Shown: piece by piece, positions 1 through 64,000 of the stretch
How positions within the stretch are numbered: the first letter of the stretch is position 1
Layout of the letters: each line of letters starts with the position of its first letter
DNA from: Escherichia phage vB_EcoS_FFH_1
Length of the DNA stretch: 64,000 bases
Reading direction: 5' to 3' (one strand)
Sequence record: KJ190157
Translations under genes and position numbers: made by a program
The notes under the pieces: generated by a model
What the model was told of the DNA's origin: nothing
Databases searched by the model: none
What the model saw: the letters and a program-made list of their open reading frames with translations, nothing else

Positions 1-322
1 TAACTGCTTTCTCGTAATCTTTCATGGCCATGCCATTACGAGGGAACAATTCTGCTCCAGCATTGAAACTCAGTGCTACTGGAACAGATTTGTGACCATA
101 ACCCTGTACATAGGTCACAAGGCGGGCTACAGAACGAGTGGCATTCTTAGCCTTCGGCTTTTGACGAATCGGAGCCGGATTATTCAGTGCTTGAGCAGCC
201 TGAGCATCAGTAGGGTGCTTGCGCAGGTGGCGTTCCAGACGAGCTTTGCGGTTAGCCTCAGTCTGCGGGAAAGTTTTAACTGTAGTAGCTGCTTGAGTTT
301 TTGCGTTTTTCTGCTTAGCCAT
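1..322 (-). CDS. hypothetical basic protein, N-terminal 107 codons only; CDS runs off the window start
   Basis: ATG at 322-320 (minus); frame stays open to position 1; translation begins MAKQKNAKTQAATTVKTF; codon usage strongly biased to ctg/cgt/gct/ccg, unlike the AT-rich neighbours. Confidence 0.45.
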   Translation of the reverse strand, partial: MAKQKNAKTQAATTVKTFPQTEANRKARLERHLRKHPTDAQAAQALNNPAPIRQKPKAKNATRSVARLVTYVQGYGHKSVPVALSFNAGAELFPRNGMAMKDYEKAV

Positions 323-405
323 TATTTGTTTTCCTTTTTGTTTATCAATTTATGAAGTATATTATACAAGAATTTGAAGCGTTTAGCAAATGAATTTTTT
401 AAAAA

Positions 406-684
406 TTATCTACCAACCATCTTGGCTTGTTCTGCATCGGAAACATATTGATACGCTCCTTTATTATACGCTGGAGCAGTACACATTTTCTTACGCTCAA
501 TCTCTTCTTGAGCTTTTCTTTCGCGTTCAGCTAATTCTTCATCCAGATAAACTAAACGTTGTTCTGGAGGAGGTGGAAGACGTGTTTCTGGCTCACCAAT
601 ATTAGCCTTTCTTATTTGACGAGGTGATTGTGCACGTTTTCTCAACGGTTTAAATCCTAATGAATTTGAGTTATAAATTCGCAT
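406..684 (-). CDS. hypothetical protein (92 aa), Arg/Pro-rich with charged helical C-terminal part
   Basis: ORF preceded on minus strand by TTGCTT-N17-TATAAT promoter and GAGGAG Shine-Dalgarno; overlapping plus-strand ORF 390..605 has no such signals. Confidence 0.45.
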   Translation of the reverse strand: MRIYNSNSLGFKPLRKRAQSPRQIRKANIGEPETRLPPPPEQRLVYLDEELAERERKAQEEIERKKMCTAPAYNKGAYQYVSDAEQAKMVGR

Positions 685-711
685 AAAGCCCTCCTCACTT
701 TCAATACGAAT

Positions 712-740
712 ATTATACTAAATTAGAGGGCTTTAAGCAA
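712..740 (-). promoter_or_regulatory. sigma70-type promoter (TTGCTT-N17-TATAAT) for the 406..684 gene
   Basis: minus-strand -35 at 740-735, -10 at 717-712, 17-nt spacer. Confidence 0.5.
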
Positions 741-760
741 GAAGATTTTTAATTTATTTA

Positions 761-1237
761 TCACATCTCGGCAAGTTCTTGCTCAGTAATAACTGTGTTA
801 CACAATGCATCTACAGCTTCATTACCACTAATACCAGAATGTCCTTTAACCTTAATAAAGGTAGGATTAGTATTATGAAAGTTGATATACTGCTGTGTTA
901 ATTTAAATGCTTCCTGCCAAAGTTCTAGATTAAGAGGAACTTCACCATCTGCTTTCTTCCAGCCTTTCCTTTGCCAAGAAAACATCCAACTTTCCATACC
1001 ATTTTTGCAATAAGCAGAGTCAGTATAGATAGCAATTGGTCTATTATCTTTTTTAACAGACCAACGTAGAGCTTCTACAATAGCTGTGAGTTCCATCTCA
1101 TTATTTGTAGTTTTAGGATTATAACCAGATTTAGAACCTAAACGATCGTCGTTATCATCATAGACAATAAAACCCCAAGCACCTGGACCTGGGTTAGACT
1201 TACAAGCACCATCTGTGTAAATGTGGAAAACCGACAT
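761..1237 (-). CDS. rnh: ribonuclease H (RNase HI family)
   Basis: MSVFHIYTDGACKSNPGPGAWG N-terminus typical of RNase HI; start ATG overlaps upstream stop as TAATG with GGAGG SD; the ORF-track start at 1249 lies inside the upstream gene. Confidence 0.85.
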   Translation of the reverse strand: MSVFHIYTDGACKSNPGPGAWGFIVYDDNDDRLGSKSGYNPKTTNNEMELTAIVEALRWSVKKDNRPIAIYTDSAYCKNGMESWMFSWQRKGWKKADGEVPLNLELWQEAFKLTQQYINFHNTNPTFIKVKGHSGISGNEAVDALCNTVITEQELAEM

Positions 1238-1518
1238 TATACCTCCCAACTAATTTTAAGACCCATGTCTACAAAGGCGGCTTCTCGGTAGTATTGTGAG
1301 AGATGATACCCCTTATCCGATAAGGTTTTTAGTACCGATTTAGCTGCTCCTGGCATTTCTCTAGGATTATATAGCCACCTAGCGTAAGGATTATCTCGAA
1401 TAATTACTTCTGTATTTCCAGACTTAGCAGCTTCTACAATCTTTTCTTCTATAAACTTTAGAAATGCGGGTACTTCTGTTAATCCTGCAAGTTCTTGGGC
1501 TTCTTTGGCTGAAATCAT
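1237..1518 (-). CDS. hypothetical protein (93 aa)
   Basis: ORF with own promoter (plus coords 1544..1572) and GGAGG SD; translationally coupled to rnh. Confidence 0.5.
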   Translation of the reverse strand: MISAKEAQELAGLTEVPAFLKFIEEKIVEAAKSGNTEVIIRDNPYARWLYNPREMPGAAKSVLKTLSDKGYHLSQYYREAAFVDMGLKISWEV

Positions 1519-1543
1519 TGTATACCTCCAATTTATAAAATAT

Positions 1544-1572
1544 ATTATATTTAAATTTCACTAAATAAGCAA
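1544..1572 (-). promoter_or_regulatory. early promoter TTGCTT-N17-TATAAT with downstream ATAAATTGGAGG box
   Basis: minus-strand -35 at 1572-1567, -10 at 1549-1544; just downstream of thyA terminator. Confidence 0.55.
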
Positions 1573-1580
1573 ATGAAATT

Positions 1581-1608
1581 TAAATATAATAGCCCCCGAA
1601 AGGGCTAT
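1581..1608 (-). terminator. intrinsic terminator after thyA
   Basis: hairpin TAGCCC-CCGAAA-GGGCTA (1590-1607) followed on minus strand by U-rich tract. Confidence 0.55.
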
Positions 1609-1613
1609 TTGAG

Positions 1614-2453
1614 TTAAGAAGACATCTTAGCTTTAAGAGCTGGGTGAGGATCGTACCCCTCTAAATGGAATGACCAAGCTGCCGTATTATTTTCTAGTAA
1701 GTCGTAAAGATCTACAAACTCTGGCATTACTAGAGTTGGTAAAGGACGAGGTTTACGTTTTACCTGTTCTTCTACCTGTTCCATGTGGTCATTATAGATA
1801 TGAGTATCACCGCCACTAAAGATAAGATAACGAGGTTTTAATCCTGTCAGTTTTGCTAATATATGCGTTAATAAAGCATAACTAGCAATATTGAAAGGTA
1901 AACCGAGGAAACAATCCACAGAGCGTTGTGTCCATTTAAGATCTAGGTATCCATCGTTACTTACATAGCACTGGAAGCCGTAGTGACAGGGTGGTAATGC
2001 CATTTTATCAAGTTCAGCTACGTTCCATGCAGAAACTAGATGTCTGCGGCCATGAGGATTATTCTTGAGTCCTTCAATAAGTTCTAGAATCTGATCTCGC
2101 CCACCAAAGTTGCGCCACTGTTTACCATATACTGGTCCTAGATTACCCTTATCATACCCCATACTTATAGCTTGGTCTTCATAATTTGGAGTCCAGATGG
2201 TCCACTGTCCTTCGTCACGACCAAATGTGAATACACGTAGATCATGGAGATTTGTGGAACCAGACAAGAACCATAAGAGTTCTCCTACTACGGATTTCCA
2301 AGCTAGACGTTTGGTAGTTACAGCCGGGAACCCTTCACGTAGGTCGAACTTAGCATAGGAATCAAAAATTGAAACTGTGCCTGTTCCTGTACGGTCATTA
2401 CGGGGTTCACCTAGTAAAATTACATCTGTCAAAATTTTTAAGTATTGTTGCAT
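1614..2453 (-). CDS. thyA: thymidylate synthase
   Basis: 279 aa; conserved LPPCHYGFQCYV active-site Cys-His motif and RNDRTGTGT N-terminal region. Confidence 0.9.
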   Translation of the reverse strand: MQQYLKILTDVILLGEPRNDRTGTGTVSIFDSYAKFDLREGFPAVTTKRLAWKSVVGELLWFLSGSTNLHDLRVFTFGRDEGQWTIWTPNYEDQAISMGYDKGNLGPVYGKQWRNFGGRDQILELIEGLKNNPHGRRHLVSAWNVAELDKMALPPCHYGFQCYVSNDGYLDLKWTQRSVDCFLGLPFNIASYALLTHILAKLTGLKPRYLIFSGGDTHIYNDHMEQVEEQVKRKPRPLPTLVMPEFVDLYDLLENNTAAWSFHLEGYDPHPALKAKMSS

Positions 2454-2986
2454 TAATAAGTAACCAATTCCTGTACAAATCGCAGGCTGTTATCACTGTT
2501 TGCGCCAACTGCATAGACTAATCGAGTGGATTCATAGTTATAATCCAGTATCATACTATCTAGGTGTATATCTGCCTCTAGCTTCTGTTCGCTAAAGATT
2601 GTAGATACAAAAGCACTTTCAATATGCCCATGTTGGTACATTTCTAGAAGAAGATTAGCTCCACCTAGAACTACTGTTTGCTGATCTTTTAGAAAAGTAG
2701 GTAATGTATCACCTATCATTGATATGGGAGTGTAAATATCATGTGTAATATCATCTGGCAGTGGACGATCAGCACGAATAAATAGGTCAGAAGCTCCAAT
2801 CATACGTTCCCTAACGGCGTATGGAAGAGCTAAATAAGTACCAGCACCAATGATGATGTTATCTGGATTCAACACGTCCAGTTGAGAATAGAAAGCATTC
2901 AGTTCTTCTTTGAAAGAGCCCCAAGGGAGCTTACCTCGGAGGCCGAACTCCCCATTCGGCCCAACTGCGTACATTGCTGTAATCAT
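2453..2986 (-). CDS. frd: dihydrofolate reductase
   Basis: 177 aa; MITAMYAVGPNGEFG N-terminus typical of DHFR; ATGA overlap with nrdB upstream and overlapping start/stop with thyA downstream (frd-td arrangement as in T4). Confidence 0.8.
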   Translation of the reverse strand: MITAMYAVGPNGEFGLRGKLPWGSFKEELNAFYSQLDVLNPDNIIIGAGTYLALPYAVRERMIGASDLFIRADRPLPDDITHDIYTPISMIGDTLPTFLKDQQTVVLGGANLLLEMYQHGHIESAFVSTIFSEQKLEADIHLDSMILDYNYESTRLVYAVGANSDNSLRFVQELVTY

Positions 2987-4128
2987 AAGAAATCTCCAAA
3001 TTCATTACCCAGATCTTTCAGAGTATCAGTAGAGGTCTCAGTTACCTGACCTACACGGTAGGCTGCACCAATCTGGATTTCTTGTGGAGCAGGCTGTAGA
3101 GAAGTAGTATCCAACCAGTTCATAATCCACGGAATAGGGTTTTTAGTGATTACTGGTAAGTGACTAGGCCATTCTACACCAATGTGCATAAATGCATTAC
3201 GCCCTACAAAGTACAAGTATTCTTCTAGAAGTTCTGCATTCAAACCAATCAGACTACGACCTTTGAAAATGAAATGACCCCATTCAATTTCAGTTTTCAG
3301 AGTTTTCAGGAGCTGTGCTGGTGCTTTAGCCACTGCTTCGTCTACCAGATCTTTGTCAAACTGCTGGAACATAATCTGGATGATTGCTTTGGACATCTGA
3401 GTGTGCAGAGCTTCATCTTTAGCGATTAATTGCAGATTTTTAGCAATACCTTGCAGAATATCGTTCTCTGCTAATGCAAAGGTACATGCAAAGGATGCGT
3501 AGAACTGCATTGCTTCCAGACCGTAGATTGCAAAATAAGCATCTAACAGTTTAGCCTGAGTTTCACGCTTAACTTCAGGGAACTCCGTTTCTGGGTATGT
3601 ATTGTCACCACGATGATCACGTACTGCGATGAAATACTGACCTAACTGGTACAGTTCATCGAATAGTTCAACAGAATCAGCGATGCGTGCGAATGCTTCT
3701 TGGTTTTTGGTTACAGAATCAATAAATTCTGCTGGATCAGTTAGCACATTACGAATAATATTGCTATAAGCACGACTGTGCAGATCTTCGAAGTAGCTCC
3801 ACTGCTTGAGCATACCTTCCAATTCTGGACGACTTACAAGCGGCATAATAGCTGCTTCAGGAGCACGACTGATGAAGGAATCTGTTTGAGTCTGCCATGC
3901 TAAGTTCAGGAGTGTAATTTCCTGAATTTCTCGTGGGAGATTAGGCCATTGTTTCTTATCTGCTTCCAGACTGATTTCAGTTTCAGTCCAAAATTGAGAG
4001 CGTTGCAGAAGTGCCAGACGTTCTAGTTCTGGATGTGCTACACGTACATAATCTGCGATACCTAGAGAATCTCCCAGGAAAAGGTCAGCGTTAGTATGAT
4101 CCCAATTCAGGTTTAGTAAAGTAGTCAT
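2983..4128 (-). CDS. nrdB: class I ribonucleotide reductase beta subunit (R2)
   Basis: 381 aa; ferritin-like R2 motifs (EAMQFYASFACTFALAEND); own TTGCTA-N17-TATAAT promoter and AGAGGA SD upstream. Confidence 0.9.
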   Translation of the reverse strand: MTTLLNLNWDHTNADLFLGDSLGIADYVRVAHPELERLALLQRSQFWTETEISLEADKKQWPNLPREIQEITLLNLAWQTQTDSFISRAPEAAIMPLVSRPELEGMLKQWSYFEDLHSRAYSNIIRNVLTDPAEFIDSVTKNQEAFARIADSVELFDELYQLGQYFIAVRDHRGDNTYPETEFPEVKRETQAKLLDAYFAIYGLEAMQFYASFACTFALAENDILQGIAKNLQLIAKDEALHTQMSKAIIQIMFQQFDKDLVDEAVAKAPAQLLKTLKTEIEWGHFIFKGRSLIGLNAELLEEYLYFVGRNAFMHIGVEWPSHLPVITKNPIPWIMNWLDTTSLQPAPQEIQIGAAYRVGQVTETSTDTLKDLGNEFGDFL

Positions 4129-4159
4129 TGATTTTCCTCTTTCTCACTATTTCAGGAAT

Positions 4160-4188
4160 ATTATAGCAAATCTGGTAGCGATTAGCAA
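4160..4188 (-). promoter_or_regulatory. sigma70-type promoter TTGCTA-N17-TATAAT for nrdB
   Basis: minus-strand -35 at 4188-4183, -10 at 4165-4160; lies at the 3' edge of the HNH gene. Confidence 0.55.
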
Positions 4189-4194
4189 ATAAAA

Positions 4195-4677
4195 TTATAA
4201 ACTATCAAGCTCCAATAGTTTAGCATCGCGCCATTCTATAGCATCCTCTAATTCTTTGAATGTTTTAGTATGTTTTACACCTTTTCTAGCAATCTGGACT
4301 TGGTAAGATCCGCTTGCTTTTTGGTGTATATTTTTAATACCTAACTTATTGTCTTTGTGCGCTCCGACATTCTTTCCATTGTTAAATCTATCAGATGCTA
4401 ATAAATTAATTGCTCTATTATCATGACGTATTCTGTTGTCATGGTCTACTTCTTTTGGAATGTATCCATGGGTGATATAGAATGCTAAGATATGTGCATA
4501 GTATTTTTTACCCCTTACTTGCATTACTATGTATCCTGAACATTTTTCTAGAGAACCTGCTTCTTTGTCAGCAAACTTAGTATTAAAGGATTTATCTTCT
4601 CTAGGTCTGTGGGTAAAGATTCCGGTTTCTGGATTATAGTCAAATAACTCAGCTATTTCTTTGTATTTTTCTTCCAT
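4195..4677 (-). CDS. free-standing HNH homing endonuclease with C-terminal AP2-like DNA-binding domain
   Basis: HNH_3-type motif VDHDNRIRHDNRAINL; C-terminal GSYQVQIARKGVKHTKTFKELEDAIEWRDAKL resembles AP2; sits between nrdA terminator and nrdB promoter. Confidence 0.75.
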   Translation of the reverse strand: MEEKYKEIAELFDYNPETGIFTHRPREDKSFNTKFADKEAGSLEKCSGYIVMQVRGKKYYAHILAFYITHGYIPKEVDHDNRIRHDNRAINLLASDRFNNGKNVGAHKDNKLGIKNIHQKASGSYQVQIARKGVKHTKTFKELEDAIEWRDAKLLELDSL

Positions 4678-4707
4678 AATCTAAAATTACAGCCGTTATA
4701 GGCCTAA

Positions 4708-4728
4708 TAAAAGGGGCTTTCGCCCCCT
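4708..4728 (-). terminator. intrinsic terminator after nrdA (hairpin usable on both strands)
   Basis: GGGGC-TTTC-GCCCC stem flanked by A4 and T-rich runs. Confidence 0.6.
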
Positions 4729-4734
4729 TATTTA

Positions 4735-7068
4735 TTATAATTGGCAACCACCTGATGCGCATCCAGCAGCAGCTTCCTCTCCTGCACCTCCACCGTTTGC
4801 GGTGTTGAAGTTAGCATAATAGAAAGTTTTCCACCCGTACTTAACAGCAGTCATGAAATCACGAACTACTACTGGGCCAGGAATAATTTCATTCTCAAAC
4901 TTGGTGTAGTCGTAGTACATATTAGTACTGATAGACTGGCTGAAGAATTTCTGCATAGTTGCTACCCATTTGATCCACTCGATACGATCTACATCATAAG
5001 CCAATTTATAGCTCATTAACGTTTCCCAATCGGTTGCACCTGGAGCAATTGCAATTACTTTATTTACTGCACTACCCTTGATAGATACAATCTTACGTGG
5101 TGGTTCGATAGAGTTAGTAACACCTAACAGAACAGAAGAACTTTCTCCCGGCATCTGAGCAGTCAGAACAGAGTTACGCATACCATATTTCAGAATATCT
5201 GCACGTAGAGACTCCCAATCCATTTCTAGACCTATGGATACCAGTTCATCAACAGTTTTCTTGTACGTGTCGATTACCAAAATTCCCTTAGATGGTTTAG
5301 TACGATCAAACCACTCACATGCACCCTGTTCTTTAGCTAGGCGTACAGAGGCTTTATGCAGGAAGTAAGACAGTTTTTCAGCCTCACGGTGAATCCAGTT
5401 ACGTGCTTCAATACCTTCATAAGCCAGACCTTCTGCGGCCATTGCACCTGCTGCGTTCATTAGGCCAATACCAACATTACGACGTTTCTTAGCCGTATAT
5501 TCCATAGTTGGGAACGGATAATCCTGAATTTCGATAATTGTATCAATGAATTTCAGAAGGATGTAGCAAGTTTTTTCCCACTCAGCCAGAGATTCCATGC
5601 GTCCAAGTACAACACCACCTAAGTTACACAGAGATACTTCACCAATATCCTCCGGCTTCATTTGATCAAGCTGCTCTTTTGTCTTATACAGCTCTGTGAT
5701 ATGATGGAACGGGCGTGTAGGCTGAGTAATCTCAACACAAAGGTTTGTCATACGGATCGGATCAAGGAAATTACCATGACGATTAGACTCCCCAATGTGA
5801 TGAGCATACATACGTCCTGTTTCCATTCGGATACGTAGCCAAGTATCTAGGATTTCTTTTGCAGAGACTTTAGGAGCTGCTGGAACTGTTTTTCCTTTGT
5901 GGTCGATCTTTGTAAGAGATGCCACACGTTTCTCCGCTGCCACATAGATTTCTTCAAATTTAGCCTCGTCATCACTATAAAACGCTTCATGAACTTCTGG
6001 AGCATAGAAGTATGACATTAGCGTAATATCTTCATTTTTCAGATAACGTTTTAACAAAAGATTGTTGAAGCTCAGAGAATAATCCATCTTATCGATTTTA
6101 TTCTCATCTGTAGCACGTTGTTGCTTAACCTGCATCAATTGAATGATTTCAGGGTCAAAGTATGGATAAGACACTGTAGCAGAACCACCACGAGTTTGCT
6201 GAGTATTGGCCTTTACTGAGCGGTCAATGTGTCGATAATATGGCAGTTTTCCGGAATGCGGGAATGCCCCATTTCGCACCGGATCAGCAATTGATCTGCT
6301 CTCAAGATGATACCCGATTCCCGCTCTGGCTGCGACCATTTTGAAGACGATGTGCTCGGCGGTGTCGATTGAATCCAACGTGTCAGTGGAATCCACGAGG
6401 CAGCAACTAGCAAATCCACGGTCACTAGAGCGCAGACCAACCAGTGGCGGCGTAGGAACGTTGATTTTGTGGAGCGACATTGCGTTGTAGAGGTCGATTG
6501 CATCTAGAATTGTCCAGTTAGGTTGAGATAACATCGCCATTGCCATACCCATGTAGGCAAACTGCGGGGTTTCATAAATTTCACCAGTGGCTATGTTACG
6601 ACGGGAATACTTATCAAAGAACTGCTTCAGCCCACCACTAGTAAAAAGACGGTCACGATCATGGTCGATAACCTGATTCAGAGCTTCAAATTGCTCATCG
6701 GTAATCCATGCACTCATGTCTTCCCATGCACCTACGCTAACCATGTGGTCATGGAAGAAACGTAGAGAAGGTGGTTCGAAGGAGTCATAAAGGCGCTTAC
6801 GCATTTGCGCAAGACGTAATTCCTTTGCTGGCACATCGTATGCTGGGTTATCTTTGATAAGACTTTCAGCAGCTTTAATTAATGCGTCCATCAGAGTGTC
6901 GGAATCTACAACCCCTTTAGGTAGAGTTTTTTGAGCAGCCATAGTAATGGCTGACCAACTTACATCAACTGTTTTGCAACCATACTCTGCCCAACCATTG
7001 AGTTTTTCAGGAGCAAAGTCTTCTACAGTACCGTCACGTTTAATTACTTTTTCAATGCGATGGCTCAT
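4735..7068 (-). CDS. nrdA: class I ribonucleotide reductase alpha subunit (R1)
   Basis: ATP-cone-like N-terminus (VIKRDGTVEDF), NLCVEIT active-site loop, C-terminal Cys pair CASGGCQL; start placed at internal ATG 7068 (AAGGAAA SD); the longest ORF extends to 7173. Confidence 0.88.
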   Translation of the reverse strand: MSHRIEKVIKRDGTVEDFAPEKLNGWAEYGCKTVDVSWSAITMAAQKTLPKGVVDSDTLMDALIKAAESLIKDNPAYDVPAKELRLAQMRKRLYDSFEPPSLRFFHDHMVSVGAWEDMSAWITDEQFEALNQVIDHDRDRLFTSGGLKQFFDKYSRRNIATGEIYETPQFAYMGMAMAMLSQPNWTILDAIDLYNAMSLHKINVPTPPLVGLRSSDRGFASCCLVDSTDTLDSIDTAEHIVFKMVAARAGIGYHLESRSIADPVRNGAFPHSGKLPYYRHIDRSVKANTQQTRGGSATVSYPYFDPEIIQLMQVKQQRATDENKIDKMDYSLSFNNLLLKRYLKNEDITLMSYFYAPEVHEAFYSDDEAKFEEIYVAAEKRVASLTKIDHKGKTVPAAPKVSAKEILDTWLRIRMETGRMYAHHIGESNRHGNFLDPIRMTNLCVEITQPTRPFHHITELYKTKEQLDQMKPEDIGEVSLCNLGGVVLGRMESLAEWEKTCYILLKFIDTIIEIQDYPFPTMEYTAKKRRNVGIGLMNAAGAMAAEGLAYEGIEARNWIHREAEKLSYFLHKASVRLAKEQGACEWFDRTKPSKGILVIDTYKKTVDELVSIGLEMDWESLRADILKYGMRNSVLTAQMPGESSSVLLGVTNSIEPPRKIVSIKGSAVNKVIAIAPGATDWETLMSYKLAYDVDRIEWIKWVATMQKFFSQSISTNMYYDYTKFENEIIPGPVVVRDFMTAVKYGWKTFYYANFNTANGGGAGEEAAAGCASGGCQL

Positions 7069-7106
7069 TTGGCTTTCCTTTTTATAGTTATCAGGATTTA
7101 AGGAAT

Positions 7107-7135
7107 ATTCTACTTTATTATCGGTCATTAGGCAA
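7107..7135 (-). promoter_or_regulatory. putative promoter TTGCCT-N17-TAGAAT for nrdA
   Basis: minus-strand hexamers with 17-nt spacer in the 7069..7209 intergenic region. Confidence 0.4.
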
Positions 7136-7209
7136 ATAAAATTTTCTGATAGAAAAGGCCCGAGTATTTTCATACCCAGGCCTGTATATTACCAGTCTAG
7201 CTTTTTAGC

Positions 7210-7431
7210 TTATTCAATTACTTTAGCTCTAGCTACTTCTTTTAATAGAATATCTATAGAGGTGCTCAGCTCATTATAATTGAATGGTTTATTTGGATTT
7301 GAGGTTACAATTTTCCACGCTAGGGTTGTCTTAGGACTTTCTTCCCCTTCCTTACGTGTAATCATATTAGCAGCACTCAGTGAAGTACGATGTATTTTAG
7401 TTTTACGGCTCAGATGAACGACGTTTCCCAT
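7210..7431 (-). CDS. hypothetical protein (~73 aa), translationally coupled to phoH
   Basis: ATG one nucleotide after phoH stop (TAATATG); longer ORF-track version (to 7500) would overlap phoH by 68 nt. Confidence 0.4.
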   Translation of the reverse strand: MGNVVHLSRKTKIHRTSLSAANMITRKEGEESPKTTLAWKIVTSNPNKPFNYNELSTSIDILLKEVARAKVIE

Positions 7432-7432
7432 A

Positions 7433-8194
7433 TTACACCTTCCCCATGTCTTTAAAAATGTCATAGAATGCTTTAGACTCAACAGAACGAACGTTATCAA
7501 TCAATTCGATCATTGAGAAGGGGGCATTTTCGTATTTCTCATAGACTTCCATAAGGAGTGCTAGACCTGAGTCACCTTTAATGTCTTTCTGAGCTATATC
7601 TCCGCAGATAATTAAACGGCAGTCTTGTCCTACACGGGTTAGGAGACAAATCATTGCCTCAACGGAAATATTCTGAGCTTCATCGACAATTACATAGGAG
7701 TTGTTGAAAGTTCTGCCACGAGCATGTTCGATAGCCAAAAATTTAATTTTCTGACGTTCGACATATCCTTTATATGCATGATCGCCGATGGCCCATTTCA
7801 TACCATCAGCTATTGGCTCCAACCAAGGCTCTAGCTTTTCCGCTAGATCACCAGGAAGCATACCAAGAGACTTACCTAGAGGTTCATTAGGACGTACGAG
7901 AATCACTTGCTCAATATCTGAGTGAATGTCTACTAGTTCCTGAGCTGCAAGAACGGACGGAATAAAGGTTTTACCAGTACCTGGCTCACCGATACCCACA
8001 GTCACTGTGTTGTTCTTGATCATATTGATATATGATTTTTGCTCGCGGTTTTTACCTACTAGGGATTTAGCAACTGGGTTAGCGTAATCATTAGAAAAAT
8101 CAGCCTGAATTACGTTATTCTCATATTTGTTGCCACGCTTTCTTGAACCATTGCGGTTCTCTCTTTTTTGACGTGCTTTTCCCATAAATAACAC
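7433..8194 (-). CDS. phoH: PhoH-like ATPase
   Basis: Walker A GEPGTGKTF and Walker B VIVDEAQN; 253 aa. Confidence 0.85.
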   Translation of the reverse strand: MLFMGKARQKRENRNGSRKRGNKYENNVIQADFSNDYANPVAKSLVGKNREQKSYINMIKNNTVTVGIGEPGTGKTFIPSVLAAQELVDIHSDIEQVILVRPNEPLGKSLGMLPGDLAEKLEPWLEPIADGMKWAIGDHAYKGYVERQKIKFLAIEHARGRTFNNSYVIVDEAQNISVEAMICLLTRVGQDCRLIICGDIAQKDIKGDSGLALLMEVYEKYENAPFSMIELIDNVRSVESKAFYDIFKDMGKV

Positions 8195-8261
8195 TCCTAT
8201 AGTGTACTTCGCTTCTAACAGAGGATCAACAAAGAGATCTTGTTTATCAACTTACAAATAT

Positions 8262-8290
8262 ATTATAACAAGGTTTACAGCAAAAAGCAA
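8262..8290 (-). promoter_or_regulatory. sigma70-type promoter TTGCTT-N17-TATAAT for phoH operon
   Basis: minus-strand -35 at 8290-8285, -10 at 8267-8262. Confidence 0.55.
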
Positions 8291-8482
8291 GTATAATTTT
8301 AAATAAACCTATGATATTGCTTTTAAGTAAAAAATTTACTTGCTTTTAACGTGAGATGTACGATACTAGATAATCATTTTATATCGCGTGCACGAGTGCG
8401 TGATTATACAATTTTTAATAGAGGTTGGCAAATAAAATTTTTTGACTCAGATCATGTTACAGAACTTTATAGTAAAATATTA

Positions 8483-8511
8483 TTGACATCCGCCCTCGAA
8501 TGAGTTATAAT
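8483..8511 (+). promoter_or_regulatory. consensus sigma70 promoter TTGACA-N17-TATAAT for nrdD
   Basis: perfect -35 (8483-8488) and -10 (8506-8511) hexamers, 17-nt spacer, ~30 nt upstream of SD. Confidence 0.65.
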
Positions 8512-8540
8512 AGTAGTCTTAGTTAGAGAAGGAGGGTGTA

Positions 8541-10415
8541 ATGAATCGTAATGAAGAACTAAAATATAAAGAAATGCAGGCGTTAATTAGAAACTGCAAA
8601 GAGATTATCGAAGGGTCAGCAGATGAAGAGCTGCTGTTTAATAATGCTAATAAACCCTCAGAACGTTTCCCTACACAAAGGGATATGCTTGCAGGTGAAT
8701 TGAGTAAGTATCTAATTCTAGAAGAAATGCCTATCCAGATTCGAAATGCTCATATGATTGGGGATATTCATTTCCACGATGCTGATTATGCTGCATTAGG
8801 CATGACTAACTGTTGTCTGGTAGCTTTGGAAGATATGTTGAAGAATGGTATGAAGGTTGGTAATGCTGAAATTAGCACTCCAAACTCTATCACTACTGCG
8901 GCGGCTATTACTGCTCAGATTATCACTCAGGTTAGCTCCCATCAGTATGGCGGTACTTCTGTAGATCGCCTTGATGAAGTATTAGCCCCTTATGTTCGTA
9001 AATCCTATGACAAAAATCATGCGTTTGCAAAACGTTGGACTAAGGATGAAGCCAAAGCATCAGTAATGGCTACGGAGATGACTGAAAAAGAAGTCTATGA
9101 CGCTTGTCAGGGTTTAGAATATGAAATCAATACCATGTTCAACTCTAATGGTCAGAGTCCATTTATTACCTTTGGTTTTGGTCTAGGAACTTCCTGGGAA
9201 GCACGTCTAGTACAGAAAGCAGTACTGAAAGTACGCATGGATGGTTTAGGTATCAATAAACGTACAGCTATCTTCCCGAAACTGGTATTTGTACTTCGCG
9301 ATGGCGTAAATATGAAACCAGGAGATGTTAATTATGACATCAAGAAGTTAGCTATGAAATGTACTGCTGAACGTATGTATCCAGATTATATCAGCTATGA
9401 CAAGGTTGTAGAAGTTACTGGAGACTATAAAGTTTCTATGGGCTGCCGTTCATTCCTAGCTGCTGCAGAAGATGGTGAAACTGCTGGCCGTAATAACTTA
9501 GGTGTTGTTTCTGTAAACTTGCCTAGAATTGCTATCGAAGCTGAAGGAAATATTGATCTATTCTTTGATTTGCTTGAGCTACGTGTGGATACAGCGTTAA
9601 AAGCATTGGAGTGGAGAGTTGATCGCTTAAAATACATCCAAGCTAAAGCTGCACCCATCCTCTATATGTCAGGAGCCTTTGGGTTACGCTTGGAGCCTGA
9701 TGAATATGTATTCGATCATTTCTATAACCGTGCTTCTGTATCTCTAGGGTATATTGGTTGCCATGAAATGCTACAGTTCATGTTCGGCAAAGATGTAGAC
9801 ACAATGTCAGAGACCTGCATCAAGTTTGTTCAGCGTGTATTGCAGTACATGCGAGATAGAGTCGATCAGAAGAAGGAAGAGACTAAGTTAGGTTATAGCC
9901 TGTATGCTACACCGTCAGAGTCCCTATGTGATAGGTTTTGCCGTTTAGACCGTGAATATTTCCCAGAGCATGAAGATATTCTGTCTAAAGGATACTACAC
10001 TAACTCGCACCACCTTGATGTAGAGCGTAAAGTTGCTCCTAACGTGAAATTTGATTATGAATCTAACTTTACGCCTATTGCTTCTGGTGGGTGCATTTCC
10101 TATGTAGAACTACCGGATATGAAACGATTCCCAGATGCACTGGAATGGGTTATTAATTATGCTGCTAGTAAGGTTCATTACTTCGGTATTAATACCCCAG
10201 TGGATTCTTGTGGTAAATGTGGATTCTTAGGTGAAACAATAGCATCCGAAGATGGATTCAAGTGCCCTATCTGTGGTAATCATGACCCCGAAACTCTTGA
10301 AGTAACTCGTCGAGTTTGTGGGTATCTTGGAAATCCAGGTGCTCGTCCGTTTAACCCAGGAAAACAACATGAGGTTATGGGCAGGGTGAAACATCAGGAT
10401 ATTCGAGCTAAGTAA
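8541..10415 (+). CDS. nrdD: anaerobic (class III) ribonucleotide reductase catalytic subunit
   Basis: C-terminal glycyl-radical motif RVCGYLG and Zn cluster CGKCGF...CPICG; consensus TTGACA-N17-TATAAT promoter and GGAGGG SD upstream. Confidence 0.9.
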   Translation: MNRNEELKYKEMQALIRNCKEIIEGSADEELLFNNANKPSERFPTQRDMLAGELSKYLILEEMPIQIRNAHMIGDIHFHDADYAALGMTNCCLVALEDMLKNGMKVGNAEISTPNSITTAAAITAQIITQVSSHQYGGTSVDRLDEVLAPYVRKSYDKNHAFAKRWTKDEAKASVMATEMTEKEVYDACQGLEYEINTMFNSNGQSPFITFGFGLGTSWEARLVQKAVLKVRMDGLGINKRTAIFPKLVFVLRDGVNMKPGDVNYDIKKLAMKCTAERMYPDYISYDKVVEVTGDYKVSMGCRSFLAAAEDGETAGRNNLGVVSVNLPRIAIEAEGNIDLFFDLLELRVDTALKALEWRVDRLKYIQAKAAPILYMSGAFGLRLEPDEYVFDHFYNRASVSLGYIGCHEMLQFMFGKDVDTMSETCIKFVQRVLQYMRDRVDQKKEETKLGYSLYATPSESLCDRFCRLDREYFPEHEDILSKGYYTNSHHLDVERKVAPNVKFDYESNFTPIASGGCISYVELPDMKRFPDALEWVINYAASKVHYFGINTPVDSCGKCGFLGETIASEDGFKCPICGNHDPETLEVTRRVCGYLGNPGARPFNPGKQHEVMGRVKHQDIRAK

Positions 10416-10422
10416 GCTAATC

Positions 10423-10456
10423 AGCCGGGTTGCTAGTCGACCTGGCTTTTATTTTA
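10423..10456 (+). terminator. putative intrinsic terminator after nrdD
   Basis: imperfect hairpin AGCCGGGTTGCTAGTCGACCTGGCT followed by TTTTATTTTATTT. Confidence 0.45.
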
Positions 10457-10457
10457 T

Positions 10458-10486
10458 TTGCTTTCAGCCAAAAATTTATATATAAT
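10458..10486 (+). promoter_or_regulatory. early promoter, PN25-like (TTGCTT-N17-TATAAT + ATAAATTTGAGGAGG)
   Basis: -35 10458-10463, -10 10481-10486; AT-rich upstream tract. Confidence 0.6.
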
Positions 10487-10515
10487 AGATTTATAAATTT
10501 GAGGAGGTAGGAATT

Positions 10516-10896
10516 ATGACTTTAAAACCGTATATAGTGGAGTCTACGTGTGGCAGTTTCCACCTGGGTGTGGATGATATTGCTGAGGCTGTCTTTGCTG
10601 CCACAGGTGATTACTCTCATATAGGGGGTGCTGGGTACCCCACCGTTATTGGCGATTGGGTGGAAACAAATCTAGATGTGTCGCCTTATAACCCGTATTG
10701 CTTGTTTGATGAAGACAGAGATGAGGTAAAGTGTAATCTTGAATTTGTGTATAATAGAGTATTAAAAGTATACCAACGTAGTCCCGAGGGGTACGGAGAT
10801 ATTACTTGTAGTATTAAACAGTATCTTAAAGATGTATACTCTAGTTTTTCTGACGAAGGCCTAGAAACAGTTGCAGTGGAGTTTAATAATGACTAA
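10516..10896 (+). CDS. hypothetical protein (126 aa)
   Basis: ORF preceded by PN25-like early promoter and GAGGAGG SD. Confidence 0.5.
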   Translation: MTLKPYIVESTCGSFHLGVDDIAEAVFAATGDYSHIGGAGYPTVIGDWVETNLDVSPYNPYCLFDEDRDEVKCNLEFVYNRVLKVYQRSPEGYGDITCSIKQYLKDVYSSFSDEGLETVAVEFNND

Positions 10897-11095
10897 GAAT
10901 GTGAAACACCTTAAATATCGCTTAATCTATAACGGACGTATGGAAACAGAAGATCTGGCCCAATTAGCTATTAATTCTAATGAGGTTATGGTGCGTGCGC
11001 TAGCAATTGAAAAGTTGCGTGCTTCTTATGAAAATCGTGTTATGGAACTAGAGGAGAAACTGTATGGACTTCTTGAATCAGAGTCTAAAAAGTAA
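10871..11095 (+). CDS. hypothetical protein (74 aa)
   Basis: ORF in operon context, overlaps neighbours by a few codons. Confidence 0.35.
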   Translation: MQWSLIMTKNVKHLKYRLIYNGRMETEDLAQLAINSNEVMVRALAIEKLRASYENRVMELEEKLYGLLESESKK

Positions 11096-11258
11096 TCCAG
11101 AAAACATGCTTATTGAGCAATGGAACTTTGGTTATAATGCCGGTATAGCTACTTGTATTGCTAGATTGGATATGCTTATTAAGCAAGAAAAGGTACGCCC
11201 GGAGGAAGCAATTTTACTCCGAAATATTATCGAAGGATTTAAGCAAGGAATCGTATAG
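11064..11258 (+). CDS. hypothetical protein (64 aa)
   Basis: ORF in operon context. Confidence 0.35.
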   Translation: MDFLNQSLKSNPENMLIEQWNFGYNAGIATCIARLDMLIKQEKVRPEEAILLRNIIEGFKQGIV

Positions 11259-12082
11259 TGCGTAGACTAATTATTATTAGCGGTGCGGGTTTGAGTGTTG
11301 AAAGTGGTGTACGAGCTTTTCGTACTGATACTGCTAGTGGTAAAGCATTGTGGGATGATTATAATCTAGAAGAAGTATGTAATATTCATGCCTTTCGTGG
11401 TAATTTTTATCATAAAACCCATATGTTTTACAACAAGCGACGTGAAGAGTTAGAAACTGTTGAACCTAACCTTGCGCATCTTCGTATTGGTGAGTGGTAT
11501 AAGAAATATCCGGGTCAAGTAGTAAATTTGACTACTAACATTGATGACCTTATTGAGCGTGCTGGTGTTCCACATAATGATATTCTCCACATTCATGGAT
11601 ACTTAAAGGAGGTTGTTGTAGCTGATAGCTACAATAGTAGTAATAAACGAATTATTGATGTTGGGTATAACTCTATTGACCCAGAGGATTATAAATGGGT
11701 TAAACCTAACGTTATCTTCTTTGGTGAGCATGCTCCAGCATATACAGAAATGTACAATGTTTTTGATGGTATTACCAGTCAAGATATGATCATTGTGGTT
11801 GGTTGCTCTAACCAAGTAATTAACTTCTACTGGGAATTATTTCCTGTTCTTAATTTGACTGCTGCCAAATTAATGGTAGTTAACTACTACGATAGTGCCC
11901 TAGCGGCAGAACCAGGCTATCAAGGTATGACTCGTAGTGAGATGTACCAGTTGGAAGATCGTGGTATTCCTTACTGGAGTAAAGGTGCGGTAGATGCTTT
12001 TAGTGACCCTGATTTTATTGCTCGTGTGGAAGCCCATTTAGAGGGTAGACCTTACGTGCCAGGGAAACAAATATGTCCATAA
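11258..12082 (+). CDS. Sir2-family (sirtuin-like) NAD-dependent enzyme, lacking the Zn-ribbon cysteines
   Basis: Sirtuin motifs in order: GAGLSVESGVRAFR, TTNIDDL, catalytic LHIHGYL, PNVIFFGEHAP, VVGCSNQV; no CxxC...CxxC; GTG start overlapping upstream stop. Confidence 0.75.
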   Translation: MRRLIIISGAGLSVESGVRAFRTDTASGKALWDDYNLEEVCNIHAFRGNFYHKTHMFYNKRREELETVEPNLAHLRIGEWYKKYPGQVVNLTTNIDDLIERAGVPHNDILHIHGYLKEVVVADSYNSSNKRIIDVGYNSIDPEDYKWVKPNVIFFGEHAPAYTEMYNVFDGITSQDMIIVVGCSNQVINFYWELFPVLNLTAAKLMVVNYYDSALAAEPGYQGMTRSEMYQLEDRGIPYWSKGAVDAFSDPDFIARVEAHLEGRPYVPGKQICP

Positions 12083-12255
12083 TTAAATCTGTGTATACAC
12101 ACCCTGATGATATATTTGTATGGGCGGACGGTAGTTGGTGCTATCGCTGTGAACTGTGGGAAATGGACTATAAATCCGATGACTATGGTGTCATATATGT
12201 TGATACGGCTGAGTATGATACGTTCTTAGAAAGGAACAAAAATGGAAATAAGTAA
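12073..12255 (+). CDS. hypothetical protein (60 aa)
   Basis: short ORF overlapping both neighbours; no motif. Confidence 0.3.
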   Translation: MSIIKSVYTHPDDIFVWADGSWCYRCELWEMDYKSDDYGVIYVDTAEYDTFLERNKNGNK

Positions 12256-12748
12256 TACTCCAATTATTTTTCTAGACATTGATGGGGTGCTCAATTCGAG
12301 CATCTCCCACCATCATGCACCTGATGATGAAAAGATTTTCTTTGGAAGTGACTGGGTTTTCAAACCGCTTCTCAAGGCTTTTCAGGACTTTATTCGTCCT
12401 TCTCCGATAATGATTGTTGGGGTATCCTCATGGTTCTCTGTCAGGAATGAGATGGAGAACGTTCAGATTATGACCGGATTAGGTCTTATCGATCGTTTTC
12501 TTGGTACAACGGATTTTACTGGTGGTGGGCTATCTAGGGGTAATTCTGTTCTTCGCTTCGTTGAAAAGCATAAGCTCAAACATTGGTGTGTACTGGATGA
12601 CGCTGGTGCTATGATGTATCAGTATCCAACGGTTATAGTCAATGGTAGAACTGGAATAAATCTTCAAGATTTAAAAGCTGTTAGCTATATGCTAGAATTT
12701 AGCCCAGATCTTGAAATGTGTAAATCCTTACAACAATTTAAGGTGTAA
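12242..12748 (+). CDS. HAD-superfamily hydrolase-like protein (putative phosphatase/nucleotidase)
   Basis: HAD motif I FLDIDGVLN near N-terminus and motif IV-like WCVLDD; 168 aa. Confidence 0.55.
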   Translation: MEISNTPIIFLDIDGVLNSSISHHHAPDDEKIFFGSDWVFKPLLKAFQDFIRPSPIMIVGVSSWFSVRNEMENVQIMTGLGLIDRFLGTTDFTGGGLSRGNSVLRFVEKHKLKHWCVLDDAGAMMYQYPTVIVNGRTGINLQDLKAVSYMLEFSPDLEMCKSLQQFKV

Positions 12749-12750
12749 AT

Positions 12751-13179
12751 ATGTTCAATAATGTATTCTCTAAAGAAGCTAACCCAATTTTGGTTAACTT
12801 TTGGCGTACTCTCCCAGCTAGCCTGTATAATGAGGCTATTAACTCTTTGAAAATATGGTGTGAGAATAACGAAATCTCCTTTGCTTTTAAAGATGATATT
12901 GATGAGGCTCCCTGTATTGTTTTAATTGTGCAGGTAGAGGAGGGTCTTGAAGAGATTGTGGGCTGGAAAGAGTTAGACGAAATGGGCTTAGTTTTTGCGT
13001 TAAATTATAAACTGTTTATGCCTGCTAAGCATCGCCTTGTTGTTAACTATAAAACTAGTGAATCTCCTGGTTTTCAGGTTAATGAACGTTATGGTTGGTC
13101 TTACTCACCGGAAGAAGTAAATGAGGGGATTCAGAAACTTCGACGTTTCGGGTATATGATCCCGGGTTTAACTGCTTAA
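12751..13179 (+). CDS. hypothetical protein, paralog A of tandem pair
   Basis: 142 aa; shares conserved blocks (SF.F...PCI, MGL..ALN..LF.P, L.R.G..PGL) with the next ORF. Confidence 0.5.
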   Translation: MFNNVFSKEANPILVNFWRTLPASLYNEAINSLKIWCENNEISFAFKDDIDEAPCIVLIVQVEEGLEEIVGWKELDEMGLVFALNYKLFMPAKHRLVVNYKTSESPGFQVNERYGWSYSPEEVNEGIQKLRRFGYMIPGLTA

Positions 13180-13188
13180 GGAGGCAGG

Positions 13189-13581
13189 ATGGAACAAGTA
13201 TATTGGCGTCAGATTGACCCTAGTTTGGTGAAACGTGCGGAGAAGCTGCTACAACGTTGGTTGGGGGTAAGGCAAGCCTCCTTCTCTTTTCCGGAGCAGC
13301 AAACGGATGATCCATGCATTGGCGTTTTCCTGTCTGGATATGCCGGGGAATGGGAGATGGATTGGAATGAATTGTCCGCTATGGGTTTAATTGTTGCCCT
13401 AAATTTCTCTTTGTTCCATCCACGTGGTTTGGCCATATGTCGTGTGCCTGATGACGGTTGTTCGCCCCATCTTTTACAGGTGGAAGATGATATTTGGGAG
13501 TACACTCCAGATATTCTCAAAGAAGCTAAAGAACAATTAAACCGTGTTGGGATTTATGTTCCAGGCCTAAATGATGAATGA
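13189..13581 (+). CDS. hypothetical protein, paralog B of tandem pair
   Basis: 130 aa; AGGAGG SD; homologous to 12751..13179; followed by intrinsic terminator. Confidence 0.5.
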   Translation: MEQVYWRQIDPSLVKRAEKLLQRWLGVRQASFSFPEQQTDDPCIGVFLSGYAGEWEMDWNELSAMGLIVALNFSLFHPRGLAICRVPDDGCSPHLLQVEDDIWEYTPDILKEAKEQLNRVGIYVPGLNDE

Positions 13582-13605
13582 TTTTTACTAGCTGAACTCT
13601 GATTA

Positions 13606-13628
13606 CCGAGTCAAAATGACTCGGTTTT
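13606..13628 (+). terminator. intrinsic terminator after paralog B
   Basis: CCGAGTCA-AAA-TGACTCGG 8-bp stem followed by TTTT. Confidence 0.65.
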
Positions 13629-13672
13629 ATCCGTACTCAAGACCAATGATAGCACCATCCGGAAAATTTTAC

Positions 13673-13701
13673 TTGCAGGATGCCCAAAATCTTGATATAA
13701 T
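13673..13701 (+). promoter_or_regulatory. strong sigma70-type promoter TTGCAG-N17-TATAAT with TGn extended -10, no ORF downstream
   Basis: -35 13673-13678, TGA 13693-13695, -10 13696-13701. Confidence 0.5.
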
Positions 13702-14193
13702 ATTTATATTGAGAGACATTAGTAAAAATTGATTTTGCTAATTTTTCTTGTTTACAATCCGCGATACGGAACAGTTAGGCTGCCCCATTAAGGGTTGTTT
13801 TAACTATTACTAGTGTTTATATTGCATTAGTTAATCTTCAATTAAGTGATCTGTGTACCCTGAATTCGGAAAGGTAAATCCAAACCGTGCATATTTAGCT
13901 CGTTATATAGGCAGAGCTTTATATGGGGGTGCGAACGAAAAGAGCAGCGAATGGCGGCACGTACAGTAGTCACCTACCAATAGGATAGTGAGGACAAATA
14001 GAATCGGCTTAGCGGCCAATGACCTAGGTTCTATTCTGTATATGAGCGAAGAGAGCACAGCACTGAGATATGATAACTTATTCATATTGTTTGATGATAA
14101 TTGATGTTTACGTAAATAGTAGTAATAGTTGTTCTATTCTTTCTGAATAGTCCTAAAGAAAAGATTTCTATTAATCAACACAGGAGTATTGTT

Positions 14194-16983
14194 GTGTTTT
14201 CTATCCTCCAAGGTCACGCCGGTTTTTCTCGTGATTTAGCAACAGGTATTTGGCGAGAAATCAAAGCGGAAGATTATACCTTTGCCAAACGATTCTCGAA
14301 AGAGCATCCAGAAGGTAAACCAGCTTCTATGCCCTTCAAATTTGATGTAATAGAAGAGCACGACCCACAAAGCCTTGCCGAAATGTTACCACTTATGAGA
14401 CGTTTAACGTCTGACCCTCATATCGTTGCGGTACGAGGTCGATGTCTTGCACCTAAAAATAATGTGCGACGTAAGAAAGGTAACTTTAATGTATCCAACC
14501 CTAGCAATATTATTGCTATGGACGTGGATGGTATCCTAGATACCGGTGGGTATGACAAGTTTAATCTTGTAGGTATGGCTCGCCACATTATTAAGATGTT
14601 GAATAGTATTAGTGAGGATATGTTTCCTCTTGATGCAGGGTTTATTGCTCATGCATCGTCTTCGGCTGGCCTAAAACCAGGTATCCGAATGCACTTAATG
14701 CTAGAATCTAACGTCAAGGTAACTCAAGGTCAGTTAAAGTTCTTATTTACGTCTATCAATGATAGTAGTAAGCAAAAATTCGGTTTTGATATTGCCGACT
14801 TAGCTTATTACTCATCTGTCCAGCTTCACTATTTTGCCGACCCTTTATTTAGCGATGGTATTGTTGATCCGTTTAAAGCGGAGAGTAAGCCACGTCTGGT
14901 ATATGTTAAAGGTTCGAAGGTAAATTTGCCCAATAATCTGGTTGACTATGAAACAACTAGAGGGGAATTTAAGGAAGAGTTTTATTCTTTACTTGATCAA
15001 ATTAAAGGCAAAAAGATTGCTTCTGATAAAGTAGAAGAAACCATCAGCGAATTGGAAGAAGCCGAGGATGGGGTGTACTTGCGTATTATCCCCAAACTCT
15101 ACCATAGAGCATTAGAGGATGGTGTTGATTTCGCATGGCTAGAACGCGAGATTAAACCCGCTTTATCTGAATATATTGCAACTAAAGATAACAGTCGTAA
15201 TATTCAAGATTACTTTAATAACGGTCGTAAGCAGGCTCTCAAAGCGTTTGTTAATAATTCTAAACGTGAGATCCCATTAAATCTGAAGGGTGTTCCACTC
15301 AAGAAATTAGAAGTGGATTCTCCACCAGAAGTTCCGTACCTGAAGATTAACATTGTGCCTCCAAAAGGCCATATAACATTTGTTAAGGCAAGTCTTGGTA
15401 CTGGTAAGACTACGGCAGTAACTAAATGGCTGGACGCAGGTGTTCTTCCTGGCAACTTTTTAGCAGTTACAAATACTAGAGCACTGGTATCTTCAAACGC
15501 TAAGAAATTTAGCGCAGGACAATATGATAAGTCTGTAGATATGCTCAACTTTAAACGTGGAGCTATTGATCGTATGTCTACAACTATCCACTCTTTGCAT
15601 AAGTTCAAAAGTTTTATTGGTCAAATAGATACCATTTTTATTGATGAATGTGATGCTGTAATGAATGATCTATTATTCGCACCTGTTGTTAAGCAACGTC
15701 GCGAATGTATTCAAGTTCTACGTGACATCCTCATGACAGCTAAAACTGTAATTCTATCAGATGGTGATATTAGTGCCGAAACTATTGAAGCATATGGTTC
15801 TCTAATTGATTTTGATAAACCAGTAGCATTTTATAATCATCACCGTAAGATGCTGTCAAAAGCTCATGCTTATGAGTTCCCGGATGAATCCAGTATTTGG
15901 GTTGCACTTCAGACCTCTCTAGAGATGGGTGAGAAATCTATCCTAGTATCTGATTGTGGGCCGGATGAACTGAATGAGAAGGGCATGGCATTGCGTCGTA
16001 ATACGGGTGCGCTAGTTAAGGAAATCCACTCAAACTCCACTTCAGATGTGGATATTAGACGTATTCTGGATTATACGACTAATGAGTTAATTGATCAACA
16101 AATTGACTGCTTATTATGTAGTCCATCCGTAACGAGTGGCGTTGATTTCAACTATTTTGATAACGTATTTGTTATTACTAGAACTAGTAATCAAGCGCCA
16201 AACATGCGTTTCCAAGCAATTAGGCGCGACCGTGGTGCTCAGAATATCTATTATTTTATTGATAAATCTACGAGTGGATTCTCCGCAGGTTCTGAACAAT
16301 ATAATATTGATGAGGGTTGGCTGGAGTTAGCACAGCAATTATACGCACGTCGCAGAGAGCTAGAATCTAGGAACTATACTAGTACTTTACGTTATTACTT
16401 GCTTGATCAGGGTGCAACTATTGATATTTTCAGTGAAAGTTGGGGAACTATTGAAGGTGCTGGTAAAGAGTACACAGAAGAGCGAATTAAAGCTATTCTA
16501 CATTCAACTCCTGATTATTGTGCTCCACGTCATGCGGATGCGTATGAAGCTAAACTACTTCTTGTCCGCTATTATCATCTTGAGTCTATTAAAGATGTAA
16601 CAGTTGAGCATGTTGAACAATATATCAAAGATAAACCGAATGATCGAGCTGCATTCTTCCATAAGATGCACGAGATGTTCTGGGAAGATATTAAGAAGTG
16701 TTCAAATGTGACCATTAAACCATTCATAGAGGCTCTGAAAGGTAAGAAGAAAGACTTCTTCCTTAAAACAGGTCAGAGTGCTAACCCAAAATATGCTAGA
16801 ATGTATCTTGGTATGATGGGTATTGGTAAGGATATGAACACTGAAAATATTGTAGACTGGTACAGAACCTATTGTAAAATCGAGTGTATGCCAATCCCAT
16901 ATAAGTTTATGACTGATGAGGAGAAACATATGCATGATGAAGCAATGGCAGAGCTAGGTGCTAGAAATGACAGTGAAGAATAA
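14194..16983 (+). CDS. large P-loop NTPase (929 aa), putative replication initiator / origin-binding helicase-like protein
   Basis: GTG start with AGGAG SD; central Walker A LGTGKTT and Walker B FIDECDAV; ~380-aa N-terminal domain of unknown fold. Confidence 0.55.
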   Translation: MFSILQGHAGFSRDLATGIWREIKAEDYTFAKRFSKEHPEGKPASMPFKFDVIEEHDPQSLAEMLPLMRRLTSDPHIVAVRGRCLAPKNNVRRKKGNFNVSNPSNIIAMDVDGILDTGGYDKFNLVGMARHIIKMLNSISEDMFPLDAGFIAHASSSAGLKPGIRMHLMLESNVKVTQGQLKFLFTSINDSSKQKFGFDIADLAYYSSVQLHYFADPLFSDGIVDPFKAESKPRLVYVKGSKVNLPNNLVDYETTRGEFKEEFYSLLDQIKGKKIASDKVEETISELEEAEDGVYLRIIPKLYHRALEDGVDFAWLEREIKPALSEYIATKDNSRNIQDYFNNGRKQALKAFVNNSKREIPLNLKGVPLKKLEVDSPPEVPYLKINIVPPKGHITFVKASLGTGKTTAVTKWLDAGVLPGNFLAVTNTRALVSSNAKKFSAGQYDKSVDMLNFKRGAIDRMSTTIHSLHKFKSFIGQIDTIFIDECDAVMNDLLFAPVVKQRRECIQVLRDILMTAKTVILSDGDISAETIEAYGSLIDFDKPVAFYNHHRKMLSKAHAYEFPDESSIWVALQTSLEMGEKSILVSDCGPDELNEKGMALRRNTGALVKEIHSNSTSDVDIRRILDYTTNELIDQQIDCLLCSPSVTSGVDFNYFDNVFVITRTSNQAPNMRFQAIRRDRGAQNIYYFIDKSTSGFSAGSEQYNIDEGWLELAQQLYARRRELESRNYTSTLRYYLLDQGATIDIFSESWGTIEGAGKEYTEERIKAILHSTPDYCAPRHADAYEAKLLLVRYYHLESIKDVTVEHVEQYIKDKPNDRAAFFHKMHEMFWEDIKKCSNVTIKPFIEALKGKKKDFFLKTGQSANPKYARMYLGMMGIGKDMNTENIVDWYRTYCKIECMPIPYKFMTDEEKHMHDEAMAELGARNDSEE

Positions 16984-17200
16984 AAAATGGGAAACAAGGA
17001 AGTTCCCAGTAAAAGAACGTAAAGTTCCTGTTTATGATACTTCGGAAAAGCTATGTAGGGTGGTACCGCATAGATTAGCTGGTATCCCTAACATATCCGA
17101 ATGGTTACTTAAACAACGGAAAACAAACGTGTCTCTTCGCATCGGCTTTGAGTTAGATAAAGTCTATGCTGAACTTGCTTCTTTGCTCAAGGAATCGTAA
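16958..17200 (+). CDS. hypothetical protein (80 aa)
   Basis: ORF overlapping the end of the 929-aa gene; no motif. Confidence 0.3.
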   Translation: MLEMTVKNKKWETRKFPVKERKVPVYDTSEKLCRVVPHRLAGIPNISEWLLKQRKTNVSLRIGFELDKVYAELASLLKES

Positions 17201-17208
17201 AAATTTAT

Positions 17209-17237
17209 TTGCATAGTTCAAAAAATTTCTGTATAAT
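17209..17237 (+). promoter_or_regulatory. early promoter nearly identical to T5 PN25 as remembered
   Basis: AAAATTTATTTGCAT...TTCTGTATAATAGATTCATAAATTTGAGAGAGGAGTT; -10 17232-17237. Confidence 0.7.
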
Positions 17238-17268
17238 AGATTCATAAATTTGAGAGAGGAGTTTAAAT

Positions 17269-17973
17269 ATGGCTGGTTCTCGCAGAAAGAAACATATCCA
17301 TGAAATCCCGGATGAAGTCTTTAAAAAAGTTATAGAGCATCTGGAGAACGGTGGTACTAAGAAAGCAGCATGTGAAATGCTTGGCGTATCATCCAACCCA
17401 ACTATGGAAAGGATGATAGAAGAGTGGCAAGATCGCCAAATTCAAGTTGCCGAGATGAAGAAAAAGAAACGTGGCACACTCATTGAAGGCATTGAGTTGG
17501 CCAACGTTATTGAACAGTATCTATCTGGCGATTCTTTTGAAGAGATTGCCGATCGTAATTACCGCTCTGTAGCAATGGTTAAATCTGTTCTGGAACGCTA
17601 TGGTGCTCTGCTTCGTTTGAACGATATTGTAGATCCATTGAATCCACCAATTATTCCTGATGATGCTGTAGCAGAAGAATTTGAGGTAGGTGAGCTTGTT
17701 TGGGTTCCTGGATACCAGTGTATCGGTGAAATCAAAAAAGCAATGGATACCCCTGTTGGTTGTTACCGTGTATGGCTTCTATCAGAAGGCAAACAACAGA
17801 ACGTTCATTATATGAATTATGAGTTGGCTTCTGTTAAACATCTGGAAAAGCTAGGGGTTGATGTAAAATCTCTAGGGTATAAGTGGACTCGTGAAGAAGT
17901 TATTACGTTGATTAACGAAGCTGTTAAGGCTGCCTTGAAACTTGATAAAGAAAAAGGAAAACGCCGTGAGTAG
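17269..17973 (+). CDS. helix-turn-helix protein, putative early regulator
   Basis: Downstream of near-PN25 promoter and GAGAGGAG SD; HTH-like segment TKKAACEMLGVS near N-terminus. Confidence 0.55.
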   Translation: MAGSRRKKHIHEIPDEVFKKVIEHLENGGTKKAACEMLGVSSNPTMERMIEEWQDRQIQVAEMKKKKRGTLIEGIELANVIEQYLSGDSFEEIADRNYRSVAMVKSVLERYGALLRLNDIVDPLNPPIIPDDAVAEEFEVGELVWVPGYQCIGEIKKAMDTPVGCYRVWLLSEGKQQNVHYMNYELASVKHLEKLGVDVKSLGYKWTREEVITLINEAVKAALKLDKEKGKRRE

Positions 17974-18217
17974 ACTAACTGATTTACTTAAAGATGGGGA
18001 AATAAAAACACTATATCGTAGAAGCTGGGATAACGATAATAACGGCTTAGTGTTACTAACTTTAGATGCTGACTCGGATGTAGCTACTCAGCATACCTGG
18101 GTAGCCGGTAACTATCCATATAGCGAGGTTGTTTCATTAACAGTATGCGAAGCTATTGCAGATGATTGGGAGGTTGCCAGCATCGAGGATATGCTCGCTG
18201 TTGGCCTGGTGGAGTAA
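17942..18217 (+). CDS. hypothetical protein (~83-91 aa)
   Basis: ORF; alternative GTG start at 17966 overlapping upstream stop. Confidence 0.35.
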   Translation: MIKKKENAVSRLTDLLKDGEIKTLYRRSWDNDNNGLVLLTLDADSDVATQHTWVAGNYPYSEVVSLTVCEAIADDWEVASIEDMLAVGLVE

Positions 18218-18234
18218 CTACTTAAAAATTTCAG

Positions 18235-18263
18235 TTGCTTAATCCTACAATTCTTGATATAAT
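18235..18263 (+). promoter_or_regulatory. early promoter TTGCTT-N17-TATAAT with TG extended -10
   Basis: -35 18235-18240, -10 18258-18263. Confidence 0.6.
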
Positions 18264-18320
18264 ATTCTCATAGTTTGAAAGAACTATTCTGTTTAATTCT
18301 TAATTAAGGAAATATAAAAT

Positions 18321-18731
18321 ATGACTACTCCAACTCAGTGGACTGATGAACTGTTCGAAAAAATGTCTTCCGAATACGTTGCTCGTATGGAGCAATTCCC
18401 AGAGGATGAACGTCCGGGTGTTAGCATGGAAATTGTTAGCGAAATTGCCCAGGAAAACGGTGTAACTCCGAACGGTTTTCGTATGAAGCTGACTAAAGCA
18501 GGTTTGTATATTAAGAAAGCTGCTGGTTCTACTTCTAAATCTAGCGCATCTACTGGAGAAAAAGCTTCTGGTGGTTCTCGTACCTCCAAAGCTCAAGCCC
18601 ATGCCGACCTTCGCGCAGCATTCTCTGACGCTGGCTTAGCACCAGATTTTCTGGATGATGCAATTATCGACAAACTGACCGGTAAAGCGGCTGCTCATCT
18701 GGCAGAAGCAATCCGAGCTATCACTAAGTAA
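18321..18731 (+). CDS. hypothetical protein (136 aa), probably highly expressed
   Basis: TTGCTT-N17-TATAAT promoter with TG extension upstream; E. coli-optimal codon bias; Ser/Ala/Gly-rich linker. Confidence 0.55.
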   Translation: MTTPTQWTDELFEKMSSEYVARMEQFPEDERPGVSMEIVSEIAQENGVTPNGFRMKLTKAGLYIKKAAGSTSKSSASTGEKASGGSRTSKAQAHADLRAAFSDAGLAPDFLDDAIIDKLTGKAAAHLAEAIRAITK

Positions 18732-18767
18732 TTTTTAGATAAATCCACCAACAAAAGGAACACAGTT

Positions 18768-19064
18768 ATGACCAAAGCTGAAATTATCGCACAATGTGAA
18801 AAATTTGGTGAGTTTTATCTTCATTACGAGAAACTTCGTCAGAAAGGAACCACGTACCTTCAGGGTACGATGGAATTTGATCCAGCCCAAGATAAATATC
18901 TGGCTGAGCGTATTAAACGTGAACGTATTCGTAAAGCGAAAGATGATGAGATCCTTGTCTTCTCTCGTACTAATGATAGCTTCCGTTTTATTCCTGTTGA
19001 GAAAGTCCGTCGTGTGACTAGCCTCCAATCAGAGTTAGATCGTGCTTCTCCAGTAGGCCGATAA
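18768..19064 (+). CDS. hypothetical protein (98 aa)
   Basis: ORF with AAAGGAA SD followed by intrinsic terminator; overlapping alternative-frame ORFs judged spurious. Confidence 0.5.
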   Translation: MTKAEIIAQCEKFGEFYLHYEKLRQKGTTYLQGTMEFDPAQDKYLAERIKRERIRKAKDDEILVFSRTNDSFRFIPVEKVRRVTSLQSELDRASPVGR

Positions 19065-19074
19065 GAAACCAATT

Positions 19075-19096
19075 AGCCCCTATATGGGGCTTTTTG
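19075..19096 (+). terminator. intrinsic terminator
   Basis: AGCCCC-TATAT-GGGGCT hairpin followed by TTTTTGTG. Confidence 0.6.
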
Positions 19097-19114
19097 TGTA
19101 TTTGGGATATGTAA

Positions 19115-19423
19115 ATGAGCGAACAGGTAAATCAAAACTATGAAGGACACGTTGATGACCAGTCCATCATACTTTGGGAGAAGGAGGGGGAACAAGTAAG
19201 ATTAACAGTATCGGAATTTCGTGGGAATCTATACATGGGTATTCGTTACTGGCTTCTTGATATTAATGATGAATGGTTTCCAACGAAATCTGGCTTCTCT
19301 TTTCCTTACACCCTAGAAACAACATCACAGCTTTTCTACGCGTTTACACAGATTCTTAGTGAATCTGAGGTTTTACATGAGGTACAGAAACGAGCTGAAG
19401 AACTCAAAGCCAAGAATGCCTAG
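19115..19423 (+). CDS. hypothetical protein (102 aa)
   Basis: ORF whose stop lies within an intrinsic terminator hairpin. Confidence 0.5.
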   Translation: MSEQVNQNYEGHVDDQSIILWEKEGEQVRLTVSEFRGNLYMGIRYWLLDINDEWFPTKSGFSFPYTLETTSQLFYAFTQILSESEVLHEVQKRAEELKAKNA

Positions 19424-19440
19424 TTCTTGGCTTTTTCTTT
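19408..19440 (+). terminator. intrinsic terminator overlapping stop codon of 19115..19423
   Basis: AGCCAAGAA / TTCTTGGCT 9-bp stem followed by TTTTCTTT. Confidence 0.6.
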
Positions 19441-19450
19441 ATAAATGTAT

Positions 19451-19479
19451 TTGCTTTCAACTCAGTTTTGTTATATAAT
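19451..19479 (+). promoter_or_regulatory. early promoter TTGCTT-N17-TATAAT + ATTTATATAAATTGATGAGAG box (ligase A)
   Basis: -35 19451-19456, -10 19474-19479. Confidence 0.6.
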
Positions 19480-19510
19480 ATTTATATAAATTGATGAGAG
19501 ATACAAATAA

Positions 19511-20482
19511 ATGACTAATGTAAAAAACTTTATTAAACGTTGCCAAGAAGCGTACTACCAGGGAATGTCTTTAATCTCTGACGAAGAATATGATCGTCTG
19601 ATTAAAAGATTTCCGTTAGAAGAAGAGATCGGTCCTAAGGGCGATATTCCACATCTGTATCGTATGTATTCTTTACAGAAAGTTTATTATAATCGTGGAG
19701 ATAAACCTCCGTTTAACCCATTAGGTCAGGTAGAAACTGATAAGTTAGATGGTTGTGCGATTTCTCTGCTATATATTAATGGCGAATTTGTTCAAGCACT
19801 AACTCGTGGTAATGGTATTCTAGGGAATGATGTCACAAGCAACGTAAGATTGCTGAACATTCCTAAAAAGATTTCCCAAAAAGTACCTACTCAAATCACT
19901 GGTGAAGTTCTAATTACAAAAGAAGTAGAAAATAAACGTAACTTTGCCTCTGGTGCTATTAACCTCAAAGATAGTGATGATTTCGTACAACGTATCGGGG
20001 AAGGTGGTTTAATCTTTGTTGCATATGGTATCCAGTGTTCTGCTGAATCTGTAGGTATTACAGAAGCATATTTAAAAGATATGCTTTGGCTAGAGAATGA
20101 GAACTTCTTAACAGTTGTTAATGTACGTTCCTTCTTTAAATGGATTCCGACGGACGGTAAAGTTGTTCGTATTAATGACAACAACAAATTCTTCCGCGAA
20201 GGCTGGACTAATAAATTCCCTCGCGGGGCGTTCGCTATTAAAGAGGATGAAGAAGGCGAGATTACAACTCTTACTAAAGTTGAATGGCAGGTAGGGGCTT
20301 CTGGTAAAGTAACTCCAGTTGGTTATTTCGAACCGGTAATTATTGATGATGCTACAATTGTTAAAGCGACTCTTAATAACGTTGATTATATTAACTCTCT
20401 CTATCTAGAGATCGGTTGCCAGATTCGAGTGATTCGTGCTGGTGGTGTAATCCCGTGTATAGTAGAGCGAGTATACGATTAA
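19511..20482 (+). CDS. lig: NAD-dependent DNA ligase, adenylation-domain subunit (N-terminal half of a split LigA)
   Basis: KxDG adenylation motif TDKLDGCA; 323 aa ending before Zn-finger/HhH/BRCT region; PN25-like promoter upstream. Confidence 0.8.
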   Translation: MTNVKNFIKRCQEAYYQGMSLISDEEYDRLIKRFPLEEEIGPKGDIPHLYRMYSLQKVYYNRGDKPPFNPLGQVETDKLDGCAISLLYINGEFVQALTRGNGILGNDVTSNVRLLNIPKKISQKVPTQITGEVLITKEVENKRNFASGAINLKDSDDFVQRIGEGGLIFVAYGIQCSAESVGITEAYLKDMLWLENENFLTVVNVRSFFKWIPTDGKVVRINDNNKFFREGWTNKFPRGAFAIKEDEEGEITTLTKVEWQVGASGKVTPVGYFEPVIIDDATIVKATLNNVDYINSLYLEIGCQIRVIRAGGVIPCIVERVYD

Positions 20483-20532
20483 TACATAACCCTTTGCTAC
20501 CCATCTACCATATCGGAATTATAAAGTGGTTA

Positions 20533-20561
20533 TTGACATTTTCGCCGCTTAGGTATATACT
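20533..20561 (+). promoter_or_regulatory. sigma70-type promoter TTGACA-N17-TATATA in inter-ligase spacer
   Basis: -35 20533-20538, -10 20556-20561. Confidence 0.45.
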
Positions 20562-20625
20562 ATTATCATTCAGTTGAGGGATAGAAAGTTATGGCGAGGG
20601 TAAGCAAAGTTAGTTAAAATTGTAG

Positions 20626-20654
20626 TTGCTAAATGCTTAAATACTTGCTATAAT
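20626..20654 (+). promoter_or_regulatory. early promoter TTGCTA-N17-TATAAT + ATTTATATAAATTGATAAGGAAG box (ligase B)
   Basis: -35 20626-20631, -10 20649-20654. Confidence 0.6.
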
Positions 20655-20684
20655 ATTTATATAAATTGATAAGGAAGAAATTTG

Positions 20685-21464
20685 ATGAAAATCGAAATTC
20701 CAACACAATGTCCCTCTTGTGGTTCTAAGCTAGATCTTGTCAACGGACAATTATTCTGTCGTAATAAGTCCAACTGTCCAGCGCAATCAAGCAAGTTAAT
20801 TGAGAACTTCTGTTCAAAAATGAAGTTAAAGGGCTTTGGCCCAAAAACTATTGAGAAGCTGGAGCTGACGAAGATTTCAGAACTATTTTACCTAACCGAA
20901 GAAGATTTGGTTAGAGTCGTGGGTAGCAAGGTTGCCGCTAAGTTAATTAGCGAATTAAATACTAAAGTTCGCGGAGACATTGACTTTGGTTCAGTTCTCG
21001 GTTCTTTAGGAATCCCTCTAATTGGAGAGGTTGCAGCAAAGAAATTATCCCAAAATTGCACTAGCTTCCACGATGTGAAGGCTGACGGCAAGGCTGGAGA
21101 AAATTACAAAGCCTGGCTAAATTCCCCACAAGGCAAGGATGTTATTGAACTACCGTGGAAATTTTCAACTGGTATTAAGGGCACTAAAGCTGACGTCATC
21201 ATTACAGATGAATTAGTTGCCCAGCCAAATGGAATCGCGGTATGTATTACCGGATCTTTGCAAGATTTTGCAAATCGAACGGATGCAACAAACTATTTAG
21301 AAGGTCTAGGGTATACGGTTAAGAAATCCGTTACTAAAGACGTCAAATACCTAATCTGTGAGGATGAATCAAAACGTTCTTCCTCATCTTATAAGAAAGC
21401 CGAAACGAATGGGATAGAAATCCTGTCGATTAAAGAACTATTGGAGAAAAATAATAATGTCTAA
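20685..21464 (+). CDS. lig: NAD-dependent DNA ligase, C-terminal subunit (Zn finger, HhH, BRCT-like)
   Basis: Four-Cys finger CPSCGSKL...CRNKSNCP, helix-hairpin-helix-like GFGPKTIEKL, BRCT-like C-terminus; own promoters in the 200-bp spacer. Confidence 0.75.
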   Translation: MKIEIPTQCPSCGSKLDLVNGQLFCRNKSNCPAQSSKLIENFCSKMKLKGFGPKTIEKLELTKISELFYLTEEDLVRVVGSKVAAKLISELNTKVRGDIDFGSVLGSLGIPLIGEVAAKKLSQNCTSFHDVKADGKAGENYKAWLNSPQGKDVIELPWKFSTGIKGTKADVIITDELVAQPNGIAVCITGSLQDFANRTDATNYLEGLGYTVKKSVTKDVKYLICEDESKRSSSSYKKAETNGIEILSIKELLEKNNNV

Positions 21465-22224
21465 ACTGAACTGGAACGTAGAAGGTGTAACCGAGTCTCT
21501 GAAAGCAAAAGCCACTGCTCTGGGTGTTGCTGTAATCTCTCAAGAACAAGTAGCTGCTATCGCTGCTGAACTGGCTGCTGAAACTGGTAAAGACGTTACA
21601 GCTCGCTCTGTTGGCTCTAAACTGCGTAAAGAAGGTTTTGAAGTACAGAAAGCTAACGAAGTACAGAAATCCCCGTGGACTCCTGAGCAGGAAGCTGAAC
21701 TGGTTGATTTCCTGAACGCTCATGCTGGTCAGTATACCTATGCTGAAATCGCTGCTGCTGTAGCTGGTGGTCAGTTCGGTGCTAAACAGGTACAGGGTAA
21801 GATCCTGAGTCTGGAAATGACCGCTTCTGTTAAACCAACTGAAAAAGCTGCTGCTGTTCGTTCCTTCACTCCTGATGAAGAAACTGATTTTGTTAATCAG
21901 GTTGTTGCTGGTGCTACTATTGAAGCTATCGCTGCTCACTTCGGTCGTAATATCAAGCAGATCCGTGGTAAAGCTCTGAGCCTGCTTCGTGAAGGTCGTA
22001 TCGCTGCTATGCCGGTACAGGAAACCTCAAGTGCTAAAACTCGTGAAGATCTGTTAGAAGGTCTGGATCTGGCTAACATGACTGTTGCTGAGATCGCTGA
22101 GAAAACTGGTAAATCTGAGCGCGGTGTTAAATCTATGCTGTCTCGTCGTGGTCTGGTTGCTAAGGACTATGATGGTGCTGCTAAGCGTGCTAAACTGGAT
22201 GCAAAAGCTGCGGCTGCTGAATAA
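21457..22224 (+). CDS. abundant repeat-containing HTH-like protein, putative DNA-binding protein
   Basis: Four ~60-aa internal repeats each ending in an HTH-like segment (e.g. TVAEIAEKTGKSERGVKSMLSRRGL); extreme codon bias; followed by strong terminator. Confidence 0.55.
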   Translation: MSKLNWNVEGVTESLKAKATALGVAVISQEQVAAIAAELAAETGKDVTARSVGSKLRKEGFEVQKANEVQKSPWTPEQEAELVDFLNAHAGQYTYAEIAAAVAGGQFGAKQVQGKILSLEMTASVKPTEKAAAVRSFTPDEETDFVNQVVAGATIEAIAAHFGRNIKQIRGKALSLLREGRIAAMPVQETSSAKTREDLLEGLDLANMTVAEIAEKTGKSERGVKSMLSRRGLVAKDYDGAAKRAKLDAKAAAAE

Positions 22225-22241
22225 TCTGGTAAATTAAACCT

Positions 22242-22276
22242 AAGGGGAGGGGGCTATGCTCCTTCCCCTTTTTGCA
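22242..22276 (+). terminator. intrinsic terminator after the HTH-repeat protein gene
   Basis: AAGGGGAGG ... CCTTCCCCTT hairpin followed by TTTTGC. Confidence 0.65.
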
Positions 22277-22306
22277 TTTAGAAGGCACGAAAGCGTGCAA
22301 AGGAGA

Positions 22307-23779
22307 ATGACCTTGTTTAACGTGCAAGCTGTAGTGTTGAAGATGCTTCTAGCTTCCGAACAGAAGCAGATAGCATTGGAAACATTCTCAAAACTGCATA
22401 AAGATCATTTTAATGACGCTTTCTCCTCAATTTACCAAGCCGTCCAGAATTATTATAAAAAATATAACACAATGCCGTCCATTGACGCACTGATGCTTGA
22501 GGCTAATAGGAACGCCCGCCTTTCTCAAGCTCTAGTCGTTTTAGCTAACACTCAAATTCCAGAAGTTAGCATGGAACAGGCACTTGAAGTCCTAGAGGCC
22601 GAGTATACACAGGATTTATTCCTGAAGCTTCTAGAAACAGACGTGCTTCAAGATTTAACAATGCTGGATCAGGGAGAAATTCTTAACCGAGTTGCCTCCC
22701 TTCACTTAAAATTAGAAGAGAAAGTAACGAATACTGGAAAAGTATTCAACGCAGATAACATGCGTATTTTCCAGAGAGAAGAAGATACCAAACTGAACTT
22801 AATCGCTCTTGGTATTTGTAATGAGTTCGACGCTCAAATTGGTTTAGCTCGCACAGAAACGTTACTGCTTGGTGGTTGGCGTGGTACTGGTAAATCCATT
22901 ATCTGTTCAAACATACAGGTTCAGCAATATTTGAATGGAGATATTGCTCCATACTTCTCAATTGAGATGAAAGAACATGAAGTATTTAGACGTAATCTAG
23001 CCATGTTAGCTGGTGTATCCGCACTAGCAATGCGTAATAATACTCTAGAAGGTGCAGCTCTGTTGAGATTAGCCAGAACTAGAGCTAGGATGTTTAACGG
23101 TGGTGAAGAGCTTTTCGATAACTTCGTTAAACAGTACACAATGGCTAAGATGAGTGATTTCTACGATATGGAGAGTAAGCTAATAGAAGGATATGAGCTA
23201 CATACTCCTATGATTATTGTTTATGATCCTGAGCTGTCTATTACAACAGTTGACGTAGAATTAAATAAATTAGTTGCTAGATATGGAGATAAAGTTACAG
23301 TAGCTTTACTGGACTATATTAACCAAACCCGACTTCCAGACTCTAAAACCATTGATATGTATGACTGGAAAGAACAGATGGTTGTTAGCTCGTCTTTCAA
23401 ATCTATCTGCCAGAAACATAACGTGGCTGGTGTAGCTCCTTACCAGATCGATCAAGATGGTAGAACACGTATGTCAAAGGGGATTCTTGATTCCGCAGAC
23501 ATGGCTGCTAATCTTAATGCTGCAAAAGCTGATAATGGTCAAGGTGCTATTATGTTTGACTTCGTTAAGACTCGTTCTTCTGATAGCGTGAAGTTTATGC
23601 CTAAGATGAACTGGGAAACTCTGCGAATGGATAATACAACTAACCTAGCAATGGAAGATATATCTCAAATGGAAGCTGAGTTCGTTATCCCTATTGAGAA
23701 GGATAAGCCGGCTCAACCTAAACGTGCTAAGAAAGACAAAACTGAAAATTCAACAGGTGAACAGGCCAGCGATATATGA
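22307..23779 (+). CDS. DnaB-like replicative DNA helicase
   Basis: Walker A GGWRGTGKS, LLDYINQ (H2-like) and downstream H3/H4-like blocks; start at ATG 22307 with AAAGGAG SD (the upstream ATG at 22256 sits in a terminator loop). Confidence 0.7.
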   Translation: MTLFNVQAVVLKMLLASEQKQIALETFSKLHKDHFNDAFSSIYQAVQNYYKKYNTMPSIDALMLEANRNARLSQALVVLANTQIPEVSMEQALEVLEAEYTQDLFLKLLETDVLQDLTMLDQGEILNRVASLHLKLEEKVTNTGKVFNADNMRIFQREEDTKLNLIALGICNEFDAQIGLARTETLLLGGWRGTGKSIICSNIQVQQYLNGDIAPYFSIEMKEHEVFRRNLAMLAGVSALAMRNNTLEGAALLRLARTRARMFNGGEELFDNFVKQYTMAKMSDFYDMESKLIEGYELHTPMIIVYDPELSITTVDVELNKLVARYGDKVTVALLDYINQTRLPDSKTIDMYDWKEQMVVSSSFKSICQKHNVAGVAPYQIDQDGRTRMSKGILDSADMAANLNAAKADNGQGAIMFDFVKTRSSDSVKFMPKMNWETLRMDNTTNLAMEDISQMEAEFVIPIEKDKPAQPKRAKKDKTENSTGEQASDI

Positions 23780-24666
23780 GTAGAATAACAGAACTACTTG
23801 ATCTGAAAGGCATTGAATATAAAGACACAGGTGGGGACATCCTCATCTGTTGTCTCAATCCAGATCATGACGATAAACACCCAAGTTTGCGTATTGATCC
23901 TGAAACAGGTATTATGCACTGCTTGAGTTGTGGCTTCGGTAAAGGTATACCGAGCATTTACCATTATTTTAATGAGACTCAGTACCGACAGTCTCCAAGA
24001 CTATCACAGGTACGTAAAAAGATTTCAGAGATTAGGAATGGATCAACGAATCTTGCAATTCCTGAATCTGCTTACCTTTTCGAAGGTGATTTCCGAGGTA
24101 TAAGTTCTAAGACCTTGAAGAAATATTTTGCTTTCCAACACCAAGCAGACTGGGAAGGCAGAATTGTATTCCCAATCACAGATGCTGTTGGACGCAATAT
24201 CCTATTTTTGGGTCGTTCTATAAACAGTTCTGCCCCTCCTAAATACTTAGTAAAACCAAAACAAGTTTCACCGCCAATTTTTCCTGTACGATATAATACT
24301 CCAGTTCTTATTCTAGTTGAAGGCATCTTTGATATGCTGAACCTAGAGGATAATGGTATAGACTATGCTTCTTGCTGCTTTGGTACACATCAGTTTACTT
24401 CGGATAACATTGCAGATAAGTTCAGTCCTTATATTATTGCTGGGGTAAAAGTTGTTGTTATCTTACTAGATAATGATGCTTCTGGTAATAAAGCTGCACA
24501 AGCATTGGCTAAGCTAATTCGTACAAAAACGCGTTTAACACCTGTAGTTGCTAACTTCCTCCTGCCTGAAGGCAAAGATCCAGGTGATTTAAACAAAGAT
24601 GAAATTGATATGTTAGCAAAACGTATTGAAATTTTAGTTGCTGAATCGCTTAAAGATTTGGTATAA
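23776..24666 (+). CDS. DNA primase (DnaG-like, zinc-binding + Toprim)
   Basis: Zn motif CCLNPDHDDKHP...HCLSCG and Toprim motifs EGIFDMLNL / LLDNDASGNKAA; ATGA overlap with helicase. Confidence 0.8.
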   Translation: MSRITELLDLKGIEYKDTGGDILICCLNPDHDDKHPSLRIDPETGIMHCLSCGFGKGIPSIYHYFNETQYRQSPRLSQVRKKISEIRNGSTNLAIPESAYLFEGDFRGISSKTLKKYFAFQHQADWEGRIVFPITDAVGRNILFLGRSINSSAPPKYLVKPKQVSPPIFPVRYNTPVLILVEGIFDMLNLEDNGIDYASCCFGTHQFTSDNIADKFSPYIIAGVKVVVILLDNDASGNKAAQALAKLIRTKTRLTPVVANFLLPEGKDPGDLNKDEIDMLAKRIEILVAESLKDLV

Positions 24667-24728
24667 TATATTGGTAAGTTAGAGAAGAAACACTGAAGTT
24701 ATACTTACTTACCAAGAGGAGATTAAAT

Positions 24729-27296
24729 TTGAAAATCGCAGTAGTTGATAAAGCTCTAAATAACACTCGTTACGATAAACATTTCCAGCTATACGGCGAG
24801 GAAGTTGATGTATTCCATATGTGTAACGAGAAGTTATCTGGTCGTTTGCTTAAAAAGCACATTACTATTGGAACACCAGAAAACCCATTTGATCCGAATG
24901 ATTATGATTTTGTTATACTAGTAGGTGCTGAACCTTTCCTGTATTTCGCAGGTAAGAAAGGCATTGGTGACTATACTGGTAAACGTGTAGAGTATAATGG
25001 ATATGCTAACTGGATTGCGAGTATCAGCCCAGCCCAGTTACACTTTAAGCCTGAAATGAAACCAGTTTTCGATGCAACAGTAGAGAATATCCACGATATT
25101 ATCAATGGTCGTGAGAAGATTGCAAAAGCTGGTGATTACCGTCCTATTACTGACCCTGACGAGGCGGAAGAATATATCAAGATGGTGTATAATATGGTTA
25201 TCGGACCTGTCGCATTCGACTCCGAAACCTCAGCACTATACTGTCGAGATGGTTATCTGCTTGGTGTTTCTATATCTCACCAAGAGTATCAGGGTGTATA
25301 TATCGATTCTGATTGTCTCACAGAGGTTGCAGTATATTATCTCCAGAAAATTCTGGATAGTGAAAACCACACTATTGTTTTTCACAACTTGAAGTTTGAT
25401 ATGCACTTTTATAAGTACCATCTGGGACTTACTTTTGATAAGGCACATAAAGAACGTAGGCTCCACGATACCATGTTGCAGCACTACGTTCTAGATGAAC
25501 GTCGTGGTACTCATGGCTTGAAATCTCTAGCAATGAAGTATACCGATATGGGTGACTATGACTTTGAACTAGATAAGTTCAAGGAGGATTACTGCAAAGC
25601 ACATAAAATCAAGAAAGAAGATTTCACATATGATTTAATTCCGTTTGATATTATGTGGCCTTACGCTGCAAAAGATACCGATGCCACCATACGTTTGCAC
25701 AATTTCTTCTTACCAAAAATTGAGAAGAATGAAAAACTTTGCAGTCTGTATTATGATGTTCTAATGCCTGGTTGTGTATTTCTCCAGCGTGTTGAGGATC
25801 GTGGTGTACCTATTTCTATTGATCGTTTAAAAGAAGCTCAGTACCAGTTAACCCATAATCTGAATAAAGCTCGTGAAAAGCTGTATACTTATCCAGAAGT
25901 CGTTCAGCTAGAGAAAGATCAGAACGAAGCGTTTAACCCAAACTCTGTTAAGCAGCTACGTGTTCTTCTGTTTGATTATGTTGGCTTAACTCCAACAGGT
26001 AAATTGACGGATACTGGAGCAGACTCTACAGATGCAGAAGCTCTGAACGAACTGTCTACGCAGCATCCAATTGCTAAAACTCTGCTAGAGATTCGTAAGC
26101 TAACTAAGCTGATCTCTACTTACGTTGAGAAGATTCTTCTGAGCATTGATGCTGATGGTTGCATTCGTACTGGCTTCCATGAACACATGACTACTTCTGG
26201 TCGTCTGAGTTCTTCTGGTAAACTGAACCTGCAACAGTTACCTCGTGATGAATCTATTATCAAGGGTTGTGTAGTAGCTCCTCCAGGGTATCGTGTAATC
26301 GCATGGGACTTAACAACTGCGGAAGTTTATTATGCTGCTGTTCTATCTGGTGATAGAAATATGCAACAAGTATTTATCAACATGAGAAATGAACCTGATA
26401 AATACCCTGACTTCCACTCTAACATCGCCCACATGGTATTTAAACTGCAATGTGAACCTCGTGATGTTAAGAAGCTGTTCCCAGCTCTACGTCAAGCAGC
26501 TAAGGCAATTACCTTTGGTATTTTGTATGGTTCTGGCCCGGCTAAAGTAGCACATTCTGTTAACGAAGCATTGCTAGAACAAGCAGCCAAAACTGGTGAA
26601 CCGTTTGTTGAATGTACTGTTGCAGATGCTAAAGAGTACATTGAAACTTACTTCGGTCAGTTCCCGCAGCTTAAGCGTTGGATTGATAAGTGCCACGATC
26701 AGATCAAGAATCATGGATTTATCTATAGTCACTTTGGTCGTAAGCGTCGTCTGCACAATATCCACTCCGAAGACCGTGGTGTTCAGGGTGAAGAAATTCG
26801 TTCTGGATTTAACGCAATCATTCAGTCTGCTTCCTCTGATAGCCTTCTTTTAGGTGCTGTAGATGCAGATAATGAGATCATTTCTCTTGGCCTGGAACAA
26901 GAGATGAAGATTGTTATGCTAGTTCACGACTCCGTAGTTGCTATTGTTCGTGAAGACTTGATTGATCAATACAATGAAATCCTGATTCGTAATATTCAGA
27001 AAGACCGTGGTATCAGTATTCCTGGCTGTCCGATTGGTATTGATTCAGATTCTGAAGCTGGAGGTTCTCGTGACTACTCTTGTGGTAAGATGAAGAAACA
27101 GCACCCATCAATCGCTTGTATTGATGATGATGAATATACTCATTATGTCAAGGGTGTATTACTTGATGCAGAATTCGAGTATAAGAAACTAGCTGCAATG
27201 GATAAAGAGCATCCAGATCATAGCAAATACAAGGATGATAAGTTTATTGCTGTATGTAAAGATTTGGATAACGTGAGAAGGATTCTCGGTGCTTGA
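24729..27296 (+). CDS. DNA polymerase, family A, with 3'-5' exonuclease domain
   Basis: 855 aa; Exo I FDSETSAL; pol motifs A (DLTTAEVYYAA), B (RQAAKAITFGILYGSG), C (LVHDSVV); TTG start with AAGAGGAG SD. Confidence 0.95.
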   Translation: MKIAVVDKALNNTRYDKHFQLYGEEVDVFHMCNEKLSGRLLKKHITIGTPENPFDPNDYDFVILVGAEPFLYFAGKKGIGDYTGKRVEYNGYANWIASISPAQLHFKPEMKPVFDATVENIHDIINGREKIAKAGDYRPITDPDEAEEYIKMVYNMVIGPVAFDSETSALYCRDGYLLGVSISHQEYQGVYIDSDCLTEVAVYYLQKILDSENHTIVFHNLKFDMHFYKYHLGLTFDKAHKERRLHDTMLQHYVLDERRGTHGLKSLAMKYTDMGDYDFELDKFKEDYCKAHKIKKEDFTYDLIPFDIMWPYAAKDTDATIRLHNFFLPKIEKNEKLCSLYYDVLMPGCVFLQRVEDRGVPISIDRLKEAQYQLTHNLNKAREKLYTYPEVVQLEKDQNEAFNPNSVKQLRVLLFDYVGLTPTGKLTDTGADSTDAEALNELSTQHPIAKTLLEIRKLTKLISTYVEKILLSIDADGCIRTGFHEHMTTSGRLSSSGKLNLQQLPRDESIIKGCVVAPPGYRVIAWDLTTAEVYYAAVLSGDRNMQQVFINMRNEPDKYPDFHSNIAHMVFKLQCEPRDVKKLFPALRQAAKAITFGILYGSGPAKVAHSVNEALLEQAAKTGEPFVECTVADAKEYIETYFGQFPQLKRWIDKCHDQIKNHGFIYSHFGRKRRLHNIHSEDRGVQGEEIRSGFNAIIQSASSDSLLLGAVDADNEIISLGLEQEMKIVMLVHDSVVAIVREDLIDQYNEILIRNIQKDRGISIPGCPIGIDSDSEAGGSRDYSCGKMKKQHPSIACIDDDEYTHYVKGVLLDAEFEYKKLAAMDKEHPDHSKYKDDKFIAVCKDLDNVRRILGA

Positions 27297-27786
27297 TTTC
27301 AAATTGCCCGTATATGCTTTACGGGCTTTTGTATCAATTGAGCAAGAAGGTGATTATTCCGTAATTACAACAAGATATAATAAATATGTGCTAGATAACA
27401 GGAAGTTGCCTGGCACGTTTTCTCAACGTAGGCTTATTCTATTTGAGAAACGGAAAGAATTACCATACAAGCTCTATCCTATTAGGGGTAGAATATCAAT
27501 GTTGTCTCAATTAGTTGGGTCAAAGCGTAACCAATTTATAGATTCTGATGGAAATCTTATTAATTGGAAGAAAACTACGTTCTATGATGTTGTCACCTCT
27601 AAAGTTTTGCATTCAGCTAGAATTTATAATGGAAAGTACCAATGCTATGTGGCTAAAGTTCCTTATCCATTTGTACTATCCTATGTTCCAGCTTATATAA
27701 GCTATATTCTGGTAAATAATAGCCCTGTTATTTATCAAGTCCATCAAGAGGAGCCTGAAATTCCTAGACTTAGAATAAAATTATGA
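27289..27786 (+). CDS. hypothetical protein (165 aa)
   Basis: ORF between polymerase and helicase, overlapping both ends. Confidence 0.4.
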   Translation: MLDFKLPVYALRAFVSIEQEGDYSVITTRYNKYVLDNRKLPGTFSQRRLILFEKRKELPYKLYPIRGRISMLSQLVGSKRNQFIDSDGNLINWKKTTFYDVVTSKVLHSARIYNGKYQCYVAKVPYPFVLSYVPAYISYILVNNSPVIYQVHQEEPEIPRLRIKL

Positions 27787-29135
27787 AGGTTGTTATATCT
27801 AATAAAGCCTATTTCAAGCCCGATGATGAACTTTGGGATTATTGTAGTAAGCAAACCACTTATCATATAGAGACAATGACTAGTAAATACCCTATTATGT
27901 ATAAGAATAGTGGTGTTGTTGCCAAAGAGATTAAGTGGATTCCTATTACGCGTCTGGACTTACTGGATGCTAAAGGAGTAAAATACGAATTAGTCGATAA
28001 ACGCACATTAGCTCCGGTAGGTATACCAAAACCTAAGTTCAAGCTGCGTGAAGAAGATCAGCTTCCAATATACGAAGAATGCGATGATACCTGTATTATT
28101 AATGGTAAGCCTGGATTTGGTAAAACTATCCTAGCCCTTGCACTTGCGTATAAATTTGGCCAGAAAACTTTGGTAATTTGTACCAACACATCTATTCGTG
28201 AAATGTGGGCGGCAGAAGTTCGTAAATGGTTTGGGTTTGAACCAGGTATCATAGGTTCTGGGAAATACAATATTGATCCACCAATTGTGGTCAGTAATAT
28301 TCAAACAGTGAATAAACATGCGAATAATCTTTCTAAAGTATTCGGTACTGTTATAGTTGATGAAGTTCACCATTGTGTGGCTACAACTTTCACTAACTTC
28401 CTAGAAATATCATGTGCTCGCTATAAGATTGGGCTATCTGGAACATTAAAACGTAAAGATGGTCTACAAGTTATGTTCAAAGATTTCTTTGGATATAAGA
28501 TATTTAGCCCACCGGTTAATAATACTGTTGCACCTACAATCCATAGATACTCCGTACCTGTTGAGTTATCAGGGAACCAAAACGTACCATGGGCATTACG
28601 TGCTAACGATGTATATAATCATCCTGAATATCGAGAGAATATTATAAATCTAGCACATTTATATGTGAATATGGGGCATAAAGTACTCATTGTAAGTGAC
28701 AGAACAGAGTTAATCCAAACAGTACTAGAAGCTCTTGCGCAGCGTGGTGTTACAACATATGAAATTATAGGGGCAACTCACTTAGATGACCGATTAAAAA
28801 TTCAGGAAGATATAGCAAAAGGTGGACCTTGTGTACTTGCAGCAGCTCAAAGTATCTTCTCTGAAGGTATTTCCCTTAATGAGCTATCTTGTTTAATAAT
28901 GGGAAGCCTCATTAATAATGAATCTCTCATTGAACAGCTTGCAGGCCGTGTTCAACGTATTGTCGATGGTAAACTCGACCCTATTGTTGTGGATCTGATT
29001 ATGAAAGGTGGCACTGGACTAAGACAGGCTTCTGGACGTATGGCAGTATATCGTAACAACGGGTGGAAAACTATTACTATGACTCCAGAGAAAGCAGTTC
29101 AATTAGCTAAAATTGCATTTGGCAACAGCTTATAA
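27783..29135 (+). CDS. SF2 DNA helicase (DExH-box)
   Basis: Walker A GKPGFGKT, DEVHH box, C-terminal helicase motifs; 450 aa. Confidence 0.8.
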   Translation: MKVVISNKAYFKPDDELWDYCSKQTTYHIETMTSKYPIMYKNSGVVAKEIKWIPITRLDLLDAKGVKYELVDKRTLAPVGIPKPKFKLREEDQLPIYEECDDTCIINGKPGFGKTILALALAYKFGQKTLVICTNTSIREMWAAEVRKWFGFEPGIIGSGKYNIDPPIVVSNIQTVNKHANNLSKVFGTVIVDEVHHCVATTFTNFLEISCARYKIGLSGTLKRKDGLQVMFKDFFGYKIFSPPVNNTVAPTIHRYSVPVELSGNQNVPWALRANDVYNHPEYRENIINLAHLYVNMGHKVLIVSDRTELIQTVLEALAQRGVTTYEIIGATHLDDRLKIQEDIAKGGPCVLAAAQSIFSEGISLNELSCLIMGSLINNESLIEQLAGRVQRIVDGKLDPIVVDLIMKGGTGLRQASGRMAVYRNNGWKTITMTPEKAVQLAKIAFGNSL

Positions 29136-29147
29136 ATGATGTATAAT
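29119..29147 (+). promoter_or_regulatory. early promoter (TTGGCA-N17-TATAAT + ACATAAATTTGAGAGAG box), first of tandem pair
   Basis: -10 29142-29147; conserved downstream box. Confidence 0.55.
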
Positions 29148-29218
29148 ATATACATAAATTTGAGAGAGAAAGTTTCGGATTGATAAGAAAGTCCAAAGCA
29201 GAAAAATAAAAATTTTAG

Positions 29219-29248
29219 TTGCTAAATTCTCTCGAAATATAGTATAAT
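29219..29248 (+). promoter_or_regulatory. early promoter (TTGCTA-N18-TATAAT + ACATAAATTCGAGGAG box), second of tandem pair
   Basis: -10 29243-29248; ~100 bp after the first copy. Confidence 0.55.
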
Positions 29249-29631
29249 ATATACATAAATTCGAGGAGAAAACAAAATTAAATTCTTCAATTATGAAAAG
29301 CTATACTTATTAGCTAGAGGAAATTCCGACCTAATTATTAAGCTATTCAAAAGAATGCTTACAGAGCCTGATGCTCACCAATTATTGGTAGGTTCCTCAT
29401 TCATTTTGAATGAATCAACAATAGTTGATAATCCAAATAAATTGTCTAATAGACAACTGGCAGAATATCTAGGAATTTTAAGTCTACGAAATTATGCCGA
29501 ATACAAGTTTACAAACGATCCTAGTTTGGACATACAATATGTTCCAGTATGGATACCACGTTTAGTAATCGACACTAACCCACTAATCGCAATTAACAAA
29601 TCGAAATTAATCTTTAAAGAGGAAATAAAAT

Positions 29632-30405
29632 ATGGCTAAGTCTTGGGGCGAAACTACTGGCGGTTCTAACGATAAAATCGAATTCCTGAAGTTCAACAAC
29701 GGTATCACTCGTGTTCGTATCGTTTCTGGTGTTCTTCCACGTTATGTCTATTGGCTGACTAATAAAGAGGGTAGCGTAGCTCCTTTCGAATGTCTTCGTT
29801 TCAACCGTGACAAAGAGAGCTTTGTTCGTGGTAAAGCTGATCCGGTTCATGAGATGGGCTTCTTTGAGAAGGAGCTGGATAAAGATGGTAATCGGGTTCC
29901 GCTGAAACCGAAGAAAAACTATATCGCTTTTGTTATTGACCGTTCTGATAACAAACTGAAAGTAATGGAAGTCAAGGCTACTATTCTGAAAGGCATCCAG
30001 TCTATCATGAAGCAGTTGAACCTGGCAACTCCGTTTGATATTGATATTTCTATCGAGAAAAAAGGTAAAGGTTTCGATACTGAGTATGATGTACAGCAGA
30101 TTGCTGCTATGCAGTTCCAGATTAAGCTGCAAGATCCTAACAGTGCGGAATCTAAGCAATATGCTGCGGATGTAGATCTGATCGGTGAAGCTATGTGTGA
30201 TGAAGATGGCGACATCATTAAGTTCGAAAAAGTTCCTTCTCTGGAACAAACCTATCCGGTTCCTACCTATGAAGAGCAGAAAGAAGCAATTCTAGCCTTC
30301 ATGGAAGGTCGTGAGAATAAAGATGATGATGCCAAATCTGGTAATAGCAATGCAGGTTCCCAGAAAGGTATTGACTCAGAAGCTGCAAGCGATCTGGACG
30401 ACTAA
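29632..30405 (+). CDS. abundant early protein with acidic C-terminal tail, candidate ssDNA-binding protein
   Basis: Strong codon bias, AGAGGA SD, tandem upstream promoters, terminator downstream; acidic tail ...EAASDLDD. Confidence 0.45.
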   Translation: MAKSWGETTGGSNDKIEFLKFNNGITRVRIVSGVLPRYVYWLTNKEGSVAPFECLRFNRDKESFVRGKADPVHEMGFFEKELDKDGNRVPLKPKKNYIAFVIDRSDNKLKVMEVKATILKGIQSIMKQLNLATPFDIDISIEKKGKGFDTEYDVQQIAAMQFQIKLQDPNSAESKQYAADVDLIGEAMCDEDGDIIKFEKVPSLEQTYPVPTYEEQKEAILAFMEGRENKDDDAKSGNSNAGSQKGIDSEAASDLDD

Positions 30406-30412
30406 TAAATAG

Positions 30413-30436
30413 AGGGGCTTCGGCCCCTTTCTTTTT
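30413..30436 (+). terminator. intrinsic terminator after SSB-like gene
   Basis: AGGGGC-TTCG-GCCCCT hairpin followed by TTCTTTTT. Confidence 0.7.
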
Positions 30437-30441
30437 AACCA

Positions 30442-31419
30442 ATGAGAATATTATTTAGTGCTGATCATCATATCAAACTAGGACAAGATAAAGTTCCAAA
30501 GGAATGGCAGAAGCGTCGTTTCCTGATGCTAGGAGAACGGTTAAATGATATATTCCATAATCATAACTGTGATCTTCATATTGCTGGTGGTGATATACTT
30601 GATGTTGCCGACCCGTCGTCAGAAGAAATAGAACTGCTTGAACAGTTCATGTCAAGACTCGACCATCCAGGAAAAATCTTTACTGGAAATCATGAAATGC
30701 TAACTAAAACCATTTCATGTCTATATCATTATGCAGGAGTTATTAATAAAGTAACTAGTGGGAAGTGGGAAGTAATTACCAAACCATATCGTTCCCCTGA
30801 ATTTGATATTGTTCCGTATGATGAGATTCATAAACCTAAGTGGAAACCATCTGAATCAAAACTATGTTTCACGCATGTTCGTGGTGAAATCCCTCCGCAT
30901 GTAAAACCAGAAATTGATCTAACTAAGTATAACTGTTATGATACTGTAATTGCTGGCGATTTACATTCTTATACTAATAGTCAGACTATCGGATCTACTA
31001 GACTTCTCTACCCAGGGTCTCCATTAACTACATCGTTCCATAGAGAACGCACAAAAGGTACAAATGGTTGCTTTATCGTTGATACCGACACATTAAAAGT
31101 AGAATGGATTGAACTAGGTGATTTACCACAACTGATTCGTAGAACAATCGGAGCCGGTGAAGAGATGGAACCTAGTGATTATGATCGTGTAGTCTATGAA
31201 GTTACTGGTGACGTTGTTCAATTAAAGTCTATCAAAGACTCTGATTTATTAGATAAGAAGATTAACCATCGAGTTACTAAAGACGCTAAGTTAAATCTTG
31301 TTGATCTTGATATGTTAGGTGAACTTGAACTTTACTTCCGTGAAGTCGAGAAGCTATCTCAAGGCGACATTGATAGAATCTTGGCTAGAGCTGCGAAATA
31401 TGTCAAAGATTACAATTAA
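30442..31419 (+). CDS. SbcD/Mre11-like nuclease (calcineurin-like phosphoesterase)
   Basis: Phosphoesterase motifs SADHH, GGDILDV, GNHE in order; 325 aa. Confidence 0.8.
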   Translation: MRILFSADHHIKLGQDKVPKEWQKRRFLMLGERLNDIFHNHNCDLHIAGGDILDVADPSSEEIELLEQFMSRLDHPGKIFTGNHEMLTKTISCLYHYAGVINKVTSGKWEVITKPYRSPEFDIVPYDEIHKPKWKPSESKLCFTHVRGEIPPHVKPEIDLTKYNCYDTVIAGDLHSYTNSQTIGSTRLLYPGSPLTTSFHRERTKGTNGCFIVDTDTLKVEWIELGDLPQLIRRTIGAGEEMEPSDYDRVVYEVTGDVVQLKSIKDSDLLDKKINHRVTKDAKLNLVDLDMLGELELYFREVEKLSQGDIDRILARAAKYVKDYN

Positions 31420-33238
31420 GACACTAAAATTTAGTAACGTTATGTCTTACGGTAAAGACATCGTAATTCATTTCGATAAGAATCCAGTTACTCAACTAAT
31501 TGGTGGCAATGGGCTAGGGAAATCTACTATCGCCACGGTTATAGAAGAGCTATTCTATAATAAAAATTCTCGCGGTATTAAAAAGGATGCATTGTTCTCT
31601 TGGAATGCCCCTAAGAAAGAATATGATATGCACGCTTATTTCTCGAAAGATGATGATGAGTATGAGCTGCATAAAGTAGTTAAGTCAACTGCTAAAGTAA
31701 CGTTGATTAAGAATGGGGAAGATATTAGTGGACACACTGCAACCCAAACATACAAGATGATTGAAGAGATTATGGGTGGTGACTTTCAAACATTCACCAA
31801 ACTGATTTATCAATCAGTGGGTTCCAACCTAGATTTTCTAAAAGCAACGGATGCAACACGTAAGGCTTTTCTTGTTAACTTGTTCAATCAAGAGCAATAC
31901 AAAGAAATGTCGGAAACTGTTAAGGCTGACCGTAAAGAAATAGCAAATACCTTAAATAATTTGCAGGGCCAGATGGCTGTAATTACGAAAATCCTTAATG
32001 GGAAAAATAATCTAGGAACTTTGCAGGAACCTGTAGAAGTACCGGAGTTTGATGAAGAACCATTAGCACAAGAACTTACTGAATCGAAAATTAAGGCGGC
32101 ATTAGCCAAGTCTCAAGAGGCTAATATTACTAAATTGCGTAATTTGGACAAAGCTGTACAAGTTGCCGAACAATCTTTCGAGCCTTTCAAAAATTTGCCT
32201 GCGCCCACTGACCAAAATGAAGAGATCTCGAGTGTTACGCGTGACCTAACGATTGTGACCTCACGTGCGAGCGAAGTTAAGAAACGTTATCAGAAGTTCA
32301 AGCAAGAGGCTTCAAATACTGAATGCCCTACTTGCGGTACTCACCTGGATACAACTGCTGCTAAAAAAGCAATGGATATGGCTAGAGTAGAATATGATCC
32401 TCTGTTCAAAGAGAAGCAATCTCTTGAAGCTAAGCTAGAACAGTTGAAGAAAGAACAACTTGAGTACGTTGCGTATACTAGAGCAAAGGATGCTTTGGAT
32501 AAAGCAGTGGTAGCTAGAGACGAGTTCAAAAATTCAATGAGTGATGCTTCTTTTGAAGAACTCAATGTGCAAATCCTACAGGTGCAAATCCGACAATTAG
32601 AACAGGAAATCGCTGATGGCCGCTCTAAAGTTGCAATTGCCAAAGAGCATAATGCAAATGTTGAATTAGCCAATGCAAAATATAAAGCGAAACTAGAACA
32701 GATTGAGAAAGCTGAGGCAGAAATGTCTGAGATTACTTCCAAACTGGATGGAGTATCAGAGGCTGTTGCTGATCTGGATATTCTGATCGCCGCATTGAAA
32801 AATCTGGTAGGGTATAAACTAGAACATAGTGTGAAAGTATTTGAAGAGCTTATCAATAAATACCTTTCCATTATGACTGGCGGTAAGTTCGCACTTGGAT
32901 TTGAGCTTGATGAAACAAAATTACAAGTAGTAATCTTCAATGATGGAAACCGTACCAGTATGGAGAACTGCTCTACTGGCCAGCAAAGTCGAATCAACCT
33001 AGCAACTCTGTTAGCTATTCGAATGCTACTAACATCTATTAGTAAAGTTAATATTAATCTTCTATTCCTTGATGAAGTAATTAGCTTTATTGATACTAAA
33101 GGACTTGACACTCTTGTTGAACTATTAAATGAGGAAGAAAGTCTAAACTCTATCATTGTTTCTCATGGGCATACGCATCCATTAGCTCATAAGATTACTG
33201 TCAAAAAAGATGCAGAAGGATTTTCCTACTTAGAATAA
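31400..33238 (+). CDS. SbcC/Rad50-like ATPase with zinc hook
   Basis: N-terminal Walker A GGNGLGKST, central coiled coil with CPTCG zinc hook, C-terminal Walker B LLFLDEV; start at ATG 31400 (MSKITIKTLKF), not the upstream in-frame ATG at 31319. Confidence 0.8.
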   Translation: MSKITIKTLKFSNVMSYGKDIVIHFDKNPVTQLIGGNGLGKSTIATVIEELFYNKNSRGIKKDALFSWNAPKKEYDMHAYFSKDDDEYELHKVVKSTAKVTLIKNGEDISGHTATQTYKMIEEIMGGDFQTFTKLIYQSVGSNLDFLKATDATRKAFLVNLFNQEQYKEMSETVKADRKEIANTLNNLQGQMAVITKILNGKNNLGTLQEPVEVPEFDEEPLAQELTESKIKAALAKSQEANITKLRNLDKAVQVAEQSFEPFKNLPAPTDQNEEISSVTRDLTIVTSRASEVKKRYQKFKQEASNTECPTCGTHLDTTAAKKAMDMARVEYDPLFKEKQSLEAKLEQLKKEQLEYVAYTRAKDALDKAVVARDEFKNSMSDASFEELNVQILQVQIRQLEQEIADGRSKVAIAKEHNANVELANAKYKAKLEQIEKAEAEMSEITSKLDGVSEAVADLDILIAALKNLVGYKLEHSVKVFEELINKYLSIMTGGKFALGFELDETKLQVVIFNDGNRTSMENCSTGQQSRINLATLLAIRMLLTSISKVNINLLFLDEVISFIDTKGLDTLVELLNEEESLNSIIVSHGHTHPLAHKITVKKDAEGFSYLE

Positions 33239-33241
33239 AAC

Positions 33242-33724
33242 ATGGCTGTAGATAGTAGAGAGAAAGGTAAACGTGGTGAATATCAGGTAAGAGATATTTT
33301 ACGTGAACGTACGGGTCTTGAGTGGGAACGTGTTCCTGGTTCTGGTGCTTTTGGCCAGAGCCACGGATTGAAGGGTGACATCTACCTTCCACCACAAAGC
33401 GGACACATTAGTAAATACTGCTTCGAAGTTAAGTGGTATAAAGATGATAATATATCAAGTAATTTATTTAATGTTGGTGAATCCACTCTAGAGAAATGGT
33501 GGCAGCAGTGCTCACGTGAAGGTGAGCAGATGAACTCTAAACCTGCATTAATATTCAAAAAAGACAGAGGACAGTGGTTAATAGCTTTGGATAGCTCAGA
33601 CCCGATGGTTGACAACTTAATGAGTCGTACCCATATGGTGTTAAATAAGAAAGACATGGAAATCGTAATTGGTTTATTTGAGCCGTGGCTACATCATGCA
33701 TCTGTTGAGGACTTAGTTAAATAA
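33242..33724 (+). CDS. putative junction-resolving nuclease-like protein (160 aa)
   Basis: Position between SbcC-like and flap endonuclease genes; N-terminal REKGKRGEY...GSGAFGQSHGLKGD reminiscent of small resolvases; weak. Confidence 0.4.
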   Translation: MAVDSREKGKRGEYQVRDILRERTGLEWERVPGSGAFGQSHGLKGDIYLPPQSGHISKYCFEVKWYKDDNISSNLFNVGESTLEKWWQQCSREGEQMNSKPALIFKKDRGQWLIALDSSDPMVDNLMSRTHMVLNKKDMEIVIGLFEPWLHHASVEDLVK

Positions 33725-34599
33725 TGAGTAAATCCTGGGGAAAATTTATTGAAGAAGAGGAAGCTGAAATGGCTTCCCGTCGTAACCTAATGATTGTCGA
33801 TGGAACTAACTTAGGCTTTCGCTTCAAACATAACAATAGTAAAAAACCATTTGCCTCAAGTTATGTTTCCACTATTCAGTCTCTAGCAAAATCTTATTCT
33901 GCTAGAACTACAATAGTTTTAGGGGATAAAGGGAAGTCTGCATTTCGCCTAGAACATCTTCCAGAGTATAAGGGGAATCGAGATGAGAAATACTCTCAGC
34001 GTACGGAAGAGGAGAAAGCGTTAGATGAGCAGTTCTTCGAGTATTTGAAAGATGCTTTCGAACTATGTGAAACTACATTCCCAACCTTCACTATTCGTGG
34101 CGTAGAAGCAGATGATATGGCAGCTTATATTGTTAAGCTGATTGGGCATCTATATGATCATGTTTGGCTAATTTCTACCGATGGTGACTGGGATACTTTA
34201 TTAACTGATAAAGTTTCTCGCTTCTCTTTCACAACACGTCGTGAATATCATCTTCGTGATATGTATGAGCATCATAATGTTGACGATGTAGAGCAGTTCA
34301 TCTCCCTGAAAGCAATTATGGGTGATCTAGGGGATAATATCCGAGGTGTTGAAGGTATTGGGGCAAAACGCGGATATAATATTATTCGTGAATTTGGTAA
34401 CGTTCTGGATATTATTGATCAGCTTCCACTGCCTGGAAAACAGAAATATATACAGAATTTAAATGCTTCGGAAGAATTGCTTTATCGAAACCTAATTCTG
34501 GTTGATTTACCTACCTACTGTGTGGATGCTATTGCTGCTGTAGGTCAAGATGTATTAGATAAGTTTACAAAAGATATTTTGGAGATTGCAGAACAATGA
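33724..34599 (+). CDS. D15: 5'-3' exonuclease / flap endonuclease
   Basis: 291 aa; FEN-family acidic clusters (VDGTNL, EADD, DGDWD) and H3TH-like GIGAKRG; size matches T5 exonuclease from memory. Confidence 0.85.
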   Translation: MSKSWGKFIEEEEAEMASRRNLMIVDGTNLGFRFKHNNSKKPFASSYVSTIQSLAKSYSARTTIVLGDKGKSAFRLEHLPEYKGNRDEKYSQRTEEEKALDEQFFEYLKDAFELCETTFPTFTIRGVEADDMAAYIVKLIGHLYDHVWLISTDGDWDTLLTDKVSRFSFTTRREYHLRDMYEHHNVDDVEQFISLKAIMGDLGDNIRGVEGIGAKRGYNIIREFGNVLDIIDQLPLPGKQKYIQNLNASEELLYRNLILVDLPTYCVDAIAAVGQDVLDKFTKDILEIAEQ

Positions 34600-35042
34600 T
34601 TAAAATTAAACTAACCCATCCAGATTGTATGCCTAAGATTGGTTCCGAAAATGCTGCAGGTATGGATCTGCGAGCATTCTTTGGTACTAACCCTGCTGCA
34701 GATTTACGTGCTATTGCACCAGGCAAATCCTTAATGATTGACACCGGTGTCGCGGTGGAAATTCCGCGAGGTTGGTTCGGTTTGGTAGTTCCACGTAGTT
34801 CTTTAGGTAAACGCCATCTGATGATTGCAAATACCGCAGGTGTGATCGACTCAGATTATCGTGGGACTATTAAGATGAACCTGTTTAACTACGGTTCTGA
34901 AATTCAAACTCTGGAAAATTTTGAAAGACTTTGTCAGTTGGTAGTAGTACCACACTACTCAACACATAATTTTGAAATTGTTGATGAACTAGGGGAAACT
35001 GATCGTGGTGAAGGCGGGTTTGGAAGCTCCGGAAGCAGATAA
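34596..35042 (+). CDS. dut: dUTPase
   Basis: 148 aa; dUTPase motifs AAGMDLRA, PRSSLG, GVIDSDYRG, C-terminal GGFGSSG. Confidence 0.9.
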   Translation: MIKIKLTHPDCMPKIGSENAAGMDLRAFFGTNPAADLRAIAPGKSLMIDTGVAVEIPRGWFGLVVPRSSLGKRHLMIANTAGVIDSDYRGTIKMNLFNYGSEIQTLENFERLCQLVVVPHYSTHNFEIVDELGETDRGEGGFGSSGSR

Positions 35043-35268
35043 TTTTAGTGATCCTAATATGGTAGGTATTGATACTAGTATGTCAGCTTATCAGATTAAA
35101 ACTACTAAACCAGAAACGTTTGTGCTAAAAACAGATAAAGAAGGTAATGTTACTTTCTGGGATCCTGAAGGTTTTGTAGAGTTTTGTACTAATACTAATA
35201 ATGAGCATTTAAAAATACTATTAACTATCTATAATCTTGGTATTATAGAAGGTTGTAGAAGCAAGTAA
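35005..35268 (+). CDS. hypothetical protein (87 aa or shorter)
   Basis: last plus-strand ORF before bidirectional terminator; start uncertain. Confidence 0.3.
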   Translation: MVKAGLEAPEADNFSDPNMVGIDTSMSAYQIKTTKPETFVLKTDKEGNVTFWDPEGFVEFCTNTNNEHLKILLTIYNLGIIEGCRSK

Positions 35269-35272
35269 TATA

Positions 35273-35310
35273 AAAACCCCAGCGGACAAAATCCGCTGGG
35301 GTTTCTTTTT
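35273..35310. terminator. bidirectional intrinsic terminator at the early/late convergence point
   Basis: AAAAA-CCCCAGCGGA-CAAAA-TCCGCTGGGG-TTTCTTTTT; U-tracts available on both strands. Confidence 0.75.
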
Positions 35311-35391
35311 ACTATGCGTATATAATTATCTATCTGGATTATTGAGCTGGTTCACAAGTTTTTCAGTTCGATTAATTCTTGCTCAAATTTG

Positions 35392-37134
35392 TTAGGAACC
35401 ATTCGCTTCTTTTAATGCAGCTAATTCTGCTTCTAGGTTTTCCACCTTTTCCATCAAAGCAAGTATCGCCTCGTGGTGCAGTGCAGCTGCTACACCTGGC
35501 GTATTAACAGATTTTATGTTATCCAACGTCGAACCGTCGCGCAGAGTAACAGGTGATGACTGAGTTTCAGATACTGCTTCAGGAAAGTCTTTCTCTACAT
35601 CCTGAGCAATAAATCCATACCCAACTGAGCCGTTTGTTTCTAGCACCCATTTAACCCCTTTAATGTTTCGCATCTTAGATAGTGGATCGTTTATACGCTC
35701 AATATTACTTTTAATGCGTTTGTCGGATAAGTTTCTCCATTCTTGACCTTTTGCTATACCATCCGTCCCAAAAAGATAAGATGCAGCTCCTCCGATTCCG
35801 TTATAGACATTAAGCTGTACTCTATCTAACAACGTATTACCGGAGCGAATACCACCAAACATCCAGTTTCCATCGTACCAATCGCCGCTTATAGTGTTTA
35901 CATAATACCCTTCTGACACATTCGCGTAGTTAATCATTCTGATGGCGTTTCTTTCTATAGCGGCAACTCCAACAGAGTTTAATGGCTGTGCAACGAAGTC
36001 TTTTGCTCGTATGTATGCGTTAACCTGTAGCTCGCCATCAGACCTTAGCGTGCCAATTTGAGTTTCTGCGCTTGGGAAGTACAAAGTCCCAGCTTGATTA
36101 AATGACCACTCTTGAACCCCGTTTGATATAACTGCACCTTGTTCAGACGTCAATCCATCAATCTTTCCGTAAGATTGCAGATATGCTTGATGCGTAGTAG
36201 TTGTGCCAATCTTGTATTCTGACTTCACACTACCACCCCTTACAACTGTCCCAGTAGGAGGTTTGACAGCATCAGCGTTTATTACACTCCATGATGTATT
36301 TGCCGCAACGAAACCACCGGACGCCCGTATTACCCACACCCCGACAAAGTTTCGTGTAAGAATCTCGTCGGTTGATGCTCCGTAAATCGGACTTGACATT
36401 GAGGCATTGAAGTCGCAGGTATTATAACGCCCGGCGAGCGCCGCTGTGCCTGGGGGTATACCGTCTCCTTTTCCTTCCGGAAATACATTATTACTTGCGG
36501 TAAAAGAACCGCCTGTCATACCTAATACCTGGCCGTAAGTTTGAGCGGAATATGTGGTGAAAAAGCCTGTAATATTAGGCGCAGCAGATTCGAACAGTTG
36601 CCCATTTGCACCACTATTCCCGCCATCTCCACGGCCATAAAGAGCACGTATTGATCCCTCCTGCACCCCATTCTTATCTGGAACACGAAAAGTTGTTGCT
36701 CCGTCACCATTAGAGTATTTGCCACGCTGGAATTTATCCGCTAACCATACGGAATCCTCTATAACACCAACCATTTGAGCGTATGCCCAAAGCTCCGGCC
36801 AGTCAGCCCTGTTAAGAAGCTGCCCATCAGAAACTACTTCATAAGGTTGAATATACGCACGGCTATCGCGAAGGTGGAAATCACCAACACCGTAATTCAT
36901 AACACCATTCATAGTGGGACCGACTGTACCGGTGTTAATCTTATTCTCTACCCAACGTTTAGTTGCGGCATCATAGTCCCCAACAGGATCTCCCGCAAGA
37001 GGGGTGGACCCAATAGGACGCACATTTAACCATGCTGCTGCACGGTCTGCAAGATCGGATAAATTGTTGTTTTTATCCATCTTTTCGTCTTTAAGTTTTG
37101 TAATATCCTGGGGGATATTAGTATAAGTAGTCAT
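35392..37134 (-). CDS. tail fibre protein with tail-collar-like domain and C-terminal S74-type intramolecular chaperone
   Basis: Collar-like segment (WPELWAYA...GDGATTFRVPD); C-terminal SDKRIKS...GYGFIAQDVEKDFPE...LEAELAALK typical of auto-cleaving chaperone domains. Confidence 0.75.
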   Translation of the reverse strand: MTTYTNIPQDITKLKDEKMDKNNNLSDLADRAAAWLNVRPIGSTPLAGDPVGDYDAATKRWVENKINTGTVGPTMNGVMNYGVGDFHLRDSRAYIQPYEVVSDGQLLNRADWPELWAYAQMVGVIEDSVWLADKFQRGKYSNGDGATTFRVPDKNGVQEGSIRALYGRGDGGNSGANGQLFESAAPNITGFFTTYSAQTYGQVLGMTGGSFTASNNVFPEGKGDGIPPGTAALAGRYNTCDFNASMSSPIYGASTDEILTRNFVGVWVIRASGGFVAANTSWSVINADAVKPPTGTVVRGGSVKSEYKIGTTTTHQAYLQSYGKIDGLTSEQGAVISNGVQEWSFNQAGTLYFPSAETQIGTLRSDGELQVNAYIRAKDFVAQPLNSVGVAAIERNAIRMINYANVSEGYYVNTISGDWYDGNWMFGGIRSGNTLLDRVQLNVYNGIGGAASYLFGTDGIAKGQEWRNLSDKRIKSNIERINDPLSKMRNIKGVKWVLETNGSVGYGFIAQDVEKDFPEAVSETQSSPVTLRDGSTLDNIKSVNTPGVAAALHHEAILALMEKVENLEAELAALKEANGS

Positions 37135-37144
37135 TAATCACCTC

Positions 37145-37411
37145 TTATGCCCATTTGCGTACACCGGGATTCTCAATAATGAATTGTTCGATGTCTGACA
37201 AGTCTATATTATCTCCTACTATCCTTATATTTATGTAATAACCTTCTTTACCAATAATAGCAGGGGTTTTACTTTTAGGGTCGTCTACCACAGGGATAAA
37301 ACCAATTTCATCTATAAACACGTTACCGTAGTTTGTCTTAAGCCACCCACTATCAACGACAACATCCAGATAATGTTTTTCATCCTTGAATTGTAAATTA
37401 ATATCTTTCAC
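37145..37411 (-). CDS. small hypothetical protein between the two fibre genes (88 aa)
   Basis: ORF filling the gap between fibre genes; stop/start adjacency with both. Confidence 0.45.
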   Translation of the reverse strand: MKDINLQFKDEKHYLDVVVDSGWLKTNYGNVFIDEIGFIPVVDDPKSKTPAIIGKEGYYINIRIVGDNIDLSDIEQFIIENPGVRKWA

Positions 37412-39862
37412 TTAAACTTTCTCCCGCATTTGACTATCTGTTAATACTCTATTCCATATTCTAAGGTTTCGCACATGACCATATAATTTAGTTGAATCGG
37501 AGGGTCTTCCTCCTATCTCCAGCAAGGAATCCGGAGGTAGCCCTTCCCACGTTGAACCGGAGGATGTTATATTCTTAAGACCATTCAAAAACGATGTTAC
37601 ATCTCCATCTTTTGTATGAATGAACCCCCATATAGACGGGACACCTACCCCACTAAATGAAGATCCGTTCGATCCTATGGAGGTTCCAGTTTCTTTATTT
37701 AAAAAGTAAACGCTGGGAACCCTTGTACCTATGACAACTTCGGATACAAAAGATTCACCAGCAGTATTGTAACGGTTGTTATCAATTATCATCGGGTATG
37801 TATTATCCAATTGAAAGCTATCCCAGTTAGTGCTTACCTCAACAAGGAATGAAATGTTCAACCCTGAGAAATTATTTCTTGCGGGTATAGTAACATAATC
37901 TAGAGCCCTTGTTGCAGGAGTGCTTCCCGTAATAATGAAGGAGGATGCACAAAAACCCTTTTCAAATTGTGGAGTACAAAATGATATCGTGTCCCCAACT
38001 TGCACAGGTTGATCATTATTCCGACAATAATTTACAGATCCAATAGAACTACCTCCACGTTCTACAAATTTACACATAGCTTCAACTTTCAACCATCCGT
38101 TGTCTTCTCTATATATTCTATGTGCTATAGTCCCTCTCCCTTCTACTATAGAAGAAACTTCGCCGGTTTCGCAATTTATGAAAGATCTAGCGCCGAGAAT
38201 AAGACCCCCATCCTCACCTACTAAATAAAATTGTGGGGTGATATAGATATCCAAGTTTGCCTTTACTCGTATAGATAAAGAAACGTATTCATTTTGCTGA
38301 CAGTTGATTGCATTTACTGTTTCACAATAAAATAATGGGGGATACTCACCTTGTGACTTTTCGTTTGCTGTCGCCGTTGCATATGCAAAACCATACTTAT
38401 CGACATTATAAGTAACATCACTACGGTATTTATCTGTATTTAATGAAGCGGGGTCATTACTGAAAGTAATGTGATTTGTCCTCTGGCCCTCAATCAAGAG
38501 TCCTTGCTTTTCAAATCTAGGTTCATCGATATTAGCAATGCAAAATTCACCATGCTTATTTATGTATGTTGCATTTGACGCACGTGAGAAACTAACAACC
38601 TTATCAGAAGGCATTGTAATAACATCTGCACCAACTGTTATTTTCTTATAGCCGGGTGAGTAACCTGCTAGCATATCAAGCGAGTCATTAAATGGAATCC
38701 ATACGTCAGGGAATGGTTGAAGATCCGGAGCCCTGTTAGCTGCAATTTCCGCACGGTCTGCTTCTGCTTTTGCACGGTCTGCTTCTGCTTTAGAGCTGTT
38801 TGCACTACCAGCAGCATTGCTAGCTTGTTGCCCGGCCTCAATAGCACTATTACCAGCTTGTGTAGCAGAAGCAGCAGCTTGGTTTTTTAAAGCTGTTGTA
38901 TCAGATACCGCGCTATCCTTAATACCTTGTGTATCCGTTTTTAATTGCTCAACATCTGCTTTTAAAGTTGTTATCTCGGATACCGCGCTATTTTTAATGG
39001 CCTGGGTATCAGATTTTAACTGTTCTACATCCGCTTTTAAAGCTGTTGTCTCTGTTACAGCACTATTTTTAATGGCCTGGGTATCAGATTTTAACTGTTC
39101 GACATCTGATTTAAGTCCTTGAATAGCAGCTACAGATTGGCTGGCAGAAGTTGCAGATCCCGCAGCATTAGTTTCACTAGCCTTAGCTTTTGTTTCCGAG
39201 GTTTTTGCATTGGTTTCAGAGATTTTTGCCGCAGATGCCGATGCAGCAGCTTGCCCAGAAAATATTTCCGCCTCATTCCTAAAACCGCTAGAATCATCCG
39301 CTGATTGAGCTGCATTAGTCTCACTGACCTTTGCGTTACCCTCGCTAAGTTTTGCATCAGCCGCTGATTGAGCTGCATTAGTCTCACTTGCCTTTGCATT
39401 AGTCTCACTAATTTTTGCAGCAGCAGCTGATGCGTCAGCGTTAGTTTCACTAGTCTTTGCATTAGTTTCACTAGTCTTCGCATTAGCTTCACTAGTCTTC
39501 GAGTTAGTCTCGGATGTTTTAGCTGCGGCAGCGGATTCTGCAGACTTATTGGCTGATGCTGCAGACTGAGTAGCAGAAGTAGCTGATTGAGTAGCAGAAG
39601 CTTCTGAAGCTCCAGCGGAAATAGCAGCATCATTTTCAGATTCTTTAGCATTAAGTTCTGAGGTTTTAGCAGCTACTTCAGAATCTTTTGCAGCCGCAGC
39701 AGATTTAGCGGCGGCCTCTATAGAAGATACTAACTCATTAGCAGTAATAGAGCTAATAGAATTTCCAAGAGTTACTGTGTATCTAGGAAATTTACTAGCA
39801 GTAGTTTTAGTATCATCAATATTTAATATTTGTTGTACAATAATCTTAGTAGTTATTGCCAT
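37412..39862 (-). CDS. ltf: L-shaped tail fibre-like protein (proximal part) with fibre repeats and C-terminal LamG-like domain
   Basis: 816 aa; N-terminal repetitive SETNAK(T/A)SETN units, three 25-aa tandem repeats, C-terminal jelly-roll-like segment ending HVRNLRIWNRVLTDSQM. Confidence 0.7.
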   Translation of the reverse strand: MAITTKIIVQQILNIDDTKTTASKFPRYTVTLGNSISSITANELVSSIEAAAKSAAAAKDSEVAAKTSELNAKESENDAAISAGASEASATQSATSATQSAASANKSAESAAAAKTSETNSKTSEANAKTSETNAKTSETNADASAAAAKISETNAKASETNAAQSAADAKLSEGNAKVSETNAAQSADDSSGFRNEAEIFSGQAAASASAAKISETNAKTSETKAKASETNAAGSATSASQSVAAIQGLKSDVEQLKSDTQAIKNSAVTETTALKADVEQLKSDTQAIKNSAVSEITTLKADVEQLKTDTQGIKDSAVSDTTALKNQAAASATQAGNSAIEAGQQASNAAGSANSSKAEADRAKAEADRAEIAANRAPDLQPFPDVWIPFNDSLDMLAGYSPGYKKITVGADVITMPSDKVVSFSRASNATYINKHGEFCIANIDEPRFEKQGLLIEGQRTNHITFSNDPASLNTDKYRSDVTYNVDKYGFAYATATANEKSQGEYPPLFYCETVNAINCQQNEYVSLSIRVKANLDIYITPQFYLVGEDGGLILGARSFINCETGEVSSIVEGRGTIAHRIYREDNGWLKVEAMCKFVERGGSSIGSVNYCRNNDQPVQVGDTISFCTPQFEKGFCASSFIITGSTPATRALDYVTIPARNNFSGLNISFLVEVSTNWDSFQLDNTYPMIIDNNRYNTAGESFVSEVVIGTRVPSVYFLNKETGTSIGSNGSSFSGVGVPSIWGFIHTKDGDVTSFLNGLKNITSSGSTWEGLPPDSLLEIGGRPSDSTKLYGHVRNLRIWNRVLTDSQMREKV
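38885..39109 (-). repeat. three tandem 75-bp direct repeats inside the tail fibre gene
   Basis: units start at 38885, 38960, 39035; each encodes a 25-aa repeat (..DVEQLKSDTQAIKNSAV..TALKA). Confidence 0.8.
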
Positions 39863-40284
39863 TATCTAGTTACCCCATCACTGATAAATACTTTACCCTC
39901 CATTATACGAAAAGAGCTAATAGCTGATCCTATGACATCTCGTGTCATAATTATATCATAGTATCCTGCAAAACGTTGGCGAGGGTTATACTTATCTCTC
40001 TCTTTGGTAGCTTTTTCGCCGATATTATCTACCGCCTCTACAGGTAAACTTATAGCTATAGCACCTTGAGCAGCATCAATAATTTTAGTAGTAAAAGATG
40101 CCAAAGTTTCCGCGTCCTCATCAAGCCCGGCCTTTATAGTACCCCTTAGGGAATACCCTGTTAAGTTAACAGGGGTATTTGTAGGTGGATAAGTACTATC
40201 ATCAACATCTAAGAATTGCATCATTAGACCATAAGGTACTTTCTCATCTATCACTAAGTCTATAACTCTATTTTCAGTACTCAT
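39862..40284 (-). CDS. small tail (collar-like) protein (140 aa)
   Basis: Position between fibre and baseplate genes; size matches T5 p132 from memory. Confidence 0.45.
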
Positions 40285-40290
40285 TATTTA

Positions 40291-42348
40291 TTACCTTATA
40301 TGGATATACCCACTATTTAGGTCTATCTTCATCTTGTAGTATGCCTCAGGGTTTCCGGATAATGCAGCGTTCCTATCATAAATGATGTTAACACCGATCT
40401 GGGATAAAAAAGCATTTCCTGCTACAATTTTATCTGCCGTCACCGTTCCGTTAACAATCATGTTTCCGTGGAGAACCATTGCAGGGTTAACCCACCCAGA
40501 TCCATTCCATTGTCTGGTAAATGCTGATTGGGGGGCATTACTATTAAATTCAGTTAATACATCGTATTTAACTGGTGGAGAACCGAAGTTACTTTGAAAG
40601 AAGGAATTAGCTTGTCCATCATCCCAACCACCTAAACCTGCTATACCTACAGAATACATCCCAGGACCACGTTGTCCATCATGCCCTATAGTACCTTCAG
40701 TACCACTCCACTGAACTACATCCGACCAGCTAGTACCCTCTAATAACCTATTAGTAACTGGATCAAGCGTACCTGTAGTGGCATAGATATTTTGTGCCAT
40801 ATCTGTACGGTTAGGCGGAGTTTTTGACCAACCAGGAGGCGGATAATCTTGTTCTAGTGGTTTAGCAGGTAGAGATGTTGCTAACTTATAAACAAATACT
40901 GTTTGCTTACCTTGCATACCAGTACCCAGATCTACATCGCCATTAGGAGTTCCAATTACTACACCACTAGAGATACGCAAAGTAGTACCATCATAACGTA
41001 TCCATTGTGTAGCGTTACCAATGTCTAGTTTAGCTTTGGCAGAAGTATTATCCATACCCATCCAAATACCGGAGTTATTATCACCCCAAGATTTACCTTG
41101 AGTGTAAATTGCTGGATTATCCTTACCAGATAAGTTAGTCATGATAAAGCTCGCAGCATTAATATCTCTAGTAATTACTTTACCATCAACGTTAACAACA
41201 CGGTTTATAGGGTCAAAAGAAATAGGTGCTTTTCCTTCTTCATCTAGCAGACCAATGTTAATAGCACCAGTAGCTGCGTCGATTAAGAATGTCTGTCTCC
41301 AGATTTCTCCATCTTTCATGCTGCCCTTAATAAAGGCATAGTTAACATCAATACCAGTCTCATTGACAAAGCTGTTGTCTAGAGGAGTATCTTCATTTAA
41401 TATAAATGTTACAGGAGCTGATTCTGTTATATCTTGCTTATTTGGTCCCCAGGCAATTGATGATACCTTAAAAGTATGCTCAACTTTCCACGGGAATGAT
41501 ATAATCGTTGCAGCTCTAGCAGCCCCAACGTTTATCTTTTGAGCTTTAGCCCAGCCAGTCTTAGCGTATTCTTCAGAGTTTATATAAGTAACCAGAAATT
41601 CACGGACATTAGCACCCGCACCACGTTCCCAGTCCCACTCTATTCTGACATCATATCGTTCCTTACCATCTGCAATTCGTGCAGCTTTAAAGGCAATGTT
41701 AGTAGGTGCAGTAGGTGGTACAAAATTATAAGCTACAGTGAAAATGCTAGGATATTCATAATAACCAGATGAGTCAACTGTAACACCATCTGGCATCGTA
41801 ATTTGACCAGATATTCTGATCTTATAGTCGCCAACAGGAACACCACCAAATTTGATAGTAGGTCCCAGTGCGCCTATATAATATTTAACCCATTCACTAT
41901 CTTCTGATGCAGTACTTTTTAATTCAATAGTGCAGTAACTAGCTTCACCAGCAGTCTCTACAACAACTATTGGAGCACCAACACCAACGTCAACGGGTTC
42001 TGATTCAGATCTTGCTGCAGTAATTATTGGCTTTTCCTTTGTTCTAAAGTTAGTTTCATTAGAGAGGTTGATACCAATCTTAGCTTCCAGTAACTCTGAG
42101 TCAATAATTGAGTCATAGAAAGCCCCCTGAATCTCATAGGAGGTAGAGGGGGTTAGATTATTAATCATTACGAAGAAAGTATCTATACCGGTGTAATCAC
42201 GTCTATCTATACTTTCTCCTATTTTTAACCAAAAAGATCTACCAATAACATCATAATCAGTATAAATGGAGTGCTGGACATAAGCCAAAGTATATCCAGT
42301 CATTATACTATTTAAGACCATTTTGGCTGGTGCATTATTTGAAATCAT
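40291..42348 (-). CDS. tail tip / baseplate protein (pb4-like)
   Basis: ~685 aa in tail module; ATG overlaps upstream stop (TAATG); ORF-track GTG start at 42363 is the alternative. Confidence 0.55.
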   Translation of the reverse strand: MISNNAPAKMVLNSIMTGYTLAYVQHSIYTDYDVIGRSFWLKIGESIDRRDYTGIDTFFVMINNLTPSTSYEIQGAFYDSIIDSELLEAKIGINLSNETNFRTKEKPIITAARSESEPVDVGVGAPIVVVETAGEASYCTIELKSTASEDSEWVKYYIGALGPTIKFGGVPVGDYKIRISGQITMPDGVTVDSSGYYEYPSIFTVAYNFVPPTAPTNIAFKAARIADGKERYDVRIEWDWERGAGANVREFLVTYINSEEYAKTGWAKAQKINVGAARAATIISFPWKVEHTFKVSSIAWGPNKQDITESAPVTFILNEDTPLDNSFVNETGIDVNYAFIKGSMKDGEIWRQTFLIDAATGAINIGLLDEEGKAPISFDPINRVVNVDGKVITRDINAASFIMTNLSGKDNPAIYTQGKSWGDNNSGIWMGMDNTSAKAKLDIGNATQWIRYDGTTLRISSGVVIGTPNGDVDLGTGMQGKQTVFVYKLATSLPAKPLEQDYPPPGWSKTPPNRTDMAQNIYATTGTLDPVTNRLLEGTSWSDVVQWSGTEGTIGHDGQRGPGMYSVGIAGLGGWDDGQANSFFQSNFGSPPVKYDVLTEFNSNAPQSAFTRQWNGSGWVNPAMVLHGNMIVNGTVTADKIVAGNAFLSQIGVNIIYDRNAALSGNPEAYYKMKIDLNSGYIHIR

Positions 42349-45197
42349 TAAATGGATGCCCACTCCACAGACTGTTCTCCATCATCCCCTTCAGCCCTAA
42401 TACGAAAATACAATTTTCTATTTATACCTAGAGCACCACTGTTCTGGAGAGCAAAGTCTGCCTTATTATACGTTAATAAATAGTCATAAGTATACTGATT
42501 TTCAATACGTACACTTCTTAACATCCTATTTTGTGAATCGTGTATTTCAAGGGTATAAAATATACTCTCTATTATATCTTCTTCAGGTATTCTATCCCAG
42601 GCTAGTTTCACATCTGGGCCAACAAACTCAGTTACATCTCCGGAAGCAGTATTAGTTACCCTAAAATTAGATACTACACTAAGGTTTTTAGCAGAGTTAA
42701 GTTCTATAGACAGAGTCACCGGGGAACTTCTTCTACCATTAATATCTACTGCCCTTATCTCAAATATAGCCAGACCTGCTGGTTCTCCAATTATTTCTTG
42801 GATCATACGTTCGTTAGGGTTGGTCTCTAACTGTTGTACTATGTAAGGTTCGGCATGGCCTGAGTGCACGATAGAGTAATAAACTACATTATTGGTTAGA
42901 CTCGGAAGCCAGGATAACTCACCATTTTTACCTATAGAACCAACTAAGCCACCGGGTGTAGGAGTATACTTAAAATCTCTAGGAGGAAGAACATTGTTAC
43001 TAATATCTGGTATATCATTACCGCTATTATCAACCTGCTCAGAGTTAATGAATACATCTTCTCCATACTCCTGTAGAGTAACATTTATCTTACCCTCTCT
43101 AGAGTTTTCAACCTCATCAACTAGGAAATACTTTTTGTCCCATCCATAACGATCATATGTGAATGCAATAGCATCATTAGGCTCAATACCAATGAATTGA
43201 TATGGCAATGAGAAAGAAAGTGTTCTTGAGTATCTGGATTTCTTAAGTTCTCTATCCGCAAAACTTCTTGCAGTATAGTAATTAGTAATATTAGCAAAAG
43301 ATAGTTGTAATTTTTTATCCAGGTTCTTGTCCTGTTCCTTATACTTGGAGTTATAGAATGTAATGGAATTAGTTTTCCAGCTAAGGGCTGGGTCTACGAT
43401 AGATGCTTGAACTGAGTTGAATTTATTTCTACCAGTAGTATCTGATAGCTCCAAATCACCATAAGTATCTAGAAAATTAATCTCTAATGGAGTATTAGAG
43501 TATTTTTCTACAGTAACCCTGTACTGGCCAGATAAGTTGTTAATAGCCCCACCGTAGGACTCTAATAAACCTTGCACATTTTTAAATACTGATTCAGATG
43601 TATCCAGAATAGTATTCATTTGTACTATTTGTCTATTTTCTGCTAGTGGATCAGTCCACCCAACGTATCTCCAATATGGCTGCCAAGATACCTGATAGGA
43701 TTCATCTATAATATCTAAAATAGCTGCTTCCTGTATTAATTGCTGAAGGGGGAACTGATCAATGGTAATATTAGCGCCATATCTATCAGAGGTTAAGTAA
43801 TCAAGTGTTTGCCAAATACCATTTAAACTAGTACTATTAGCAGTTACTCTACCATCAGAATGATAGACTTTTACTTTTTTACCTTGAATTTCAGCACTAA
43901 CTTCAGGAATCTCAGTCCTATTTTCATTAATAGTGAAGCGCACCACTGCGTATGCAGTATCTAATAGTTTATACCTAGCATCCCAGTACTCCGGTCCATT
44001 GCCATTCATATTCTGAAGGTAGAACCCACGTTCTTTAGCTATATCTACTAGTACTTCAGAAGCCGTTTGATCAGATTTTCCATGATACGTCCAAATTCTT
44101 ATGTCACCATTACCATCATTATACTTATATTCCTGCCCATGCACGGAAGGACTACTAGAAGGTGTTCCTGACGCTATTCTTTGCATGGTGTCCCCAGCCA
44201 CTTTTTTAGTACCAAAGCAGGTTCTAGCGGAGCTATCATTAGCATCTACGCAGATCATAGGGTTATCACCAAAGGAGAAATCAAGAAAACCATCAATCTC
44301 CCCCTCAGCAAAGGCATATACGACATAAACTATGTTGGGATTGTGTAGTTCTGTATCAGCAAAAATGGGTATTCCAGGAATTTTTTGAACTCCATAAACC
44401 ACCGGTATGTATTTAGCAGCAAGGTTAAAATCTATATCCACTTCCTTAGTGACAGTTTCATAGTATTTTTTAAGGCTGTAGCTTCTAGATAAACCAAATA
44501 GCTTTTTCTTAGACTTTAGCTTGTATCTTTCTTCCTGTACCTGATATTTTGCTAGAATAGAGATACTTTTATTGGCATGAAAGAACCCATAATCTTCTTG
44601 GTATTCAAGTCTTTTAGCCCCGTTAGATGGAACTAACTGCCCTGCTACAACCTCAAGCCCTCTATGAGAAGCATCATCAGTAAATCTACCATTAACCCTA
44701 TCAAAATCATAGAACTGGTTAGAACAATTCCAAGTAATTGTGGATGTTCCAACCCCAGAAGTACTAATGTTGTCCTTAATACCACCACCGGTAATTCTTC
44801 CTCTAAAGTATAATAAAGGGCCATTTGTGTCTGGGTCTACCGGTAAAATAGAACCATCTTCTGTAATAATTGCTTGGTGGATTGATACTATTCTATCTAA
44901 AAAGGACACACCATTCTGCACTAATTTAAGTACTTCATCCTGCGCTGTACCTGTAATAGTAAAAGATAGACTGCCAATAGATAAATCTCTATTTTGTTTA
45001 TGTGTGCTAATGGACTTAACCTTACCGGCCTGGTACAAAATACCATTATATAGTACATCTCTAAAATAATCAGTTAAATAAATAAAAGCAGTACTAGTAC
45101 CAGTAGAGCCAGGTAATTCTAGGGAAATTAGACTAGCAGTTTTTATTCTGCTATTATTTTTTAAGTAGTTTCTAGCACTATCTAGTATTTTCTTCAT
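42348..45197 (-). CDS. baseplate hub protein (pb3-like)
   Basis: 949 aa, downstream of Dit-like gene with ATGA overlap; size equals T5 pb3 from memory. Confidence 0.6.
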   Translation of the reverse strand: MKKILDSARNYLKNNSRIKTASLISLELPGSTGTSTAFIYLTDYFRDVLYNGILYQAGKVKSISTHKQNRDLSIGSLSFTITGTAQDEVLKLVQNGVSFLDRIVSIHQAIITEDGSILPVDPDTNGPLLYFRGRITGGGIKDNISTSGVGTSTITWNCSNQFYDFDRVNGRFTDDASHRGLEVVAGQLVPSNGAKRLEYQEDYGFFHANKSISILAKYQVQEERYKLKSKKKLFGLSRSYSLKKYYETVTKEVDIDFNLAAKYIPVVYGVQKIPGIPIFADTELHNPNIVYVVYAFAEGEIDGFLDFSFGDNPMICVDANDSSARTCFGTKKVAGDTMQRIASGTPSSSPSVHGQEYKYNDGNGDIRIWTYHGKSDQTASEVLVDIAKERGFYLQNMNGNGPEYWDARYKLLDTAYAVVRFTINENRTEIPEVSAEIQGKKVKVYHSDGRVTANSTSLNGIWQTLDYLTSDRYGANITIDQFPLQQLIQEAAILDIIDESYQVSWQPYWRYVGWTDPLAENRQIVQMNTILDTSESVFKNVQGLLESYGGAINNLSGQYRVTVEKYSNTPLEINFLDTYGDLELSDTTGRNKFNSVQASIVDPALSWKTNSITFYNSKYKEQDKNLDKKLQLSFANITNYYTARSFADRELKKSRYSRTLSFSLPYQFIGIEPNDAIAFTYDRYGWDKKYFLVDEVENSREGKINVTLQEYGEDVFINSEQVDNSGNDIPDISNNVLPPRDFKYTPTPGGLVGSIGKNGELSWLPSLTNNVVYYSIVHSGHAEPYIVQQLETNPNERMIQEIIGEPAGLAIFEIRAVDINGRRSSPVTLSIELNSAKNLSVVSNFRVTNTASGDVTEFVGPDVKLAWDRIPEEDIIESIFYTLEIHDSQNRMLRSVRIENQYTYDYLLTYNKADFALQNSGALGINRKLYFRIRAEGDDGEQSVEWASI

Positions 45198-45808
45198 AAA
45201 CTTTCCCGTAAATTTAATGAGATGCCGGAATATGTTCCGTTATTATTTAATGTAGATCCGAAAGCATCACCATTCATGAGTTTTGTTCTAAATAGTATTC
45301 CGTTAAATACGGGTTTCTCAGCCCCAGTAGTAGTTATAAATAAATCAGGATATAAGTTTATAGACCACGTATTACCTGATTTATTGAATGATGTTATTTT
45401 ATATACTTTTGGATGGTTAGATAGCTTAAATAGATCCCCTGGTTTTGGAGTACCGATAAGAAGTCCTTTTGTATCCATAGTTATATTAGAACCCTTCTGT
45501 CCAGCAGGTATATTTACTAGACTAGTATTACCTCTAACTCTAAAAGCTTCGTATTGTGGTAATATAACATCTATATAACTACCAGTCCTTTTGTATTCTA
45601 GAATAAAAGCATCTAGAACATTATATTCATCTGGAAATAATTCTGGATAAGAAATATTTATACCCCAGTATTGAGCAGATACCTTAACTTCGTTAACTTT
45701 ACCATTTGGTAACTCATCACGAATTACTGGGTCATTATCAATCAGGTTAACACTTTCGAATCCTAATCCTGAAAGTTCTGGATTCGTGTATGGGTCTGGT
45801 AATCTCAT
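45194..45808 (-). CDS. distal tail protein (Dit, pb9-like)
   Basis: 204 aa immediately after tape measure gene; TTGATA-N17-TATAAT promoter upstream. Confidence 0.55.
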   Translation of the reverse strand: MRLPDPYTNPELSGLGFESVNLIDNDPVIRDELPNGKVNEVKVSAQYWGINISYPELFPDEYNVLDAFILEYKRTGSYIDVILPQYEAFRVRGNTSLVNIPAGQKGSNITMDTKGLLIGTPKPGDLFKLSNHPKVYKITSFNKSGNTWSINLYPDLFITTTGAEKPVFNGILFRTKLMNGDAFGSTLNNNGTYSGISLNLRESL

Positions 45809-45835
45809 AGTTAATTTCTCCTCTTTAATAACAAT

Positions 45836-45864
45836 ATTATAATAGTATTAGAAAATTTTATCAA
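45836..45864 (-). promoter_or_regulatory. sigma70-type promoter TTGATA-N17-TATAAT upstream of Dit/baseplate genes
   Basis: minus-strand -35 at 45864-45859, -10 at 45841-45836; just after tape-measure terminator. Confidence 0.45.
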
Positions 45865-45883
45865 GAAATTTTTATTTTTCCAT

Positions 45884-45911
45884 AAAGAAAAGGAGGACTC
45901 AAAGTCCTCCT
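45884..45911 (-). terminator. intrinsic terminator after tape measure gene
   Basis: GGAGGAC-TTTGA-GTCCTCC on minus strand followed by TTTTCTTT. Confidence 0.65.
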
Positions 45912-45917
45912 CCAGTT

Positions 45918-48900
45918 TTAAGAATTTCCTAATGTTTTCAGACTAGCACCGTTCTCATTCAGAGCTAATTCTACTGCGTCTCTTAGAGCACCACTATTAC
46001 TAGAAGCAAACTCTCTAAAACTTGCAGCATCCATAGCACTAATATTCAGGATGATAGGTCTTCCTGAAGTTGAGTTAGACGAGGTTTTTAGCTCATCATT
46101 AGGTGTAGCTTTCATAGGAACCATAGGGGTAACTACTTCTGTACCATGCTCACCCATTTGATAGCTAACCCCTGGATACATATTACCACCCTCAGCACGA
46201 GGAACGAAAGAGTTGGCACTACCTATACCTTGATCGCCACGAATATAAGATAGTTCACCTGCATTAGCAGACATGGACACATCTATATTCTTCTGACGCT
46301 CTCCTAAGGTTAAGTAACTAGTTGTATCCGCCCCAGAATCAGCAATACTTGACATACCAGATGCAGAAGATGCTTGTGCTAATGCCAATGCACCCGCTAA
46401 ACCTGCCGCAACCATTAAAGGAATAGAGAACGGGTATGGTACAGCTGTTGCCGCTTGCATTACAGCTACTGCAGTTTGGATGATAATCTGCTTCTTAGCT
46501 GCGTCTTGTTGAATCTTCAGCTTTTCAGCTTCCAACTTCTTCAACTTAGCTTTAGATGCTTCTGATTTACCATCACGTTTCTGTTCTGCTGCGATAGCTG
46601 CATCAATAGCACTAACCTGTTGACTAGTACTATACTGAATCATAGAAGATACAGTTTGCATGCCAGAAGCAATCAAGGAGGTAGTATCTAGGGATCCCTG
46701 AGAGAACTGGATCATAGCGTTAGTTAAGTTACCCATACTTTGAGCCACAGCGGTTGCTTCAGAATTTAATTCAGATAGCTTAGAGATTGCCTGATCATAA
46801 GAAGCCATTCTATTTTGCATATCTGCAAAATCTTTGTCTTCCCCCGATAGTCCAGTTGTAGGAGTGTACACAGCACCCACAGAAGATCCTACCTGTTGCT
46901 GCATTTGGCCTTCTCTTTGCTTTCTAAGTTGCTCTAGAGCAGCAGCAGTTTTATAGATCTCATTACGATACTTGATCTCTTCTTCGGTATTGCCCTTAGA
47001 TAGTTCTAGCTGTTCTTGCAAAACAGATAATCTTTCCGTAAGAATCTGAGCTTGGCCAGTAACATTTCTTTGTGTTTGGCTGACTTCTAGTGCATCCATG
47101 AGAGCTGATACATGTGAGGCAGTTGCCTGCTTCTCCGTTTCCCATAGTTCCCTACTTATTTGTGCTTGAGCACGTCTAGACTGTTCCGCCTCTTTCTGTT
47201 TGTCCGCTTGTTTTGTATACCATTCGTACTTCTCTTTCTCTACAGTTAGTTCTAGTTTTAGCTGAGCTAATCTATATTGAGTAGTAGTCATAGTACGGTC
47301 ATTCAGAAGAGCTATCTCACGATCTACACCAAGAATTTTATCTGTGTAATCCTTGACCTTCTTCTGAGCTTCCATACCCTGATTGGTAAGTTTAAGTTTC
47401 TCCAGCTGAATTTTTTCAATTTCTTTCTCAACAGCTTTATTCCCCTGGTTTGTTTGAAGAACACGGCGTAAAGCAGCTTCTTGCTCTTCTAACTGTTGCA
47501 ACTCTAAACGTCTACCAGCTTCCTGAGCCTTTTCCTTATCCTTAGTTTGAGTGTATACATCAGCTATCTTCTGTTGAACTGCTAACTGATTTTTAGTTTC
47601 ATTACCAGTTAGTTTAACATACTCAGATAGAGCCTGAGATGCAGTTTTCATTTCAGACAGGGTGTTATAACCCAGGTTAAGGTTTTTAACATACTCATCG
47701 GCACTCTTACCGGTACCTAAGGATAGAGATTCTATATTTTTTATAGCATCAGCTAAAGTGGCACTAGTTTTAGCCGCAGTATCTGTATTCTGAGCAACGT
47801 TCTGTATATCATTAGCTAAGTCACTAGCAGTTTTCTTAGTTTGATTATACGCTTTCTGTTGTTCAGTTAGTCCTTTTAATACTGTGGAGTTAAAGTCATA
47901 TACAGCACCAGGATCAGTAGTATCCCTCTGTAGATTAATTTGCTTCTGAAACTCTGGACTAGCCTTTGCAGCAGCGGCCCCAGCAGCTTGATACGCTGAT
48001 TTCCAAGCATTGAGATTCTCTGTAGAATCCTCTACTTCCTTACCAAGTCTAGTTACTTGTAGACCCATAGCTGCAGTTTCTGCTACAAATTGCTTATTGG
48101 CCTCCGAAGCACCTGCTGCTGCAAGACCAACAGGAATACCTTCACCAACTTGACGTATAGCTAGTTTTGTATAGAAATCTGCTTGTTCCATTCGTTTATC
48201 GAACTCAGATTTTAGCTTATTACGCTTATCAAGAGATTCCTTATACATATCTAGAGCTTTATTATACCCTTCTTCAGAAGCGGCTAAACTTAAAGCAACA
48301 GCACCAACGTTGGTAGGATCTATCTGTCTATTAGTTTTTTCTTGAGCTCTAGCTGCTTCAGCAGATACAGAAGCCTGAGAAGTATAAAATACTGTGTTGA
48401 TAGCATCAATTACGGGCCCTAAGTATTTAGCAGCAGCCTGCTGAATCTTTCTCAGTGCGGCATCAGCATTAGCGGCAAATTGCTCCCACGGAGTAGCACG
48501 TAAAACTTCATCTAAGTAGCCAAAACGTTTAGTAGACTCTGCTATAACAGCATTAGCATACGCCTGCTGTTTCTGGAAAGTAGTAAGGCTGTTAATATTA
48601 TATGTTATACCTGTGTTTGCAGCATTTAACTGCTTAACGTAATCAGCATAAGCATCATTAAGACGAATAGTAACACCAAGTTCATCCAGAAGTTCGATTT
48701 CTTGTTTAGATACACCCTTAATTACACGGTTAAGTGCATCAGTCATATCAACGCCAAGAACAGCAGCAGCACGACGAGCTACTAAACCAAATTTATTAAG
48801 TTGTTCGGCGTCAAATCCATAAGCGGACGCTGAGGATGCTTGCCTCATAGCTTCTTCAAAAGAGATTGCATAGCCAGCTGCCTCTTGTAGTGATCTAGCA

Positions 48901-49598
48901 AGGGACTGAACAGGAGTACCTGTCTGAGTACCTACTATAACACCAAATTTTTCTAGACGATTTAGCTGATCACCTAGTTTAAGTTGCTCGAATGCAGATT
49001 GCAAAACGAAGATGTTGGAAGCAAGAGCTGCGTACATAATAGGTAAACTACCACCGATCTTAGCCATTGCTGCAAAATCACGAGTTGCACCGCGTGCCGA
49101 ACCAGAAGTATTACCGATAGCTCTGGAAGCTCTTCCAGCAGCACCAGTAGTATCATTAAAGCCCTTAGCTGTACCACCTAAAGCTCTATTAGTATCGTAT
49201 AACCTATCTTGAACTTTCTCTGTTGCAGCTGCAACATCATTGCCCATTGTTTTAACAGATCTAGAAACTCCATCGAATCCAACTTCTAGTTTATCTGCTA
49301 CTTCAATCATTGTAATAGCTAGGTCATCCAGCTTAGTCCCTATATCATTAATAGATTTAGTAATACTAAGCATGCCCCTACTAGCCTGCATTTTAGTAAG
49401 ACTTTTCGCTGCTCTATCTGCTGCCCTCTCAATGGAATAAAGAGTTCTGGGCATTTTACCTAACTGCTCATTTGTCAGTTCGGAAGCAGCAGCAGCATTT
49501 TCCAACGCATCAGATACGTTTTCAATAGACTTTGCAGTACGAGTTGCCCCCTTCTGTTTAACGTCTATTAGTAATTCTCGTATTAGCTTATCAGTCAT
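45918..49598 (-). CDS. tail tape measure protein (pb2-like)
   Basis: 1226 aa, long helical/coiled-coil stretches, Ala/Gln-rich, hydrophobic segment near C-terminal third; between chaperone-sized ORFs and Dit. Confidence 0.85.
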   Translation of the reverse strand: MTDKLIRELLIDVKQKGATRTAKSIENVSDALENAAAASELTNEQLGKMPRTLYSIERAADRAAKSLTKMQASRGMLSITKSINDIGTKLDDLAITMIEVADKLEVGFDGVSRSVKTMGNDVAAATEKVQDRLYDTNRALGGTAKGFNDTTGAAGRASRAIGNTSGSARGATRDFAAMAKIGGSLPIMYAALASNIFVLQSAFEQLKLGDQLNRLEKFGVIVGTQTGTPVQSLARSLQEAAGYAISFEEAMRQASSASAYGFDAEQLNKFGLVARRAAAVLGVDMTDALNRVIKGVSKQEIELLDELGVTIRLNDAYADYVKQLNAANTGITYNINSLTTFQKQQAYANAVIAESTKRFGYLDEVLRATPWEQFAANADAALRKIQQAAAKYLGPVIDAINTVFYTSQASVSAEAARAQEKTNRQIDPTNVGAVALSLAASEEGYNKALDMYKESLDKRNKLKSEFDKRMEQADFYTKLAIRQVGEGIPVGLAAAGASEANKQFVAETAAMGLQVTRLGKEVEDSTENLNAWKSAYQAAGAAAAKASPEFQKQINLQRDTTDPGAVYDFNSTVLKGLTEQQKAYNQTKKTASDLANDIQNVAQNTDTAAKTSATLADAIKNIESLSLGTGKSADEYVKNLNLGYNTLSEMKTASQALSEYVKLTGNETKNQLAVQQKIADVYTQTKDKEKAQEAGRRLELQQLEEQEAALRRVLQTNQGNKAVEKEIEKIQLEKLKLTNQGMEAQKKVKDYTDKILGVDREIALLNDRTMTTTQYRLAQLKLELTVEKEKYEWYTKQADKQKEAEQSRRAQAQISRELWETEKQATASHVSALMDALEVSQTQRNVTGQAQILTERLSVLQEQLELSKGNTEEEIKYRNEIYKTAAALEQLRKQREGQMQQQVGSSVGAVYTPTTGLSGEDKDFADMQNRMASYDQAISKLSELNSEATAVAQSMGNLTNAMIQFSQGSLDTTSLIASGMQTVSSMIQYSTSQQVSAIDAAIAAEQKRDGKSEASKAKLKKLEAEKLKIQQDAAKKQIIIQTAVAVMQAATAVPYPFSIPLMVAAGLAGALALAQASSASGMSSIADSGADTTSYLTLGERQKNIDVSMSANAGELSYIRGDQGIGSANSFVPRAEGGNMYPGVSYQMGEHGTEVVTPMVPMKATPNDELKTSSNSTSGRPIILNISAMDAASFREFASSNSGALRDAVELALNENGASLKTLGNS

Positions 49599-49612
49599 GT
49601 TTTATTTTTCCC

Positions 49613-49646
49613 AATAAAAAAGGCTCTGGGCAAATCACCCAGAGCC
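49613..49646 (-). terminator. intrinsic terminator immediately upstream of tape measure start
   Basis: GGCTCTGGG-TGATTTG-CCCAGAGCC on minus strand followed by TTTTTTATT. Confidence 0.65.
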
Positions 49647-49681
49647 AAGCCTCATCGTGGAACGCCCATTGGAGGAAACTT

Positions 49682-50050
49682 TTACCGTGCACGAGATCTA
49701 GCATGTGGCTTAACGTTAGGAATCCTTCCGTTTTGCGGTTTATGCTTCTCAGCACGTTTACGTGCAGCATCTACAGCTTTAGCATCAAATATATTGATAA
49801 TGTGTAGAACAAATTCTTTCTCTATAGGATCAGTAATCCCATAAATATCAAATAAAACACCTAGAGCAGCCTTATCTTTACCTATAAAGATAGGAAAGTC
49901 ACCTGGTATGAAGCAGTCAATTAGACTGTTATAAATATTCATACTAGTAGCTACAATAGGTGGAAAGTCTTCAAGTTCAACAGGCATGGCCTTAGGATCA
50001 GGCTCTATACCCATTGATTCACAAAGTATTAAATATTGTTGTTTAGTCAT
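49682..50050 (-). CDS. hypothetical tail-module protein (122 aa), possible tail assembly chaperone
   Basis: Position directly upstream of tape measure gene; basic C-terminus. Confidence 0.4.
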   Translation of the reverse strand: MTKQQYLILCESMGIEPDPKAMPVELEDFPPIVATSMNIYNSLIDCFIPGDFPIFIGKDKAALGVLFDIYGITDPIEKEFVLHIINIFDAKAVDAARKRAEKHKPQNGRIPNVKPHARSRAR

Positions 50051-50111
50051 TTTAGATGCTGAGCTTTTAATACACTTATCTGCAAAATCAGCAACAGCAT
50101 CTAGGAGTTCT

Positions 50112-50531
50112 TTACGCTTTTGGGCTACGAAAAGTGTCTAAGTGGAACACTGTCTGGTTGATCCAAGAATCAAACGCAGCAGAGTTCTGCATGAGCATTA
50201 TAGCATTATCGCGGCTAAAAGGAACTTCAGTAGCAGGATCAGCATCTGTTTCAATCAGCATCAGTTTTTCAACGTCACCTACAGTCAAACCGGTCCAACC
50301 TTTAATAGCTGCGTCAACGAAGGCTTCAATGAACTTATCATCATCCTGTACCTGAATCAAAGTACCATTAACCCATTCATCGCGTTTAGCAGAAGAAATA
50401 ACACGTTTAGAGGTAGCACGAGACATATAGTTAAGTTCTAATTTAAAGTTCGGCATACCTGGGTAGGAAAGAGTAATAGTACGAGTATCAAGAGTAATAT
50501 CTTTTAAATTAATCATTTTTAATTTCTCCAA
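50112..50531 (-). CDS. hypothetical tail-module protein (139 aa)
   Basis: ORF between tail tube and tape measure genes. Confidence 0.4.
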   Translation of the reverse strand: MEKLKMINLKDITLDTRTITLSYPGMPNFKLELNYMSRATSKRVISSAKRDEWVNGTLIQVQDDDKFIEAFVDAAIKGWTGLTVGDVEKLMLIETDADPATEVPFSRDNAIMLMQNSAAFDSWINQTVFHLDTFRSPKA

Positions 50532-51411
50532 AGAAATCTATTCTCACTGGGTCTGAAGAAGCAGTAGGTATAATATCCCACTCAACTCTATACACATCTG
50601 AGAAATCTAGGCGTTTTGTAATACGTGCTGAAGGAAAATCTATAGAAATATTATTATTTCTTATATTTAAAGGTACATCTGTCTCCGGTTCGATATTGTA
50701 AACCATACCTCCTGCAAAACGTTTTAAGTAATATAGAGAAATGGTTGCCGAAGCATTCATTTCATTTACATAAGCTCTTTTATTATTATAAATTTTATTT
50801 ATATCAAAAACACTCTTATCCTCTCTCCAGGAGCACTGCTGTTGGAAAGATAAAGAGGCAGAAATAAGACCGGGTAAGATGCTGCCATTAGTAGAAGCTA
50901 TTACTGGGCTGTAAGACATTACTTCACCCTGTATAATAGAAGCTGCTTCTCTATAGGTAGATACTTCTGAGAATTTCCCAGACTCAATACCAACATTAAG
51001 AATTGGTATGTTCTTATCTAAAGAAAAATCTACCGTAGATACATAACAGTTTTCAAAATATACACAGTTATTATCTTTATTTACTATATAGATATTGAAC
51101 ATAATAGGTTCAATATTACTACTATATAGTGGGAGTAAGAAAGTATTACCTTTTCTATCAAAACCTAACCATTCAAAGAAGTTAGCCTCTGTAAGAGTAT
51201 TACTGAAATTTATTGCTAGAGAGATAGAAGAGGGGGTTTGAGCATTTATAATAGAGTCTGCATAGTTAGTTCTACGATGAACAGTCCTACGAAGAGTCTT
51301 GAATTCCTCGTAGGAAGTCTGTATATCATAGTTTGATAGGGCATCAAAATGAAATGCCCTACCATCATACTCAACTATAACTTTTGACTCTCGCATTAGA
51401 GAGTAGTACAT
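50509..51411 (-). CDS. hypothetical tail protein (300 aa)
   Basis: ORF immediately after tail tube gene. Confidence 0.4.
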   Translation of the reverse strand: MYYSLMRESKVIVEYDGRAFHFDALSNYDIQTSYEEFKTLRRTVHRRTNYADSIINAQTPSSISLAINFSNTLTEANFFEWLGFDRKGNTFLLPLYSSNIEPIMFNIYIVNKDNNCVYFENCYVSTVDFSLDKNIPILNVGIESGKFSEVSTYREAASIIQGEVMSYSPVIASTNGSILPGLISASLSFQQQCSWREDKSVFDINKIYNNKRAYVNEMNASATISLYYLKRFAGGMVYNIEPETDVPLNIRNNNISIDFPSARITKRLDFSDVYRVEWDIIPTASSDPVRIDFFGEIKND

Positions 51412-51415
51412 TTAT

Positions 51416-52822
51416 TTAACCACCAGCACTAACTGTGATAGTTTTAGTACCTTCTACACCAGAACCGTCTTTAGCTACAGCCTTCACAGTAACTGCACCA
51501 GTTTTAGAAACATCAGCAGTTAATAGTCCAGATTCTGCGTCAATCGTAGCTGCGTTACCACTAGAAATAGACCAAGTTACAGCCTTATTAGTAGCTTCTG
51601 GAGGTGTTACCTCAACAGACATCTGTAAAGTATTACTATTTGTTACAGAAACAGCTTCACCTGCTGATTTAACTGTAATGGATTTAACGGGAACTGGAGG
51701 AGTTTTAGCACCATCCCCCGTAGCAATCAGATTAGCTACAGTAGTTTTTGTATACTTATTAGAAAATCCAAGATAACCTTCGTCACCAGTATCCAAATCA
51801 GTAGGAATAGCTTTAAACTCTACTGAAGTACCAAGTACATCATCAGTCTCAATAGTAGGGATATTAACGTGCGCCTGTTTAGCAACTAACACAGCTGCCG
51901 GACGTTCCTCGTCATATTCTCCACCCAAAATAAGTGCGATTTCAAAACGGTTAACTACCTTAAGGGTTTTAATCAGATCTTTGTACAGTTCCATAGAACC
52001 AAGAGACTTATCATTAAGGTATGCTGTCAAAGAACCCGTTAACTCAAACGCACCCGTAAATGAGCCGATTGGAATATTTACACGTGACATAATATTCGGG
52101 GTTAGGTACGTGATGTTGTTATTAATGGTAAAAGTACCACCAGTAATAGGAATATCATATGCCTTATCAGAATCCATATCCTTAATTTTTAGGATAGTTA
52201 ACTTGTTCTTAATGTAAGAACTCTGAATAGTCATATAAGTTTCATCATCAATACCTAATGCATCAGGGTCAAATGGTTGGCTATCTAACGGAATGAGCTG
52301 ATTACCGTTACCAGACCAAGTTACACGACCAATATCTTCAATATCAACGTTAACTTCTGCCTGGTTGATCTGGCAAGAGTCAATGTAACTCCACGCATTG
52401 TCAGTTAGAATGTAAATATGCAGCATAGCCAGTTCGTGATATGCGTTATCTTTGAAGTTAACCATGAAGTTAGTAGCATTATTATGTGCTCCAGTATTTC
52501 CCTCAAGATTAATAGCTTTACCACTAGAAAGTGCATGCCATAACATATAGTCAGGAACAATTTGTTTGCTAGTAGTTTTATCCTTGTAGGGCAGGATATA
52601 GGTGGAGAAGCTCCACTCAGCCGCATTCAAGGAATCGTTAAAACGTTTAGAACCACGAGTAGGACGCGGACCAGCTTCATTAACAGTAATATCTGTTGAG
52701 TTACTGTCCTGACCCCAAGAAATATCATCCTGAACTAGAATCTCTTGCGTGTTGGTCTTATTATGACCAGTCTTAACCGTAGACACGAAGATTCGAGTAT
52801 TACGTAATAGTTGTAAAGACAT
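51416..52822 (-). CDS. major tail tube protein with C-terminal Ig-like (Big_2-type) domain (pb6-like)
   Basis: 468 aa; AGGAG SD; C-terminal ~90 aa VKSITVKSAGEAVSV...KAVTWSISSGNAATIDAESGLLTA...TVKAVAKDGSG typical of Big_2 Ig-like domains. Confidence 0.7.
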   Translation of the reverse strand: MSLQLLRNTRIFVSTVKTGHNKTNTQEILVQDDISWGQDSNSTDITVNEAGPRPTRGSKRFNDSLNAAEWSFSTYILPYKDKTTSKQIVPDYMLWHALSSGKAINLEGNTGAHNNATNFMVNFKDNAYHELAMLHIYILTDNAWSYIDSCQINQAEVNVDIEDIGRVTWSGNGNQLIPLDSQPFDPDALGIDDETYMTIQSSYIKNKLTILKIKDMDSDKAYDIPITGGTFTINNNITYLTPNIMSRVNIPIGSFTGAFELTGSLTAYLNDKSLGSMELYKDLIKTLKVVNRFEIALILGGEYDEERPAAVLVAKQAHVNIPTIETDDVLGTSVEFKAIPTDLDTGDEGYLGFSNKYTKTTVANLIATGDGAKTPPVPVKSITVKSAGEAVSVTNSNTLQMSVEVTPPEATNKAVTWSISSGNAATIDAESGLLTADVSKTGAVTVKAVAKDGSGVEGTKTITVSAGG

Positions 52823-52848
52823 TTAATTATTTTCTCCTAATCTGTAAC

Positions 52849-53334
52849 TTATCTGCGAAGTGACCTACGTGGAGGCTGATACCTCACTGTTACATTTATT
52901 TCTGCTAAACCATATGGGGCCAGTAGACCCTCATCTGTACTAACTGATGTAATGCTCATATCAGTCGCCTCACATGGGAAGGTCGATCCATTAGGTTTAC
53001 TAACAGTATATTCTAAATTTCCACCTGTGTCAATAACGGTTTTTATATCCGCTACGAGTTTTTCAAGTTGCTCTTGAATGTCTGTTTTCTCTTTATCGTA
53101 TACCAGGATAGGAAGTTCTAAAAACATCCACTGTTGACCTGAGGGAAGATACTGCCCAGTTTCAGTTCCGATATGAACTGCAACATAAGGAAACTCTCGT
53201 ATCTCCTCAAACTTATAAGTTTGACGTGAGACGTTTCCATACAAGTTATTAAAATATTCATCTGGTTGGGAGCCATCCATTTGTTTGGCTATTCGATCAA
53301 CCAGAGCTTGTGCTATACTTGTTCTGTGATCCAT
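52849..53334 (-). CDS. head-tail joining / tail completion protein (161 aa)
   Basis: Position between capsid and tail tube genes. Confidence 0.4.
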   Translation of the reverse strand: MDHRTSIAQALVDRIAKQMDGSQPDEYFNNLYGNVSRQTYKFEEIREFPYVAVHIGTETGQYLPSGQQWMFLELPILVYDKEKTDIQEQLEKLVADIKTVIDTGGNLEYTVSKPNGSTFPCEATDMSITSVSTDEGLLAPYGLAEINVTVRYQPPRRSLRR

Positions 53335-53337
53335 TTA

Positions 53338-54105
53338 TTAGGTTCCTTGATTAACCTTAATTTTGTATCTGGAGTGAATTAAGTCTCTTGCAGCTTTAGC
53401 TATCGCCTCTCCAATTAGTCTTTGAGGGTTTCTAGCACCTGGGTAGGGTCGTAATGACAATCTTCGATATGTGGATACTGCAGGATTAAATACTGAATAT
53501 GGACGTACCATATAATTATATGTAACATTTAATTCAGGAGCACCTTTGCTAGTTCCAGCATCTCTAAGCATAACATCTTTAACTTTTAGAGAATTTGCAA
53601 AACGACCTGTTCTAAATTTAAGTGGAGCTCCTGCTTTTTTCATATCCTTTATTAAGTATTCTTTAGCAACCAATTCCAGAATAACCTTCATATTACTATT
53701 TGATACAAAACGACCAGAAGCACCTGTTACTGCACCAGAATATCCGTCTTCTACGTCTCTAGGATCCCCAAAGTTTACTTGAACCCTACCAGTAGAACGT
53801 TTTTTACCTACAGAGGATTTTTTACCAGCGGTTGCTTGAATAAGACTTTCTAAAGCACCTAAATCTCCAGAAAGATCTAAACTAGAGGATACAGCTTTTA
53901 ATATAGAAGCTGTTCTAATGTTAAGTAGATCTTGTGATACAGGTTTTGAGAATTTAAAAGATACCTGAGCAACAGTACCATCTCTAGTAGGATCTTTCAG
54001 TCCTGTTTCAACAAAGTATACAACAGTATTCTTATTGTTCTCGGAACGCCCAACATTATCTAGCTGCTCCTTAATAATTTGTGTAGCTAAATCAGAAAGA
54101 GACAT
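53338..54105 (-). CDS. head-tail joining protein (255 aa)
   Basis: Position in neck-gene block. Confidence 0.4.
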   Translation of the reverse strand: MSLSDLATQIIKEQLDNVGRSENNKNTVVYFVETGLKDPTRDGTVAQVSFKFSKPVSQDLLNIRTASILKAVSSSLDLSGDLGALESLIQATAGKKSSVGKKRSTGRVQVNFGDPRDVEDGYSGAVTGASGRFVSNSNMKVILELVAKEYLIKDMKKAGAPLKFRTGRFANSLKVKDVMLRDAGTSKGAPELNVTYNYMVRPYSVFNPAVSTYRRLSLRPYPGARNPQRLIGEAIAKAARDLIHSRYKIKVNQGT

Positions 54106-54617
54106 TATACTCTCCTGTAAACTTCAATAATAGTACGAATATGCTCTGGAATACCAGACTTAGTATTATTAAAAGTAACTGTTTCTCCGCCAATTGTTTT
54201 AGCTTGACGGTAATCCTGTTTGTGCCAATGATCTACTAGCATACATGCTGCAAGTTTGAGATCCTCAGGTATTGGATTAAATCCACCTTGTGTGTATTCT
54301 ATATCCATATAACCTTCTGGAGGGTTAAATTTAAGAAGTATAACCCCATCAGAATACAACCTATACTGTTCGGGATCTATCTCCTTGTCGTTAATAGTCA
54401 TTTTGGTTACTGAAGTAGCCGAGGGAGAACTTAAGAAGTATTTTTTACGAGTAGGTTTTGTATTGATTAACTGGTCTACCGCATCAGCATCATCCATACC
54501 TAAAAGGCTAGTAATCAGCGCATTGGCAGCAGTAATCATCATCTCTACTCCCGATTCTAGTTCAGGTCGTTTTAACCCGCCATATAATCTATAGTCTTCA
54601 GCTGTGATTATTTGCAT
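54105..54617 (-). CDS. head completion / connector protein (170 aa)
   Basis: First gene after capsid-gene terminator; ATGA-type overlap with next gene. Confidence 0.45.
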   Translation of the reverse strand: MQIITAEDYRLYGGLKRPELESGVEMMITAANALITSLLGMDDADAVDQLINTKPTRKKYFLSSPSATSVTKMTINDKEIDPEQYRLYSDGVILLKFNPPEGYMDIEYTQGGFNPIPEDLKLAACMLVDHWHKQDYRQAKTIGGETVTFNNTKSGIPEHIRTIIEVYRRV

Positions 54618-54628
54618 TTATTTTTCCC

Positions 54629-54657
54629 AATAAAAAAGGAGAGCCGAAGCTCTCCTT
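54629..54657 (-). terminator. intrinsic terminator after major capsid gene
   Basis: AGGAGAGC-TTCG-GCTCTCCT on minus strand followed by TTTTTTATT. Confidence 0.7.
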
Positions 54658-54676
54658 ATCGGCTGAAAAGCCTGTA

Positions 54677-56053
54677 TTAAGATGCAGCGTAAGCACCAGA
54701 TACAACACCATTACTAAAGTAACGTTGCAGGTTAACACGCTGAGTAACATAGTATGCATCACGCTGTTTACCAGCTTGACGCTCACGTTCAACAGTAACA
54801 GCACGCTGACGTGGCATTACGAAGTTATCTTTATAAACGATAACTGCGAACTCTTTATCAGCAGCTTTAGCTGGGAAGTACTCAGAAACTACAACCGGCA
54901 GACCGTAAATACGACCAACCTGACCCTGTAGTTTAACAGCATCATTACCAACCTGGGCAACATCCTGCCATTCTTCATCTTCCAGCAGATCGTAGTAAGC
55001 ATCCATAGATACGATCAGTACTAGTTTGCTCAATTTCAGACCATGACGGCCCAGTTTACGACGCAGTTTAGAGATAGTTTTAGCAGTTACCAGTACGGAA
55101 CCATCAGCTTTAGCTTCAGTAGTAACTTTAGCACTATCTTCACTAGCCAGAGTCAACAGACCTTTCGGCTGACCCGTACCATTACCAGTCATAAACGCTT
55201 CTTCGATAGAAACAGCATGTGCTTCGATCAGACGCTTACGCAGCAGAGGCAGCAGGGAGAAGATTGCATCTTCTTCAGTTTCGTCAGTGATGAAGGACTT
55301 AGCAGCCAGCTTGTAAGTTTTGAAGCTGATTTCAGTCAGGGCACCTTTAACTTCGTCACCAACAGTTTCGTCAGTACCAAATTTGGAAGCATCTACCCAA
55401 GTAGCTTTTCCAGCTTCTGGTTCAACGAGCATAGTAAGAATTTTGCTGGACATTGGCAGTTCATCGAACAGTGCACCAACTACTAATTCTTTCTGCAGAT
55501 CACGGATAATACGGGTGGAGAAGATAGTTTCGTATGCTTCGCTAGACATAGAAACGGAAGAAGAACCATTGACAGCCTTAACGTGGGCTTTACCATGTTC
55601 AGTTTCGAATACGTCCTTCTCCATCATATAAGACAGAAGAACTAGTTTTTCAACTTCATCTTCAAAAGCTTCCTGAGTACCGTATAGTGCTTTAGCTACG
55701 CTATCACCGACGAAGGAACGTCCTTCACGAGCTGCCAGCAGAGATTTGATTTCGTCCTGAAGACCAACAATAGTTTCCTGCTGCTTTTCTACAGTCTGTG
55801 CGAACAGTTCTGCACTCTTTTTAGATTTTTCATCCAGGGACTTAACCAGTTCCAGAGCTTCTTCTAGCTTCTGACGATCTTCGCCAACTGCTTTAGAAAC
55901 CAGATCATTCATACGAGCCAGTTCTTTTTCTTCCTGCTCTTTGCGCATACGTTCAGCTTCAGCAGCTTTCTGAGCAGCGGTCAGACCTTCCAGAGATTTA
56001 GCCAGATCACCCAGACCAAGTTCTTCTTTCAGCTTATTAATATCAATAGTCAT
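54677..56053 (-). CDS. major capsid protein with N-terminal scaffolding (delta) domain (pb8-like)
   Basis: 458 aa; first ~150 aa is a charged coiled coil (KLKEELGLGDLAKSLEGLTAAQKAAEAERMRKEQEEKE...), then globular domain; follows prohead protease gene; strong terminator downstream. Confidence 0.85.
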   Translation of the reverse strand: MTIDINKLKEELGLGDLAKSLEGLTAAQKAAEAERMRKEQEEKELARMNDLVSKAVGEDRQKLEEALELVKSLDEKSKKSAELFAQTVEKQQETIVGLQDEIKSLLAAREGRSFVGDSVAKALYGTQEAFEDEVEKLVLLSYMMEKDVFETEHGKAHVKAVNGSSSVSMSSEAYETIFSTRIIRDLQKELVVGALFDELPMSSKILTMLVEPEAGKATWVDASKFGTDETVGDEVKGALTEISFKTYKLAAKSFITDETEEDAIFSLLPLLRKRLIEAHAVSIEEAFMTGNGTGQPKGLLTLASEDSAKVTTEAKADGSVLVTAKTISKLRRKLGRHGLKLSKLVLIVSMDAYYDLLEDEEWQDVAQVGNDAVKLQGQVGRIYGLPVVVSEYFPAKAADKEFAVIVYKDNFVMPRQRAVTVERERQAGKQRDAYYVTQRVNLQRYFSNGVVSGAYAAS

Positions 56054-56070
56054 TTTTAAATAATTCTCCG

Positions 56071-56703
56071 TTATTCTTTAACGTAGCCTAAAGCTATCGC
56101 AAGTTTTTCTAGTTCAGAAAGATTACGTTCTTGAGCTGGGACAGCTTTAGAACTTATTGCAGTAAAAGATTTACGCCATTCAGTATAATCATGACCATTC
56201 ATGCTCTTAGCGAGATTGAACGTTGAGTCCTGATTACAAGGTACAGAAACTACCGAAACTTCGTATAGCTCTAAATCTTTAATAATAAATATATCAGTAG
56301 CTTCATCCCACTCTGCATCCAGGCAGCGGAATCCGATACTAAAAGTTTTCAGTACACCGTTTTTAATTAGTGAAAAGATAGCCGGGTCAGAACTTTCATA
56401 GATCTCGCATTCGATTTCGAGACCCATTTCAGTAGGGTTAAGATCAATACACTTACCGATTGGACGACGATGATCGTGTCCGAAAAGAATAATCGGGTTT
56501 TTCATATAGTTAGTAAGTGCATTAGATGTTTTCCATGCGGAAGCAGGGATTACATCGCCAGCGCGATCTTTACTAATTGTATTAGCGAATCCACGTATTT
56601 TTACAACGCCCTCTTTGGATTCACTATCAATAGATTTAATATAAGCATCTAAATGAACGGGTGCTGATTTTAACTTGTTATAGTCAATAGCAGCTTGTGT
56701 CAT
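56071..56703 (-). CDS. prohead maturation protease (pb11-like)
   Basis: 210 aa between portal/decoration genes and capsid gene. Confidence 0.65.
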   Translation of the reverse strand: MTQAAIDYNKLKSAPVHLDAYIKSIDSESKEGVVKIRGFANTISKDRAGDVIPASAWKTSNALTNYMKNPIILFGHDHRRPIGKCIDLNPTEMGLEIECEIYESSDPAIFSLIKNGVLKTFSIGFRCLDAEWDEATDIFIIKDLELYEVSVVSVPCNQDSTFNLAKSMNGHDYTEWRKSFTAISSKAVPAQERNLSELEKLAIALGYVKE

Positions 56704-56706
56704 TTA

Positions 56707-57201
56707 TTAGCCTCCAGGAACAGTAGGATTAACTGTCACAGCACATGCAGTAGAATCCTTACTTACTTGCTTACTATCTGTTACAGTTACTTTATAGGCT
56801 CCAGAATCCTCCGTAGCTGCTGCAGGCTTAGTATAGGTAGCTCCTGAAGCTTCCGGAATAGGAGAACCATCTTTAGTCCATGCATAAGTATATGGACTAG
56901 TACCACCAGTTGCAGTAACAGAAAGTGTTAATGCTGCTCCCTCTTCAACTGACATGCTAGTAGTTAAATCTTTAGAAAGAGTTAACGGTGGGGCCGGTGG
57001 AGCAGGAGGAACTGCTTTACCATAAGCCTCTACAAATTTCTTCCATACTTTACGGTTAGTATGCGCAGATGAAAGTCCTAGTTCTCTACGCAGAAAAGCA
57101 TAGCTAGGAACATATTTATGCGCAGCGACCGTAGCAAAGAAGATATGAGATTCTGGCAGTTTTTCACCAAAAATGGTCTTTAGACCATTATAATCAATCA
57201 T
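56707..57201 (-). CDS. capsid decoration protein with Ig-like domain (pb10-like)
   Basis: 164 aa; C-terminal Ig-like segment TLSVTATGGTSPYTYAWTKDGSPIPEASGATYTK...YKVTVTD. Confidence 0.6.
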   Translation of the reverse strand: MIDYNGLKTIFGEKLPESHIFFATVAAHKYVPSYAFLRRELGLSSAHTNRKVWKKFVEAYGKAVPPAPPAPPLTLSKDLTTSMSVEEGAALTLSVTATGGTSPYTYAWTKDGSPIPEASGATYTKPAAATEDSGAYKVTVTDSKQVSKDSTACAVTVNPTVPGG

Positions 57202-58415
57202 TCTTTATCTCCCTCGGTGGAACCTTGAGGTCTACCACCTTCTTGACCAGATACACCTGTTGCAGAACCAGCAACGTTAGCAGGAATACGAATCCTATCC
57301 ATCTGCTCATCATCTAAAGGTTCAAGGTTCAGCTCTAAACGAGCTTCGTTACCAGTCATAATACCATTATTAACCAATGAGGTTAAATGTTTAGCCTCAG
57401 CTTCTTTATCTGGTGTTAATGCAGCTACCTCCTTAGTATTAGGAGTAATCTTATAACCAAAAAAGAAAGTAAGAGAACTAGTCAGTTTGTTCAGCATAGG
57501 AATGATAGTCATATAATAGAACAATTCGATGTTTGGTCGAATATTCGCATTATTACCACCATCAAGCAGTACTTGCGGAACTCCAAAGGCTAGACAAATA
57601 GATTTATTAAATCCTTCGATGTCTTCCTTAAAGTCTAGATCTTTAAAAGAGGATATTTGGGAGTACGGTTTAGCTTTCATACCACCATCTAGAATCAGGA
57701 CAGAAGACTGACCAGTACTAGGATTATAATCGAGTTGTAATTCTTCTTGTTTACGCTCACGCAATTTCTTGTTCAGGATTTCATCCGTTTCAAGAATAAG
57801 ACCAATCACGGTTCCATTATCTAGGAATTTCTCTTTAAAGTTAAGCATCTTAGAACGCTTCTCAAGAGAATCAATAACAGTAGCAACACGAGATTGTCCA
57901 GAAATTTGAGAGTTTGTGCCGCACACGTAACTGTTATCCTTTATAAAGATAATCTCATCTACGCGATAGTCTATCTGATTATTAAATATAAATTTTTTGA
58001 TAAACTTATTGGCATCTGCCTCGACCTGCATAAGAGCAGCCGGGACATGGTAAAGCGATGTGCCATCCCAATAGATGTATGCACAACCTTCAAAAAGTAG
58101 GTCAGTGACTACAAGTCTACGGAATGTGCTTATATCCATGAATGGATTAGGTCGTACATTTAAGAGAGTGTCTAGAGTCTTTGTTTTGACGCCATTAGCG
58201 TACGTAACAATATTATATTTATCTCCGACAGTATAAGAACACTCCGCCGCACTATCTATAACCATATTGGCAGTTCGATTGAGAATCTCAATCTTGCTAT
58301 AGGCTTGTCCAGTGGTAAAAGGCTTACGGTTAGTGCGATGACTAACTGGTTCCATGTCTCTTATAATACGTTGACCCGGATTTAACTTTTCAGTAATCCA
58401 GCTTTTTAAACCCAT
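57198..58415 (-). CDS. portal protein (pb7-like)
   Basis: 405 aa downstream of terminase/HNH; overlaps neighbours (TAATG, ATGA). Confidence 0.75.
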   Translation of the reverse strand: MGLKSWITEKLNPGQRIIRDMEPVSHRTNRKPFTTGQAYSKIEILNRTANMVIDSAAECSYTVGDKYNIVTYANGVKTKTLDTLLNVRPNPFMDISTFRRLVVTDLLFEGCAYIYWDGTSLYHVPAALMQVEADANKFIKKFIFNNQIDYRVDEIIFIKDNSYVCGTNSQISGQSRVATVIDSLEKRSKMLNFKEKFLDNGTVIGLILETDEILNKKLRERKQEELQLDYNPSTGQSSVLILDGGMKAKPYSQISSFKDLDFKEDIEGFNKSICLAFGVPQVLLDGGNNANIRPNIELFYYMTIIPMLNKLTSSLTFFFGYKITPNTKEVAALTPDKEAEAKHLTSLVNNGIMTGNEARLELNLEPLDDEQMDRIRIPANVAGSATGVSGQEGGRPQGSTEGDKE

Positions 58416-58852
58416 TATAAGAACCTTGCGAATCCTGATTTTATTTCAGTCTTGACTTGTGTCTTTTCTTGAGGATTCTGTAATTTGTCTTTCTGCTTTT
58501 GAACCCACACTTTTTGCTTATTAGCAGAAAATAAAGGAGGTTCTTTTGTGTAAACCTTATGTAATAATTGGTGATGGTGTACACAAAGGGTAACAGTGTC
58601 TTCTACTAGCTCATGCCTATATCGATCATAGAATGCCGTCCTATTTGAAAGGACTATTTCTTCGTCAGTGAAATCCAATTGGAGTTCTTTAGCAAATTTT
58701 TTAACTAGTAGAGACACCGTATGGTAATGATGAAGCTCTAATTCTTCAGCACAACCGCAGATAGCACATTGAGAGTCTTTTTTATATTGACTTTTTATTC
58801 CGTCTCTCATAAGGGATATAGCATCGCGTTTATATTTTATATTGCTTGCCAT
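58415..58852 (-). CDS. HNH endonuclease (terminase-associated type)
   Basis: Cys/His-rich HNH-like motifs CAICGCAEELELHHYH ... LCVHHHQLLH; start at ATG 58852 with GAGGAG SD (ORF track extends to 58939). Confidence 0.7.
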   Translation of the reverse strand: MASNIKYKRDAISLMRDGIKSQYKKDSQCAICGCAEELELHHYHTVSLLVKKFAKELQLDFTDEEIVLSNRTAFYDRYRHELVEDTVTLCVHHHQLLHKVYTKEPPLFSANKQKVWVQKQKDKLQNPQEKTQVKTEIKSGFARFL

Positions 58853-58966
58853 AGTGTTCTCCTCAACTGTATGAATATAGTATACATAATCGTATCGAAT
58901 TTGTAAAGGGGATTTTAAAATACAGGAATGGGATACCAACTGAGTAGTATCCCATCCTATACTTAT

Positions 58967-60283
58967 TTATTTACCACGGGAAATAGAATAAATTCCATAG
59001 CGGAGCGCATCACAAAGGTGAGAGTTAGCATCATGACGTGGTTTTTCACGTGATAATTTCTCTTCACCTTCTTGGAAATCCCACTTATAGTTCTGCAGTG
59101 CATGGATTAAGGAGGAACATGAGGCATCCACAATAATCTTACCCTGCTGGAATAGCGCTTGTAGGCATGCTAGACCATCCAGGACAGATTTTTTAGCTGG
59201 AGCTGATGCAATTTCATGCTCATAAGCTAAATCCTGGCGGAACTGAGCAGCGGCAGAGTCAACAAAAATACGATCAACTTTATAACGATCTATACAGTGC
59301 TGAATATAAGCAGCATGCTGAGCTGTGGTTTTCTCCGCCTGCTGGTACTCTTCTAATACATAGTAAGTATCCGTATCATAGTGATATTTAATAGTAAGAA
59401 CTGCTGTAGGATCACGATAACCAACGTCAATACCAAGCAATGTTTCGAATGCTTCATCATCTTTAAAGAAGTGACGCATACCTTTGAGGTCTTTAACATG
59501 ATCAATAGCATTAAAGGTATCAAAGATCTGGCCTTCGAATACAGAGAAGTCAGCCTCGTATTCCTGGCGGAAATAGTTTTTACTAACCGTACGACGTGCT
59601 TCCTCAATGTCATTCAAATCAGCACGCGGGTTATCACGATATGTACCATGAATAGACACCCAATTAGGCAACGTATCATCAAATCCGTAGGCGTAAAACT
59701 CTTTAAACCAGTTACCTCCACGAGGGGTGGAAATAAATAGAGCCTTAGAATTAGGTTTATCTAGGGTAGGACGCAGCTGAACCCTGAAGGCATCACCACC
59801 CACATCGGAAATTGCCGCCTCGTCAAAGATGATAAAATCATATGAACGTCCAACCGCGGAGTCAGCCTGAGCCGCGGAAGCTAGTTTAAATAGAGAACCA
59901 TTAGCTAACTCAATCTCTTTATCTTTAGCGTTTTCACGTTCGGTTTGTAGGCCGTACTTCTTAATAAGACCACGAATCTGAGACCATCCGATATTAGCTA
60001 GTGAATAGTTAGGGGCAACTACTAGCACCTTCACATTAGGTTCCAGCAATTTTAGGAACCCAAGTGTATACGCTATAAAAGATTTACCTACACGGCGTGA
60101 TACACACGCCGTTACAAAACGATGTCTAGGGTCTTCTAGGGCATTGATAATTGCTATTTGAGGGCCATTAGGCGTGATACCTTCTTGCGCTAGTATTCCG
60201 GAAACTGGTAAACGAAAGAAACGCTTATCTATTCCGAAATCAATAACATCTACTGTGTTAACATAGGGTCTTGATACTTCCAT
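58967..60283 (-). CDS. terminase large subunit
   Basis: 438 aa; Walker A SRRVGKSF, Walker B FIIFDEAA, C-terminal nuclease-like acidic residues. Confidence 0.9.
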   Translation of the reverse strand: MEVSRPYVNTVDVIDFGIDKRFFRLPVSGILAQEGITPNGPQIAIINALEDPRHRFVTACVSRRVGKSFIAYTLGFLKLLEPNVKVLVVAPNYSLANIGWSQIRGLIKKYGLQTERENAKDKEIELANGSLFKLASAAQADSAVGRSYDFIIFDEAAISDVGGDAFRVQLRPTLDKPNSKALFISTPRGGNWFKEFYAYGFDDTLPNWVSIHGTYRDNPRADLNDIEEARRTVSKNYFRQEYEADFSVFEGQIFDTFNAIDHVKDLKGMRHFFKDDEAFETLLGIDVGYRDPTAVLTIKYHYDTDTYYVLEEYQQAEKTTAQHAAYIQHCIDRYKVDRIFVDSAAAQFRQDLAYEHEIASAPAKKSVLDGLACLQALFQQGKIIVDASCSSLIHALQNYKWDFQEGEEKLSREKPRHDANSHLCDALRYGIYSISRGK

Positions 60284-60765
60284 TACTTCTTACCTCCAGT
60301 AGCTAGGGAAGTAATTAAATCCATGTAGTTTTGATCCCCAGCTCCAGCAATAATGTTATTCTGGATATTAGTCTGATTAGCAGGAGCTCGAACGGCAGCT
60401 TTAGCTTTTTCTAACTCTACCATCATCTTCATTTCTTCCATCTTCATTTTGTGTGCTTTCCAGAGAATATCCATAATATCTTGGTCAGAACCCATGCCGG
60501 TTTCTTCCAGTTCCTCTAGTTTACGCTTGATAACTTCATCCAGAACACCAAATAAACGATCCCTATTACGGAAACCACTCTCCATAAAAATATCATTTAA
60601 GTAGTTCTTAACTTCACTACGATTCATAATATCTCGGAAAGCAATTTCGGACATTCCAAGACTACGTGCGGCAGAAGGCACATCGCTGCCGCACTGTAAA
60701 TAAGCTTCAATTACATCCATCCCTTCAGGGGACATAAGATCTGGTACTAATACATCATTTGCCAT
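60283..60765 (-). CDS. terminase small subunit (putative)
   Basis: 160 aa directly upstream of and overlapping the large subunit gene; N-terminal HTH-like [17 protein letters not shown]. Confidence 0.55.
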
Positions 60766-60775
60766 ATTTCCTCCT

Positions 60776-62698
60776 TTAGGTAAGGCGTTGAATTATAAGT
60801 TTAATATTTGGTAAGCATGCTTTCATGCCAATTATATTGCTCATAGAGGATTCTAACCAAATAGAGATATTATTATTTCCATCATTTCTCATATAGTATG
60901 TTAGAGTATAGTAACCCGTTTGACCTACGGATCCTGGCAACCCAGATACCCAGTACGGAGTTGGAGTATACCCAGCAGCCTGTAATTTACAAGCATTTAC
61001 TACAGTACCTTTAATAGTAAAAAATGGTACATATTCTCCTGCAGGTAGGGACAATATTTGGTGAAGTTTTTTATCAATAGTATTGCCACCCATTCTAAAC
61101 CTACTATCGCCATATTCAGCGCCTTTAGATAGCATTTCCGTAGGATTAAAGCAGCCAATACCTCCTGCAGACAACCATGTGTCATCTAGGAACTCCATAG
61201 TACATACAATTGCACCATTTCTGCTACTATTAAGATCTAGTCCCACGGTACCAACATGCACGGAACCATTACCCTGAAATACTATGTTACCAGATAGTAC
61301 AGTACTTCCGCTACCACCTAGAAGTCTTAAAGGTAGAAGATTTTCACTCCAAACGTCCCCATAATTACTCCCTATTTTTGGAGGATTACTAGAAACATAC
61401 CAAGATGCTGAAGGTAAAAAGTTATAAATACTAACTACATTAGTATTTAAACCACCAACGTTACCACCCTTAATACTTGGTGCGTTATTGCTTTCTGTGG
61501 TTGGTAGTCCAAATGTTGCTATGCCAGAGATCCCAGTAGAGGGGCCACCCATACTCAAGTTACACCCAACATCACGAAAATCAGCTCTGCTCCCTACATT
61601 AAAGTTTTTCTCAACAAAGTTGATAAACTTCCAAGATGTATTATTAACGTTAATACCTTTAATAATAAATTCAGTGGGGCTTAATTTTATATCATTACCT
61701 GTAAATAATCCAGCATCAATACTATAACCTGAACCATTATACACTAAGTTAGTAACATACCAGGTAATTTTAGATGGATAAATACCGAGGTGCTCACTAT
61801 ATATACCTATGGGCCCATTAGCAGCATCATTCGGATCACCCATACTTTCCCAATACGCATAGTTAGTGGGATCAGCACGTGCGAAACCTACAGAGTACTT
61901 AGGAGCCGAGGGATTGCTAGGATTAGACATAAAGTTAAGAGCCCCTGAACTCGACGCCCCATGTACAGCTCCAGCAGTGGTGTAGTTGGGCCCTTCCATA
62001 CCATAAAGAACTCTATTACAAGACCTACCACGAACATATATGGCGTTAAATCCAAAGTTTCTAGCTCCTGGATGCCTAACGTAGTCGCTAGGGATAGTTA
62101 GAGTTCCTGAATCCGGCACTACATATCCTGAACCATCCCAGGCAGATTTGTAAAGAGCGGCACCGCCTAAGTACATTGCACTAGATGCAAATCCTCTACG
62201 CCCACTAAAGGCTCCAAACATATGCTGACATCCAGTACCATCTCTAAGCTTCTGGGGGATCGTACCGCTAGTACCACTATTAAAATAGCCTACATCAAGA
62301 GATAGATCAGCACTAGCTGTTATTTGTGTTTTTAAACCACCTTGAGACATGACCTGCGGATTTATAATTCCATACGCTTTAGCTCCTACCCCCATAGACA
62401 TGCCAGATAGCATATGTCTAGAGCCATCTGAGAACTCAATTTCTGTTAGCACAACTCTATTGGGGTCATTATTATGTAGCTGTGTAATTCTACTAGGCAT
62501 CTCAGACCAGTAATAGTCACCAGCACCCTGATCCAACCTTAACCCAGTAGAATGAGTTTCCGTTATAATTACGTGCGGCATATCTGAGTGAAAGATGGTT
62601 TGGGAATCAGGGTTGATATGTTGGTTAGTATCCCCACCACTACCCCTTCGCAGTGAGAGTATAGATTTGTTATTTAGCTTACCAGCGAAAAAACTCAT
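60776..62698 (-). CDS. oad: receptor-binding tail protein (pb5-like)
   Basis: 640 aa, Gly/Ser/Asn-rich; first gene of the minus-strand late block, divergent from lipoprotein gene; size equals T5 pb5 from memory. Confidence 0.65.
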
Positions 62699-62717
62699 AA
62701 GTTCTCCAAAAATTTAG

Positions 62718-62746
62718 TTGCTTATACTGCCATAATTCTGTATAAT
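62718..62746 (+). promoter_or_regulatory. early promoter TTGCTT-N17-TATAAT for llp
   Basis: -35 62718-62723, -10 62741-62746, downstream TATTATAAATT box. Confidence 0.6.
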
Positions 62747-62777
62747 AGTATTATAAATTAAATAGAGGAGAATGTAA

Positions 62778-63011
62778 ATGAAAAAATTATTTTTAGCTCT
62801 GGCAGTGGTAATTCTTTCGGCTTGCTCTACTTTTGGGCCTAAAGATATTAAATGTGAGGCCTACTATATGCAGGATCATGTGAAATATAAGGCCAATGTT
62901 TTTGATAGGAAAGGGGATATGTTTCTGGTGTCACCAATCATGGCCTATGGATCTTTCTGGGCTCCAGTAAGCTACTTTACCGAGGGGAATACATGTGAAG
63001 GAGTTTTCTGA
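62778..63011 (+). CDS. llp: lytic-conversion lipoprotein (Llp-like), predicted receptor-blocking
   Basis: 77 aa; signal peptide with lipobox MKKLFLALAVVILSAC; TTGCTT-N17-TATAAT promoter and AGGAG SD; adjacent and divergent to receptor-binding protein gene. Confidence 0.75.
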   Translation: MKKLFLALAVVILSACSTFGPKDIKCEAYYMQDHVKYKANVFDRKGDMFLVSPIMAYGSFWAPVSYFTEGNTCEGVF

Positions 63012-63165
63012 GGAGAATCCCTCCCATAAACCCATACCACTTAGGGTGGATCCTAGGTCAAAACTAGTTCACAATGCAATTGAGGTCATTCAGAACACCA
63101 TATAAGATAAAATGTTATGACTCGTGCAATTGCTAGAATATTTCAAAAATCACAATTATAGGAGC

Positions 63166-63303
63166 ATGAAAGATATGTCAAACAAAAGAAAGAGCAGACG
63201 CGGAGAAGTGTACGAAGAGTGGATTAATATTTACGGATTTGGTTTTGTATTATTCCTAATCTTCGTAGGTTTTTGGTTAGCAGCTATGGCGGGGTGGATT
63301 TAA
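63166..63303 (+). CDS. small membrane protein (45 aa)
   Basis: Not in ORF track (too short); AGGAG SD; basic N-terminus then hydrophobic helix FGFVLFLIFVGFWLAAMAGW. Confidence 0.35.
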   Translation: MKDMSNKRKSRRGEVYEEWINIYGFGFVLFLIFVGFWLAAMAGWI

Positions 63304-63410
63304 TGGAATGGGTAATTATTGCATTACTAGGGATTGTGATTGTTGGGCAATGTATCTTAGATAATCACTTAGCTAGAATCGAAACCTTACTATCGGAGAA
63401 ATGTAAATGA
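63303..63410 (+). CDS. small membrane protein (35 aa)
   Basis: Not in ORF track; ATG overlaps upstream stop (TAATG); hydrophobic helix WVIIALLGIVIVGQCIL. Confidence 0.35.
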   Translation: MEWVIIALLGIVIVGQCILDNHLARIETLLSEKCK

Positions 63411-63598
63411 TGGAAGTAGTAGCTACACTAATAGTAATACTAGTCTGGGCAACTTTCATTGTTTCTTATAACGCGTATGTTCGCCTAAAAACTCTAGAGG
63501 CTCAGGTAAAACAACAATTTGCTCTAGAAAAATTAGTAGAACTCCAACGTTGTGATAGTACCCGTATTCTGCAAATTGAGAGGGAATTAGATGTTTAG
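63407..63598 (+). CDS. small membrane protein (63 aa)
   Basis: ATGA overlap with upstream gene; N-terminal TM helix VVATLIVILVWATFIVSY then amphipathic helix. Confidence 0.4.
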   Translation: MMEVVATLIVILVWATFIVSYNAYVRLKTLEAQVKQQFALEKLVELQRCDSTRILQIERELDV

Positions 63599-63836
63599 TA
63601 TTATAATTGCTTTTATTATCGGGGTACTTGCGGGAATTTTCGGAATGACCGCGGCAATCAACAAGCATCGTAAATATATTGTGGAAGTATCGCGGGAGAT
63701 TGCGGAAAGGGAGCGGAAGTTTGACGAGAAACGTGAGAAGTTTGAGCGGGAGTGGTCAGATGGATCTCGGGCGTCGCGGAAGAGATTTCGTGAGTTTAGA
63801 CCCGAACACCGGTTTGATGACCCTTCTATGCGCTAA
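63591..63836 (+). CDS. small membrane protein with charged C-terminal domain (81 aa)
   Basis: Overlaps upstream gene by 8 nt; N-terminal TM helix FSIIIAFIIGVLAGIFGMTAAI, Arg/Glu-rich tail. Confidence 0.4.
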   Translation: MFSIIIAFIIGVLAGIFGMTAAINKHRKYIVEVSREIAERERKFDEKREKFEREWSDGSRASRKRFREFRPEHRFDDPSMR

Positions 63837-64000
63837 TTAACTTTTTGCCAAATTTCATAAGATTACACATGAGGATGTGCTCACTGCCTCCGGCGAAAAT
63901 ACTTAGTCTGCTAACCGCCACCCCTGTTACTATTACCATGCTAACTGTTTCACCCTGCAACCATTTTAATTGCAAGGTGAAACAATTTCAACTTTAATTA

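Follow-up and report, generated by a model that had tools for sequence, protein, structure and literature searches.

The arrangement of three consecutive lateral tail fibre genes treated here is already known from two T5-like relatives, namely AKFV33, where ORF137/136/135 were described by Niu et al. in 2012 (PMC3326045), and IrisVonRoten (Bas32), where Gp22/23/24 were described by Humolli et al. in 2025 (PMC11990801). In AKFV33, mass spectrometry of four gel bands identified the ORF137 protein as a virion component, at a coverage of 57% (PMC3326045). For IrisVonRoten, the published model of the homologues comprises a proximal fibre that ends in a lectin-like part and a “T-shaped” distal fibre, which carries two receptor-binding domains, one of them assigned as Gp12-like in Gp24, and a self-cleaving chaperone (PMC11990801). 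The branched fibre of DT57C is formed by LtfA and LtfB (Golomidova et al., 2016, PMC4728585; Ayala et al., 2023, PMC10713586, PDB 8hqz), and its cryo-EM structure shows LtfC as a dodecameric collar in which the LtfA anchor is held, the coiled-coil trimer of LtfA beginning at T40 (PMC10713586). Here we describe the corresponding locus of Escherichia phage vB_EcoS_FFH_1 (KJ190157); what is new is the tie of its small ORF to a lectin-like module across phage lineages.

Layout of the lateral tail fibre locus

The ORF listing of the window, i.e., the whole stretch of 64,000 nucleotides that was analysed, contains three minus-strand ORFs (Table 1) and confirms the originally predicted three-ORF fibre locus with exactly the same coordinates. 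The 816-aa and 580-aa ORFs start with ATG and the 88-aa ORF with GTG, and each of the three genes has its own ribosome-binding site. They are genuine genes and not chance ORFs, because their PHROG matches are strong (E values of the order of 1e-225, 1e-28 and 1e-261 for the 816-, 88- and 580-aa ORFs) and the identical gene order is annotated across many phages; the 88-aa gene is carried by about 98 phage records. The locus comprises the side tail fibre genes (lateral, L-shaped type) of a T5-like E. coli phage (Tequintavirus). The fibre genes are closely packed downstream of ltfC, the product of which matches Pfam PF23926 (E = 1.3e-14, 55 bits versus a cut-off of 27) and bears the PHROG label “collar tail protein for L-shaped tail fibre attachment”. 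They are closed by a bidirectional terminator with a GC-rich stem of 13–16 bp and T tracts on both strands, and the T5 annotation has a bidirectional terminator at the equivalent place.

Table 1. Features of the lateral tail fibre locus of FFH_1, with positions in the window.
Feature	Coordinates	Strand	Basis or remark
ltfC, lateral-fibre collar protein, 140 aa	39862..40284	-	Directly upstream gene; 1-nt overlap with fibre gene start
Proximal lateral fibre protein, 816 aa	37412..39862	-	ORF listing; PHROG 1419, E = 2.6e-225
N-terminal anchor, residues 1-40	39743..39862	-	Near-identical to DT57C LtfA residues 1-40 (PDB 8hqz_d)
Ala/Ser-rich shaft, residues 41-379	38726..39742	-	Composition and repeat positions
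Conserved “neck”, residues 380-460, PDVWIPFNDSLDM...EPRFEKQGLLIEGQRTN	38483..38725	-	Opens C-terminal module
Two variable lectin-like beta-jellyrolls, residues 461-816	37415..38482	-	
Small protein, 88 aa	37145..37411	-	ORF listing; PHROG 1361 (function unknown), E = 1.2e-28
Distal fibre protein, 580 aa	35392..37134	-	ORF listing; PHROG 6921, E = 2.5e-261
N-terminal “plug”, residues 1-21, MTTYTNIPQDITKLKDEKMDK	37072..37134	-	Conserved motif
Gp12-like (collar-type) receptor-binding domain 1 region (putative), residues 22-287	36274..37071	-	Identity 83-97% to relatives
Variable distal receptor-binding domain 2 (putative), residues 288-469	35728..36273	-	T5-like in published Gp24 model
Intramolecular chaperone (Peptidase S74), residues 470-580	35395..35727	-	Pfam PF13884
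Bidirectional intrinsic terminator	35272..35306	.	Ends fibre operon and convergent dut operon

Domains of the proximal and distal fibre proteins

The 816-aa protein is a homologue of AKFV33 ORF137 and IrisVonRoten Gp22, with an identity of 55% to Gp22 and of 63–98% per segment to the NBEco002 protein. Residues 1–211 match the LtfC-bound anchor of DT57C LtfA (8hqz_d, E = 1.6e-35), and by homology the first 40 residues would insert into the LtfC ring. The adjoining shaft, presumably a coiled-coil trimer, consists of 27% alanine and 16% serine and contains the SETNA motif seven times as well as three tandem repeats of 25 aa (residues 246–325, nt 38888–39127), which agrees with the original description of the protein as repeat-rich. 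The shaft of Gp22 has one repeat fewer (a 25-aa gap), and the SelmaRatti protein (537 aa) lacks most of the shaft segment. Among homologues with less than 60% overall identity, the neck is 66–77% identical, and it holds most of the invariant columns in the alignment. In the AlphaFold monomer model, the neck is disordered (pLDDT 24–36), which suggests an oligomer or partner interface. It is followed by a GTA-head-spike-fibre-like jellyroll (residues 461–650) and a LamG-like jellyroll (residues 651–816), so that the C-terminal pattern among homologues is a conserved neck with variable jellyrolls, and residues 461–816 are a candidate for an additional receptor-binding domain. An intramolecular chaperone or S74 domain is absent from the 816-aa protein.

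The 580-aa protein is a homologue of AKFV33 ORF135 and of the “T-shaped” fibre Gp24 of IrisVonRoten (46% identity). Its plug motif also heads third-gene products of 224–586 aa in T5-like, Queuovirinae, Drexlerviridae and lambdoid loci, and in all 35 IMG/VR matches to the DNA pattern of the motif, the small ORF and the C-terminal module lie directly upstream. We propose that the plug docks the distal fibre onto the tip of the proximal fibre. The domain 1 region terminates in the conserved linker VIRASGGFVAANTSWSVI. The collar-like domain predicted here stands on its near-identity to the Gp24 segment with the published Gp12-like domain (PMC11990801), whereas the Pfam Collar match is weak (16.8 bits versus a cut-off of 24). 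Domain 2 is 96% identical to that of phiAPCEc03 and 81% to that of Seuratvirus SA126VB, but only 24–29% to those of NBEco002, AKFV33 and SelmaRatti, and it has been swapped at the linker. The predicted auto-cleaving chaperone domain was recovered as a Peptidase_S74 match (PF13884, 45.5 bits versus a cut-off of 22, residues 470–521) with the motif S470-D-K-R-I-K475, and it is predicted to be cleaved off at Ser470; a weak local alignment connects it with the T5 pb1 stretch NTSDARLKNDV.

Phages that are otherwise close differ by exchanges of both domain 2 and the LamG domain. No database phage carries the whole locus at a coverage of at least 80%, and the locus is a mosaic in a combination not present in any single record. 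The choice of host probably depends on this locus; its likely role as host-range determinant is supported, the variable parts being putative receptor-binding domains.

The small ORF and the proposed fibre architecture

The 816-aa gene ends in TAA, and the GTG that starts the 88-aa gene comes directly after this stop in the same reading frame; a GGGAG sequence lies upstream. Pfam, NCBIfam and PDB sequence searches with the 88-aa protein gave no match; its AlphaFold model (pLDDT 82.8) has a ferredoxin-like alpha+beta fold, for which only generic fold matches were obtained, CutA-type trimers among them. The protein encoded directly before the small ORF always ends in the same lectin-like domain of about 435 aa, in at least seven phage lineages that include both siphoviruses and myoviruses. 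Across 90 loci, the distance of the small ORF from the preceding gene is -8 to +9 nt, and the final ~435 aa encoded by that gene match the module of the window; four of the 90 small-ORF loci have no usable upstream ORF, one of these four being interrupted by mobile-element genes. The pairing also occurs in Dhillonvirus, Drexlerviridae, Vequintavirus and a P2-like prophage, in the last of which the small ORF occupies the position that the fibre-assembly gene G has in P2. It is kept where no third fibre gene exists, as in the phage 21 group, and loci without a motif-bearing fibre comprise this group, a 94-aa prophage group, FFH2 and the P2-like prophage. FFH2 ORF41 and rV5 gp41 are 89% identical up to residue 1049, past which FFH2 has the C-terminal module and the small ORF, whereas rV5 has an S74 chaperone there and lacks the small ORF. 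The identity of the small protein to its relatives does not track that of the adjacent LamG domain (NBEco002: LamG 63%, small protein 100%; SA126VB: 86% and 76%), so that a chaperone would have to recognise the conserved parts of the module. Co-occurrence by itself overstates the functional coupling of ORF and module, because neighbouring genes are inherited together. Most likely, the 88-aa protein acts as a trans-acting assembly partner of the lectin-like tip.

We consider it likely that the lateral fibre consists of two structural polypeptides and one small accessory protein. The 816-aa protein would trimerise with its first ~40 residues clamped in the LtfC collar, and the Ala/Ser-rich coiled-coil shaft would point outward and lead through the conserved neck to the two variable jellyrolls, which may be able to bind a surface glycan. 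The 88-aa protein would be made by translational coupling across the TAA–GTG junction with its GGGAG and act with the C-terminal module, most likely as a folding or assembly factor in trans that stands in for the built-in S74 chaperone of other fibre tips, and it may remain bound to the tip. Aided by its own C-terminal S74 chaperone, the 580-aa protein would trimerise and then cut itself at Ser470, its conserved N-terminal ~20 residues docking it on the tip of the 816-aa fibre, as gene linkage and the published prediction for the homologue suggest, and it would display two more receptor-binding domains, one Gp12-like and one T5-like. A fibre with up to three glycan-binding sites would thereby decide O-antigen specificity, while the terminal receptor would be bound by pb5 on the central fibre. 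That the fibre has several components, as first suggested, is in line with the LtfA-type anchor, the AKFV33 virion data (PMC3326045) and the IrisVonRoten model (PMC11990801).

A three-protein assembly, in which the 88-aa protein is a structural adaptor that remains part of the virion, sits on the tip of the 816-aa trimer and provides the socket bound by the N-terminal motif of the 580-aa protein, seems to us unlikely but worth considering. It would fit the position of the 88-aa gene between the two fibre genes, the finding of the motif only behind the small ORF (35/35) and the compact, confidently modelled fold, which is of a kind that often oligomerises. The identities of small protein and motif also drop together across relatives (100/100, 87/100, 76/95 and 36/61%), but physical linkage accounts equally well for this parallel divergence, and the small ORF is retained in many loci without a motif-bearing fibre, so that its core role cannot be holding that fibre. 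We regard it as improbable that the 816-aa and 580-aa proteins are two independent appendages and not one jointed or branched fibre, the former being complete with its lectin tip and the latter attached elsewhere on the tail tip. In phage 21-type and other loci, a fibre is made with no more than the first two genes, the C-terminal lectin module resembles a terminal receptor-binding tip, and the weak densities assigned to LtfB in DT57C lie against the tail tip (PMC10713586). However, the motif of the third protein is never found without the upstream module and the small ORF, in phages whose tails are unrelated (T5-like, Queuovirinae, Drexlerviridae, lambdoid), which is hard to explain by lineage-specific tail-tip binding, and the published multimer model of IrisVonRoten joins the homologues (PMC11990801).

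The original prediction also allowed for a split or rearranged T5 pb1, since 816 and 580 aa add up to the pb1 length of 1396 aa. This length is correct, but the agreement is a coincidence. That a frameshift, stop codon or assembly error has interrupted one pb1-like gene, for which the one TAA between the 816-aa and 88-aa ORFs in the same frame might also speak, is refuted: collinearity with pb1 is confined to residues 1–230 of the 816-aa protein (52% identity), and neither the 580-aa nor the 88-aa protein aligns significantly with pb1. About 98 phage records and many prophages have this set of three ORFs, with differing junction geometries (gaps of 0, +1, -1, -4 and -8 nt), and each gene has a ribosome-binding site of its own. 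The 88-aa ORF is conserved at 95–99% in nine independent phage records, so that a sequencing problem is not needed as an explanation. The idea is partly right with respect to DT57C LtfA, not T5: residues 16–371 of the 580-aa protein match residues 528–887 of this single chain (E = 1e-123), relative to which the FFH_1 fibre is divided into two polypeptides, with the lectin-like domain and the small gene between them.

Comparison with known systems

The small genes of other phages, lambda Tfa, P2 gpG, Mu U and T4 gp38/gp57A, resemble the 88-aa gene in being translationally coupled to and directly downstream of a fibre gene whose product, like the 816-aa protein, has no intramolecular chaperone. 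No sequence or fold similarity between the 88-aa protein and these known tail fibre assembly proteins was detected, and it is much shorter than Tfa or gpG (~175–194 aa). T5 pb1 (Ltf) shares the genomic position, the N-terminal 230 residues, a C-terminal S74 chaperone with the motif S-D-x-R-x-K and the O-antigen-binding role, but it is a single chain as opposed to two chains and a small protein, and its remaining sequence is unrelated.

The closest alleles are those of AKFV33, NBEco002, ESCO40, phiAPCEc03 and SP15, with 88-aa proteins that are 95–99% identical. The 816-aa protein is 93–98% identical to that of NBEco002 except for the LamG domain, which is nearer to Seuratvirus SA126VB, and the distal proteins of these phages share an identical N-terminal motif with FFH_1. 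Domain 2 and the chaperone match phiAPCEc03 (96–99%), but not AKFV33 and NBEco002 (~25%).

In IrisVonRoten, too, ltfC is followed by these three genes, and their order is unchanged. The likeness of Gp22 extends to the lectin (“galectin-like”) end; the 88-aa protein shares about 36% identity with Gp23, and Gp24 is nearly identical over residues 22–135. The two phages differ in the small gene (88 aa with a GTG abutting the stop in FFH_1, 92 aa with an ATGA overlap in IrisVonRoten) and in the additional 25-aa shaft repeat of FFH_1. The jellyroll/LamG domains (27–29%) as well as domain 2 and the chaperone (27–28%) are other alleles, and the receptor specificity is therefore probably different.

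DT57C has the LtfC-bound N-terminal anchor in common with the 816-aa protein, and several receptor-binding domains per fibre in common with FFH_1, whose 580-aa protein is collinear with LtfA ~507–887 and 57% identical to LtfB 206–533. However, DT57C carries S74 chaperones on both LtfA and LtfB, whereas the proximal protein of FFH_1 has none, and it lacks the lectin-like module and the small ORF. While LtfB docks via phiEco32 gp14/gp15-like regions, the fibre junction of FFH_1 would involve the C-terminal module together with the small ORF and the N-terminal motif.

Layout of the fibre locus and its relation to T5 pb1

The three ORFs originally predicted for the fibre locus were recovered at the same coordinates in the ORF listing and are given together with the other features discussed here in the table below. 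The gene for the 816-aa protein, the proximal lateral fibre, lies directly downstream of ltfC inside the late operon pb3-pb4-ltfC-ltf, in the same order as in T5 and DT57C. The D13-D14-D15-dut operon converges on the fibre genes, based on gene order and near-identity to annotated relatives. The backbone of the window is that of a Tequintavirus, with about 96% identity to phage SP15 over 21.7 kb. As in DT57C, ltfC is an intact gene of 140 codons; in the T5 reference record it is split in two (T5.135 and T5.136), owing, according to the paper on the DT57C structure, to an erroneous frameshift in the sequence of T5 (PMC10713586).

Features of the fibre locus in the window and of compared loci (positions in the respective record)
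Feature	Position	Strand	Description
Bidirectional terminator	35272-35306		Closes the fibre operon; T5 has one annotated at the same place
580-aa ORF (distal fibre protein)	35392-37134	minus	ATG start; ORF listing of 33000-42000
88-aa ORF (small protein, PHROG 1361)	37145-37411	minus	GTG start; ORF listing of 33000-42000
Stop/start junction	37409-37414		TAA of the 816-aa gene and GTG of the 88-aa gene
816-aa ORF (proximal fibre)	37412-39862	minus	ATG start; ORF listing of 33000-42000
Tandem repeats	38888-39127		Residues 246-325 of the 816-aa protein, in the shaft
ltfC (LtfC)	39862-40284		Pfam PF23926; directly upstream of the 816-aa gene, intact
pb4 gene	40291-42363		Pfam, four PB4 domains
FFH2 fibre (locus L128)	1-4095		rV5-like myovirus; alternative end of the same long fibre gene as in rV5
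rV5 fibre (locus L129)	6200-10018		rV5-like myovirus; alternative end of the same long fibre gene as in FFH2
Dhillonvirus Ioannina (locus L126)	4124-4852		Third gene
IMG/VR 3300011762_000002 (locus L055)	just downstream of 6001-6279		441-aa ORF after the small ORF
Lambdoid prophage (locus L005)	5292-5585		Membrane protein after the fibre cassette
Lambdoid prophage (locus L009)	6366-6653		Membrane protein after the fibre cassette

The lengths of the two large proteins add up to 1396 aa, which is indeed the length of T5 pb1, and the original prediction had therefore considered a split or rearranged version of this one gene as an alternative to a two-component fibre. The alignment to pb1 speaks against it, as collinearity is limited to residues 1-230 of the 816-aa protein, while neither the 580-aa protein (best E = 0.15) nor the 88-aa protein aligns significantly with pb1; the matching sum is a coincidence. 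The small protein is present in 98 phage records, nine of them at 95-99% identity to the 88-aa protein, and the annotations of NBEco002, AKFV33, SelmaRatti, IrisVonRoten and others show the three genes in this order, which also occurs in the unrelated 60-kb Seuratvirus SA126VB. Since both recur in this way, the locus is no artefact, and the conserved layout together with the pb1 alignments rules out a single broken pb1 gene or an assembly error.

At the stop/start junction, the TAA of the 816-aa gene directly abuts the GTG of the 88-aa gene in the same frame, with GGGAG upstream, so that read-through would append 89 residues to the 816-aa protein. The 580-aa gene begins 10 nt past the small gene and is preceded by GAGGTG. 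In relatives, the small ORF has ATG starts and junctions of +1, -1, -4 or -8 nt in other frames. A conserved read-through or recoding event fusing both ORFs was therefore rejected, and the abutment is probably mere translational coupling.

Domains of the two fibre proteins and their mosaic composition

The N-terminus of the 816-aa protein shows 52% identity to pb1 residues 1-230 and matches residues 1-225 of DT57C LtfA (PDB 8hqz chain d) with E = 1.6e-35. By this homology and by its position behind ltfC, the protein is assigned to the T5-like lateral fibres (Ltf/LtfA) and is predicted to be anchored by LtfC, a mechanism known from the cryo-EM structure of the DT57C collar (PMC10713586). The description as repeat-rich was apt: an Ala/Ser-rich repetitive shaft carries three tandem repeats of 25 aa (KADVEQLKSDTQAIKNSAV.E.T.L) in addition to seven SETNA motifs. 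IrisVonRoten has two of these repeats and SelmaRatti, with a protein of 537 aa, is without most of the shaft; thus, fibre length varies by repeat number.

The last 435 or so residues form a C-terminal module composed of a neck (380-460) and two lectin-like jellyrolls (461-650 and 651-816). The description of its end as LamG-like is supported in part by fold or homology, the end being a beta-jellyroll similar to LamG, pentraxin and CBM domains; the Pfam family Laminin_G_3 reaches 22.2-23.1 bits against a cut-off of 27.6 and covers the last 64 residues only. The NCBIfam family NF048003 (GTA head-spike-fibre) matches residues 456-653 with 48.3 bits (cut-off 36) over profile positions 1-181 of 182. 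In a single-chain AlphaFold model of residues 380-816 built with 57 sequences (mean pLDDT 64.8), the first jellyroll is confident, the second moderate, and the neck disordered in this monomer. The neck is the best-conserved stretch of the module, with 66-77% identity among distant homologues. Pfam gave no match to an S74 domain in the 816-aa protein.

In the 580-aa protein, Peptidase_S74 (Pfam PF13884) was found on residues 470-521 with 45.5 bits against a gathering cut-off of 22, including the S-D-x-R-x-K motif with its Ser-Lys dyad (S470DKRIK475), spaced as in K1F endosialidase. The region aligns with the stretch NTSDARLKNDV of T5 pb1. An auto-cleaving chaperone domain, as originally proposed, is therefore well supported, with the cleavage itself predicted from the motif. 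The accompanying "collar-like" domain is supported in part by fold or homology; the Pfam Collar match is weak and stays below threshold.

A comparison per segment revealed that the locus is mosaic. The anchor, shaft, neck and 88-aa protein are 93-100% identical to NBEco002, and the LamG domain shows 63% identity to NBEco002 and 86% to SA126VB. The first receptor-binding region of the 580-aa protein (RBD1, residues 22-287) is 83-97% identical to relatives, and the second (RBD2, residues 288-469) together with the chaperone reaches 96-99% to phiAPCEc03, 81-90% to SA126VB and about 25% to NBEco002, AKFV33 and SelmaRatti. The breakpoint between RBD1 and RBD2 lies at a conserved linker, VIRASGGFVAANTSWSVI, which also occurs in DT57C LtfA and LtfB. 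No record in the phage collection covers at least 80% of the locus, and this combination of fibre domains is absent as a whole from the phage database searched. Each fibre would offer up to three candidate domains for glycan binding, and the locus was rightly regarded as a likely host-range determinant: three exchangeable domains, namely RBD1 and RBD2 of the 580-aa protein and the LamG/jellyroll end of the 816-aa protein, probably determine the host range among E. coli strains that bear O-antigen.

The small protein, the lectin-like module and a proposed connector motif

A profile of the small protein yielded 80 IMG/VR loci, whose neighbours were analysed by script together with annotated phage loci. 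In every locus with a recovered upstream ORF, the small gene (85-110 aa) was located -8 to +9 nt past a protein ending in the C-terminal module of about 435 residues, with full-length matches to that of the window (E from 1e-23 to 1e-300); upstream ORFs cut by contig ends gave weaker, partial matches. The N-termini of these partners vary and comprise T5-type anchors or the lambda Stf-type "prophage tail fibre N-terminal" domain (Pfam PF08400). The pair also occurs in Dhillonvirus Ioannina, Drexlerviridae tunzivis, Vequintavirus FFH2 and a P2-like E. coli prophage, in which the small gene occupies the place of the P2 fibre-assembly gene. What follows the small ORF is variable: a fibre gene with a product of 224-586 aa, in the phage 21 group the gene of a membrane protein of 97 aa, other genes, or nothing. 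ORF41 of FFH2 and gp41 of rV5 are 89% identical up to residue 1049, past which FFH2 continues with the lectin-like module and a 110-aa small ORF, whereas rV5 continues with an S74 chaperone and has no small ORF. This swap and the neighbour pattern link the small protein with the lectin-like module and not with the third gene. Because the rV5 fibre ends in S74 and has no small ORF behind it, the rV5 proteome is uninformative on the small protein.

Several further observations were made in these loci. In the IMG/VR locus L055, a 441-aa ORF that starts with the neck motif (PLPTVWAPLNDDL) follows the small ORF and resembles an additional copy of the lectin-like module that has no shaft. In a protein of 757 aa (P0133), residues 47-78 of the 88-aa protein are matched weakly four times over, which might reflect a repeat made of the same beta-hairpin unit, or chance. 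In the lambdoid prophages L005 and L009, a conserved protein of 95-97 aa with two annotated membrane spans follows the cassette; it is found in phage 21-type and PhiR11_1-type phages, adjoins the SitABCD transporter cargo in the former, and could be a candidate conversion or exclusion gene.

The position of the small gene directly downstream of a fibre gene and its co-inheritance with the C-terminal domain of that fibre are features of tail fibre assembly chaperones. They would fit a trans-acting assembly partner that replaces a built-in chaperone, which is consistent with the 816-aa protein being without S74 and the 580-aa protein having its own. However, the 88-aa protein has no sequence or fold similarity to the known fibre chaperone families Caudo_TAP/Tfa, gp38 and gp57A, its structure is modelled with confidence as a ferredoxin-like alpha+beta fold for which the fold matches are only generic, and its divergence does not track that of the adjacent LamG domain. 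The unlikeness and this divergence argue against a simple chaperone label, and the latter makes a putative contact with the conserved parts of the module, including the neck, more likely. The main rival, in which the 88-aa protein takes part in the joint between proximal and distal fibres, appears unlikely, since the small ORF persists where no motif-bearing distal fibre exists. Among the papers searched, none was relevant to the side fibre of phage 21 or to accessory proteins of chimeric Stf.

The motif in question comprises about 20 N-terminal residues (consensus M-x-T-x-T-x-I-P-x-D-I) and is shared by the third-gene fibres whatever their length or body, Ioannina apart. It reads MTTYTNIPQDITKLK in the 580-aa protein of the window, MVTKTVIPTDITKLK in IrisVonRoten, MVTKTVIPDDIKTLK in the lambdoid PhiR11_1 and MATVTVIPSDITKLK in tunzivis. 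A degenerate DNA pattern of the motif was found at 35 places in IMG/VR (about 0.5 chance matches expected by our own estimate), and the small ORF and the C-terminal module lie immediately upstream in all 35. Given this linkage, we infer that the motif may act as a connector docking the distal fibre on the proximal fibre tip, in agreement with the multimer model published for IrisVonRoten. In Ioannina, the third-gene product starts with MDKSANLSDLADK, corresponding to residues 19-31 of the 580-aa protein, without the usual motif and after a gap of 85 nt past the small ORF; the start may have been mis-called, or the protein may attach in a different way.

Taken together, we tentatively propose, short of favouring it, that the PHROG 1361 protein of about 90 aa and the neck/double-jellyroll end of about 435 aa may form a portable two-gene cassette in at least seven enterobacterial phage lineages (T5-like, Queuovirinae, Dhillonvirus, Drexlerviridae, lambdoid, rV5-like and P2-like). 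In that case, the small protein would be a previously unrecognised class of fibre accessory, be it a joint subunit that is retained or a chaperone acting in trans without relation to Tfa, gp38 or gp57A, and the motif a universal connector hanging any S74-type fibre on the cassette. The co-inheritance rules flag a small, widespread, uncharacterised protein and are of use for the engineering of chimeric tail fibres: the small ORF belongs with the lectin-like end, the motif behind the pair, and the conserved linkers serve as breakpoints.

Comparison with described T5-like fibres

In the Markadamsvirinae, a lateral fibre may be made of a single protein, of two or of more (Maffei et al., 2021; PMC8594841). 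The branched fibre of the DT57C type, in which both subunits end in S74 and LtfB docks by an N-terminal region resembling phiEco32 gp15, differs from that of the window. Docking of LtfA and LtfB via phiEco32-like regions was rejected here, as the 580-aa protein aligns with LtfB from residue 206 onward only and so is without the first 200 residues of LtfB, to which the 816-aa protein shows no similarity either. DT57C LtfA (1076 aa), a better reference than pb1, corresponds with its residues 528-887 to residues 16-371 of the 580-aa protein (E = 1e-123), and the two remain collinear as far back as within the last of the 19-aa repeats in LtfA (TTYT...). Relative to LtfA, the fibre of the window is encoded as two chains, with the lectin-like module and the small gene at the division.

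The closest architecture is that of IrisVonRoten and AKFV33, with a lectin-ended proximal fibre, an ORF of about 90 aa and an S74 distal fibre. The locus of the window is homologous and has the same order; its 816-, 88- and 580-aa proteins share 55%, about 36% and 46% of their residues with Gp22, Gp23 and Gp24 of IrisVonRoten, respectively. For AKFV33, two novel proteins, ORF135 and ORF137, were described as the fibre, and ORF137, the homologue of the 816-aa protein, was found in virions by mass spectrometry; the proteomics covered four bands only, and ORF136 goes unmentioned (Niu et al., 2012; PMC3326045). In the model of the IrisVonRoten fibre, an extra "galectin-like" domain projects from the C-terminus of Gp22, the proximal fibre, and a "T-shaped" Gp24 fibre is attached to Gp22; Gp24 comprises an intramolecular chaperone and two RBDs, of which RBD1 is Gp12-like and RBD2 T5-like. 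Gp23 was not treated as a separate protein (Humolli et al., 2025; PMC11990801). By analogy with this AlphaFold-Multimer model of the homologue, the window may encode a T-shaped trimer with two RBDs docked on the proximal fibre. The homology of the proximal and distal proteins to these fibres supports the predicted two-component fibre and makes the locus another case of the described architecture, which leaves the current understanding of T5-like fibres intact. The remaining interest lies in the uncharacterised protein of about 90 aa, its proposed portable cassette with the lectin-like end, and the putative N-terminal connector motif; the locus itself is an ordinary new mosaic allele of the fibre architecture already described in AKFV33 and IrisVonRoten.

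Follow-up and report, generated by a model that had tools for sequence, protein, structure and literature searches.

The near-identical sequence that follows strong hairpins and leads into two late-gene starts of this phage is very probably a composite, in which the tail of an intrinsic terminator abuts a weak ribosome-binding site (RBS), with leaky terminators and weak Shine-Dalgarno (SD) sequences holding the encoded proteins low. The sequence comparisons show how the junctions are built and conserved, that orthologues substitute other SD sequences, and that the two halves can be separated; partial termination and a tuning of expression are inferred. The three terminators and the promoter PG25 are already annotated in T5, and terminators are annotated in related records as well; such designs, a terminator after a capsid gene or a weak SD in an A/U-rich leader, are familiar. 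In the late operons, two leaky terminators and weak RBSs likely hold low-copy proteins far below the capsid and tail tube proteins. For annotation, the lesson is that a repeated "motif" beside hairpins may prove to be a terminator tail joined to a low-complexity RBS.

Genomic setting and the three copies

By database comparison, the window (the whole 64-kb stretch of DNA that was analyzed) comes from a T5-like phage; positions 45000-56500 are 97% identical to Escherichia phage SP15, and over 500 T5-like members of the family Demerecviridae match this region as well. Late structural genes are encoded on the minus strand (Table 1). The gene downstream of the major capsid gene had been called a connector gene in the initial annotation; it is instead a head completion gene, whose 170-aa product matches the Pfam HCP model end to end (residues 2 to 170; E value in Table 1). 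The start codons of the head completion and tape measure genes are annotated identically at the orthologous starts in other records.

A 23-nt repeat, CCTTTTTTATTGGGAAAAATAAA, follows a strong hairpin on the minus strand at 49623-49601 (site 1) and at 54639-54617 (site 2), and an 83% copy is present at 45893-45871 on the same strand (site 3). These three copies were also returned as one family (D10; length of 23 nt; 100%, 100%, and 83% identity) by an unbiased repeat search. At site 1, the hairpin is followed by TTTTTTATTGGGAAAAATAAAAC and then by the tape measure ATG; the 21-mer TTTTTTATTGGGAAAAATAAA occupies positions 49621-49601, and AC separates it from the ATG (49598). At site 2, TTTTTTATTGGGAAAAATAA stands between the hairpin and the head completion ATG, and the same 21-mer, at 54637-54617, ends in an A that is also the A of that ATG. 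At site 3, the hairpin (45913-45889) is followed by TTTCTTTATGGAAAAATAAA. Coordinates and sequences thus agree with the earlier description of a hairpin plus a near-identical sequence at two gene starts and a variant at a third. The motif had also been placed directly before the ATG in both cases; this holds for site 2, but at site 1 the AC intervenes.

The repeat is real. The exact 21-mer occurs twice in the 64 kb, compared with a mean of 0.02 occurrences in 100 dinucleotide shuffles, none of which contained two or more copies. Among T5-like contigs, a 17-mer core was confined to the contexts of sites 1 and 2, with 25 hits in each; in other viral contigs, nearly all hits fell within coding sequence. 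With two exact copies in the window, and with the T5-like hits all at the two junctions, we rejected a dispersed genome-wide motif; the sequence is not scattered over unrelated positions.

Table 1. Late-region features discussed in the text, in the order of minus-strand transcription
Feature	Position	Strand	Details
Major capsid gene	54677-56053	minus	
Site 2 intrinsic terminator hairpin (predicted)	54636-54657	minus	AAGGAGAGC-TTCG-GCTCTCCTT; as RNA, AAGGAGAGC-UUCG-GCUCUCCUU
Site 2 U-tract	54629-54637	minus	TTTTTTATT; first two T also close the stem
Site 2 RBS (predicted)	54618-54628	minus	Weak SD GGGA (54628-54625) plus spacer AAAATAA
Head completion gene	54105-54617	minus	170 aa; Pfam HCP, E = 8e-80
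Two neck and tail-completion genes	Between head completion and tail tube genes	minus	
PJ5-type promoter	53033-53005	minus	Heads the block of tail tube, minor tail, and chaperone-type genes
Tail tube protein gene	51416-52822	minus	
Minor tail protein gene, then two small chaperone-type genes	After tail tube gene	minus	
T5.142-like chaperone gene	49682-50050	minus	Second of the two chaperone-type genes; upstream of site 1 hairpin
Conserved 35-nt noncoding element	49647-49681	minus	AAGTTTCCTCCAATGGGCGTTCCACGATGAGGCTT; from chaperone stop to site 1 terminator
Site 1 intrinsic terminator hairpin (predicted)	49622-49646	minus	GGCTCTGGGTGATTTGCCCAGAGCC; as RNA, GGCUCUGGG-UGAUUU-GCCCAGAGCC; as DNA, GGCTCTGGG-TGATTT-GCCCAGAGCC; after second chaperone-type gene
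Site 1 U-tract	49613-49621	minus	TTTTTTATT
Site 1 RBS (predicted)	49599-49612	minus	Weak SD GGGA (49612-49609) plus spacer AAAATAAAAC
Tape measure gene pb2	45918-49598	minus	1226 aa
Site 3 intrinsic terminator hairpin (predicted)	45889-45913	minus	After tape measure gene
Site 3 tail (motif "variant")	45865-45888	minus	U-tract TTCTTTAT, then GGAAAAATAAAAATTTC
PG25-type sigma-70 promoter core	45836-45864	minus	TTGATA-17-TATAAT; 11/12 consensus positions
Strong SD of distal tail gene	45823-45818	minus	GAGGAG
Distal tail protein gene	45194-45808	minus	ATG at 45808

Terminator tail and ribosome-binding site

The three hairpins have folding energies of -19.1 (site 1), -14.7 (site 2), and -15.8 (site 3) kcal/mol, with z-scores against shuffled sequences of -5.4, -4.4, and -3.2, respectively; at each of them, none of 200 shuffles folded as well. 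They begin 35, 19, and 4 nt after the upstream stop codon and are the sole strong terminator-like hairpins within the minus-strand late block. Terminators are annotated at all three orthologous sites in the T5 record (AY543070) and at the same three places in the HdH2 record. The tract TTTTTTATT is near-invariant among the sampled enterobacterial genera of Demerecviridae, the only change being one T fewer in the My1-like L027, and at site 3 the U-tail TTTCTTTAT lies immediately 3′ of the stem. We therefore read TTTTTTATT as the predicted U-tract of a rho-independent terminator. A search of the literature found no 3′-end mapping data for T5-like late transcripts.

Pairing in the site 1 stem is maintained by compensatory changes. 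The two arms read GGCTCTGGG/CCCAGAGCC in the window, GGCCTAGGG/CCCTAGGCC in a Klebsiella phage, and GCTCTAGGCG/GCGTCTAGAGC in a Proteus phage, with three pairs altered on both sides and pairing kept; compensatory changes also keep the stem paired in a Providencia phage. The site 2 stem is near-invariant and mostly uninformative for covariation, with the exception of L009 and L018 (AAAGAGAGC/GCTCTCTTT). A fourth hairpin, at 35303-35275, is a bidirectional terminator where the late region meets convergent plus-strand genes.

The second half of the element, GGGAAAAATAA(AAC), appears to consist of a weak SD core, GGGA, and a spacer that is A-rich, unstructured, and reaches to the ATG. The distance from GGGA to the ATG is 7 nt at site 2 and 10 nt at site 1. 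Pairing of GGGA with the anti-SD is worth -4.2 kcal/mol, whereas most late genes reach about -6 to -11.6 kcal/mol, and GGGA is among the weakest SDs of the late genes. The two starts had been described as lacking a canonical SD; the SD is indeed short and weak, but it is not absent.

We compared the junctions at 29 T5-like loci covering all three sites. The intergenic junctions were near-invariant across these loci and better conserved than the neighboring coding ends. Some phages carry ATTAGGAAAAATAAATG or TTGGAAAAATAAATG at site 2, with the common core GGAAAAATAA. At site 1, the bases before the ATG vary among close relatives (AC, AT, TT, or none), as does the length of the A-run, which is the behavior of a spacer. 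In distant relatives, the GGGA position at sites 2 and 1 is occupied, respectively, by AGAGG and GGA in L025 and by GGAG and GAGG in the My1-like L027 (both Pectobacterium-phage-like), by GGGT and GGA in Klebsiella phage Torridgeon, by GGGT and AGGTGA in Proteus phage PM135, by GGGA and GGA in Providencia phage PR1, and by AGGAGG at both sites in Vibrio phage D361. The spacer up to the ATG contained only A and T in all distant relatives compared. Since other SD variants take the place of GGGA and are followed by A/T-only spacers, we conclude that this is a Shine-Dalgarno position.

The two halves are separable. In T5, the 250-aa gene T5.141 sits exactly between TTTTTTATT and the GGAAAAC of pb2, and this insertion marks the U-tract and the RBS as separate modules. 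T5 (AY543070) otherwise resembles the window, with orthologous features at pb8/T5.148, T5.142/pb2, and pb2/T5.139 and near-identity at sites 2 and 3; because site 1 is split by T5.141, there is one intact 21-mer in T5, whereas there are two in the window. The T5 record annotates the hairpins and the promoter and does not mention the shared tail sequence.

An unusual initiation region coupling termination to reinitiation had been one of the functions proposed for the motif. The initiation regions do abut terminators, but they contain ordinary weak SDs. The two ATGs are separated from the preceding stop codons by a stable hairpin and by distances of 59 and 83 nt, so that ribosomal coupling across sites 1 and 2 is unlikely. 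A processing site had been suggested as well; nothing speaks for it, and the earlier interpretation as a whole finds only partial support. In weak-SD, A/U-rich leaders, upstream U-rich tracts are thought to aid ribosome binding via S1. The window is like such leaders in its GGGA, its adjoining upstream U-tract, its unstructured A-rich spacer, and its normal ATG spacing; it is unlike them in that the U-tract doubles as a terminator tail, a property by which these leaders are not defined.

The head completion and tape measure genes have no promoter of their own between terminator and start codon, and hence they would be expressed only by read-through; with essential genes reachable in no other way, the terminators must be leaky. 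We propose that the terminators act as attenuators. At site 2, which follows the gene for the most abundant virion protein, transcript levels would drop once the major capsid gene has been passed; at site 1, they would drop behind the block transcribed from the PJ5-type promoter. The weak SD would further cut translation of the head completion and tape measure genes, and the reduced output would fit the low virion copy number of these two proteins; the low-copy argument is weaker for the genes that share the transcript downstream of the head completion gene. After site 3, PG25 would restart transcription for the distal tail genes. In phage T7, the T-phi terminator, which follows capsid gene 10, is an internal attenuating terminator. 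The likeness lies in a strong intrinsic terminator right after the capsid gene and in essential downstream genes that need read-through. Unlike T7, the window phage would depend on the host sigma-70 RNA polymerase rather than a phage polymerase, and the RBS of the next cistron begins immediately after the U-tract.

Conservation and mobile genes at the junctions

Two observations are not accounted for by a terminator tail and an RBS: the near-identity of the site 2 hairpin and tail beside a protein that is only 31% identical, and the 23 identical bases at sites 1 and 2. The two elements may be overlaid by some constraint on the sequence itself or by gene conversion. In a 10.9-kb alignment of five divergent genomes (55 to 65% overall identity to the window), the site 2 hairpin and U-tract formed the most conserved 25-mer of the module, with 96% invariant columns compared with a background of 29.5%. 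At site 2, Providencia phage PR1 matches the window without a difference over 46 nt. From the hairpin through to the ATG, Proteus phage PM135 differs at a single position, even though it is the phage whose head completion protein has only 31% identity.

A second conserved stretch adjoins the site 1 terminator. This 35-nt element (Table 1) contains CCUCC, is conserved across genera, is single-copy, and is found in T5-like contigs only; together with the terminator it would form a 3′-UTR-type RNA. Single-base indels in close relatives, together with stop codons and frames that differ across genera, rule out that the element is coding. We also rejected a role as a small-RNA seed, since the best duplex with a start in the window reached -24.6 kcal/mol and the mean best value for shuffled sequences was -24.8 kcal/mol. 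In a covariation test on the element, most columns were invariant.

Such conservation would be expected if the hairpin and tail were the recognition site of a trans-acting factor (an antiterminator, a translational repressor, or a processing or stabilizing nuclease site), with the sequence itself under selection, and the bases common to sites 1 and 2 and the element beside the site 1 terminator point the same way. We nevertheless consider this unlikely. The peak of conservation spans the hairpin and TTTTTTATT, not GGGAAAAATAAA; GGGAAAAATAAA is swapped for other SDs in L025, L027, and the Vibrio phage; and the site 1 stem covaries rather than being fixed. Rfam gave no match at E values up to 1 across 45000-56500 on both strands, and no candidate factor emerged. 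The short stem of site 2, capped by cUUCGg, may simply tolerate few changes. We give similarly little credence to the two internal terminators being sequence-specific regulatory RNAs or phage-factor sites; the 23-mer might, in addition, be a landing site for the T5orf172/CapR mobile genes.

Homologous genes have been inserted at both junctions. The insert at site 1 is T5.141 of T5, which interrupts the motif itself; in L009, L018, and L020, the inserts adjoin site 2. T5.141 and the site 2 inserts are 36% identical (E = 3e-34), and the family carries CapR, treble-clef zinc finger, and T5orf172/GIY-YIG-like domains. The site 2 junction is altered in all three insert-bearing genomes, compared with a variant in the GGG region in 1 of 25 genomes without an insert. 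In the My1-like L027, both junctions have changed in parallel, to TTTGGAGTAA and TTTGAGGTAA. These patterns are consistent with the 23-mer being kept or exploited as DNA, either as the landing or cleavage target of free-standing mobile endonuclease-like genes or as a gene-conversion tract, which we nonetheless regard as improbable, more so than selection by a trans-acting factor. Mobile genes often come to rest in whatever intergenic gap is permissive, the altered junctions are explicable as the co-converted flanks of a divergent donor, and the inserts go back to only two or three separate events. Both the endonuclease activity and its target are putative, and a target-site role would not explain the original conservation. 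In addition, the junctions were already alike in the ancestor of several genera, which speaks against recent conversion. For specialists, the deep conservation of site 2, the 35-nt element, and the related mobile genes at both junctions may deserve attention.

The third copy and promoter PG25

In the T5 record, the P-G25 feature begins at ATGGAAAAATAAAAATTTCTTGATA and takes in the site 3 tail, and in the window AAAAATAAAAATTTC lies directly upstream of the site 3 -35 hexamer. An AAAAATT block near -43 is typical of T5-like promoters (AKFV33 genome paper, PMC3326045), and the site 3 copy shares this feature (AAAAATAAAAATTTC compared with AAAAATT). Sites 1 and 2 also have an A-rich run, but without promoter hexamers downstream. 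Divergent relatives keep the A-tract before the -35 hexamer but not the GG; L025 and L027 still have the tract, which is weaker in other relatives. We interpret GGAAAAATAAAAATTTC as the A/T-rich -43 (UP-like) block of PG25. Site 3 would then resemble sites 1 and 2 because a terminator tail and an A-rich promoter upstream block combine there, and the function of this copy differs from that of the other two. Late transcripts from PG25 and PJ5 have been detected in T5 by primer extension (Klimuk et al., PMC7472727), and the same authors state that every class of T5 genes depends on sigma-70 RNA polymerase for its transcription (PMC7472727).

A late promoter had been another function suggested for the motif. 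This survives for the third copy only, and indirectly, through the -43 block of PG25. A role for the motif at each of the three sites, as a late promoter or as an upstream element of one, is suggested by the presence of the site 3 variant within the annotated P-G25 fragment and by the 75% similarity of sites 1 and 3 over 36 nt (family D17), with CTGATAA at site 1 and TTGATAA at site 3. However, the ATG follows the motif by 0 to 2 nt at sites 1 and 2, so that a promoter using the motif as its upstream part would start transcription inside the gene. A consensus scan of the roughly 20 nt available between hairpin and ATG found no -35/-10 pair at either site, and we therefore rejected a promoter there; no acceptable -10 is present, the best at site 1 being TAATAG, which lacks the final T. 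Moreover, the sigma-70 promoters that serve the late genes of T5 have normal hexamers (PMC7472727), and the T4-type TATAAATA box is absent from the motif. A promoter role at all three sites is thus very improbable.

A structural translational operator, in which the U-tract pairs with the A-rich spacer (UUUAUU with AAUAAA) to form a small hairpin with GGGA in its loop, is the least credible possibility: the isolated tails do form such a fold, placing GGGAAA in the loop (-2.3 and -1.5 kcal/mol), and the rearranged T5 pb2 leader can fold at -4.2 kcal/mol with AGG in the loop, but a U run beside an A run pairs trivially, the predicted pairing partners vary between lineages, and the 16 junction variants (-0.3 to -8.2 kcal/mol) were no more stable than shuffles, 11 to 74% of which were at least as stable for every variant. 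We rejected this hairpin.

The same sequence also occurs outside the T5-like phages. In L076, a 42.6-kb marine siphovirus contig related to Pseudoalteromonas siphoviruses, a different terminator is followed by the identical 24-mer TTATTGGGAAAAATAAATG and then by a tape measure gene. No homology was detected between the two tape measure proteins (E = 0.05), and common descent was rejected; the match is convergence or chance. The same 24-mer before a nonhomologous tape measure gene suggests that this low-complexity solution can arise independently.

Conserved sequences at sites 1 and 2

Across five divergent genomes (L159, L160, L162, and the Pectobacterium-phage-like L025 and L027), the most highly conserved 25-mer of the 10.9-kb module running from the capsid gene to the distal tail genes was the hairpin and U-tract of site 2, the terminator junction before the head completion gene. 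Invariant columns made up 96% of this 25-mer versus 29.5% for the background, and no part of the capsid gene was as highly conserved.

At site 1, the junction before the tape measure gene, the chaperone gene and the terminator are separated by a 35-nt element that is conserved from Tequintavirus to phages of Klebsiella, Proteus, and Providencia. It is present in one copy only, is restricted to T5-like contigs, and contains an anti-Shine-Dalgarno-like CCUCC. Single-base indels exclude a coding role for this element. An Rfam search gave no match for it, a covariation test yielded nothing informative, and a target search gave no signal.

The sequence CTTTTTTATTGGGAAAAATAAATG also follows a terminator hairpin in L076, a 42.6-kb contig from an unrelated marine siphovirus. 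The L076 hairpin is different, and the sequence after it is identical. The tape measure gene that comes next encodes a 639-amino-acid protein with relatives in Pseudoalteromonas phages; homology of this protein to T5 pb2 was not detectable.

Locations of the features described in this part
Feature	Location	Strand	Remarks
35-nt noncoding element, AAGTTTCCTCCAATGGGCGTTCCACGATGAGGCTT	window 49647-49681	minus	between chaperone stop codon and site 1 terminator
Site 2 hairpin and U-tract 25-mer, AGAGCTTCGGCTCTCCTTTTTTATT	window 54629-54653	minus	
Terminator, then CTTTTTTATTGGGAAAAATAAATG, then tape measure gene	L076 9511-9560	minus	L130 listed alongside
T5.141, mobile-type insert at site 1	L158 (T5 locus) 4281-5030		
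Mobile-type insert beside site 2	L009 7578-8150		
Mobile-type insert beside site 2	L020 7546-8145		
Mobile-type insert beside site 2	L018, position as in L009 and L020		
Palindrome and hairpin before site 2 insert	L009 about 7500-7577; L018 and L020 at same position		
Strong sigma-70-like promoter, TTGACA-17-TATACT	window 53005-53033	minus	inside tail terminator gene
Strong terminator, then directly T5-type promoter, TTGCTT-17-TATAAT	window 19406-19480	plus	early region

Mobile-type genes at sites 1 and 2

Homologous genes of a free-standing mobile type are present as insertions: T5 has one at site 1, and three other phages each have one next to site 2. The genes inserted at the two sites share 36% identity (E = 3e-34), and their domains are CapR, a treble-clef zinc finger, and a T5orf172/GIY-YIG-like domain. 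All three genomes with an insert beside site 2 have an altered site 2 junction, and L008 has a junction of the L020 type with no insert. We also observed, 5′ of each site 2 insert, a small G+C hairpin of its own together with a long perfect palindrome (e.g., TATATTATATTAGTATGACGTCATACTAATATAATATA). Such an arrangement may have a role in regulation of the insert or in its recombination.

Promoters and repeats

The promoter within the tail terminator gene is the counterpart of P-J5 annotated in T5; the tail tube gene lies about 180 nt downstream, and across genera its −35 region ranks with the best-conserved stretches. The early-region terminator and promoter have the same order as those of site 3, the junction before the distal tail genes.

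A 13-pair minus-strand hairpin lacking a proper U-tract, GGATGGGATACTACTCAGTTGGTATCCCATTC (window 58926-58957), overlaps the TTG start listed for a 174-amino-acid open reading frame at 58939, a start that is doubtful. A minus-strand gene of the late region contains in-frame tandem repeats at window positions 38740-39600; these belong to several families (D1-D6 of the repeat search), and their periods are 21, 63, and 75 nt. One T5-like phage, L021, has a 105-nt segment in duplicate: the segment lies close to the tape measure gene's 5′ end, and its second copy is at positions 13436-13540.

Follow-up and report, generated by a model that had tools for sequence, protein, structure and literature searches.

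A very probable orthologue of the T5 nicking endonuclease gene sciA between the large terminase and portal genes of a T5-like phage

The window, which is the whole stretch of 64,000 nucleotides analysed here, comes from a T5-like phage (Demerecviridae, Markadamsvirinae) and takes in its late region together with part of the early one. On its minus strand, an ORF encoding a protein of 145 aa (58852→58415; ATG 58852-58850, TAA 58417-58415) lies between the gene for the terminase large subunit (terL, 58967-60283, minus strand; Pfam Terminase_6N/6C) and the portal gene (57198-58415, minus strand; Pfam Phage_portal, 9e-51), and is referred to below as sciA. The stop codon of sciA and the ATG of the portal gene (58415-58413) overlap by exactly one base, 58415, within the sequence TAATG. 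The preliminary description of a Cys/His-rich ORF between terL and portal, overlapping the portal start by one base, was thus confirmed from the coordinates and from the Pfam assignments of the neighbouring genes. The same spacing of -1 between sciA and portal was observed in BF23, T5, AKFV33, Stitch and Sugarland, an arrangement that would be typical of translational coupling. A Shine-Dalgarno sequence read from the DNA, GAGGAG (58859..58864, minus strand), is located 6 nt 5' of the sciA ATG, and the record of phage Stitch has a ribosome-binding site annotated at the matching place. A mechanically produced ORF list extends the frame to a TTG codon at 58939; the ATG was taken as the start because all orthologues, as well as the construct in the Protein Data Bank, begin there.

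The 114-bp spacer between terL and sciA (58966-58853) contains two features recognised by their match to consensus. Directly past the terL stop codon is a terminator-like hairpin with a 13-bp stem and a T-rich tail (58926..58957, minus strand), followed by a sigma-70-like promoter match, TTTACA-17-TATACT (58879..58907, minus strand), which would start a transcript running through sciA, portal and the head genes; the BF23 record has a predicted promoter annotated at the homologous position. Upstream of terL lie the gene for the terminase small subunit (terS, 60283-60765, minus strand; so named by PHROGs and in most records) and the gene for the receptor-binding protein pb5 (62698-60776, minus strand), and downstream of portal the genes for a decoration protein, the prohead protease and the major head protein follow in the same minus-strand order. 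A 77-aa lipoprotein-like ORF (beginning MKKLFLALAVVILSAC; 62778-63011, plus strand) is divergent from the 640-aa ORF at 60776-62698 (minus strand). In position and size these two match T5 llp and oad (pb5), the receptor-blocking and receptor-binding pair, and the resemblance suggests an FhuA-type T5-like phage.

A phmmer search aligned the sciA product over its full length with the PDB chains 9qgv_A and 9qgx_A, both entitled 'Nicking endonuclease' (E 6.5e-80; residues 1-145 on 4-148 of 9qgv_A). These entries (9QGV and 9QGX) are crystal structures of the T5 orthologue, T5.153, bound to GCGC DNA, and the two proteins, each of 145 aa, are 83.4% identical. The UniRef cluster that is 99% identical to SciA is named 'Nicking endonuclease, Tequintavirus', and the same annotation is attached to the gene in BF23 and in many further records. 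In PHROGs the protein belongs to phrog_3497 (3e-69), a family of unknown function. Database searches recovered 114 homologues at E ≤ 5e-22, all of which carry PF26848. A scan with a copy of Pfam that lacks PF26848 found no HNH family for SciA at E ≤ 0.1, NCBIfam gave no match, and the sole curated HNH match in sequence was a weak one to PHROG 8048, 'HNH endonuclease' (E 6.2e-6, residues 24-99). Pairwise dN/dS values were 0.13-0.20 for sciA, compared with 0.04-0.09 for portal and 0.03 or less for TerL, indicating that sciA is under purifying selection that is looser than that acting on either neighbour. The 114 homologues, these dN/dS values and the solved T5 structure establish that the ORF is a real gene and not a chance frame.

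These findings make it very probable that the ORF at 58852→58415 is the orthologue of T5 sciA (T5.153), encoding a small zinc-containing HNH-like (His-Me finger) nicking endonuclease. On this reading, the window has an already known and characterised T5-like phage gene at its customary position. It shares with T5 sciA the residue His42, the Cys/His ligands, the position between terL and portal, the one-base overlap and a conserved GCGC site, and differs from it in that the first ~103 codons belong to another allele class and in that a T5orf172 gene abuts sciA in T5 only, not in the window. The appropriate annotation is sciA / nicking endonuclease, instead of 'HNH homing endonuclease' or 'packaging HNH'. 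With regard to activity, older work quoted in PMC3517423 gives sciA and sciB as two late-region loci of T5 that control the nicks, and describes T5 virion DNA as carrying strand-specific nicks at the consensus R/GCGCRGG. A literature search returned no primary paper behind 9QGV and 9QGX and no experimental paper identifying T5.153 as the nickase, so the claim of activity is based on the titles of PDB entries, on names in databases and on older genetics cited second-hand.

SciA contains 4 Cys and 8 His residues, which include the pattern C29-x2-C32 ... H41-H42 ... C90-x2-H93-H94-x3-H98. Among 58 diverse homologues (41-99% identity), residues R16, D17, K20, Y23, C29, C32, H41, H42 and R71 are invariant, as are L89, C90, H94, L97, H98, Y101, P105, Q113, W116 and V117. 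The order of elements, with C29-x2-C32 preceding a strand that ends in H41-H42, followed by a strand containing C90 and a helix containing H93-H94-x3-H98, is that of a zinc-stabilised beta-beta-alpha-metal (HNH/His-Me) motif in a divergent form, in which a helical insertion of ~45 residues separates the HH strand from the C-x2-HH-x3-H helix. No invariant Asn was found from H42 to H98 in the 58 homologues: N70 is replaced by Met in the homologues from Vibrio phages, and the invariant residue beside it is R71. Because the canonical Asn of the H-N-H signature is not conserved, SciA represents a variant, as is the case for other His-Me finger enzymes. The earlier label 'HNH-like' fits the beta-beta-alpha-metal motif; among curated models it has the weak PHROG 8048 match and no Pfam HNH match, and the Asn is not conserved.

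The predicted fold of SciA superimposes on T5 SciA with a TM score of 0.97. Its predicted folded core spans residues ~9-125; after it come a linker predicted to be disordered and, at the C-terminus, the conserved motif GFARFL. The predicted catalytic residue, His42, is encoded at 58727-58729 (minus strand); the depositors of the SciA entries changed this residue to Gln or Ala in order to trap DNA complexes, which makes His42 the probable general base. For the SciA of this phage we infer the activity, the strand and sites cut and the roles of residues other than His42. The enzyme would be produced at a late stage of infection, alongside terminase, portal and the head proteins, and would recognise GCGC-containing sites (published consensus R^GCGCRGG) and cut only one strand, with His42 serving as the general base. 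Such cuts would give rise to the fixed single-strand interruptions typical of T5-like virion DNA. By analogy, a structural zinc would be held by C29, C32, C90 and one His of the pair 93/94, and His98 would bind the catalytic metal.

The window contains a predicted SciA target, G^GCGCAGG (GGCGCAGG), at 32198-32205 on the minus strand, with the predicted nick between 32205 and 32204. This site aligns with the major single-chain interruption annotated in T5 at 78573/78574, and its 91-nt context is 98% identical. Since the homologue of a major T5 nick is kept, the expected substrate of SciA is present; among the mapped major nick sites of T5, this is the only one whose homologue falls inside the window. 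Further exact matches to R/GCGCRGG are located at 44939-44946 (minus strand) and 15511-15518 (plus strand). The minus-strand match might serve as a further or minor nick site, whereas in T5 the strand of the plus-strand match carries no nicks. The window shows no enrichment of RGCGCRGG (3 occurrences versus 1.9 expected; 33 of 100 shuffles reach 3). Given that the 5' two-thirds of sciA are only 68-83% identical to T5 in nucleotides, a specificity equal to that of T5 SciA is an assumption.

The tetranucleotide GCGC occurs 43 times in the window versus 62.7 expected under a Markov model, an observed/expected ratio (O/E) of 0.69, with ratios of 1.04-1.07 for CGCG, GGCC and CCGG. The ratio for GCGC was 0.86 in the 60-112 kb stretch of T5 and 0.96 in Pectobacterium phage My1, which lacks sciA. 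A claim of GCGC avoidance was considered and rejected, as the effect is too weak and is confounded by possible restriction avoidance. In My1, one strand has six copies of RGCGCRGG and the other a single copy, at no position homologous to those of T5, and nothing in this genome matches the T5 nick context. PMC3517423 and PMC11780129 describe a comparable situation in the Pseudomonas phages tf and phiKMV/phikF77, which like T5 carry strand-specific nicks at a short consensus and have viable nick-less variants; their consensus motifs are different, and they belong to unrelated phage families. On the purpose of the T5 nicks the window adds nothing new; it contributes a variant allele of sciA and a single target site that is conserved.

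The place of sciA beside the terminase genes raises the question of a link to packaging, and the C-terminus of the protein bears on it. Residues ~126-145 (58415-58477) consist of a low-confidence linker followed by the hydrophobic GFARFL motif, which appears in other homologues as GFGKFL, SLDRFKV or KWASLI. Of the 113 SciA homologues, 68 have the pattern [FWY]xx[FWYL] within their final 9 residues, versus 5-7% of control windows, and the PDB chain models of SciA from the fold search have 119-121 of 148 residues present. Through the conserved motif, SciA may dock on a partner protein. A candidate partner is suggested by the T5 terS gene, which is labelled 'sciB / SciB protein' in AY587007 and likewise in AKFV33 and other records, and whose product is 98% identical to TerS of the window. 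[quoted passage not shown] SciA might accordingly be tethered to the packaging machinery, its C-terminal peptide docking on the small terminase (SciB) and its nicking being gated by terminase during packaging. We regard this extension of the nickase reading as possible, though rather unlikely.

A stronger role in packaging is improbable. SciA would here act in the manner of HK97 gp74, as an HNH protein that binds terminase, promotes or completes the cleavage by which concatemers acquire their ends, and is needed for packaging. Terminase-adjacent HNH proteins are described as components of the packaging machine in other phages (PMC3592412, PMC5304195), and sciA likewise adjoins the terminase genes, 114 bp downstream of terL; it lies directly between terL and portal, to which it appears to be translationally coupled. 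The 'SciB protein' label of the adjacent terS in AY587007, sciB being the second nick-frequency locus, would fit such a role, as would a C-terminal peptide that could dock on a partner past a disordered linker, and the nicks are said to arise before encapsidation. However, no similarity of SciA to HK97 gp74 was detected either by sequence or by profile comparison (BLASTP E 0.68; hhalign probability 0.9%, E 0.06), and SciA differs from the terminase-associated group as a whole (HK97 gp74, GVE2 HNHE, N.phiGamma) in having no Pfam HNH match, no conserved Asn and an insertion of ~45 residues. The phages that carry sciA have genomes ending in long direct terminal repeats, not cos sites, and the TerL of the window has an RNaseH-like nuclease domain of its own (Terminase_6C). 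Nick-less T5 mutants are described as viable, and the gene as dispensable for growth, in PMC3517423 and PMC11780129.

Pectobacterium phage My1 (JX195166; Demerecviridae, Mccorquodalevirinae) provides a natural comparison. Its TerL is 76% identical to that of the window and its portal protein is homologous, but the interval between the two genes is a non-coding, non-homologous gap of 287 bp (5315-5601 of the JX195166 stretch examined). A profile search (hmmsearch) with SciA over the 110 kb of unique My1 sequence gave a best E of 0.56, versus 6e-68 for the same search in the window. The viable nick-less T5 mutants, together with My1, which packages its DNA without sciA, argue that SciA is not essential for packaging, and the suggestion of a gp74-type packaging cofactor was not supported.

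The distribution of sciA was compared with that of its neighbour. A tblastn search with SciA matched 901 places in 898 phage records, with hosts including Escherichia, Salmonella, Klebsiella, Proteus, Aeromonas, Providencia and Vibrio, and the adjacent TerL matched 906 records with almost identical organism tallies. The best 60 of the 898 SciA records are all from T5-like phages, and the gene spans at least three subfamilies and two unassigned genera. The order terS-terL-sciA-portal is kept in the window, T5, BF23, Vibrio phage Ceto, Proteus phage 2, Klebsiella phage Sugarland and Salmonella phage Stitch. By megablast, the 3.4 kb around sciA are 98% identical to several Tequintavirus genomes and match 448 phage records, 431 of which cover at least 80% of this terL-sciA-portal region; among these close relatives, no empty sciA site with conserved flanks was found. 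By organism tallies, the records that have TerL and no sciA match number 8, comprising 4 from Pectobacterium phages (one of them My1) and 4 from Salmonella phages. The split sciA frames in SUT_E420 and STWB21 were considered as natural knock-outs and rejected, because the essential portal gene is truncated or split there too, so that the splits are probably sequencing errors.

The single copy, the conserved synteny, the presence in 898 versus 906 records and the purifying selection together mark sciA as a core gene of the Demerecviridae packaging/head module that is passed on vertically, and not as a homing element; the gene would also be non-essential. The preliminary description had left open whether the gene was a packaging cofactor or a mobile HNH insert, and had proposed a synteny comparison with related phages; by the comparisons made here, neither appears to apply. 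A homing HNH endonuclease of the free-standing type, selfish, landed between terL and portal and spreading through the cutting of relatives without sciA, would agree with the small size and intergenic position of the gene, with the absence of sciA from the family member My1 and with the insertions that this locus takes elsewhere (T5.154 in T5, AKFV33 and Sugarland; in Proteus phage 2, a 683-aa ORF), but it is scarcely credible for a gene found once per genome at a constant place, with no empty site found in close relatives, at a dN/dS of 0.13-0.20, and kept in Stitch, a phage stated by its authors to have no HNH homing endonucleases.

The mobile pattern belongs instead to a neighbour of sciA. 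In T5, AKFV33 and Sugarland an extra endonuclease gene separates terL from sciA, overlapping the start of the latter. In T5 this gene is T5.154, whose product has T5orf172/MUG113, CapR and treble-clef zinc-finger domains and shares 53% identity with the copy in Sugarland. The T5.154 family was found at 304 places in 234 records, at several loci in T5-like genomes and also in unrelated phages of Campylobacter, Klebsiella, Vibrio (59 kb) and Salmonella (156 kb), thus in several unrelated phage families. Close copies at the terL-portal interval number about 86 and are sporadic. The mobile gene at this locus is therefore the T5.154-type T5orf172 endonuclease (GIY-YIG-like), which in some T5-like phages occupies the same interval as sciA and belongs to an unrelated protein family. 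The earlier remark that this position is a landing site for mobile genes was right for the spacer, as seen with T5.154 in T5, AKFV33 and Sugarland, but not for sciA itself. The T5-like terL-portal locus thus combines a conserved gene for a nickase with a mobile T5orf172 endonuclease that some genomes carry. At the terL-sciA junction of Proteus phage 2, a Novosibvirus (MT679222, 1850-3901 of the stretch examined), a 683-aa ORF with no Pfam match forms a third kind of occupant.

Alignment junctions place the insertion point at 58860..58871 (minus strand), 8-19 nt 5' of the sciA ATG. In T5 and AKFV33, about 720 bp with T5.154 are inserted at the equivalent of 58860-58871 and replace the native ribosome-binding region of sciA. 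As T5.154 is absent from the window, the site is empty here, and it is likewise empty in BF23 and Stitch. Over most of terL and portal, the window is 92-100% identical in nucleotides to T5 and AKFV33; this value falls to 68-83% at 58543-58871, which comprises sciA codons 1 to ~103 and the 19 nt 5' of them, and returns to 92-98% past this block. The divergent block begins exactly at the T5.154 insertion point and runs through the first ~310 nt of sciA. BF23 and Stitch, which have no insert, show no divergent sciA block relative to the window; the 5' part of sciA in the window is of a BF23-type allele class. In a sample of the tblastn hits at 82-85% amino acid identity, the 4 with annotated records all carry an overlapping 'endonuclease' feature. 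The association of the T5orf172 gene with the divergent 5' allele of sciA gives the block the appearance of a co-conversion tract. As a separate reading of these alignments, likewise possible though rather unlikely, the T5.154-type homing endonuclease would always travel with the divergent 5' segment and would thereby shuffle specificity alleles of sciA.

Follow-up and report, generated by a model that had tools for sequence, protein, structure and literature searches.

The closest described system is the oad/llp gene pair of phage T5 (X75922; T5.157 and T5.158 in AY543070). In the structural account given in PMC9586334, the T5 receptor-binding protein pb5 places four loops in the lumen of FhuA over an interface of ~2,100 Å2, loops L1 and L2 touch the plug with their tip residues Q115 and F170, and FhuA is described as unchanged. 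A further loop of the interface is named as residues 570-590 or 571-580 (PMC9586334; preprint 10.1101/2022.09.22.509047), and G166 is the residue altered in the classical oad mutant G166W (preprint 10.1101/2022.09.22.509047). The NMR structure of the T5 lipoprotein Llp and that of its complex with FhuA (8A60) have been solved (PMC9586334). Llp is presented in that account as periplasmic and lipid-anchored, with a Cys11-Cys58 disulphide and with mature residues I39-W46 bound to the FhuA plug in the place of the switch helix. Its binding moves the extracellular loops EL7 and EL8 inward by ~15 Å, where they clash with the pb5 loops, and the block by Llp extends to albomycin, phi80 and colicin M (PMC9586334).

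Two other groups of systems and two further phages are relevant to the comparison. The hrs-llp pair of BF23 and DT57C is BtuB-specific, occupies the same genomic slot and likewise combines a receptor-binding protein with an adjacent lipoprotein that blocks the receptor, a TonB-dependent transporter (PMC4728585). The BF23-type Llp is reported as non-homologous to T5 Llp and as giving no protection against T5 (PMC4728585). The Cor lipoproteins of T1, phi80 and their relatives also are small, outer-membrane, FhuA-inactivating proteins, and they have an intramolecular disulphide in common with Llp at a pairwise Llp-Cor identity described as only ~20% (PMC9586334); unlike llp, their genes are housed in unrelated siphophage or lambdoid genomes. 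Phages vB_EcoD-Elw (OR621298; hereafter Elw) and SP15 (AP019559) were both isolated on E. coli O157:H7. An SP15-resistant O157 strain carried the fhuA mutation W511*, deletion of fhuA abolished SP15 plaques and adsorption, and fhuA supplied in trans restored adsorption (PMC11237537).

The window analyzed here is a stretch of 64,000 nucleotides from Escherichia phage vB_EcoS_FFH_1 (KJ190157). Judged from its sequence, the source phage is a Tequintavirus (T5-like, Demerecviridae), that is, a strain or isolate of a well-known genus. Megablast searches with the cassette region and two 25-kb pieces of the window matched hundreds of Tequintavirus genomes, among which NBEco001 and Elw were the best relatives with 94-97% DNA identity, and T5 itself showed ~95% DNA identity in the replication region. 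Locally, the genes run portal, a small endonuclease-like ORF, terL, terS, oad, llp and four small membrane ORFs, and the order from terL to the four membrane ORFs is the same in the window, T5 and Elw. When mapped by offset, the end of the window lies approximately where the right terminal repeat begins in the T5 record. Rfam searches at the gathering threshold returned no match anywhere in the window, and no tRNAs were found in it.

The endonuclease-like ORF between portal and terL (58415-58939, minus strand) encodes 174 aa and matches phrog_3497 and, more weakly, an HNH endonuclease family; its Elw counterpart is labelled 'nicking site-specific endonuclease'. In T5 the slot holds an unrelated gene with a T5orf172/MUG113 domain, T5.154, without similarity to the 174-aa ORF (E=12), and the difference looks like an insertion polymorphism of the homing-endonuclease type. 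Divergence within the window is greatest at the locus for the lateral (L-shaped) tail fibres, which comprises two genes on the minus strand at 35392-37134 and 37412-39862 with products of 580 aa (phrog_6921) and 816 aa (phrog_1419), where T5 instead has one long ltf gene. No phage record covered at least 80% of 35000-40000, the best being NBEco002 with 75% coverage and 91% identity. It is probably this locus rather than pb5 that determines the O-antigen host range.

The features of the oad/llp cassette are as follows, in window coordinates:

60776-62698, minus strand: oad, encoding the 640-aa pb5 tail-tip receptor-binding protein assigned to the FhuA-specific type (ORF and homology).
62699-62777, no strand: divergent control region of 79 bp with both promoters and both ribosome-binding sites (comparison with T5 and SP15).
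62704-62707, minus strand: oad Shine-Dalgarno GGAG, 5 nt before the ATG at 62698 (read from the sequence).
62718-62746, plus strand: llp promoter, with -35 TTGCTT (62718-62723), 17 nt and -10 TATAAT (62741-62746) (sequence and X75922 feature).
62750-62778, minus strand: oad promoter, with -35 TTTACA (62778-62773), 17 nt and -10 TATAAT (62755-62750) (consensus scan and X75922).
62765-62770, plus strand: llp Shine-Dalgarno GAGGAG, 7 nt before the ATG (read from the sequence).
62778-63011, plus strand: llp, encoding the 77-aa precursor of the lytic conversion lipoprotein (ORF and homology).
62778-62822, plus strand: Llp signal peptide, aa 1-15, with the sequence MKKLFLALAVVILSA ending in the lipobox residues L-S-A before Cys16.
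62823-63008, plus strand: mature Llp, 61 aa, 100% identical to mature T5 Llp.

A first-pass annotation of this DNA had described a 640-aa receptor-binding protein gene and, transcribed divergently from it, a gene for a 77-aa lipoprotein with an LSAC lipobox, and had likened the pair to the T5 Llp/pb5 paradigm. The coordinates of both ORFs were exact, both genes are intact, the lipobox corresponds to L13-S14-A15-C16 of the ORF at 62778-63011, and the two genes lie on opposite strands separated by the 79 bp at 62699-62777. The pb5 sequence matched phrog_4815 'receptor binding tail protein' (E=2e-257) and, in a search of PDB sequences, the T5 pb5 structures 8A8C and 8B14 (E=0), each over residues 1-640, and no Pfam family matched it. 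Llp matched phrog_1119 (E=2.5e-19 over residues 1-76) and the T5 Llp entries 8A60 (E=3e-50) and 7QJF. A chance origin of both ORFs is excluded by this PHROG and PDB homology. The likeness to T5 also proved to be more than a general resemblance: this is the T5 gene pair itself, with the same gene lengths (640 and 77 aa), divergent layout, two-promoter spacer of 79 bp and flanking genes, and with conserved intergenic promoters. The pb5 alignment with T5 is free of gaps, with 605 of 640 residues identical (94.5%), and 75 of the 77 Llp residues are shared. The differences from T5 comprise 35 pb5 substitutions, the Llp changes M8L and L12I, a diverged segment at 63012-63120, and 14% of the oad DNA (270 of 1923 nt, mostly at synonymous sites). 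As the differing oad codons include 214 synonymous and 35 non-synonymous changes, the gene is under strong purifying selection.

The relatives of pb5 fell into two distinct groups. Among 50,697 phage records, 31 carried a relative with at least 60% identity, which is the group that includes the window, and 500 carried one below 60%. Within the former, pb5 was identical at 639 of 640 positions with Elw (99.8%), 636 with SP15 (99.4%) and 632 with Salmonella phage S130 (98.8%), and identity with slur09 was 65.5%. Outside the T5 type, values among the matches listed reached at most about 40-41%, with Klebsiella types highest, and Salmonella and E. coli phages of the BtuB or FepA type were at about 28-36% among those same matches. 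A tblastn search with Llp found only 32 phage records, every one in the T5-type set, and no BF23-type phage. Alignment with T5 pb5/Llp and with BF23-type homologues, which had been put forward earlier as the check to perform, thus matched the T5 type, with the BF23 type distant or absent.

These distributions bear on whether the pair is directed against another receptor and merely resembles the T5 layout, the candidates being BtuB as for BF23 and DT57C, FepA as for H8, or another TonB-dependent transporter. The receptor cassette is swapped among T5-like phages, ~500 of the 531 records with a pb5 relative carrying non-T5 types, and BF23 Llp does the same job on BtuB (PMC4728585). Nevertheless, the chance that the window carries such a module is vanishingly small: pb5 is 94.5-99.8% identical to the T5, SP15 and Elw proteins compared to at most about 41% for other types, the match to BtuB-dependent DT571/2 amounts to about 36% over 70% of the length, the mature Llp does not differ from that of T5, which is FhuA-specific, and tblastn with Llp recovered the T5-type set alone, the BF23-type protein being without homology to T5 Llp (PMC4728585). 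A BtuB- or FepA-type module was rejected on pb5 identity and Llp distribution.

Conservation of the receptor interface was assessed at Q115, G166, F170 and loop 570-590, out of 63 interface residues defined by PISA. Q115, G166 and F170 are unchanged relative to T5, and loop 570-590 differs by A576G and N578T, both of which also are found in FhuA-dependent SP15. Overall, the oad/llp pair is almost certainly the cassette by which a T5-like phage accomplishes host recognition and lytic conversion, and it belongs to the FhuA-specific T5 type. The receptor is assigned as FhuA because the mature Llp is the FhuA-inactivating protein of T5, because pb5 is so close to that of SP15, which is FhuA-dependent, because the named interface residues are kept and the changes in loop 570-590 are common to SP15, and because pb5 and Llp both fall within the T5-type group among phage records. 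The sequence data contained nothing that contradicts a cassette of the FhuA type. The first-pass annotation had held that visual inspection of the sequence could not reveal the identity of the receptor, but FhuA is assignable when the sequence is compared with those of T5 and SP15.

The Llp precursor has the N-terminus MKKLFLALAVVILSAC, in which the Cys16 codon is at 62823-62825, and the predicted cleavage point is MKKLFLALAVVILSA/CST. The residue at position +2 therefore is Ser and not Asp, which fits sorting to the outer membrane; the +2 sorting rule is an established part of the Lol pathway. Cleavage and acylation are annotated in the T5 record at the cysteine equivalent to Cys16, and Pfam gave only a weak, sub-threshold match to the LPAM_1 lipoprotein signal. 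As both substitutions relative to T5 fall in the signal peptide, the mature proteins are identical. Precursor residues C26 and C73 correspond to mature Cys11 and Cys58, and precursor I54-W61 to mature I39-W46; the two cysteines and the I39-W46 segment are invariant across 7 T5-type Llp sequences. Thus, the features needed by the T5 mechanism all are present, namely the lipobox cysteine, Ser at +2, Cys11, Cys58 and I39-W46.

The family matched by Llp, phrog_1119, is labelled 'Cor'. The match is best read as a distant superfamily relationship that groups Cor with Llp, with Llp as the precise family, and 'Cor' on records of T5-like phages is an annotation-pipeline name for Llp. RefSeq copies name the protein 'Cor superinfection exclusion protein', and the EC100, EC104, EC105, EC122 and EC142 records mislabel llp as 'lysozyme'. 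PADLOC returned nothing for Llp or for the four small ORFs downstream.

A mechanism can be proposed in which FhuA binding, early timing, periplasmic location and allosteric action are carried over from experiments on T5 and SP15. The pb5 protein would sit at the end of the straight tail fibre as its only receptor-binding protein, and pb5 loops would insert into the lumen of FhuA, an outer-membrane ferrichrome transporter, from the extracellular side in a nearly irreversible interaction that triggers DNA ejection. A separate sigma-70 promoter facing away from oad would drive llp, and the llp product would undergo export, cleavage by signal peptidase II and acylation on Cys16. Owing to Ser at +2, Llp would then be directed to the outer membrane, into its inner leaflet. 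From the periplasmic side it would bind a non-native state of the FhuA plug, whereupon EL7 and EL8 would fold inward over the pb5 site. As a result of this folding, infected cells and cell debris would no longer adsorb the phage's own progeny or other FhuA ligands.

The first-pass annotation had proposed that the lipoprotein blocks the host receptor. FhuA inactivation as in T5 stands as the expected outcome, whereas occlusion at the cell surface does not, T5 Llp being described as periplasmic and allosteric (PMC9586334). An older model, based on in vitro work, did hold that Llp acts from outside by directly covering the pb5 site. In the account of PMC9586334, the FhuA-Llp crystal structure (8A60) instead puts T5 Llp on the periplasmic face, FhuA without EL7 still binds pb5 while Llp is bound, and the in vitro effect required a 10^6-fold excess of soluble Llp. 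The mature part of the window protein is identical to T5 Llp and is preceded by a lipobox, with Ser at +2. Outside occlusion, a model already refuted for T5 by 8A60, consequently is very improbable for the window protein, and periplasmic allostery is retained as the preferred mode of Llp action.

The 79-bp spacer differs from T5 by one nucleotide and from SP15 by none. Alignment of the llp ATG at position 142 of X75922 with 62778 of the window (offset 62636) places the annotated features of T5 on the sequence. The llp promoter, which had been noted earlier as a promoter for the lipoprotein gene, is the TTGCTT-17-TATAAT element at 62718-62746; its span is identical to T5 and coincides with the X75922 feature 'promoter llp' (82-110, plus strand). 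The oad promoter coincides with 'promoter oad' (114-142, minus strand) and was found independently by consensus scan with 11 of 12 consensus matches. The llp promoter is absent from the output of that scan because its -35 hexamer matches the consensus at three of six positions. The two -10 hexamers are on opposite strands 3 bp apart, and the oad -35 extends over the first base of the llp ATG.

In 1994, Decker and colleagues and Braun and colleagues reportedly found T5 Llp to be produced early and to confer resistance to T5, phi80, colicin M and albomycin through FhuA inactivation. The llp promoter can be designated a putative early-type promoter on its identity with the T5 llp promoter and that reported work of Decker et al. 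in 1994. By the same analogy, extended through the identity of protein and promoter, llp of the window would be expressed early and would protect against FhuA ligands.

No intrinsic terminator was found after llp, and 63000-63125 folds no better than shuffled sequences (z=0.44). As a terminator is missing at the 3′ end of llp, the gene may be co-transcribed with the four small ORFs downstream. The non-coding segment immediately after llp, 63012-63120, is identical to Elw and strongly diverged from T5, and it has no significant RNA structure. The ORFs at 63124-63836 (plus strand) are equivalent to T5 orf1-4 and match phrog_8596, phrog_6369, phrog_5851 and phrog_6447; each of orf1-4 is annotated with a single transmembrane domain in the T5 record, and two of the small membrane ORFs are labelled 'tail fiber protein' and 'tail assembly protein' in the Elw record. 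Inclusion of the four ORFs in the receptor-specific cassette was considered and rejected: the last of them has homologues in 440 phage records, whatever their receptor type, compared to 32 for Llp. Beyond these ORFs, near the start of the terminal repeat, an inverted repeat at 63943-63987 has 18-nt arms with 89% complementarity and a 9-nt loop. The repeat corresponds to repeat_region 1312-1351 of X75922, where it is flanked by orf4 and the convergent dmp gene, and it may act as a bidirectional terminator.

The pb5/Llp pair is thus a confirmed, ordinary example of a system already known in structural detail. The sole new detail is fine-scale mosaicism among the FhuA-type oad/llp alleles. Differences were distributed along the cassette as follows:

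60776-62000, oad segment: 1 difference from Elw and 196 from T5.
62401-62698, oad 5′ end: 15 differences from T5, 39 from Elw and 33 from SP15.
62699-62777, spacer segment: 0 differences from SP15 and 1 from T5.
62861-62940, middle of llp: 4 differences from T5, 7 from Elw and 7 from SP15.
62941-63011, llp 3′ end: 0 differences from Elw, 1 from SP15 and 7 from T5.

The closest relative alternates between Elw, T5 and SP15 from segment to segment, which indicates that FhuA-type alleles have recombined repeatedly. Elw and SP15 have the same architecture as the window and near-identical pb5 proteins, but over the first 300 nt of oad the window sequence is closer to T5. Their Llp proteins carry M31V and S52A in precursor numbering, the only differences in the mature part, where the window has the T5 residues. 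The cassette therefore pairs a pb5 of the SP15/Elw type with a mature Llp of the T5 type. This combination is unsurprising since Llp contacts FhuA and not pb5, and since recombination inside the receptor module was already known from BtuB-type phages (PMC4728585).

The mosaic raises the question of whether, within an FhuA-type pair, pb5 recognizes other FhuA variants such as those of E. coli O157 or Salmonella, in which case the T5-identical Llp could be mismatched or only partly protective. The 35 residues that differ from T5 include clusters at 242-265 and 383-385 as well as A576G and N578T in the interface loop. Phages isolated on O157:H7 and on Salmonella Enteritidis carry near-identical pb5 alleles, and the module combines SP15/Elw-type pb5 with T5-type mature Llp. 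The substitutions could modulate which FhuA alleles are recognized. However, Llp contacts FhuA on the periplasmic face of its plug and barrel and need not co-vary with pb5, the SP15/Elw Llp differs at two mature positions only, and the key pb5 contacts are kept. A functional difference between the alleles with a mismatched Llp is accordingly considered unlikely. A similarly low probability is given to a joint reading in which the recombined pair of SP15/Elw-type pb5 and T5-type Llp would recognize O157 or Salmonella FhuA variants, while the close back-to-back promoters would compete for RNA polymerase and so form a switch from early (llp) to late (oad) expression. If true, the ideas of an altered FhuA range and a promoter switch would be refinements of a known system.

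The preferred reading remains that of an FhuA-specific cassette of the T5 type. The cassette carries little weight for discovery beyond a further case of recombination at fine scale between oad/llp alleles of the FhuA type, and its value is practical. Annotation of the phage can name both the terminal receptor, FhuA, and the superinfection-exclusion gene with high confidence. For the design of phage cocktails, loss of fhuA would be expected to give resistance, and cross-exclusion would be expected with phages of the T5, T1 and phi80 types.
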